Source: a virus
Lineage: Duplodnaviria; Heunggongvirae; Uroviricota; Caudoviricetes
IMG/VR virus record: IMGVR_UViG_3300024341_000001
Strand: one strand, 5' to 3'
Length of the DNA: 64,000 bases
Shown here: in pieces, positions 1-64,000 of the stretch
How the letters are laid out: the number at the start of each line of letters is the position of its first letter
Position numbering within the stretch: position 1 is the stretch's first letter
The notes under the pieces: generated by a model
The model's database searches: none
Seen by the model: only the letters and a program-made list of their open reading frames with translations
What the model was told of the DNA's origin: nothing
Program-made: the position numbers and the translations under genes

Positions 1-766
1 TGATGTTTACTTTGAAAAATATACAGCCACTTATAATGGCCTAAAGATTTACACATATAATGGTCTGGCTATGACTATTGATCCATCAGCAAATGTTACT
101 ATTGCCAACTCCCTAACTGCCGGTGCAATGACTGCTTCTGGAAATATATCCGCAACAACTGACTCAGCGAATACACTTATTAGTGTTAATACTTCGAGTA
201 TATCGTATTATGCGGGGTTTAAACTTGTGAATAGTAATGGACCACACTATTGGTGTATTAATTTGGATGGTAATTTAACCACTTTGTATTTTGATTATGA
301 TAATTTAGGTTCTGGGTCACAAACAAAGATGAAATTAGGGTCAGACGGTCAATTTACTGTCCCCGACGTTTATTCAAGAACAGTAAGTACTCGCGCAGTT
401 TATGTTGACAGTAATGGTTTGTTGGGAACTACATCATCTTCTTTGCGATATAAAGAGCGGATAACTGATTTAGAACTAGACTCGACCCTTATTTACAAAT
501 TGCGTCCTATCAGTTTTAATTTTAAACCAGAATTTCATATTGTTGAAAGACAATTTGGATTACTCGCTGAAGAAGTCAATAGCGTTATTCCACAATTAGT
601 TGGATATGACAACAATGGTAGACCTGACTATGTTGCATATGAAAAATTGCCTGTATTGCTTTTGAATGAATTACAAAAACATTATATACAAATAGAAACA
701 CAAAAAGATAAAATTATTAGATTAGAAAAACGAGTTTTAGAATTGGAATTACAATTAAAAGGATAA
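1..766 (+). CDS. Tail fibre/tail spike C-terminal portion with an intramolecular-chaperone (peptidase S74-like) domain. It is 5'-truncated by the window edge because the frame is open back to nt 2.
   Basis: The C-terminal block LDSTLIYKLRPISF...GLLAEEVNSVIPQLV...AYEKLPVLLLNELQK followed by a coiled coil resembles endosialidase/tail-fibre auto-chaperone domains. The N-terminal part is Ser/Thr/Asn-rich and fibre-like. There is no in-frame stop upstream of the Met at 71. Confidence 0.55.
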   Translation, partial: DVYFEKYTATYNGLKIYTYNGLAMTIDPSANVTIANSLTAGAMTASGNISATTDSANTLISVNTSSISYYAGFKLVNSNGPHYWCINLDGNLTTLYFDYDNLGSGSQTKMKLGSDGQFTVPDVYSRTVSTRAVYVDSNGLLGTTSSSLRYKERITDLELDSTLIYKLRPISFNFKPEFHIVERQFGLLAEEVNSVIPQLVGYDNNGRPDYVAYEKLPVLLLNELQKHYIQIETQKDKIIRLEKRVLELELQLKG

Positions 767-771
767 ATAAA

Positions 772-1002
772 ATGACCCAAATATCAATGTCAACACTTTT
801 AGAAAGCGGTGTTACCGCATCAATAAATTTTCGTAAAATAGCTAATGGTGTGCAAGTATCTATTATTGCGCCTTCAAAAAATCAAGCGCTTCCTGGGCCA
901 GCGATGGCCGGCGGAAATGAGCAGATTTTCGCATTTGAAGGCGATGCCACAACAGTTGCTCCGAAGATTGCTGATCTTCTAAAAGAGTTAATAACCGAAT
1001 AA
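772..1002 (+). CDS. hypothetical protein
   Basis: ORF starts 5 nt after the tail-fibre stop; no recognisable motif. Confidence 0.35.
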   Translation: MTQISMSTLLESGVTASINFRKIANGVQVSIIAPSKNQALPGPAMAGGNEQIFAFEGDATTVAPKIADLLKELITE

Positions 1003-1006
1003 ATTG

Positions 1007-1035
1007 TTGCATTTTTCGTAAATTATACTTATATT
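1007..1035 (+). promoter_or_regulatory. sigma70-like promoter TTGCAT-N17-TATATT upstream of the ORF at 1062
   Basis: Hexamers with a 17-nt spacer, followed by an AAGGAG RBS at 1045-1050. Confidence 0.4.
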
Positions 1036-1061
1036 ACACATATAAAGGAGAATTCTAATTT

Positions 1062-1451
1062 ATGAAATATGCAGAAATATTTATGATAAAAGATGCTTTA
1101 CAAAAATTAGGTAAAGAACGCCTAACCGTAGCATTTGAAATAGCAAAAAATATTCGTGCTTGCGATAAAGTCTTAAATGAAGCACAAGAAATTGCAAAAG
1201 AACTTCATCAAAAATACGCTGATAAAGATGAAAAAGGTGAAGTAAAACAATATCCGGATGATAAGGGACAGATGTTGACGAAAATTTCTGATCCAGCACT
1301 TATAAAAGACTATCAAGTGGAGTTAGCAAAACTTGATACCGAAGAACATGAAGTTGTGTTTACAAAAATTAAAAAATCGCAAATAAGCGCCGAAAAAATA
1401 CCCGGCGAGATATTAGTACCACTTATCGACACGGTATTGGTCGAAGAGTAA
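1062..1451 (+). CDS. hypothetical protein (acidic, helical)
   Basis: Good AAGGAG RBS 11 nt upstream; no known motif. Confidence 0.45.
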   Translation: MKYAEIFMIKDALQKLGKERLTVAFEIAKNIRACDKVLNEAQEIAKELHQKYADKDEKGEVKQYPDDKGQMLTKISDPALIKDYQVELAKLDTEEHEVVFTKIKKSQISAEKIPGEILVPLIDTVLVEE

Positions 1452-1464
1452 ATTATAGGCGGCT

Positions 1465-2187
1465 ATGGACGCCTCCAAGGAAAATTTTAAAATGAGAAGG
1501 AAACTGACTTCATTAATACTCCTTATAATTTGTAATATAGTATTGGTAATAGGTACCCTGTATGTGACAAGGACTGCTTTATATGACATAGAGCGTTCTT
1601 TGTACTCACAACGTGTACATTTTAAGACGACAGCATTATTACGTATGTCTGATTATTATTTCAAACATACGCGTGCTGAGGAACGAAATGAAATAGAGTT
1701 GGCTAAATTTTTAACCACTACAACTAAAATTGATAACACTGAAGCACAAATAATGGCAAGATATGATCCCAAAAATGGATATCCATTTATATGGATAGGT
1801 GGAAATCCATATTACCAAAAATATATGTCCGTGGGCAATGTCAAAAATAGTATTGCCCGCGCGGAAGAAATCGGAACGGTATCTCCTGGGCAGTTTACTC
1901 GATTTTATAATAGCTTAGAACATTTTACACTGCCAGAAGACTTAGCGCCAGTGGTTATTACAAGAACAGATGGTGTACGTTATTTGATATCGTGGGTAAT
2001 AATTCCTGAACCTACTCCCAACGGCGCGAAATTTGTATATATTGTGTTTACATTTACAAGTTCGTTTACATTTTCATTAGATGCCATTCGTGATAATTAT
2101 ACAATTGTGTTTGGCCTTGCGGTATTGCTGGCAGGAATGATGTTAATACTGATACCATCTATGATAAAGAAATGTCACACACTATGA
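1465..2187 (+). CDS. membrane protein (N-terminal TM helix, C-terminal TM segments)
   Basis: Hydrophobic stretches LILLIICNIVLVIGTLYV and VFGLAVLLAGMMLILIPS. Confidence 0.4.
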   Translation: MDASKENFKMRRKLTSLILLIICNIVLVIGTLYVTRTALYDIERSLYSQRVHFKTTALLRMSDYYFKHTRAEERNEIELAKFLTTTTKIDNTEAQIMARYDPKNGYPFIWIGGNPYYQKYMSVGNVKNSIARAEEIGTVSPGQFTRFYNSLEHFTLPEDLAPVVITRTDGVRYLISWVIIPEPTPNGAKFVYIVFTFTSSFTFSLDAIRDNYTIVFGLAVLLAGMMLILIPSMIKKCHTL

Positions 2188-2525
2188 CAATTGACCCGTT
2201 GTATACAATACAAATTATATTAACAAGTATCTTAGGCGGTATCGTAAGATATTTATCTGAATTCCTGGCGAAATCACAGGAACTAGATAAGCTGTCATTG
2301 GGATTGATGATCATACACGCAATTGTCGGAGTCTTTGCAGGGTACATGTCGTTTTTAGTAGTTAGTTTTTTTACTACATATGAAATAGCAGGAATTATAG
2401 CCGCAGGATTGGGATCATTTGGAGGGTATGGAACGCTTATATGGTTAATCCATCAAGCGAAGAAAAAATTAGTGATTATGGATAAAACGGAGTTCGAAGA
2501 ATTCCAGAAAAAACATAAAAAATGA
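2172..2525 (+). CDS. small membrane protein, holin-like
   Basis: About 3 predicted TM helices, a charged C-terminus (KKKLVIMDKTEFEEFQKKHKK), and position upstream of the amidase. Confidence 0.35.
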   Translation: MSHTMTIDPLYTIQIILTSILGGIVRYLSEFLAKSQELDKLSLGLMIIHAIVGVFAGYMSFLVVSFFTTYEIAGIIAAGLGSFGGYGTLIWLIHQAKKKLVIMDKTEFEEFQKKHKK

Positions 2526-3196
2526 ATACATTATTAGAATTAATCGGTGCATATAAAAGCACATTAATTATTATTGGATTAGTTGGTGTTATTATTTTAG
2601 GTGCCTGGTTATGGCATGTGAGTGATAAAGCACAAGCCGTCAGCGAGCAAAAAGCAAAAGACGATAAATTTTATACGGAACTTATTGCTAATTCTCCAGT
2701 TCAAACAGACACAATTACAATACATAAATATATACCACGTAAAGACACGAGTGGTTATGCGGCGGGAATAGCAAAGTTAGACGATCAATATCGTGCACGC
2801 ATACGTGCTCTATTAGATTCAACATTTAACAAAGATAGTTTAATCGCAAAATTAAGCACACCATATGAAGGAACTATTTCTGATAGTTCGTTTGGTGTGT
2901 TAACAATAACATATTATCCATTAGAGGATACAACAAAAAAGTTTGCGTGGACCTTAACAAAACGTCCACCAATTGATAGTTCGTTAATAATAATTAACAA
3001 TAAAAAGATGGTGCCGATACCATTTAAGGTTTTTGCACTCTCAGCTGACGTGAATCCAGTTGGACAGGTATATGCTGGCGCTAGTTACAGATTTGATAAT
3101 TGGGTGGTATATATGAGCTATCAGGTTGTAGGAAAAGCAAATGGGTCAAACTGGTATGACAAGTTAAGATTGGGAGTAAGTGTTTATGTTTTTTAA
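2522..3196 (+). CDS. hypothetical protein with an N-terminal TM anchor
   Basis: Overlapping ATGA start; TM segment LIIIGLVGVIILGAWLW. Confidence 0.4.
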   Translation: MNTLLELIGAYKSTLIIIGLVGVIILGAWLWHVSDKAQAVSEQKAKDDKFYTELIANSPVQTDTITIHKYIPRKDTSGYAAGIAKLDDQYRARIRALLDSTFNKDSLIAKLSTPYEGTISDSSFGVLTITYYPLEDTTKKFAWTLTKRPPIDSSLIIINNKKMVPIPFKVFALSADVNPVGQVYAGASYRFDNWVVYMSYQVVGKANGSNWYDKLRLGVSVYVF

Positions 3197-3509
3197 AGCT
3201 ATGGCAAACAAAACAATTGATTTAATTAAAAAATTTATAGTCAATGTAATTGACTTTTTTGTAGATTCAGTAAGCGATTATGATGAACGAACCGGCGAAG
3301 AGAAATTCTCATTAGGACGAGGTTCGTGGATTGTGTGGTTTTATTCTACTATCTATTTTGTGTTTAATGGTATTATATTATCATATCTATGGTACCTCGT
3401 AGGTTTATCCTTACTCGGGTATATTATTGGATCAAAGTATATTGTTACTAGTATTGGTGGTGCCAGTCGTATCGAAAATGTTGACTGGTCAAATGAAGAG
3501 CACCCATGA
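3180..3509 (+). CDS. small membrane protein
   Basis: Two hydrophobic helices. Confidence 0.3.
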   Translation: MFMFFKAMANKTIDLIKKFIVNVIDFFVDSVSDYDERTGEEKFSLGRGSWIVWFYSTIYFVFNGIILSYLWYLVGLSLLGYIIGSKYIVTSIGGASRIENVDWSNEEHP

Positions 3510-4033
3510 ATATAATTGATGTGTCAGATACACTACCCTGGAATACAAACGGACAACGTTGGAAAAAACGACAGGTATCACAGATAAAAAACATTGTCAT
3601 CCATCAGAGTCTTGGGACCAAAACGGTTGCTGATACGAATAAATTTTGTATTACTAACTCACCTAATATTACATTAGGACGAGGTATGCCAAGAATCGCG
3701 TATACATTTTTTATTGAGCCAGATGGTAAAATATATCAATGCAATAAGTTGGAAGATATAACTTCGCATGTAAAGAATAAGAATACGATATCTATTGCTA
3801 TTTGTCTTGGAGGTTACTATAATTATATAGAAGATGGTAAGTTAGTAAAATGTCGCGACGGTGAGTCCCCTAAAGCGCAGATAGATGCCTTAGCTTGGAC
3901 AGTGGCGTATCTACGAAAATTACTATATTTAACAAATAAAGACGTGTATACACACGATGAGTTACAAGGAAAGCCAAGCTGTCCAGGTAATACTGGTGCG
4001 GCGTTTGTAAAGAAATTAAGGAAAAATAAATGA
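3506..4033 (+). CDS. N-acetylmuramoyl-L-alanine amidase (PGRP/T7-lysozyme-like endolysin)
   Basis: Amidase_2-like pattern: IVIHQS..., a conserved His, and C-terminal ...THDELQGKPSCPG. Adjacent small membrane proteins form a lysis cassette. Confidence 0.6.
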   Translation: MNIIDVSDTLPWNTNGQRWKKRQVSQIKNIVIHQSLGTKTVADTNKFCITNSPNITLGRGMPRIAYTFFIEPDGKIYQCNKLEDITSHVKNKNTISIAICLGGYYNYIEDGKLVKCRDGESPKAQIDALAWTVAYLRKLLYLTNKDVYTHDELQGKPSCPGNTGAAFVKKLRKNK

Positions 4034-5214
4034 AAAAATTAGCGTCGTTGCAGTATGATGTTACTGATCTTGTGACTGCAGGACAAATCGACTATTTGGT
4101 CGAAATTACAAAAGGTAAGGATGAACTTATAAAGAATGCGCACATTCCGTCCTTAGACGAAACTGAAAAAATGGCTGATGATAAGTTCGCATTGATTCTC
4201 TTTCACCCGCACATCGGAAAAATGAAAAAGCTTGCCATGTGTGATAGATTCATTACCGAACTAAATATGCGGATTTTCGAAGATAAAGCAAATTCGCTTC
4301 CAGTGGAATTGGTAAAAGTGGCCTCGTACCATTTAGCTAAAGCTGCACATTATTATAAATTACCTGTTCCTGAAACCATAAAAAAATATGCGGAGGAAAA
4401 ACAAGCAACCAATTGGGTGAATATCGCAGAAGTTAGTGCTATGCGTGAAAAGAATACTGATGAAAATGTTAAGTATGCTTTGCATGAAAAATATCCTATT
4501 CATACCGCTCAGTTAGTAAAGAAAGCAATGGCTTACTTTACAGATCATTGGAAAAGATTTTCACCGTTAAATGCGTTCGAGTTTGCAGCCAACGTTAAAA
4601 TTGCTGCGGATAAATTCGGTGTAGATTATAAAGGAACACGTATAGAAAAGTACGCAAATATACACCCTAATACGTTAAGTCGTACTTTTGGTGCAGCAAT
4701 AGCAGCACGTAAAGGATATGTATTGGAAGCCGAACGAAACGTATTCGATGAATTAGCAAAACAAGCAAGTACATTAGGTCCAGTAAAAACTGCTAAAGTA
4801 TTAGAAGAAATCGATCGTAAACTCGGACTAAACCGTGAATGGAATAAATCGATAGAAGATCCAGTATTTTCTGTGTTTGATACGACTCCACAACGTTTTG
4901 TAAAGGTAGCGGGTTATAATGGTATTGAAATAAATCTCGAGTCATTGAGAAAATTACCTAATGGTATAGTTGATGCAGCGACAGCTGAAGATTTAAAAGG
5001 ACCTGAGGGATTGGATATATTTGAATCATTGCCAACGCCTGTAAGACAAAAGATTGCTAAGAGCCTTGAAAAATTAGCTGTTGGTACCCATGAGATGTAT
5101 CCTGACACTGACTCGACACCACCAGTTAAACCAGGCGAAGCTCCAAAACCAAAAGCAAAAGATAGTTTAAATATAACTATTAATGAACCATCTAATCATA
5201 TGAAGAAAGATTGA
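4030..5214 (+). CDS. hypothetical protein (394 aa, Pro/Lys-rich C-terminus)
   Basis: Overlapping ATGA start; no P-loop or other motif. Confidence 0.45.
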   Translation: MKKLASLQYDVTDLVTAGQIDYLVEITKGKDELIKNAHIPSLDETEKMADDKFALILFHPHIGKMKKLAMCDRFITELNMRIFEDKANSLPVELVKVASYHLAKAAHYYKLPVPETIKKYAEEKQATNWVNIAEVSAMREKNTDENVKYALHEKYPIHTAQLVKKAMAYFTDHWKRFSPLNAFEFAANVKIAADKFGVDYKGTRIEKYANIHPNTLSRTFGAAIAARKGYVLEAERNVFDELAKQASTLGPVKTAKVLEEIDRKLGLNREWNKSIEDPVFSVFDTTPQRFVKVAGYNGIEINLESLRKLPNGIVDAATAEDLKGPEGLDIFESLPTPVRQKIAKSLEKLAVGTHEMYPDTDSTPPVKPGEAPKPKAKDSLNITINEPSNHMKKD

Positions 5215-5720
5215 TGTCACGTACTGAAGATTTATTACAGTTTGTTCAAGAAGACGACGTTTTAGAACCTGATACTCTTAGACAACTCTATCCGGATTTA
5301 TCGGAAGAAGAGTTTAATAAGACTATGGCTCTAAAAGTGTTAAAGCACACACGTCAATTCTGGGAAAACTTTTATGCATTTGAAGATATAACATTGGCAT
5401 TAAATGATATAGTTCCAGATTTCACGAAACTCGATGGTTGTACGCCAGAGCAGATTTGGTATGCTGTACAATTAGCCGATCAAATAAGACCAGGTTTAGA
5501 GTATTCGAAAGAAGTGCAATTATATATAAAATTTATGTGTAATGATGCCGGTGTTTTTATTTATCCGCCACAAGTTGGGCTAGAAAATCCCTACTTAGAA
5601 AAAGCGAAAGAGTTATCTGTTAAAGGACCTTTCCCCTTAGGCGAAACTACTGAAGAAATTCAAGCTGGAAAGTATTTAAGTATATTAGAATATTTGAATG
5701 AAAAATTGCAGAAATTGTAA
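5211..5720 (+). CDS. hypothetical protein
   Basis: Overlapping start; acidic. Confidence 0.45.
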   Translation: MMSRTEDLLQFVQEDDVLEPDTLRQLYPDLSEEEFNKTMALKVLKHTRQFWENFYAFEDITLALNDIVPDFTKLDGCTPEQIWYAVQLADQIRPGLEYSKEVQLYIKFMCNDAGVFIYPPQVGLENPYLEKAKELSVKGPFPLGETTEEIQAGKYLSILEYLNEKLQKL

Positions 5721-5933
5721 TTGTGAATTAAGTACTACTAACCATTGATCATATCTTTAATAATGGTAATAAAGAACGTAAATAACAAAATATAAATATA
5801 GGAACAGACACATATCGTTTTATTATCCGCAATAAATTTCCGGCTAATAAATATCAAATATTGTGTTATAATTGTAATTGTGCAAAGGGCTTTTATAAGT
5901 CCTGTCCACATACTAAAATAAGGAAATAAAATA

Positions 5934-7895
5934 ATGCCGACCACGCCGTACAGTGATCAATTAATAGGGGGCGGAGATGCCCAGGCGCTTGCGACAACTA
6001 GATTAATTTACCCTAATCCATTTTTAGATCTTAGTCGTTTCTTCATGCCTAGAACAGTTAAATCACTGTTCAAGCTCTGCCGTATCTTTTACTATCGTAA
6101 TGAATTTGTAAACAATGTTATAACTAAACTCGCAGAATATCCAGTAACGGATCTTCTAATTGAGGGTTTAGAAGATGAAAAATTACAAGCCGATTACAGC
6201 GAATTAATCGATCATAATATAAATCTAAAACGCCTATTAATTGAGATAGGACTTGATTATTTCACATATGGTAATTGTTTTGTATCAATTAATTTGAAAT
6301 TTCGCCGCTTCTTAGTATGTCCCAGTTGCGGTGAAAACCAACCTATAGAACGTGCAAAATATCAATGGAGAGATTTCTCATTCTATGGTGATTGCCCCCG
6401 CTGTGGTGCAAAGATGGTAATCTTTAAAGTTGATGATCGCACGTTAAAAAATTCAAAATACTTTAAATTCATTCGCTGGTCACCAGAGAATATCTCTATC
6501 GATCATGATGAGTTAACAGGTGAAAATAAATATTATTATGATATGCAACCAGGCACCAAAAAAGGTATCATAGATGGTAAGCGCGAAGTTATTGAACGCA
6601 CCCCTATGTTGTTTATCGAAGCTGTAAAACACAACCGTAAGATCATGCTCGACCCTACAAATCTTTATCATTTTAAACGGGCTACTCTAGCAGAAGAGGA
6701 TCAAGGATGGGGCAAACCACTTATCTTGTCTGCACTACCAATGCTTTGGTACACACAGACATTACGCCGTGGGAACGAAGCAATAGCCGCAGACCATTTA
6801 GTACCTATGCGTTCAGTTTTTCCAAGCAGCCAAGGTAATATCGACCCTTTTTCGCAGATGCATTTAGGTTCATGGCGCAGTCAAATCGAAGATAATCTTT
6901 CCAGATGGCGCCGAGATCCAAATCATATTGCGGTATTTCCTATACCGATTGGTTATCAAGGATTAAGTGGTGATGCAAAGATGTTACAAGTCACACCAGA
7001 GTTAAAATTCCTTGAGGAACTGATTATTAACTCATTTGGCGTACCGACGGAATTTATTAAAGGCGGCGCTACTTGGACTAGCAGCAGTGTAAGTTTACGT
7101 ATAGTCGAGAATCATTTCTTAACTTATCGTGAAGAACTTCATGATTTTCTGAACTATTTTGCAAGTCCTAAAATAGCGGCGTATCTTGGGTTTCCTCCGG
7201 TAAAATTTGTGTTAAAGAAATTCCGTATGAGCGACGATATTCAAACAAAAGAAACACTTATACAATTAGCACAACTAGGTAAAATCGCAGATTCATATTT
7301 ACAAACTGAATTTGGGCTGGATCCAAAAGAACAACGCAAATATCAGAAGATAGATAATAAGACTAATATTGATCTACAAATGGACCAAATGACTGCGCAG
7401 GCGGATATGCAAGGTAAATCACAAGTATTACTTGAGCGTTATCGTGCAAAAGCTATGGATGCTTTCTTAGAAGAACAGGCTCGTATACGCGAAAGTATGT
7501 TTGTTATTGAACTTAAACAGCAATTACAAGCTCCGGATCAAGACCCTAGTGATATATTGCAAAAATATACCGCGCAAATTGCGGGTATGGATCCTGTTTC
7601 ACAGCAGCAAGCTTTAGTAATGCTACAGCAAAAGGCTCCATTAGCATTTAGTTTCGTAATGCAACGACTGCAAGCTGTGTATGGCGGTACGCCGGAACAA
7701 CAGGCAGAATCGACTATGCGCGAACGCGAGATGGTGCATGAAAAAGAAATGGCCAGTGTTGAGCAAAAGCATGAAAAAGAAATGGCCGCACACGAAGAAG
7801 TAAAGATGCAGCATGAAATAAAAAAGATGGAACATGAAGAAAAAAGCTGGCCGCACAAAGAACGTATAAGCAAGGCTAAGAAAGAATCAAAATGA
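5934..7895 (+). CDS. large virion-associated-like protein; a portal-like assignment is tentative
   Basis: AAGGAAA RBS. 653 aa with a CxxC...CxxC zinc ribbon and a C-terminal HEKEM-repeat charged tail. The middle region loosely resembles a portal wing/clip. Confidence 0.3.
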   Translation: MPTTPYSDQLIGGGDAQALATTRLIYPNPFLDLSRFFMPRTVKSLFKLCRIFYYRNEFVNNVITKLAEYPVTDLLIEGLEDEKLQADYSELIDHNINLKRLLIEIGLDYFTYGNCFVSINLKFRRFLVCPSCGENQPIERAKYQWRDFSFYGDCPRCGAKMVIFKVDDRTLKNSKYFKFIRWSPENISIDHDELTGENKYYYDMQPGTKKGIIDGKREVIERTPMLFIEAVKHNRKIMLDPTNLYHFKRATLAEEDQGWGKPLILSALPMLWYTQTLRRGNEAIAADHLVPMRSVFPSSQGNIDPFSQMHLGSWRSQIEDNLSRWRRDPNHIAVFPIPIGYQGLSGDAKMLQVTPELKFLEELIINSFGVPTEFIKGGATWTSSSVSLRIVENHFLTYREELHDFLNYFASPKIAAYLGFPPVKFVLKKFRMSDDIQTKETLIQLAQLGKIADSYLQTEFGLDPKEQRKYQKIDNKTNIDLQMDQMTAQADMQGKSQVLLERYRAKAMDAFLEEQARIRESMFVIELKQQLQAPDQDPSDILQKYTAQIAGMDPVSQQQALVMLQQKAPLAFSFVMQRLQAVYGGTPEQQAESTMREREMVHEKEMASVEQKHEKEMAAHEEVKMQHEIKKMEHEEKSWPHKERISKAKKESK

Positions 7896-8080
7896 TAAAA
7901 TATAGTGATATGGTTGAAGTACAATCTACAAAGACTGGGGAAATAAAGCAAATTCCCAGCAAAGACCTAAAGAATTTTCAAGATGGTGTTAAAACTGCAG
8001 AAGCAGAAGAATGGAAAGTAATAAATGAAGAAGGTGGAAGTATACGAACTGAAGGATCCGGCAGACAAGAAGCTATATGA
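7892..8080 (+). CDS. small hypothetical protein
   Basis: Overlapping ATGA start. Confidence 0.3.
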   Translation: MIKYSDMVEVQSTKTGEIKQIPSKDLKNFQDGVKTAEAEEWKVINEEGGSIRTEGSGRQEAI

Positions 8081-8181
8081 AACCTTGTTAAACGATCCCA
8101 CAGTAGAAATTATAAAAGATGTTTTTGCTTATGATCGAAACGGTGTTCCTAAAATAACTGTGTGGTTTGAAAAAATAGAAT

Positions 8182-8208
8182 AAGGCACCAATCAGTGCCT
8201 TATTTCTA
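8182..8208. terminator. bidirectional rho-independent terminator
   Basis: Hairpin AAGGCAC-caatca-GTGCCTT preceded by AAAAAATAG and followed by a T-rich tract. It lies between convergent genes. Confidence 0.5.
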
Positions 8209-8548
8209 TATCAAAGTATGTGAGAATTAGCAGTAAAGCGGTCGGAATGTAATACAATGCTCCGAGTGCTCCTAATGAATACGCAAGAATTCTTACTCCT
8301 ACCATGTTTATGATATCTAATGTATGTAGTTCATTATTATCGACATATTGTACTGATATCCAACCATAGACCCCCGTTGCTTTTATTTCTTCTTCATTGG
8401 ACATTTTAATACATAAAATAACAGCCATTAGTAACTCAAAAATTCCTCCTACTATAAACGACAGCGAAATAGGTAAGTTTGCTAATGCACAAATAAGAAC
8501 TAAAATAATGCTGTAAGATACTCTCGGCTTTATAACTGTTCTAACCAT
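8192..8548 (-). CDS. membrane protein
   Basis: Multiple TM helices. Confidence 0.35.
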   Translation of the reverse strand: MVRTVIKPRVSYSIILVLICALANLPISLSFIVGGIFELLMAVILCIKMSNEEEIKATGVYGWISVQYVDNNELHTLDIINMVGVRILAYSLGALGALYYIPTALLLILTYFDIEIRH

Positions 8549-9828
8549 TCAGACAGTCTTTCCCGTTTATCGTCCCATAAAAACAACTCATTTACCCGAG
8601 CGACCGCATTTTGATTGACTACTTTTTTATGATTATTTGCTACCCATTTATTATATTCAATCTCTAATGCTTCTATCATTAATTCAACATTAACGATGGG
8701 ACGAACGTGATTATTATCTAGTGGAAGGGACATATGTGCTATATTTGGAATTATGTGTCCTGTATCACCGAGCATCTCAGGTATCGAAGAGTGTTTTGGA
8801 GCTATGCTGGTAGTGCCACACGCCGCTGCTTCTATCAACGATAGTCCCACGCCTTCCCCAAGCGACGTGCTAATGTTTACATCAGCTACATTATATAACG
8901 TGGCCATTTGATTATCAGAATATGGCTTTTCATACGCATTGCCGCTAAACAATGCCACATGTTTTGGAATGTCAGAATCTACAAATCCTGCATTTATTGC
9001 TGCTGCTCCTAGTGTACTTGCTGGACCAGGGCCCATTACTTTTTCTGACATTGCTGCATGAAAATATATGATTACATCGGTATGCCCAGGATGTTTTGAT
9101 AATACATCTTCTTCACCACATCCATTTAAATCACAATTAGTCTTTGTAGTTATATAGACATTACCGCATCTGCATTTTTTATAGCCTTTAATAAATAATG
9201 CCATTACACGCATTGTTAATGGAAGTGCTTTTCTTGGTTGATATCGATTATTACTTATTACTAAAAATTTCCCTCCCCATTTTGCCTCGTCTTTAGATTT
9301 GTTAATTATGGGATTTGGCATTACATTGAAAACACTAGTATCCACACCGTGATATAAATATTCGATATTTTTATCTTTTAAATGCGCGTGAGATTCTAAT
9401 ATTGACTTAATCCCCCATTTAGTGTATGTGACTAATTTTTGTGGGGTATCAAATGCAGGCCCCCAAAATCGGCTGACGGGAGTTCCATCAATCGGGAAAT
9501 AAGCCAAGATAGGTACGTTTGGGAATAAATTCTTTATAACTGGCAAAACATGTTGAATATTAAAAATATCTTGAAATAAAATAATTTTATCTGGATTGGC
9601 ATCTTTGATCACACGCTCCATGCGACCGACGCCTAATGGATCGTTCCCATCAATACTATAAATAAAATATTTGGAAACATCATATGATTCGGTACCATAG
9701 TAATTAATACCGAGTATTTTTACATTATATTCATTATGTAAATCTTTAAATAAATTCTTGGCAACTATACCAAAACCTGTTGCACATGTCGGCGAATCCG
9801 ACCAAATAAACAAGTTCTTTTTCGTCAT
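8530..9828 (-). CDS. glycosyltransferase, family 1 (GT4-like)
   Basis: C-terminal motif STSLGEGVGLSLIEAAACGTTSIAP matches the GT1 E-x7-E region. Confidence 0.65.
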   Translation of the reverse strand: MTKKNLFIWSDSPTCATGFGIVAKNLFKDLHNEYNVKILGINYYGTESYDVSKYFIYSIDGNDPLGVGRMERVIKDANPDKIILFQDIFNIQHVLPVIKNLFPNVPILAYFPIDGTPVSRFWGPAFDTPQKLVTYTKWGIKSILESHAHLKDKNIEYLYHGVDTSVFNVMPNPIINKSKDEAKWGGKFLVISNNRYQPRKALPLTMRVMALFIKGYKKCRCGNVYITTKTNCDLNGCGEEDVLSKHPGHTDVIIYFHAAMSEKVMGPGPASTLGAAAINAGFVDSDIPKHVALFSGNAYEKPYSDNQMATLYNVADVNISTSLGEGVGLSLIEAAACGTTSIAPKHSSIPEMLGDTGHIIPNIAHMSLPLDNNHVRPIVNVELMIEALEIEYNKWVANNHKKVVNQNAVARVNELFLWDDKRERLSEWLEQL

Positions 9829-9833
9829 AATAT

Positions 9834-9862
9834 AATATACGAAAAATACGGCTAAAAATCAA
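9834..9862 (-). promoter_or_regulatory. sigma70-like promoter TTGATT-N17-TATATT, 5 nt upstream of the ATG (leaderless)
   Basis: Reverse complement reads TTGATTTTTAGCCGTATTTTTCGTATATTATATTATG. Confidence 0.5.
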
Positions 9863-9882
9863 ATGTTAAGAAAGTAAAAAAA

Positions 9883-9910
9883 ATAGGGAATATACTTTCC
9901 CTATTTTTAT
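9883..9910. terminator. rho-independent terminator (bidirectional form)
   Basis: A8-TAGGGAA-tatact-TTCCCTA-T5: an 8-bp perfect stem flanked by an A-tract and a T-tract. Confidence 0.6.
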
Positions 9911-10010
9911 TTCCACACTATCACCGTATTTTTTATCGTGCCATTTATTTGAACATCACCTAACGCCATTATTATTCCACCTGGTTTGCCGGAATGAATC
10001 GCGCATTGCC

Positions 10011-18867: not shown

Positions 18868-19845
18868 CTAAAGGGTATTTACCGTTTTTGCCGAATCGTA
18901 CTCTTGAATATTACTATTCAAGACGGCTCTTAAATCTGTTTTAATCTTTTCAATATCGTTATAAAAATCATATTCCCAAACTACTATATACTTATATCCT
19001 TTTGAAAGAAAGTATTTTTTCTTTCTAAAATCCTTCTCTATTGTGCACAGTTGTTTATTAGTTTTATCCGAGAAAAATCGATTATCTCCGTGCCAATACG
19101 ATCCGTGCATTTCCAAAATTATTTTTTTATCTATTAAAAAATCTAGTTGCCAACGATCAATTTTGACGTTATGTTCGAACGGAATTTTTAGTTCTTTTAA
19201 TATCTTCTTCATGTTCGCTTCCAACGAAGATGTATACTGAGGCAATGATAACAACTTCATACCGTATTTTTGAAGTTTATGATGTATACTTGCGGTACTT
19301 CGTCTCAATAAAATTGCCAGACTTTTTACATCTAGTCTTTTGTACCACTTTTTTAAAAGTGTTACATCTTTCTTCGACCACAAACAGTAAGTTTGATTTC
19401 GTTTCGGACCATTATTTTTGTGTAGATCTAAAGAATATGCGATTGTAGTTAATGCCGAAATGCTTTTATTTAACTGTAAAGATAATTCCCTATTCGGCAT
19501 GATTGCATAATTTTCTTTTAGAAACCACAGATCTTTTTCCGCCCATGCTATATTAGGTCTAGTTCTTTTTACAAGTTTAAATTTTCTAGCATATGCTGTT
19601 ATAGCAGCTTTTTTTCGCTTTAAAGCCTTGGTCAAAAAATTCCAGTTTCCATACTCATAATTTTCTTTAAGTATCTGTATATCTTTTTCAGACCATGTTT
19701 TATAGCTTCGAAGTTTTAGATTTTCGGCTTTATCTCGGATAGCCGTGTATGTTCGATTAAGTATTTTTGATAATTCTTTTGGTGTTTTACAATTATATTG
19801 ATCTTTTAGTATATTTAGTTCTTGTTCTGTCCAATGCTTTCCCAT
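18868..19845 (-). CDS. homing-endonuclease-like protein: Myb/SANT-like HTH repeats plus a C-terminal Vsr-like (PD-(D/E)xK) endonuclease domain
   Basis: Repeated W-x-E-x-L/I HTH modules. The C-terminus (ILEMHGSYWHGD...GYKYIVVWEYD) resembles Vsr (FVHGCFWHGH...GWRVLIVWE). Confidence 0.55.
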   Translation of the reverse strand: MGKHWTEQELNILKDQYNCKTPKELSKILNRTYTAIRDKAENLKLRSYKTWSEKDIQILKENYEYGNWNFLTKALKRKKAAITAYARKFKLVKRTRPNIAWAEKDLWFLKENYAIMPNRELSLQLNKSISALTTIAYSLDLHKNNGPKRNQTYCLWSKKDVTLLKKWYKRLDVKSLAILLRRSTASIHHKLQKYGMKLLSLPQYTSSLEANMKKILKELKIPFEHNVKIDRWQLDFLIDKKIILEMHGSYWHGDNRFFSDKTNKQLCTIEKDFRKKKYFLSKGYKYIVVWEYDFYNDIEKIKTDLRAVLNSNIQEYDSAKTVNTL

Positions 19846-20161
19846 ATAAATAATATACTAAAAGTTTTGATTAAAAGCAATTTTTGGGACCATCTGTTAT
19901 AAATATTATATCAGCCTTTTTCCACTGTTTTTCATCACCAATTTTAACCCTCGCCCAGTCTAACGGGGGCTCGAATTCTGTTCCCAATGTGTTATCGTCA
20001 AGTTTATTATCTTGACTTCTATAAGTTTCCTTATAGTTCAGCGTACATTTTCATCTCTAGAGATGTTCAGCACTCTTGGATAGATTATATTTATTCACTA
20101 TCTACGCGTTACAGTGACAATCTACCTTTCGTAATTAGATTGTTTACCTCGGTATTAACAA

Positions 20162-21106
20162 TTAAGTCTTCACCGATTTTGCTGAATTATATTCCTTGAT
20201 GTCACCATCAAGTACGGCTTGTATGCCTTTAGCAACTCGTGAAAAATCTTCATTTATATCTTTTTCCCACAGGATAATTAGCCTATATCCTTTGGAACGT
20301 AATAACTTGTATTTACGACGGTCCTTTATTAATACTTTTCTCTGTTTTATGTTTATTGGTTTACGAAAAATACGTCTATCACAGTGCCAATAAGATCCGT
20401 TAGTTTCTATAATAACATCATTATCTAATAAAAAATCAACTCGATAAGAGGCAATACGTACTTGTACATTGAAGTGTATATTTTGAGAATTCAAATAAAT
20501 TTTTAAATCATTCTCAAGATAAGATGTATTATTTTGCGTCAACCCTAATCGCGTTAATTTATGATCTACGGCCGCCCTGGTTTTACCTAATATTTTTGCC
20601 AGCGCTGAATGTTTTATTTTGGTATAATTCTTTTTTAGAAACTTTACATCTGTTGTTGACCACCATTTTGTACCATGTAACCGCATTGTACGTGCTTTGG
20701 CGCTAACTGTCGAAAAACTTTTGTCCGGGAATTTAGCATGAAATGCTTTGAAGCCTCCGGTTCGATAAACTTTTCTTAGATGATCTGTTTCTTCTTTAGT
20801 CCAGCGTCGAAAATATAAGTGTAATTTTGTCGCTTTATTTTTTACTGACATAATTTCACGTTTTAATGTCTTCGCGATTTCAGCAGGACTCATTTTTAAA
20901 TGATTATCTATAAGAAACTGTACCTCGGGTGCTAACCATTTATTCTTTTTAAATATCCCCCATTGAAGCGCTCGGTTATTTAACGTCTTAGGCTTTACTC
21001 CTAAGCGTTTGGCTAAAACTTTAGTACTTGTAATAGGATATAATTTTTTAATTAAAGATTTTTCTTTTTCTGAGTAATAATAATTGTTCATATTAATAAT
21101 ATACAA
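20162..21106 (-). CDS. paralogous homing-endonuclease-like protein (HTH repeats plus Vsr-like nuclease)
   Basis: IIETNGSYWHCD...GYRLIILWEKD; clear paralog of 18868-19845. Confidence 0.55.
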   Translation of the reverse strand: MYIINMNNYYYSEKEKSLIKKLYPITSTKVLAKRLGVKPKTLNNRALQWGIFKKNKWLAPEVQFLIDNHLKMSPAEIAKTLKREIMSVKNKATKLHLYFRRWTKEETDHLRKVYRTGGFKAFHAKFPDKSFSTVSAKARTMRLHGTKWWSTTDVKFLKKNYTKIKHSALAKILGKTRAAVDHKLTRLGLTQNNTSYLENDLKIYLNSQNIHFNVQVRIASYRVDFLLDNDVIIETNGSYWHCDRRIFRKPINIKQRKVLIKDRRKYKLLRSKGYRLIILWEKDINEDFSRVAKGIQAVLDGDIKEYNSAKSVKT

Positions 21107-21115
21107 AATATTTTG

Positions 21116-22393
21116 CTAAAATGCAAAATTTTTACCGTTTTCAAAGTAGCTCGCCATGTCCAGCATTTGTTCGACATCAAACAAGTTATCTTTGAGGAAT
21201 TCGTTGGTGTGAAGTTTTTCCATCCGGTATCCAGATGAAAAATGTATAACATAAAAATCTCTTTTTTGTTCTCGCGCTATCTCTAATAGCGCCAATGCTA
21301 CAGATTTTGCCCAGATCTCTGGAAGACCTGACATGCTGCCACTTTCGTCCATACAAACAATAATAGGCCCGCGAGCTTTTTTCTCTTTACCGCGGATTTC
21401 ATATATCAGGGTTTTACCTTCAATAAAATCTGCCTTGAACATTTTCTTTGTCAAAGGATGTTTAAGTCTCATCCATTCTGCAGGAATCAATCTTCCTAGA
21501 TCCTTTCCTTGAGTAATAGAATGTTGTTCATCCATTCCTTGTTTTACTTTCTCGCGTTTTGTTTGTAGAGCAAGTCGACGATATCTTCCGGCCAATCTTG
21601 CGATTTGCTGTAGTTTTGCGCTGGATCTGAGTTTATTTAGTAATTCCATTTTCTGGTTAACAGGTTTCTTCGAGTAAGCTCCACTACGCTCGAGACCCCA
21701 ATTACTGATTATCTCCGATGTTTCGCGCACCGAATCTTTTACTTTGGAAGTGATTCTTTCAATACCTTGTTCGAATTTTCTATCTTCCATGGCCATCTGA
21801 AATTTTTTCATTGCTTCCTCATAAGCTTTCATAGCCTCTTCGAGGGTGAGTTTTTCAGACGTTTTACTTTTAACGTTGCCAGATCCGCCAGCTTCGGTAT
21901 CAGTCTCGGCCTCGCCATCGCCTTCTTCCTGTGCCGCATCAGTTAGATCTGCGGCAGCCTGTTGTAAGGCGCTTAGTGCTTCACGTTGTTCCTTTAACTC
22001 TTTTAGCCATTCCATGAGTTGTTGTGACATCACTTCGGTTCCCAGTGCGCTTGACAACTCATCAAGCCTGGTCATCACACGTAATTCTTCATATCGTGCG
22101 CTTTCCATCAATTTCTTTGCTATTTCGCGGTTGAGCATGAAGTCGGGCTTCATTTGCCATTCGTCTACAATTTCAGGTTCATTTTTATATAATGCATCAA
22201 ATGTATCTTGTAGTAATTCTGGAAATTGTGGGTAGTCTTTGACCCCAAGTTCTTCCGTATCTAGTAATTCTTTGCTTCGTTCTTTTATGTGCTTGAATTT
22301 TTCCAGATCGAATGAATCATGTGATATGGAGTATTTATCACCCTTACGTATCTTATCTAGTAAATTACGTGTTTTCTTATTTAAAGATATCAT
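21116..22393 (-). CDS. vWA domain protein (partner of the MoxR ATPase)
   Basis: C-terminal MIDAS motif IIVCMDESGSMSG. Confidence 0.6.
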   Translation of the reverse strand: MISLNKKTRNLLDKIRKGDKYSISHDSFDLEKFKHIKERSKELLDTEELGVKDYPQFPELLQDTFDALYKNEPEIVDEWQMKPDFMLNREIAKKLMESARYEELRVMTRLDELSSALGTEVMSQQLMEWLKELKEQREALSALQQAAADLTDAAQEEGDGEAETDTEAGGSGNVKSKTSEKLTLEEAMKAYEEAMKKFQMAMEDRKFEQGIERITSKVKDSVRETSEIISNWGLERSGAYSKKPVNQKMELLNKLRSSAKLQQIARLAGRYRRLALQTKREKVKQGMDEQHSITQGKDLGRLIPAEWMRLKHPLTKKMFKADFIEGKTLIYEIRGKEKKARGPIIVCMDESGSMSGLPEIWAKSVALALLEIAREQKRDFYVIHFSSGYRMEKLHTNEFLKDNLFDVEQMLDMASYFENGKNFAF

Positions 22394-23535
22394 GAATTAA
22401 GGACACCTAGTTCATCTACAAGAAGTTGTTTTTTGAAACTTTCGATTTCTTTTTCCACTGTCGCTATTTCATCCAATGAGGTACCTCTTTGTGCCATGAT
22501 ATTTTTTAACGTGGTAACTTCGGTTGTTGCGTCCTTTAGCTTATGGATTGCTTCCATAGCCTCACTGTGGCGTTCTTTTCCAGCTTTCTTGGCAAATACT
22601 TTCGAGTATGTTTCCCGACACATTTCCAAGATTTCAAGTATGCGTTTCTTTTCAGGCGCAATAATATCGAGTATTAAAGATTGTGCTTTTTTCTTCTGAT
22701 CAGGTATAGTCCAAACAATGTGTTTTAGTACTTCAAAGTCTGGTGTATCTATCTTTTTGCGACCGTTAAGCCATGCTTGCGCCTTTAGCAGTCCTATAAT
22801 AAGTTTATAAGTACGATCACTAACATGAAAAGACTCCATAAATAAGGTTTTTCGCATTTTAACATATAGCTGTTGCATTTCCGATGGAAATAAAATTTCC
22901 TTTACTTCACTTTGTGCCTTTATGATGTCTTCTTTGGTAACAGTATTTTTTGGAGGGGTATCTAAATCACTACCCAACATTCTAAGAAAGTTGCCTTCTT
23001 CTTTTATATATTCCACATGATACTTCAGTAAGAATCGATCGAAGAACGCATCAAGGTTATCATCTGAATCCGGTACTTCATTGGATGCACCGGCGATGGT
23101 AAACAAATTTAATTTGGTAGGGGTAATATCGTTATAAAATATTCGCTCATTGAGAATTGTCAACATTGAATTCAAAATACTACTGTTGGCCTTAAAAATT
23201 TCATCGATAAAAGCAGTATTGATTTCTGGATCACCTAATTTTCCATCCGTCACTCGTATATATCTATCGTCTTCGATGGCCTTAAATGATGGTGGACCAA
23301 ACATTTCTTCGGGAGTAGAGAATTTAGTTAGCAGCCGCTCAAAATACTTTGCGCCTGTAATTCTATAATTCCACTGTTTTATCAATGCAGATTTTGCCAC
23401 ACCTGCGGGGCCTAATAATAATACATTTGTTTTAGCTAAAGTAGCTAAAATAATTCCTCTTATGGGATCATTTCGTTCAACGAAGAGCCCATTCAACTCG
23501 CGTTCAACTTCTAAAAATTTTTCGTTTAAGTTCAT
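22390..23535 (-). CDS. MoxR-like AAA+ ATPase
   Basis: Walker A LLLGPAGVAKSALI; typical MoxR size and architecture; overlaps the downstream vWA gene. Confidence 0.6.
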   Translation of the reverse strand: MNLNEKFLEVERELNGLFVERNDPIRGIILATLAKTNVLLLGPAGVAKSALIKQWNYRITGAKYFERLLTKFSTPEEMFGPPSFKAIEDDRYIRVTDGKLGDPEINTAFIDEIFKANSSILNSMLTILNERIFYNDITPTKLNLFTIAGASNEVPDSDDNLDAFFDRFLLKYHVEYIKEEGNFLRMLGSDLDTPPKNTVTKEDIIKAQSEVKEILFPSEMQQLYVKMRKTLFMESFHVSDRTYKLIIGLLKAQAWLNGRKKIDTPDFEVLKHIVWTIPDQKKKAQSLILDIIAPEKKRILEILEMCRETYSKVFAKKAGKERHSEAMEAIHKLKDATTEVTTLKNIMAQRGTSLDEIATVEKEIESFKKQLLVDELGVLNS

Positions 23536-24074
23536 GTTTTTAAAAACTCCATACCAGACATCATCTTCATTTGAAGAATAGTGCTAGCATAATTGGGACC
23601 AAAGGTCATGACTGTTCCCATGACTTCTAATTGTACCTTCATCCATCTCTCAAACTCTTTACGCATCTCGGGCGAAATCAGGCCCCTTGTGGAAAACTGT
23701 AAAAAAGTGTCATCATTTCTACCTTTTACTACTATGGTAGTTACAGGCGCAGCCGCAAGTGGATCAACACCAAACTGTCTTATTATCTCCGTTCTTTCCT
23801 CTGTTGATATCGGTGGAGTATCTATCTGTGGTTGTGTTGGAGCCGAACTATTTGTCATTGTCTGTAATGATTGAGTTTTTAATTGTGTTTCTAGTTCCTT
23901 ATAACCAGCTACACGTCCATACGTACCAGGATCCGGTGTTGTTGCTTCTTCACCGATTTCCTTTAAATACACTGCTAAGCAAATCCAGCACATCTGGACT
24001 TTCTTAGCTTCTTCTTCGTCAGTTAATTCCCGTTTACATTTTGGGCATAGACGATTTCTTGCTTGTACTGCCAT
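23532..24074 (-). CDS. zinc-ribbon protein
   Basis: CPKCK...CWIC; the start is revised to the internal Met. Confidence 0.35.
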   Translation of the reverse strand: MAVQARNRLCPKCKRELTDEEEAKKVQMCWICLAVYLKEIGEEATTPDPGTYGRVAGYKELETQLKTQSLQTMTNSSAPTQPQIDTPPISTEERTEIIRQFGVDPLAAAPVTTIVVKGRNDDTFLQFSTRGLISPEMRKEFERWMKVQLEVMGTVMTFGPNYASTILQMKMMSGMEFLKT

Positions 24075-24112
24075 AGTAAAATGTCCTAAGACATTAAATC
24101 TTATACCAAAAA

Positions 24113-24150
24113 AAAAGAACAGTAAATACTTATTACTGTCCTTTCTAACC
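24113..24150. terminator. rho-independent terminator
   Basis: A9-G-AACAGTAA-atactta-TTACTGT followed by a pyrimidine-rich tract. Confidence 0.4.
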
Positions 24151-24303
24151 GAAATTACGGTCTCCATCCACCATCAAGGATATAATAGGTATCCATGGTG
24201 ACCTCCTATACTCTAAGAGGTGAGTGGACAGCGATCCGGATTGGAACACTGTACAGCGTCGCTGATGAGCAGATGTCAGTCGACTGAATAGTTGACGAAG
24301 TTA

Positions 24304-24723
24304 TTACGTCGTGGGATCTTTTGAGCCCGGTCCCAAAGGAGCTTTTTTGTCAGTAGAGCAAGCAGAATTAAAAATATCCTTCATAGGATTTACCTGAGCC
24401 CTTCCGTGTTGTGTGTTCTTTAAAAAAGCAACTATCAAGTCGGAAGTAATAGGTTTATTATTTTTATTCTTGTCATCTACATATTGTTCTATGTTGGTTA
24501 ATGCCCAACTAAACGTAGCCGCAGATTTATAAGCTTCTTGTTGTTTGATCGCGTCACGTATCTTAATAATACGCCTTGCAAGTTCCGCATAATTAATTAT
24601 TGCTCCGCAATCTTTAAAACATCCAGCTATACATTCCCGCGTCAATTTGCTGTCCCCTTTTTCACAGACAAGATCAACCCACTCATCTATAGTCTTGGGG
24701 ACGTTATTAGTGGATTCAGCCAT
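24304..24723 (-). CDS. hypothetical protein
   Basis: ORF only. Confidence 0.4.
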   Translation of the reverse strand: MAESTNNVPKTIDEWVDLVCEKGDSKLTRECIAGCFKDCGAIINYAELARRIIKIRDAIKQQEAYKSAATFSWALTNIEQYVDDKNKNNKPITSDLIVAFLKNTQHGRAQVNPMKDIFNSACSTDKKAPLGPGSKDPTT

Positions 24724-24780
24724 TTATCACCTTGCTTTCGTAATTACCGTATAGTTCTCACATATTCTTATACCAAAAGA

Positions 24781-24809
24781 CTTGATTTTGTTTTATATAT
24801 ATATTATAA
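24781..24809 (+). promoter_or_regulatory. strong sigma70-like promoter TTGATT-N17-TATAAT for the RNAP gene
   Basis: Consensus hexamers with exact 17-nt spacing, followed by AGGAG and an ATG 20 nt downstream. Confidence 0.55.
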
Positions 24810-24829
24810 TATACTATTAGGAGAATATT

Positions 24830-27800
24830 ATGCCATTATCCATACCAGTACATGCTGAATCACGTGGTAGCGCAGAAAACAAACTGAATCCGGCGCGTCA
24901 AAATGAATTCATTCAAAATGCTTTACAACAATCTATAAAAAGACAATTTCCTGTTATCGGCACACATCATACCTTGGAACTAATCGGATCGCCAAAGATA
25001 AAAGATGTGCTGGACGACCGGGATTTACCAGCCCAAAAAGAGACTAAGTTACTTGGAAAAACCTGGCAAATACCTGTTTATGCTTCGTTCCGTTTGCGAG
25101 ATAATCAAACAAACATGATTATAGATGAAATAAAAGATATGAAGATAGCAAATATTCCAAAACTTACCGACAGATTTTCAATGATCATAGGTGGTAACGA
25201 ATATACTACTATAAATCAATTTCGTCTAAAGCCCGGAGTTTATACACGACAAAAAGAAAATGGTGAAATGGAATCGTTCTTTAATCTTGCTGTCGGTTAT
25301 AATTTTAAAATGGAATTGGATCCGGCTGAAGGTGTATTTTATCTTTATGTAGCAAAACAACGTTTTCATCTTTATACATTATTAAATGCCTTAGGTACTA
25401 CGCAGCAAGAAATGATAAAGGCGTGGGGGCAAGAGCTGTTTGACAAAAACAAGGCGGCGGGAATAAATGAAGCAGAAAAAGAAATACCGTTATTATATGA
25501 GAAATTAAGACGGCAACGATTAGGATATAACGAAGCGTTAGAAAATATACGTACATATTTTGACGATACTAGAATGGATCCGGAGGTAACAAAAATAACA
25601 TTAGGTGATTCGTATGATCGAGTATCACCGACCGCCCTACTGGCCAGCGCAACTAAATTATTAAAAGTTATGAAAGGTGAGACTCCTGAAGATGAGCGTG
25701 ATTCATTGTTGTTTAAACAATTATACACGGTAGACGAACAATTAGAAGAATACTTTTCTAAAACAACAAAGGATGTAGTCAAAAATTTGCGTTATCGCAC
25801 AGATAATAAAAAGAACATACGAGAAATTATTTCTACTGATACTTATACGGAACCAATACGAAAATTTTTCACAACAGGTGACTTGAGTAATCCTTCTCCT
25901 CAAACTAATCCAGTGGAGATGGCCTCGGAATGGAGAAAGACAACCGTAACCGGTACTGGTGCCATACAATCCGAACATTCAATAACTTTTAAAACACGTG
26001 ATGTACATCCAACGCATCTAGGATATTTAGATCCATTGCATACTCCCGAAGGTCATAAAGTCGGCGTTACTTTAAGTCTAGGATTAGGAGTAAGAAAACG
26101 CGGTAAAGATTTAACTACTACTATCATAATGCCAAATGGCACACAGAAAGAAGTTACTCCAATCGAGTTTTATGACATGAAAATTGGATATCCGGATCAA
26201 CATGAAAAAGGGAGAGCTCAGCACGATCAAATAAAAATAATGTATCGCGGGCAAGTCGATGAAGTGCCAAAATCGGAAGTAGATGCTTACTTGCTTGATC
26301 CAACATCTATGTTTGGCTGGACAACAAATTTAATACCATTTCTGGGCACAAATTCAGGAAACCGCGCTGCAGTTGCGGCAAAAATGGCAAGTCAGGCGGT
26401 ACCATTAAAAAATGCAGAAAGCCCATTAGTAAAAGTACAGGCTCCGAGCGGGCGTACAATGGACGAAATACTTGGTATGATCGCCACTACAAGAATCAGG
26501 GATGATGTGGGCAAAGGCGTAGTTACTGCTGTAGATAAAGATTACATTACTATAAAAACAGATGCAGGTGAAAAACATAAAATTGGTTTATATAATGATT
26601 TTCCGCTTAACCAAGATAGTTTCTTACAATCGACCCCGCTAGTAAAGCCAGGAGATCGTATAAAACCTTTTGATGTACTGGCAAAAAATAATTTTACAGA
26701 TGCATCTGGTAATTATGCTTATGGCATCAATGCTACTGTGGCTTATATGCCATGGTATGGATATAATTTTGAAGACGGTATAGTTGTGACCGAATCATTA
26801 GCCAATAAATTAACATCAACAGTAATATTAAAGAAAAGTCTGCAAACAAGCGCGACCGGTATATTAGATAAACAAAAATTTGTTTCGTATTTTCCAGAAA
26901 AAATTAACAACATAAACCTTGCAAAACTTGATGAAACTGGTGTAATAAAAGAGGGTGAACGCGTTCTCCCAGGCGAGGTACTGATAGCATATCTTTCTCG
27001 CGTGGAATTGACGGATACCGAAAAAATATTAAAACAGATGCACAAAGTAATATCTAATCCATATCGTGATCGTTCTTTAATATGGGATGGAGAACATGAA
27101 GGCATTATAAAATATGTTCGTAGAATAGGTAATTCTATTATAGTGTGGATTTATGAAGAACAACCTTTAGTCGTTGGTGACAAATTAGCTGCACGTTATG
27201 GAGACAAAGGTATAGTAACAAAAATTATATCAGATGACGAAGCTCCATATACAAAAGATGGCACACGTATAGATATTTTATTCAACCCTCATGGTGTAGT
27301 GGGTCGTATGAATATGGGTCAGATGCTTGAGACCGCTGCAGGAAAAATAGCTTATAAAACTGGGAAACCATATATTGTAAAAAACTTCTCTGGCGAAGAT
27401 TACTTAAAGAATATTATAGGGGAACTGAAAAATAATAAGATCCCCGCCGAAGAAATTTTATACACCAAAGATGGCAAACCGATGACAAAGGCCCCTGTAT
27501 TCTGGGGTGTAAAATATTATCTCAAACTATTACACATAGTAGAGCATAAATTTAAGAGTCGTGATATCCCTGGAACATATGATGCAAACGAACAACCTGC
27601 AAAGGGAGAAGAGGGTGGGCAATCAATAGATCCTCTACAAACATACGCATTACTGGCGCACGGTGCCAGACAGAATTTATTTGAATTTGCGGCGGTGAAA
27701 TCTCAGAAAAACGATGAGTACTGGCGTAATCTTCAATTAGGCTTTCCTCCACCAAGGCCGCAAAAAAACTTTGTATTCGATAAAATGTTATCATATATGA

Positions 27801-30800
27801 AGGCTGCCGGTATTAATGTATCTAAAAATGGTTACAAAATGAAGTTATTTCCGGCTACGACAAAAGACGTTTTGACGTGGAGTTCTGGAGAAATAAAAGA
27901 TGCGGGACATATGTTGCGTGGAAAAGATCTCGCAGAAATAGAAGGAGGTCTTTTTGATCCAAAGTTAACTGGTGGTGGACTAAAAGGTACAAATTGGAAT
28001 CATATGCTATTAGCTGAACCTATGCCCAATCCTATATTTGAATCAGCTATACAATCATTAATAGGATTAAATGGTCGACAATATGATCAGGTTATGAGAG
28101 AAGAGCTACAAATCGACGGCTTAACTGGAACAAAATTAATACATAAGTTACTAAGAAATATAGATGTGCCCAAAGAGCTGTTAAAAACTCGCAAAGCCCT
28201 ACAGACCGCGGGGCCGACTCAAGTAAATATGTTAAATAAAAGAGTTAGATATTTACAAGTGCTTAAAGATTTTAAGTTGGCTCCAGAAGAAGCTTACATT
28301 ATGAAGGCTATCCCAGTGTTGCCCCCGATTTTCAGACCGATCTATCCATTACCATCGGGAGATTTACAGGTATCGCCTGTAAATAAGCATTACCATAATA
28401 TTTCACTTATAAATAATCAGCTGAAGGAAATTAAAAAATCTGGTGTTGACCCTACAGAATTTAACAAAACCAACCGCGTTGCTTTATATCAAGGCCTGCG
28501 CGCGCTGGATGGGTTAATTGATCCAATAACCTATACTCGTGAAAAATATGAAGGATTGTTAAAGACGTTGGCGGGAGATTCTCCAAAAGAAGGTTTCATA
28601 CAGAATAAAGTTTGGGGCCGTCGACAAGATTTATCTGCGCGATCAACAGTAACTGTAGAACCATCTATAGGTATCGATCAGATCGGTTTACCTGAACCAA
28701 TGCTTCGTAGTATTATGAAGCCATTTGTTATACGTGAATTAGTTCGACAGGGCTATAAACCGATAGAAGCGATAAAACAATATCGAGAATGGTCTCCTAT
28801 CGCGGATCAAGCTTTAAATGTAGTAATAAAAGAACGTCCGGTATTAATGAATCGTGCACCTTCATTACATAAACATAATGTGCAAGCTTTTTATCCGGAA
28901 CGTTTTGACGGTATGAGTATCCGAGTCAATCCATTAATTGTAAAAGGATTAAATATGGACTTCGATGGAGATACTGCAAGCATACATGTTCCGGTATCAG
29001 AGGCAGCAGTAAATGAAGCCAAAGATATGTTGCCAAGTAAAAATCTACATAAAGCAGGTGATAAAGAACATATGCATCAGCTGAGTCAGGATTATCAGCT
29101 TGGATTATATTTTTTAACAGTTCCAGGTAAAAATACTCGTAGAACATTTAAAACAGCAAAGGATGCATTACGTGCTGGATTAGATATGCAAGATCAATTT
29201 ATAATGCATGGTAAAACTATAACGCTAGGAAAATTACTAGTTAATAGCGCCCTACCAAAAGAATTGCAGGATTATAAACAAGAATTTGATTCTAAATATG
29301 TAAAAAATCTAATTGACGTGTTGTACAAAAATCATCCTAACGAATTTGGAAAAATTATGGATCATTTTAAAAACGTTGGAAGACAATATGCCATAGATCG
29401 TGGAAGCACCCTTTCAATAACAGATTTAGCTATTGATCGCTCATTTAGAGATAGAATATTAAATAAGTACGAGAAACAAATTACTTCTAAAACACCTGCG
29501 GAAAAGCGTATAGAATTATATATGGCCGCAAAAAAAGAAATACAGCACGAACAAGATAAGGAATTAAAAGATAAAAATAGATTCTATGATATGCTACGAA
29601 GTGGAAGTACTAATAAAGCTGGGCAAATAACACAAATATTATCAATGCCTGGTGTAGTAGAAGACGTTCACGGTAATCCTATTCCATTTCCGATAAAAAA
29701 ATCGTGGTCAGAAGGAGTAGATACGTTCGATTATTGGAATCAATCTTATGGCGCTAGAAAAGGCGTTGTAGATAAATCTATCAATACTCAGGAAAGCGGT
29801 GGACTAAATAAAGAGTTGTTATTCAATACCAAAAACTTATTAGTAGTAGAAGATGATTGCGGCACACCAGAATATATAGAAATAGCTATTGACAGTAAAG
29901 AAATATTTGACAGATATTTGGCAAAAACAATTGGTGGTGTAGGTGTACGTAATGAATTAGTTGATGTAGATTTAATTAACAAGGCAAGACGTAAAAAGAT
30001 TGAGTTACTTCCGGTACGTTCTCCTTTATTGTGTGAATCGGATGGCGGTGTATGCATTAAATGTTATGGACTAATGGCCAACGGAACCCCGCCACGTATC
30101 GGCGAAAATGTTGGTATATTAGACGCAGAAGCTATCACCGAGCGTTCCACACAACTAACATTGCAGACATTTCATACAGGCGGAGTAGCTGGTACTAAAG
30201 GAGGTATTTTGGCCGGATTCCCTCGTTTGAAGGAATTATTATATGTTCCTCAAACCGTCGTAGATAAAGCAGTGTTAGCAGAAGAGGCGGGAATTGTAAA
30301 ATCTATTTTACCGAATCCAGCCGGCGGTCATGATTTGTATATTCAAGACAAACGATATTATATACCACACGGATTGACAATTAAAGTTTCTGTTGGGCAA
30401 ACTATAAAGAAGGGTGATGCACTAACCATGGGTAGTATAAAACCGCAAGAGCTTTCGCAATTAAAGGATCATTTGACAGCGCAATTATACACGGCCGATG
30501 AAATAAACAATATATATGATAAAAAGTTTGCACGAAAATCAATCGAGACGGTAATAAGAGGAACTAGTAATTTTGCAGAAATAACTGATATACCGACCGA
30601 TACTCCAGTAACCTGGCTACGTGGTGATACAGTACCTGTTACAGCGGTGAAAAAAATAAACCGTGAATTGGCTTTAAATGGAAAACCATTAATAGCATAT
30701 ACACCATTCTTCAAAAGTATTGATGTCTTGCCATTGGAGTCAGAAGATTGGTTAAGTCGCTTAACAACCAACAGATTAAAACAAACCATTCAGGAGGGGG

Positions 30801-30910
30801 CTGCGATGGGTTACGAAACTAATTTAAAAGGCACGGATCCAATGCCGGCTTATTTACAAGGTACCTCTTTCGGACAAGAACTAGATCCTGAAAAGAAGCA
30901 ATTTTATTAA
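24830..30910 (+). CDS. single-chain multisubunit-type RNA polymerase: fused beta (N-terminal) and beta-prime (C-terminal) modules
   Basis: Beta motifs: GYNFEDGIVV, GDKLAARYGDKGIVTKI, DILFNPHGVVGRMNMGQMLE, YYLKLLHIVEHKF. Beta-prime motifs: AIPVLPPIFRPIYPL, RQDLSARSTVTV, NRAPSLHKHNVQAF, and the catalytic NMDFDGD. The beta-prime zinc-finger cysteines appear absent. Confidence 0.85.
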   Translation: MPLSIPVHAESRGSAENKLNPARQNEFIQNALQQSIKRQFPVIGTHHTLELIGSPKIKDVLDDRDLPAQKETKLLGKTWQIPVYASFRLRDNQTNMIIDEIKDMKIANIPKLTDRFSMIIGGNEYTTINQFRLKPGVYTRQKENGEMESFFNLAVGYNFKMELDPAEGVFYLYVAKQRFHLYTLLNALGTTQQEMIKAWGQELFDKNKAAGINEAEKEIPLLYEKLRRQRLGYNEALENIRTYFDDTRMDPEVTKITLGDSYDRVSPTALLASATKLLKVMKGETPEDERDSLLFKQLYTVDEQLEEYFSKTTKDVVKNLRYRTDNKKNIREIISTDTYTEPIRKFFTTGDLSNPSPQTNPVEMASEWRKTTVTGTGAIQSEHSITFKTRDVHPTHLGYLDPLHTPEGHKVGVTLSLGLGVRKRGKDLTTTIIMPNGTQKEVTPIEFYDMKIGYPDQHEKGRAQHDQIKIMYRGQVDEVPKSEVDAYLLDPTSMFGWTTNLIPFLGTNSGNRAAVAAKMASQAVPLKNAESPLVKVQAPSGRTMDEILGMIATTRIRDDVGKGVVTAVDKDYITIKTDAGEKHKIGLYNDFPLNQDSFLQSTPLVKPGDRIKPFDVLAKNNFTDASGNYAYGINATVAYMPWYGYNFEDGIVVTESLANKLTSTVILKKSLQTSATGILDKQKFVSYFPEKINNINLAKLDETGVIKEGERVLPGEVLIAYLSRVELTDTEKILKQMHKVISNPYRDRSLIWDGEHEGIIKYVRRIGNSIIVWIYEEQPLVVGDKLAARYGDKGIVTKIISDDEAPYTKDGTRIDILFNPHGVVGRMNMGQMLETAAGKIAYKTGKPYIVKNFSGEDYLKNIIGELKNNKIPAEEILYTKDGKPMTKAPVFWGVKYYLKLLHIVEHKFKSRDIPGTYDANEQPAKGEEGGQSIDPLQTYALLAHGARQNLFEFAAVKSQKNDEYWRNLQLGFPPPRPQKNFVFDKMLSYMKAAGINVSKNGYKMKLFPATTKDVLTWSSGEIKDAGHMLRGKDLAEIEGGLFDPKLTGGGLKGTNWNHMLLAEPMPNPIFESAIQSLIGLNGRQYDQVMREELQIDGLTGTKLIHKLLRNIDVPKELLKTRKALQTAGPTQVNMLNKRVRYLQVLKDFKLAPEEAYIMKAIPVLPPIFRPIYPLPSGDLQVSPVNKHYHNISLINNQLKEIKKSGVDPTEFNKTNRVALYQGLRALDGLIDPITYTREKYEGLLKTLAGDSPKEGFIQNKVWGRRQDLSARSTVTVEPSIGIDQIGLPEPMLRSIMKPFVIRELVRQGYKPIEAIKQYREWSPIADQALNVVIKERPVLMNRAPSLHKHNVQAFYPERFDGMSIRVNPLIVKGLNMDFDGDTASIHVPVSEAAVNEAKDMLPSKNLHKAGDKEHMHQLSQDYQLGLYFLTVPGKNTRRTFKTAKDALRAGLDMQDQFIMHGKTITLGKLLVNSALPKELQDYKQEFDSKYVKNLIDVLYKNHPNEFGKIMDHFKNVGRQYAIDRGSTLSITDLAIDRSFRDRILNKYEKQITSKTPAEKRIELYMAAKKEIQHEQDKELKDKNRFYDMLRSGSTNKAGQITQILSMPGVVEDVHGNPIPFPIKKSWSEGVDTFDYWNQSYGARKGVVDKSINTQESGGLNKELLFNTKNLLVVEDDCGTPEYIEIAIDSKEIFDRYLAKTIGGVGVRNELVDVDLINKARRKKIELLPVRSPLLCESDGGVCIKCYGLMANGTPPRIGENVGILDAEAITERSTQLTLQTFHTGGVAGTKGGILAGFPRLKELLYVPQTVVDKAVLAEEAGIVKSILPNPAGGHDLYIQDKRYYIPHGLTIKVSVGQTIKKGDALTMGSIKPQELSQLKDHLTAQLYTADEINNIYDKKFARKSIETVIRGTSNFAEITDIPTDTPVTWLRGDTVPVTAVKKINRELALNGKPLIAYTPFFKSIDVLPLESEDWLSRLTTNRLKQTIQEGAAMGYETNLKGTDPMPAYLQGTSFGQELDPEKKQFY

Positions 30911-30915
30911 GATAA

Positions 30916-30948
30916 TAAAAAAAAATAGGGTACAACGTACCCTATTTT
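30916..30948. terminator. bidirectional rho-independent terminator
   Basis: A8-TAGGGTAC-aac-GTACCCTA-TTTTA between convergent genes. Confidence 0.6.
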
Positions 30949-31420
30949 AATCTAGTGGAGCCCCTAACCTAAATGTCTTAATTAAGACAACGTGGAACCC
31001 CATTATATTTTGAATCTTAAAATAACTATTGATACTATTTGACAATTTTCCGACAATTTCATATCGATCACCAAGTAGAAAAAAATGTTTGGCTCCTTTA
31101 ATTAGATCGATAGAAAGTCTATTATTTAAGACATCGTCAATATGAAATTCTGTTGGAAATTGTTCTATCTCATTGGGACTTATTACAAAACGCGCTAAAA
31201 AATTAAAATCTGGTTCTGTTGTTAACAGTTGCGTAGATGTCAAAGTTTTAGCATCATGTTCAGAGTGTCCTTGACTTAGTATATCCGGTGTACCACGTGT
31301 AATATTTGCCCAATCTAATAACCAGTAATTTATTTTATCTGTGCATGTTGCCATACAATATCTAAGGCCAATGCAGTTCCTTTTCTGGGCCCCAAAGCAG
31401 TGACCTTTAAATTTTTCCAC
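30947..31420 (-). CDS. hypothetical protein
   Basis: ORF only. Confidence 0.35.
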   Translation of the reverse strand: MEKFKGHCFGAQKRNCIGLRYCMATCTDKINYWLLDWANITRGTPDILSQGHSEHDAKTLTSTQLLTTEPDFNFLARFVISPNEIEQFPTEFHIDDVLNNRLSIDLIKGAKHFFLLGDRYEIVGKLSNSINSYFKIQNIMGFHVVLIKTFRLGAPLD

Positions 31421-32301
31421 TCGGGTTCGCCGCTGACTTTTTTCTCACCGATATTTAATTCTTTGGTGTCTACGTAATTATATACATTTAAGTCAGAGTT
31501 ATAAATATTTGAGTTGCAAATTGTTATAAAGTGCTTTGTTGTGTTTTTGATTTTACGTGCAATAATCACACGAACCACGTTTGGACGAAATTCAAATAAC
31601 TGCTGTGCTATAAGATCGTCTGCGCCATAGCGATCGGTTTTTGATCGAATAAGTACAGAACGGTCATTTTCATGTAATATATCATACTTCAATTCATCGG
31701 GATAAGTACGAAGCACCGGCTCGATATTATCGAAATCTTTTACAACTGCCTCTGTAAGATCCAGAAGAGATAATTCGCATAACTCAGTTCGAGATTTCCC
31801 GACATAATCGTAGAAAGGATATGGATGTATTTTTAATAAATAATTTAAGAGTCTTGGATTGCTGGTTTTTACAAAATTGTATCTATTCGCAGTCCATTCG
31901 TTTAATTCAGTTAATAATGCTGATAATTTTGTTCCGGATAACAGTAATTTTTGTCTGTGTTTCTTATCCATTAATGCCAAAGCTATTGCATCATCTACTG
32001 TGACATCAAACACCGGTCTATATACATAATTAGGATCCCAATCAGGTAATTGTTTTACAAAATTATACACCTGCATTGCAACTGAAGTAGTTGAATTACG
32101 TTGATCCTGCTTTAGTAGCCTGGGTATACCAAAAACTACCACGCCTTTAGAATGTATAATACGATGTTCGGGTACGCCGGGTTGCATCGAGATCGTCTGG
32201 TTATCTTCCTTTAAATGGATTCCAATACCAGCGTCCCCGGGTTGTAGAATGAATTGTGAACCTGCTGCTAATTCACGTACGTCAAATAAAAACAGTTTCA
32301 T
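31330..32301 (-). CDS. hypothetical protein
   Basis: Immediately downstream of the Clp ATPase gene. Confidence 0.4.
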   Translation of the reverse strand: MKLFLFDVRELAAGSQFILQPGDAGIGIHLKEDNQTISMQPGVPEHRIIHSKGVVVFGIPRLLKQDQRNSTTSVAMQVYNFVKQLPDWDPNYVYRPVFDVTVDDAIALALMDKKHRQKLLLSGTKLSALLTELNEWTANRYNFVKTSNPRLLNYLLKIHPYPFYDYVGKSRTELCELSLLDLTEAVVKDFDNIEPVLRTYPDELKYDILHENDRSVLIRSKTDRYGADDLIAQQLFEFRPNVVRVIIARKIKNTTKHFITICNSNIYNSDLNVYNYVDTKELNIGEKKVSGEPEWKNLKVTALGPRKGTALALDIVWQHAQIK

Positions 32302-34481
32302 TATATTTCCTGTTCTTTTACTATAATTTGTGGTGTAACTTTAATCGTGTCTTCAACAACAGCTGCATCGAATAAATCTAGTTCCGGAGAATCTATTAAT
32401 AGATCAGCTATTGGGGATTCGATTTTATTTTGTACAAGTCTGCGTAGAGGACGAGCTCCATATTCCTTAGAATAGCCATTAGCAACTAGATAATCAGTTG
32501 CTTCTGGGGATAAAATTACTTGTACACTCATTTGTTTTAAATATAACTCTAAAATTTTCTTTACAGCCTCTTGAGATAAATCATTATAATGTACTATCTC
32601 ATCGATTCTGTTCAAAAATTCTGGACGAAAATGGGTTTTTAACGCTTCGTTGCGTTTTGCGTCTTTGGACTTTTTATCATTATCGTTGCTAAATCCGAGT
32701 TTAGATTTAGCTGCTTCTACCGTACCTATATTAGAGGTCATTAGAAGAATTGTATTTTTAAAGTTAACATTTTTTCCACGTCCATCTGTTAAAATACCGT
32801 CGTCAAAAACTTGTAGAAACACGTTAAACACATCATGGTGTGCTTTTTCCACTTCATCTAACAATACAATAGAATATGGTTTTTGTCGCACGCGTTCAGT
32901 TAATTGGCCGCCTTCATCATAACCAACATAGCCAGGAGGTGATCCTATTAATTTAGATATAGAATGAGCTTCAGACAGTTCACTCATATCCACACGTAGC
33001 AAAGCATCTTCGGAATCAAATAAACATTTAGCAAGTTGTTTTGCTGTCTCTGTCTTACCAACACCAGTTGGACCTAGTAGTAACGCACTGAATGGTTTTT
33101 TTACATTTTGTACGCCTGTTCGTGCGCGTTTGACTGCTTTTACTAACATAGCTATTGCTTCTTCTTGCCCAACAACAACTTTATTTAGATTGCTTTCCAA
33201 ATCCTTTAAGCGATCCCGTTCCGATTGCCCGATAGAAGTCATCGGTACGCCAGTCATCGTAGATACCACTTTACGTACTGTCTCTTCAGTAACTTCGGAT
33301 TGTTCAGATATGTGCGCAACACTACCTGCTTCATCAAATATATCAATAGCTTTATCAGGTAAATATCTGTCAGTGATATAACGATCGCTGAGATTAACAA
33401 TCATGTTGGTTAATCCTTCAGCATATTTTACTTTATGATATTCCTCGTAAAGCGGTGTTATTTGATTTAAAATAGTTATAGTTTCTTCTATTGTAGGTGG
33501 ATTTACAGTGAGTTTTTGAAATCGACGTTCAAGCGCCGGATCGCGTTCAATATACTTACGATAATCATCGTACGTAGTTGAACCAATACACTGTATTTCG
33601 CCGCGTGCTAACGCAGGTTTAAGCATGTTAGCCGCATCTCCGGTACCTTCGGGTCCACCTGATCCAATCAAAGTATGAACTTCGTCTATAAAAACTATTA
33701 TATCTTTATTCTTTTGAAGTTCGTCAATAACGGCTTTTAGTCTTTCCTCAAATTGACCTCTCAGCTTAGTGCCCTCCACGATAGATGCCATATTTAAAGA
33801 GACAATGCGCTTTCCCTGCAACGAGTGGGCTACTTCGCCTTTTGCCAATTTTAAAGCTAGCCCCTCGACAATCGCAGATTTTCCGACCCCCGGCTCACCG
33901 ACAAGAATAGGATTATTCTTCTTACGACGCCCTAAAATTTCCGTTATACGATTTATTTCCTTCATCCTATTTACTACCGGATCAAGTTTTGCCTCTGATG
34001 CAAGTTTTGTTAAATCGATGGAAAATGCGTCTAATGCGGGTGTTGCATTATCAGTGGGCTCAGCATTAGTTTTAGGCTCGGTTGTTGAAACATTGGTACG
34101 CACATTAAATCCGTGTCGTTCCAATACTAATTGTGCTGTACAACCAGCTTGCGCCGCTAGCGCAAGTAAAAAATCTTTGCTGTCTGCATTAGCAAAACGT
34201 CGTAACTGTAGTAAAGCCTGTGAAACTGGTTTAGATAACAAGATGTTACCTTCTACCGTCACTGAAGATGAGTTCTGATTAATTATCTTTCTAAGAGCAA
34301 TCTGCAAGGTTGGCACAGATAGCTGTTTCGCTAAAAAACTATAGCCAGCTGTTTTTAGTTGTATAATGGCTAAGAGAATGTGTTCACTCTCTATTGTTGG
34401 ATTACCAGCATCAATTGCTAATTCTCTTGCTAAATGTAAAGAATTAGCAATATCTGCTGAATATGGATTTTGTTGATCCAT
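32301..34481 (-). CDS. ClpA/ClpB-family AAA+ chaperone ATPase (ClpA-like, two AAA modules)
   Basis: N-terminal Clp repeat, Walker A1 LVGEPGVGKSAI, Walker A2 LLLGPTGVGKTETAK, and sensor/arginine-finger regions. Confidence 0.8.
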   Translation of the reverse strand: MDQQNPYSADIANSLHLARELAIDAGNPTIESEHILLAIIQLKTAGYSFLAKQLSVPTLQIALRKIINQNSSSVTVEGNILLSKPVSQALLQLRRFANADSKDFLLALAAQAGCTAQLVLERHGFNVRTNVSTTEPKTNAEPTDNATPALDAFSIDLTKLASEAKLDPVVNRMKEINRITEILGRRKKNNPILVGEPGVGKSAIVEGLALKLAKGEVAHSLQGKRIVSLNMASIVEGTKLRGQFEERLKAVIDELQKNKDIIVFIDEVHTLIGSGGPEGTGDAANMLKPALARGEIQCIGSTTYDDYRKYIERDPALERRFQKLTVNPPTIEETITILNQITPLYEEYHKVKYAEGLTNMIVNLSDRYITDRYLPDKAIDIFDEAGSVAHISEQSEVTEETVRKVVSTMTGVPMTSIGQSERDRLKDLESNLNKVVVGQEEAIAMLVKAVKRARTGVQNVKKPFSALLLGPTGVGKTETAKQLAKCLFDSEDALLRVDMSELSEAHSISKLIGSPPGYVGYDEGGQLTERVRQKPYSIVLLDEVEKAHHDVFNVFLQVFDDGILTDGRGKNVNFKNTILLMTSNIGTVEAAKSKLGFSNDNDKKSKDAKRNEALKTHFRPEFLNRIDEIVHYNDLSQEAVKKILELYLKQMSVQVILSPEATDYLVANGYSKEYGARPLRRLVQNKIESPIADLLIDSPELDLFDAAVVEDTIKVTPQIIVKEQEI

Positions 34482-34488
34482 TCTTTAT

Positions 34489-36606
34489 TTATGTTCCTTT
34501 TTGTTTTTGAAGTTTTATTAATCCACCTGGATCTATTTCCCAAGCATCCAGTCCGTTTTTATGTGTTCGTTTTAATTTCAAATAACCATATTGTTGCATA
34601 CGTTCCCGAAAACTTTTAACATTGGAATTTGTAACTCCTACAGCGTCAATCAAATGTCGAAGATCCGCAGTGCTCACGGTATCAAATGGCCCTATAGTTT
34701 CAATAGGTTGACCCATTCGGTCTTTACGTACTACACCGTTGATGCAAGCCAAGAATACCTGGTCACATTCATAATCTAAGGCTGTGCGTGAATTTTCAAA
34801 CTGGCTCCGCAATAAATCTGTAATTGGCACAGGTATTGCGTATCTATTATTGCGTAAGTCTCCACGTGATCGCCAAGCCTCATAACGTCTTCGAAGTTCT
34901 GTACGAATATAATGACCGGCGCGTTCTTTTAATTCGGTGCCAATCATTGCATTCATAGGACCTTTACGTTTCTCTAAATGATACATAAAGAATTGATTTT
35001 CAGATGCTTCAGTCGGGCATTCATGTTCAATTAAGTACATAGGAACGCTTTCATTCGTTAGTAGTACAACACATACATTATTAGCTACTTGATACTCTGC
35101 TTTGTGCTTTTTATTTACTCGAAGATCGCTGCGACCGGTTATAGCCTTTAATTTTACATATTGTTCCTTCTTATTGTTGATAGCTTCGTCAACTAACAAT
35201 AATCTCTTTTCAAAGTAACTTGTAAATTGACTATTATTGCCATCCCAATCAGCGTGACAATCGCGGAAAAAGTTAGACATGAATTCAGCCACTGTAGTTT
35301 TACCTGACCCACGTGGACCGGTTAAAACTAGTACCGGCACCTTTCCATGATTATGATATGCAAATACCGCCAAGTAATCTTTAAAGAACTCGTTATATTC
35401 TGGCTCTATTATCATACTGTTTATCCAGTTATTAATATAATCATTATCTTGTATCTGAACTGGAACCGGCGGTACATTAATTTCCAAGGTTGTCCCACCA
35501 TCAACATACGACCAATTTAATTTTTCGGTATAGCCATTATACAACTTCTGTAATTTAAAATCTTCTGCAGCGAACAATCGATTTTTTGATAGCCAGTTTT
35601 GCAAGCGACGCGAATCATCGGGCGCCAAATGATTGATGTAAGCTATTGGCATCTTTACTAGGTTTATACTTTTTTGGGTTTCTTTGATACAATATAGCTT
35701 ATCTTCAATATATAAAAGATTATTATATTTTTCACTTAGAGGTAAATAATATTTTCCTTCGTTGCCTTCATGCACGCTTTCACAGTGATCGCACACAAGA
35801 ATCGGAAACCCCTCTATATTAAATGTTATGTGTGCAGAGGGACCTGCCGAATTTATATCATCACAAAACGGGCAATATATACTGTGTGTTGCTTCTTCAA
35901 TGTCGCGTATGCGTACTTTAGTAATTTTGTCCTTCAATACTACTTCTGTTTCCCAGGTAATATATTTTCTATTTGGATCGCCCAATACCGCATTTTTATT
36001 TTTATGTAGTTTTCGTGCGGCCTCCATTTGAATAAGCATATCTACTAATTCACCATCATCTACCTCATAATATAATCCGGTGTCATTGATATGAATCTCA
36101 AGTAATTGCGGATAGGTTGTATTTAGAAATGGAAAATATTTTCTGGCTGGTTCTGCGCATGCGCTGTCCACAAACGGGTATTTCTTGATAATAAGTGCAT
36201 ATAGCGCAGAAGCTTTACTTAAATCTTTAAACTTTGGATATTTATCAGGATTGCCTGGCAAGATAATTCTAAATCGATCTTGTATACCACCTTTTTTCTC
36301 GAGGTCAGCACGATGGCTGGTGCTAGTGTGTATGATATAATTGTAATTTTTAAATATCTCTTTTGCCGCATCTATTGATTTGCCGTTATCAATATCTACT
36401 GTTATGCCGTATAATCCAGAAAAATTACGTTTACTACATTTACCGCTTTCCCAATAATTGGTGCTATACAATCTAGTTGTGAAAAGTTCTTTTAAATTCG
36501 TATCGTTATTTACATCAAATTCTTGTGTTAAAAATTCTGTAACTAACGTACCTTCTGTTTTTGTTTTAATTTGGGTCTTAGAGACCGAAAGTGTAAGTTT
36601 AAACAT
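34489..36606 (-). CDS. DNA primase/helicase-like P-loop NTPase (D5/P4-type)
   Basis: Walker A VLVLTGPRGSGKTTV, Walker B LLLVDE, an internal zinc finger CPFC...CDHC, and a large N-terminal domain. Confidence 0.45.
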   Translation of the reverse strand: MFKLTLSVSKTQIKTKTEGTLVTEFLTQEFDVNNDTNLKELFTTRLYSTNYWESGKCSKRNFSGLYGITVDIDNGKSIDAAKEIFKNYNYIIHTSTSHRADLEKKGGIQDRFRIILPGNPDKYPKFKDLSKASALYALIIKKYPFVDSACAEPARKYFPFLNTTYPQLLEIHINDTGLYYEVDDGELVDMLIQMEAARKLHKNKNAVLGDPNRKYITWETEVVLKDKITKVRIRDIEEATHSIYCPFCDDINSAGPSAHITFNIEGFPILVCDHCESVHEGNEGKYYLPLSEKYNNLLYIEDKLYCIKETQKSINLVKMPIAYINHLAPDDSRRLQNWLSKNRLFAAEDFKLQKLYNGYTEKLNWSYVDGGTTLEINVPPVPVQIQDNDYINNWINSMIIEPEYNEFFKDYLAVFAYHNHGKVPVLVLTGPRGSGKTTVAEFMSNFFRDCHADWDGNNSQFTSYFEKRLLLVDEAINNKKEQYVKLKAITGRSDLRVNKKHKAEYQVANNVCVVLLTNESVPMYLIEHECPTEASENQFFMYHLEKRKGPMNAMIGTELKERAGHYIRTELRRRYEAWRSRGDLRNNRYAIPVPITDLLRSQFENSRTALDYECDQVFLACINGVVRKDRMGQPIETIGPFDTVSTADLRHLIDAVGVTNSNVKSFRERMQQYGYLKLKRTHKNGLDAWEIDPGGLIKLQKQKGT

Positions 36607-36652
36607 ATAGCTCCTAATTGAAGCTTTAATATACGAAAATTTTTCTATTAAG

Positions 36653-37123
36653 TCAACTTAAGTTTTTTTCAACAAAACTTTTAAATTTTTCGTACTTCAT
36701 CTTGAATTCGTCTATGGTGATCTCGGTGCTTTCTGCAAGTTTATCACCATCGATATAGTACATATCTGGATTTGACGGAGGCGTGCACATCTCCATATAA
36801 TTTAAGCTGCCGTCGTCTTTAAAATACTCTGTTATTTGCAGACCATTAGCAATATCGCTATATGACGTAATTTCGGCATCCGGATCAGTACTCGTTATGA
36901 GTATATATGAGATCGATTTTACATTGTTTGGGTCAATATCATCAGGAATGGAAAAAGCCTTTCCCACCAAAGTATTTATATCAAGAGCTTGAAGTTTTTG
37001 TGCTTCTTCTGCACGCTGTAATTCTCGTGAAATCTCTGCTTTTTCTGCAGTTAATTCCCTAATCGCTGTAGTCAGCGCATTGGCATCGTATGATTCGTAA
37101 TCAATATATTTTCTTCGTTTCAT
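36653..37123 (-). CDS. hypothetical protein
   Basis: ORF only. Confidence 0.35.
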   Translation of the reverse strand: MKRRKYIDYESYDANALTTAIRELTAEKAEISRELQRAEEAQKLQALDINTLVGKAFSIPDDIDPNNVKSISYILITSTDPDAEITSYSDIANGLQITEYFKDDGSLNYMEMCTPPSNPDMYYIDGDKLAESTEITIDEFKMKYEKFKSFVEKNLS

Positions 37124-37578
37124 ATTTCTAATGTTATTGTGTGATCGTCTTCTCTGTATGTAGTAAATATAGTGGTTTCAAGCAAATCTATTATAGTTAT
37201 CTCATCCAATTGTCGCGCAAGTTGTATACAGATACTATAAGATATCCAGTGTTGATCTGGTATTGCGAAAGAATAAATTCTGGACAAATCTTCAAAAATA
37301 TTTTGCAACGTATGTTCTCGTACCACGGGGATAATTTTTTTCTTGATATTTATGCTTTTTATCTCCTGGCCCGAGATGTAATAATTTTGTTTATTATGTA
37401 TATAAGGACCAGTCTCGGACCGTACTATGAAATGATCGGCACGCGTCCGAATACGGCGGTAAACTGTTTGGTTGGATCGAAACAATTGCCATCGATCCCT
37501 GTTCGAGATATGATTCTTGTGATTTGTAAGTGCAACACTTTGTTGCGTAAAAGAATTATCTGCCTCTTGTGTGGTCAT
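37120..37578 (-). CDS. hypothetical protein
   Basis: Overlapping start. Confidence 0.35.
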   Translation of the reverse strand: MTTQEADNSFTQQSVALTNHKNHISNRDRWQLFRSNQTVYRRIRTRADHFIVRSETGPYIHNKQNYYISGQEIKSINIKKKIIPVVREHTLQNIFEDLSRIYSFAIPDQHWISYSICIQLARQLDEITIIDLLETTIFTTYREDDHTITLEI

Positions 37579-37943
37579 GATGTGCTGTATAATAATAATT
37601 TTTTAGGACGTTTATTTAATTCTGAAATGACTTTTTTTAATAACACCATTTCTTTTGTATTAAGATTTTCCGACTTCATTGCGAAAGTGAGTTTTTTAAT
37701 TAATTTAACTTTGTATTTCTTCCAGTCTGCATTTAATTTAGCTTGTTTTGGATAAGTAATATTGTCATAACGTAACTGAAATCCAGGTATACTTTTATAA
37801 TACACACCTGCATATACCGGAGGATTGGCATCACCCGAATAAGCACTTTCCAGCAAGCCCATATCATAGGCCAGCGTCAAATGAGCTTCATTTTGACGTG
37901 GTGTAAAATCAATTCCATATACTGTTAAATAAATAGGATACAT
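37575..37943 (-). CDS. hypothetical protein
   Basis: Overlapping start. Confidence 0.35.
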   Translation of the reverse strand: MYPIYLTVYGIDFTPRQNEAHLTLAYDMGLLESAYSGDANPPVYAGVYYKSIPGFQLRYDNITYPKQAKLNADWKKYKVKLIKKLTFAMKSENLNTKEMVLLKKVISELNKRPKKLLLYSTS

Positions 37944-37960
37944 ATGCTCTTATACCACAT

Positions 37961-37989
37961 TTGATTTTTCGATATTTTTTGCGTATATT
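37961..37989 (+). promoter_or_regulatory. sigma70-like promoter TTGATT-N17-TATATT, 6 nt from the ATG (leaderless)
   Basis: TTGATTTTTCGATATTTTTTGCGTATATTTATTATATG is nearly identical to the promoter at 9834-9862. Confidence 0.5.
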
Positions 37990-37995
37990 TATTAT

Positions 37996-38619
37996 ATGAA
38001 GATAAACGTGTTAATTACGTGTTATAACAACGAAGACCACTTGCCGGTTCTTTTGGGTGTGCTACAAACTTACAAAACCCTACAACCACAAGTGGGTATT
38101 ATATATGCCGGAACAGACAAAAATTTTGTATGCAATGTACGCATAGCCGGAACTAAACCGCATTCGCGTGAATTGGCTATGATAGTCGAGGGAATGAAAT
38201 GGTTTAAAAGCAAATATCCTGAAACCCCACACTATATAAAATTAAGTGCACATGTTTGGCCACTTGATGAAGAAAAACTAATAAAATTAATTGCGGATTT
38301 TGATGCATCACATCGATGCTATGCGGGAAATAAATGGCATCATAATCTAGAGGGTAGTTTATCCTCCGACTTTTTTTTATTAAATACTGATTATGGTAAT
38401 GTATTCAAAGATTTAACGCAAGTTATAAATGATACTGAAGTAACTATATATCGTGCATTAAAAGAAAAGAACAAATATCCTTATTTAATACCAGAGCGCG
38501 CTCCAGTGTTTTGGAATAATTTTCATCAATGTGAAAAACTCTGTATGACGCTGCGACCAAAATTAGAAGAAAACTTAGAAGCTGTCAAGCGGTTAAAAAA
38601 AGAGATTACGATTCTGTAA
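37996..38619 (+). CDS. hypothetical protein (leaderless transcript likely)
   Basis: ORF with no SD and the promoter immediately upstream. Confidence 0.4.
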   Translation: MKINVLITCYNNEDHLPVLLGVLQTYKTLQPQVGIIYAGTDKNFVCNVRIAGTKPHSRELAMIVEGMKWFKSKYPETPHYIKLSAHVWPLDEEKLIKLIADFDASHRCYAGNKWHHNLEGSLSSDFFLLNTDYGNVFKDLTQVINDTEVTIYRALKEKNKYPYLIPERAPVFWNNFHQCEKLCMTLRPKLEENLEAVKRLKKEITIL

Positions 38620-38824
38620 TCTCTTTTACTTCTACTATTGCGGCTATTTGATCCCATATAATAAAAACTTTATTTGCGTCCATTGAGGTAAATTCAAAAT
38701 ATTCTAGTGGGCCTGAAATTTGCGTCATATATTGGTCTATGAAGGTTAGCAATTGGTTGCTACCCCCGTCAAAAGAAATAGGGATTATAGCGCCGGATTT
38801 TAGATATATATCATAAACTCTCAA
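38606..38824 (-). CDS. small hypothetical protein
   Basis: ORF only. Confidence 0.25.
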   Translation of the reverse strand: MRVYDIYLKSGAIIPISFDGGSNQLLTFIDQYMTQISGPLEYFEFTSMDANKVFIIWDQIAAIVEVKEITES

Positions 38825-39030
38825 ATTATTTCGATCTCCCGCTGGTTAAACCAGATTATTCCGACTCCCTGCTTTGGGGCTTTAACTCCAAACATAGTTG
38901 TATCCCCAATAATTTTTGTCTTGGAAACATAAGCAATGTCTCCAAATTTAAATCCATATTTTTCGCCAGTTACTAATATCTTTACTTGCATAAGTAAAAG
39001 GGAGATGATGACCTATCTCCCTAATATTAA

Positions 39031-64000: not shown

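Follow-up and report, generated by a model that had tools for sequence, protein, structure and literature searches.

A single gene in the phage DNA analysed here (a 64-kb stretch of a ~215-kb genome, called the window throughout) is, judged from its sequence, a beta-then-beta' fusion of a bacterial-type multisubunit RNA polymerase (RNAP), with both catalytic subunits in one chain. The gene is complete and occupies 24830..30910 on the + strand, where the ORF listing gives one ATG-start ORF of 2026 aa plus a stop codon, and its translation contains no internal stops. The single chain would be a complete catalytic core, i.e., a trimmed beta tied by four residues to a trimmed beta', and with its active-site, bridge-helix, trigger-loop and clamp elements all intact, it very probably works as one. 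The best overall explanation, in which this single-chain phage core also needs a sigma-family initiation factor and is carried in the virion, has a probability of about 0.62.

Along the chain, beta domains (aa 1-997) are followed by a 4-residue linker and then by beta' (aa 1002-2026). Seven beta/beta' Pfam families match the protein (best E=5e-61): the beta half contains Rpb2_3 (aa 357-417) and Rpb2_6 (aa 563-926, E=5e-61), and the beta' half, C-terminal to Rpb2_6, contains Rpb1_1, Rpb1_2 (E=1e-24), Rpb1_3, Rpb1_4 and Rpb1_5 (aa 1116-1812). Among solved structures, bacterial beta' (E about 1e-100) and bacterial beta (E about 1e-82) come closest. An earlier note on this DNA had described a single 2026-aa ORF with fused beta and beta', and the ORF call, Pfam order, alignments and solved-structure matches all bear this out; the structure prediction that it had proposed covered the junction, zinc-binding-domain bypass and clamp. 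The same note had put the protein at about 25% shorter than the bacterial subunits, which holds against E. coli (2026 aa vs 1342+1407 = 2749 aa, 26% shorter) but not against B. subtilis (1193+1199 aa), where the difference is only about 15%. Most of the shortening consists of missing E. coli lineage-specific inserts, with the core domains kept.

The beta-homologous part (aa 1-997, 24830..27820, + strand, ending ...AAGINV) was delimited by MAFFT alignment to E. coli RpoB. It has the beta catalytic barrel with its GDK...GxKG lysines and the Rpb2 domains in canonical order. The catalytic GDKLAARYGDKG (aa 783-794) aligns to E. coli K1065/K1073, and the lysines K785 and K793 are invariant across 56 aligned relatives. 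The flap-tip helix LTDTEKILKQM is found at aa 727-737, the E. coli inserts i4, i9 and i11 are absent, and among solved structures, a 1100-aa cyanobacterial beta matches this part almost end to end. The region of the rifampicin pocket carries substitutions, which suggests that the enzyme may be insensitive to rifampicin. From the last beta residue to the first beta' residue, as placed by the alignments to E. coli beta and beta', runs the fusion junction S998-K-N-G1001 (27821..27832, + strand). In the family alignment, G1001 and P1008 do not vary and G994 is conserved to at least 90%, and the predicted model folds the junction as a short beta-hairpin (pLDDT about 61-84).

The beta'-homologous part (aa 1002-2026, 27833..30907, + strand) aligns by MAFFT to E. 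coli RpoC with clamp helices, lid/rudder, switch 2, bridge helix and trigger loop (H1782), and lacks the SI3 insert. Its Mg-binding motif is NMDFDGD (aa 1375-1381), and D1377, D1379, D1381 and H1782 are invariant in the 56 relatives. The best solved matches are the beta' subunits of B. subtilis and C. difficile. The N-terminal four-Cys zinc-binding domain (ZBD), which is to our knowledge universal in bacterial beta' and has a part in holoenzyme and promoter contacts, is replaced by a bypass, GGLFDPKLTGGGLKGTNWNH (aa 1039-1058, 27944..28003, + strand), that leaves a gap against E. coli residues about 65-95. The earlier note was thus right that the beta' zinc finger is missing: roughly 31 residues are gone, E. 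coli C70/C72/C85/C88 are gapped and the bypass has no Cys. The second beta' Zn site is retained, as C1677, C1735, C1742 and C1745 align to E. coli C814, C888, C895 and C898. The bypass is the family-wide consensus, with a CxC...CxxC pattern at that place in only 1 of 150 representatives, and is modelled at pLDDT 85-89.

The earlier note had warned that the ORF might be two genes joined by a sequencing-error frameshift, or that the genome might be bacterial (e.g., an endosymbiont fragment with a Helicobacter/Wolbachia-type rpoBC). A few bacteria do have a fused rpoBC, and two family members carry MAG names (Bacteroidales and Brocadiales). However, the identical protein is encoded by 12 contigs, of which 7 measure 0.2-1 Mb, two of these occurrences stem from the separate sequencing runs SRR35384740 and SRR7617220, and the junction is gap-free and conserved among the 56 aligned relatives at 32-81% identity, which rules out a frameshift or a misassembly. 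Nearly all of the 150 representatives match a query across the junction as a single chain, so the junction is kept in at least 150 diverse protein clusters (clustered at 50% identity). The neighbouring genes (portal, holin/amidase and homing endonucleases), the absence of rRNA genes and single tRNA gene in the window, the separate genes and low identity of bacterial matches and the fully supported phage clade (both below) all argue against a bacterial origin, and the idea of an artefact or misassignment, whose probability is negligible, is refuted. A cut after translation, by a prohead or ClpP-like protease, could instead turn the product into beta-like and beta'-like subunits and hence an ordinary two-subunit core. 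The window encodes ClpP- and ClpB-like proteins and some relatives have the enzyme naturally in separate pieces (e.g., the split beta' of Salmonella phage Arash), but the junction is only four conserved residues, which the model folds into a tight hairpin and not into an exposed linker, the natural split lies away from the beta/beta' boundary, at about aa 1449, and the Arash peptide data are reported under a single intact fusion product, Gp206 (PMC10585845), so we consider such cleavage very improbable.

The gene belongs to a phage genome and not to a cellular one. Relatives of the fused protein are encoded on at least 394 viral-contig stretches, and in a search of 185,579 species genomes, the sole true relative was on one 204-kb MAG contig, the other matches being normal separate rpoB-rpoC genes with 27-31% identity. 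The phage-like character seen in the earlier note is therefore confirmed by the gene's lack in cellular genomes, by the terminase found in relatives and by the window phage's own features, i.e., portal, holin/amidase, homing endonucleases and only one tRNA. In a neighbour-joining (NJ) tree, the phage clade stands apart from bacteria in 200/200 bootstraps. A grouping of fully fused forms only is monophyletic in just 4/200, and the split forms are therefore nested within the fused family. Over conserved blocks, identity between the window protein and bacteria is 34%, compared with 64% among bacteria themselves. The family comparisons show an ancient phage lineage whose common ancestor was already fused and ZBD-less, and a recent capture from a host is rejected; the beta' split came later in some branches (Arash, D69). 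The fused RNAP is the hallmark of a phage lineage that is very large and has hardly been described. The earlier note's word "unusual" thus overstates the rarity of what is a very large metagenomic family, but is apt for the published record, as no description of a fully fused beta-beta' phage form was found in the literature searched.

In 61 of 83 related loci, a portal homologue lies upstream of the RNAP gene on the same strand, at a median gap of about 1.3 kb, and the large terminase is typically further downstream (one example in the fused-RNAP family matches PF05876/phrog_675). The Arash order of portal, small ORF and RNAP matches that of the related loci, and ancestrally the RNAP gene had the portal as its upstream neighbour. 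A portal gene is present in the window (5934..7895, + strand; phrog_16240 portal, E=5.5e-12), but about 17 kb of opposite-strand genes lie between the two, and the 64 kb have neither the conserved downstream block nor the terminase. Here the RNAP gene stands outside a head/packaging module, among non-structural opposite-strand genes, and is in its anatomy a monocistronic unit with its own sigma70-type promoter and terminator. It has moved out of the portal-terminase block. The terminator, a hairpin with a 12-pair stem, a 3-nt loop and a T-tail (30922..30948, assigned to neither strand), has A-run and T-run flanks that make it bidirectional in form, and it sits between the RNAP gene and a convergent downstream gene.

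A consensus scan and the sequence itself place the promoter-like site at 24782..24823 on the + strand, with a -35 TTGATT (24782-24787), a 17-nt spacer, a -10 TATAAT (24805-24810) and an RBS AGGAG (24819-24823). In five relatives of 52-81% identity (L007, L008, L009, L010 and L013), the hexamers are conserved and the spacers divergent. The same class of promoter, TTGAYT-17-TATAWT, also precedes a primase-like gene. The earlier note had the genome driven by host-type sigma70 promoters, which is upheld for the RNAP gene but not for the window at large: a bulk sigma70 scan of the window found no enrichment (71 sites vs 76 +/- 10 expected), and most opposite-strand units carry a different motif, GGTATAAGA. 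One such box (24766..24774, - strand; TCTTATACC on the + strand) is 7 nt upstream of the -35 hexamer and faces the divergent gene 24304-24723(-). A motif search of the window found seven copies against 0.59 +/- 0.74 expected, all on the - strand, the other six having their 5' bases at 10693, 10826, 24107, 37956, 42406 and 63440. Several come after terminator hairpins and T-runs, and the box beside the RNAP gene is kept in relatives. Over 83 loci, the box has a strand count of 45 vs 2. Speculatively, the boxes that head opposite-strand operons could be promoters read by the fused polymerase, and we regard them as tentative candidates; crude gene calls give no leftward gene for 17 of 62 intergenic copies, so box orientation is not cleanly tied to gene direction.

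The enzyme keeps the two main docking sites for sigma, clamp helices in beta' and a flap-tip helix in beta, and both can be aligned to E. coli (the clamp region has a pLDDT of 80-93 in the predicted model), although the key sigma-contact residue of E. coli, beta' R275, is not conserved. In two related clades, a dedicated sigma of ~222 aa is also encoded, 3.7-5 kb upstream of the fused gene and on its strand. In one locus (L064) the distance is 3.7 kb, and in another (L184) the order is sigma gene, eight small genes and a 1992-aa fused RNAP gene. The docking sites and these sigma genes make it probable that the fused RNAP needs a sigma-family initiation factor. Pfam Sigma70_r3 is present in this phage sigma family, and the genomes of Arash and D69 have an orthologous sigma at another place. 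The Arash/L064-type sigma is limited to a sub-clade, and only four IMG/VR contigs carry it. The search for alpha, omega and sigma genes that the earlier note had suggested covered the 64-kb window and ~14 kb of flank in the ~215-kb genome and found none of the three, whether by Pfam on all window ORFs of at least 70 aa or in precomputed Pfam annotations of the flank. A profile of 78 phage sigmas had no match in the window, and no orthologue of the Arash/D69 sigma was detectable there. The window phage's factor would lie outside the window, either elsewhere in the genome or as a sigma of the host.

For the lineage, we propose that the enzyme would be produced together with the head genes and travel in the virion, so as to start transcription in the next host. 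The case for carriage rests on the same-strand portal upstream and terminase downstream in related loci and on the virion proteome of Arash, in which Gp206 (a beta-beta'N fusion) has the most spectra and Gp216 (beta'C) and the sigma Gp10 are also detected (PMC10585845). The authors of that study caution that the virion signal may be carry-over of an abundant protein, and metabolic enzymes were detected too (PMC10585845). We give virion carriage roughly even odds for the lineage and somewhat less than even odds for the window phage.

Two other accounts of how the enzyme is deployed draw on much of the same evidence. It could be a replacement core that uses host sigma factors, and possibly host alpha and omega, in place of a phage factor. 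That would fit the retained clamp helices and flap tip, the sigma70-type promoter of the gene and the empty search for phage sigma, alpha and omega genes in the window and flanks, but this search took in only about one third of the genome, related clades have their own sigma beside the gene, and identity to bacterial enzymes is just 34% even in the most conserved blocks. With the ZBD deleted and the E. coli sigma-contact residue beta' R275 aligned to Ile in the fused protein, we find a host-sigma core unlikely. A possibility that we would hold open, though doubtfully, is a T7-style cascade with no packaging: host RNAP and its primary sigma would transcribe the fused gene early from its own promoter, and the phage enzyme, with a further factor, would then take over middle/late transcription, e.g., from the GGTATAAGA boxes. 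The gene's directly adjacent, conserved -35/-10 promoter, its monocistronic setting with a terminator among non-structural genes and the presence of a second, distinct, highly enriched motif speak for such a cascade, and because the primase-like gene shares the promoter class, early host-RNAP expression fits better than late expression and packaging. Against it are the family-wide, same-strand position between portal and terminase and the leading place of the Arash homologue in virion spectra (PMC10585845), and a phage enzyme with a sigma70-family factor could itself read the -35/-10 promoter. If virion carriage is true, this phage lineage brings its own transcription machinery to the host.

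Among known systems, natural RpoB-RpoC fusions occur in Helicobacter and Wolbachia, with beta then beta' in one polypeptide, and they show that a tethered beta C-terminus and beta' N-terminus can work in a bacterial enzyme. The bacterial fusions serve the cell as housekeeping enzymes, have the full bacterial size and the ZBD, and work with alpha, omega and host sigmas, whereas the window gene is phage-borne, ZBD-less and ~34% identical to bacteria in conserved blocks. A cellular RpoBC of this type is ruled out by the phage context, the absence of the ZBD and the 200/200 clade.

Jumbo phages of the phiKZ/AR9 type also have two-barrel RNAPs related to beta/beta' and free of alpha and omega, and they package one RNAP version in the virion for early transcription (PMC7598289, PMC7824862). 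These enzymes differ in having 4-5 polypeptides, much more divergent sequences and a non-sigma factor (gp68/gp226), in phages without sigma genes (PMC7598289, PMC7824862). The window family goes the opposite way: fusion is complete, the sequence is clearly of bacterial type, and related clades carry sigma genes. The fused protein is matched only partially, at 1e-28 or weaker, by the PHROG families that bear the annotation RNA polymerase beta subunit; these weak matches and the single chain rule out a phiKZ/AR9-type RNAP. The gp66-type RNAP of crAss-like phages is packaged in the virion. It resembles the window protein as one very large chain with both catalytic barrels, but has no recognisable beta/beta' profile match (PMC7481178), whereas the window protein matches seven Pfam families.

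Nested in the fused family are the RNAPs of Arash and the Vibrio phages D69, D181 and D148 (Arash and D69 are cultured), which have the same beta-to-beta' junction, ZBD deletion, T-GGxxG..W.H bypass and portal, small ORF, RNAP order, accompanied by a phage sigma. The junction of the window protein is carried by Arash gp206 and Vibrio phage D69_0261. These relatives differ in being only 28-30% identical to the window protein and in having beta' split at about window aa 1449, giving proteins of 1525 aa and about 609 aa. In annotations, their RNAP genes appear as "beta subunit" or "hypothetical", and the Arash paper does not remark on the fusion (PMC10585845).

The mReC lineage (multi-subunit-RNAP-encoding Caudovirales) was described by Weinheimer & Aylward in 2020 (PMC7481178). 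Like the fused family, it comprises uncultured tailed phages, some >200 kb, with RNAP genes among phage hallmark genes, beta/beta' that ordinary bacterial profiles recognise, an NADxDGD motif, compact subunits (in one of two sets, ~1000 aa for beta and ~900 aa for beta') and a deep branch apart from all bacteria (PMC7481178). The mReC definition is a Caudovirales contig with beta and beta' of at least 800 aa each and NADxDGD, and the window, with ~1000 aa of each and NMDFDGD, falls within it when scored by Pfam domains rather than by the paper's COG0085/COG0086 models. All listed mReC entries are separate beta and beta' proteins, with two sets on some contigs, whereas the window has a single ORF, and "fused" is applied in that paper to crAssphage only (PMC7481178). 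Terminases with a Pfam hit in mReC matched PF03237 (PMC7481178), unlike the PF05876 example from the fused-RNAP family. The distinction from mReC follows the published listing, as our NJ tree separates the fused family from bacteria only. The novelty lies in the single-ORF form, the mReC work having so far made known the two-gene forms only.

The gene at 24830-30910(+) is one ORF of 2026 codons with an ATG start and no internal stops in ORF calling and translation. In Pfam, the first half of the protein matches RNA_pol_Rpb2_3 (aa 357-417) and Rpb2_6 (aa 563-926, E=5e-61), and the second half matches Rpb1_1 through Rpb1_5 (aa 1116-1812). This order means that a beta homologue is followed by a beta' homologue within a single chain, so the earlier note was right to read the ORF as holding both RNA polymerase (RNAP) subunits. 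Its estimate of an approximately 25% size reduction also holds against E. coli beta plus beta' (26% smaller), while the difference from the B. subtilis pair is about 15%.

When aligned to E. coli, the beta part lacks inserts i4, i9 and i11 and ends at V997 (...AAGINV), keeping the catalytic motif GDKLAARYGDKG (aa 783-794) and the flap-tip helix (aa 727-737). The fusion junction is formed by the four residues after beta, S998-G1001, and beta' homology starts at Y1002, equivalent to E. coli residue ~17. The beta' zinc finger, said earlier to be missing, is indeed gone: the four-Cys zinc-binding domain (ZBD) is cleanly deleted, with T1047-W1056 bridging the gap. SI3, the trigger-loop insert, is absent too. 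The clamp helices, lid/rudder, switch 2 and bridge helix are kept, as are NMDFDGD (aa 1375-1381), His1782 of the trigger loop and the four cysteines of the second Zn site (C1677, C1735, C1742, C1745). In sequence searches against solved structures, the closest matches to the beta' half were the compact chains of B. subtilis and C. difficile (E about 1e-100), and the beta half (aa 71-978) aligned nearly end to end with a 1100-aa cyanobacterial beta. The protein is a minimal core rather than a degenerate one. In the rifampicin pocket, E. coli Q513, F514, D516, H526 and S531 are replaced by N, P, P, E and T, so the enzyme is predicted to be rifampicin-insensitive.

Structure prediction agrees with this assignment. 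We ran AlphaFold on aa 900-1300 with an input alignment of 15 relatives, and Foldseek matched the resulting model to bacterial beta' chains (E about 1e-13). In the model, pLDDT is 80-93 over the beta' clamp region, ZBD bypass included, and about 61-84 over the junction, which forms two short strands. The C-terminal piece of beta, cut out of its context, was poorly modelled, as expected.

Two alternatives could account for such a gene without a fused phage polymerase: a frameshift or assembly artefact, and a bacterial genome mistaken for a phage. The former is ruled out because the identical 2026-aa protein is carried by 12 contigs, seven of them 0.2-1 Mb, and the two places returned for it come from different sequencing runs, which also confirms that the ORF is continuous. 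As for a bacterial origin, the sole true family member among 185,579 prokaryotic species (one genome each) lies on a 204-kb contig of a Bacteroidales MAG, and every other match, at 27-31% identity, is to ordinary rpoB and rpoC genes lying side by side. Relatives are encoded on at least 394 IMG/VR stretches, and the best 80 of these are almost all full-length, on contigs of up to 208 kb. We also built a neighbour-joining tree from 564 conserved alignment columns in the catalytic blocks of both subunits, including 16 diverse bacteria; it is a simple distance tree with long branches and gives no divergence date, and it sets all phage sequences apart from the bacteria in 200/200 bootstraps. Over the conserved blocks, bacterial enzymes share 34% identity with the window protein and average 64% among themselves. 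A bacterial source is therefore rejected, and the phage setting proposed in the earlier note stands.

Besides many accessory genes, the window itself carries those for a portal, a holin, an amidase, homing endonucleases and a primase-like protein; it has one tRNA and no rRNA, and no near-identical DNA was found in GenBank phages. The tRNA-Ala (42078-42151, minus strand) is genuine, and about 1.6 kb of mostly non-coding DNA separates it from a downstream Ro60 orthologue (TROVE and Ro60 vWA domains; 39031-40821, minus strand). Y-RNA-like RNAs are the usual companions of bacterial Ro60; near this gene, only the tRNA matched Rfam at the gathering threshold. An RNA-repair set (43734-44594, 44582-45298, 46303-47376 and 54475-55566, all minus strand) comprises a polynucleotide kinase/phosphatase (AAA_33 and HAD_PNKP), an RlaP nucleotidyltransferase and two RNA ligases, one T4 Rnl1-like and one with PHA02142 OB-fold and RNA_ligase domains. 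Together with Ro60, it suggests heavy investment against host defences that cleave tRNA or other RNA. One protein combining a PARP catalytic domain with a weak WGR domain adjoins NAD-related genes, among them an NAD synthase and a NUDIX protein (60726-61964 and 59068-59916, minus strand), possibly an NAD/ADP-ribosylation module for host takeover or counter-defence. There is also a sizeable protein-remodelling toolkit of a ClpB-like double-AAA+ chaperone, a ClpP-like protease, a MoxR-type ATPase and a vWA protein (32301-34481, 53868-54482, 22390-23535 and 50439-51104, minus strand), with two bpMoxR-matching ORFs counted in the window. An 826-aa protein (11262-13742, minus strand) has a major-vault-protein shoulder domain (MVP_shoulder, with a faint Vault_3), which is typical of eukaryotes and unexpected in a phage.

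The fused polymerase belongs to a very diverse family. A word-indexed search gave 448 homologues at E <= 1e-10, and the matches listed include more than 100 clusters of 2000-2200 aa with the same Pfam set and 31-81% identity. In an alignment of 56 homologues the junction is gap-free, and G1001, P1008, D1377, D1379, D1381, K785 and K793 are invariant. An exhaustive search with an 851-aa junction-spanning segment, taking one representative per 50%-identity cluster, found at least 150 clusters. The 150 representatives listed all score E <= 1e-166, and nearly all match through the junction as one chain. By length, these 150 are 65 plain fusions, 60 proteins with intein-sized inserts (up to 3719 aa), 19 of 1300-1949 aa and six fragments; a CxC...CxxC pattern at the ZBD position occurs in only one.

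The inserts, found in about 40% of family representatives (members among P0006-P0111 and P0199-P0335), are 250-660 aa long and carry Pfam intein, LAGLIDADG or Hom_end domains, with up to three or four per protein; the longest chain has 3719 aa. They fall at four hot-spots, near window protein aa ~407, ~788, ~1381-1390 and ~1774-1783. These sites coincide with the best-conserved catalytic motifs, namely HTPEG and GDK..GDKG in beta, NMDFDGD in beta' (the commonest site) and the trigger loop. The window protein itself has no such insert. The diversity of the family and this heavy intein colonisation of catalytic motifs make the gene a useful marker for a large, barely cultured phage lineage.

Among GenBank phages, the top matches, at 28-30% identity, come from Vibrio phages of 186-188 kb (D69, D181 and D148) and from the 181-kb Salmonella phage Arash. 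The family ties the "orphan" cultured phages Arash and D69 to that lineage. Unlike the window phage, these relatives split beta' at about window aa 1449: a ~1525-aa gene holds beta with the N-terminal section of beta', and a separate gene holds the remainder. The beta/beta' junction, ZBD deletion and bypass are exactly the same as in the window protein. A "fully fused only" group was monophyletic in just 4/200 replicates, and the Arash/D69 forms nest within the fully fused family. This nesting and the common junction and deletion show that the common ancestor was already fused and ZBD-less and that the beta' split came later. In the Arash virion proteome, Gp206 (the fusion, annotated "beta") had the most spectra; also detected were the sigma factor Gp10 and Gp216, which carries the remainder of beta' (PMC10585845). 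The authors of that study offered two readings, packaging for early transcription or carry-over of an abundant protein (PMC10585845).

Gene order bears on virion delivery as well. A homologue of the portal gene (window 5934-7895, plus strand) lies 5' of the RNAP gene on the same strand in 61/83 related loci, with a median gap of about 1.3 kb. Downstream of the RNAP gene, most loci have a conserved block on the same strand, with genes of about 413, 668 and 305 aa, and beyond it the large terminase. With the portal upstream and this block plus terminase downstream, the ancestral position of the RNAP gene was inside the head/packaging module. The window and its closest relatives break with this arrangement: portal and RNAP gene are about 17 kb apart, with opposite-strand genes in between, the family's conserved downstream packaging genes and terminase are absent from the window, and the RNAP gene stands as a lone plus-strand gene. 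The 17-kb block contains two free-standing homing-endonuclease-like genes (18868-19845 and 20162-21106, minus strand) with HNH/D5-like N-terminal domain families, which fits a mobile or rearranged insertion. It also holds a reverse transcriptase gene (RVT_1, phrog_2825 "polymerase"; 16549-17565, minus strand), homologues of which occur near the RNAP gene in 12 related loci.

The RNAP gene has its own expression signals: a sigma70-type promoter (TTGATT-17-TATAAT, 24782-24810, plus strand) found by consensus scan, an AGGAG ribosome-binding site (24819-23, plus strand) and a strong hairpin terminator (30922-48) found by terminator scan. In relatives at 52-81% identity the spacers differ, but TTGA in the -35 hexamer and TAT.AT in the -10 hexamer are the same throughout. 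The proposal that host-type sigma70 promoters drive the genome is only partly right: it fits this gene, but over the window as a whole such sites number 71 against 76 +/- 10 expected, i.e., no overall enrichment. Only three other intergenic sites of the RNAP-promoter class lie near gene starts in the window, one of them before a primase-like gene.

The earlier note also proposed mapping a conserved late promoter motif. The GGTATAAGA box has seven copies in the window, where 0.59 +/- 0.74 would be expected; all are on the minus strand and most lie in intergenic DNA (10685-10693, 10818-10826, 24099-24107, 24766-24774, 37948-37956, 42398-42406 and 63432-63440). Several copies follow a terminator hairpin and T-run and precede minus-strand genes; the one at 24766-24774 is 7 nt upstream of the RNAP -35 hexamer, facing the divergent gene. 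Across the 83 related loci, 45 copies are opposite the RNAP strand and two are on it. Intergenic copies make up 63/87 of the 8-mer's occurrences; 45 of the 62 classified have a leftward gene at their left and the remaining 17 do not, and the most enriched context is divergent. In distant relatives, the order of the box and the -35/-10 pair varies. The box is probably a phage-specific promoter or regulatory element, with an orientation relative to genes that is not fully consistent.

A search for partner subunits, also suggested earlier, came back empty: Pfam detected no sigma, alpha or omega domains in window ORFs of at least 70 aa. The Arash sigma had no significant phmmer match in the window (best E=0.14, to ORF 36653-37123, which lacks a sigma domain), the weak matches to a profile built from 78 related phage sigmas were all spurious, falling on MoxR ATPase orthologues, and precomputed Pfam annotations of the flanks (about 10 kb right and 3.7 kb left) included no sigma. 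We considered the small neighbouring ORFs 24304-24723, 30947-31354 and 31330-32301 as cryptic sigmas and rejected them: none has a sigma-family Pfam match, and homologues of the first and last occur in 0/83 and only 5/83 related loci, respectively.

Other clades do link a sigma to the fused gene. Peptide-pattern scans to cross-reference sigma-bearing with RNAP-bearing IMG/VR contigs gave little here, matching only four contigs each time. In the related viral locus L064, a ~222-aa sigma (Pfam Sigma70_r3) is 3.7 kb upstream of the fused gene; in L184, a dedicated ~222-aa sigma gene lies 5.1 kb 5' on the same strand. Arash and D69-type phages have orthologous sigmas elsewhere in the genome. This linkage supports sigma dependence for the lineage. 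In both loci (L184 10001-20669, L064 5584-16000), about eight small unannotated same-strand genes lie between sigma and RNAP. The stretch is possibly a "transcription cassette" of one sub-clade, and the small genes may include further factors.

Overviews from 2020 and 2021 present only the split phiKZ/AR9 enzymes and YonO as phage multisubunit RNAPs (PMC7598289, PMC7824862). Weinheimer and Aylward (2020, PMC7481178) described multi-subunit-RNAP-encoding Caudovirales (mReC) as a deep-branching bacterial-type lineage. All entries listed in that paper are pairs of separate proteins, in contrast to the single chain here, and "fused" is applied only to crAssphage. Several mReC contigs in its Supplementary Data 2 have two beta/beta' sets (about 1365 + 1005 aa and about 1000 + 900 aa), which recalls how phiKZ-like phages have one pair for the virion and another outside it; the searched text makes no comment on them. 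In the literature we searched, there was no description of the fused form beyond mReC and Arash and no mReC follow-up, and the Jug-phage paper uses RpoC only as a marker. Some family members were auto-named "beta subunit/beta' subunit" by JGI, so the sequences are already public. The complete single-chain ZBD-less form, the size of the family, its portal-terminase position and the tie to Arash/D69 are not described in that literature.

The main interpretation of the earlier note, a fused RNAP in a phage context, is thus supported. The best-supported explanation is that this single chain is the predicted functional catalytic core of a bacterial-type RNA polymerase belonging to a phage lineage. 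It would probably be sigma-dependent. Ancestrally its gene sat in the head module, and the enzyme may have been delivered in the virion; in the window phage, the gene is predicted to be expressed from its own conserved sigma70-type promoter. A bolder version, which we consider unlikely (roughly one chance in four), is a minimal self-sufficient holoenzyme: a ~230-kDa beta-beta' chain plus one small phage sigma, without alpha, omega or ZBD, would be packaged in the capsid, injected with the DNA and transcribe the phage from one-element GGTATAAGA promoters independently of host RNAP. If true, this would be the first virion RNA polymerase to depend on a sigma factor and, among natural transcription systems of bacterial type, the smallest.

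Bacterial RNA polymerase normally has five subunits and is assembled on an alpha-dimer platform. A natural, widespread one-chain catalytic core shows what such an enzyme can dispense with: here, the lineage inserts and the ZBD, with alpha and omega genes unrecognised within the window. If active with a small dedicated sigma alone, it would be a tractable minimal model for studies of initiation and termination and possibly an orthogonal transcription module for synthetic biology. It would also give phages host-independent transcription by a route unlike those of the split phiKZ/AR9 enzymes, the crAss-type polymerases and the single-subunit polymerases of T7 and N4.
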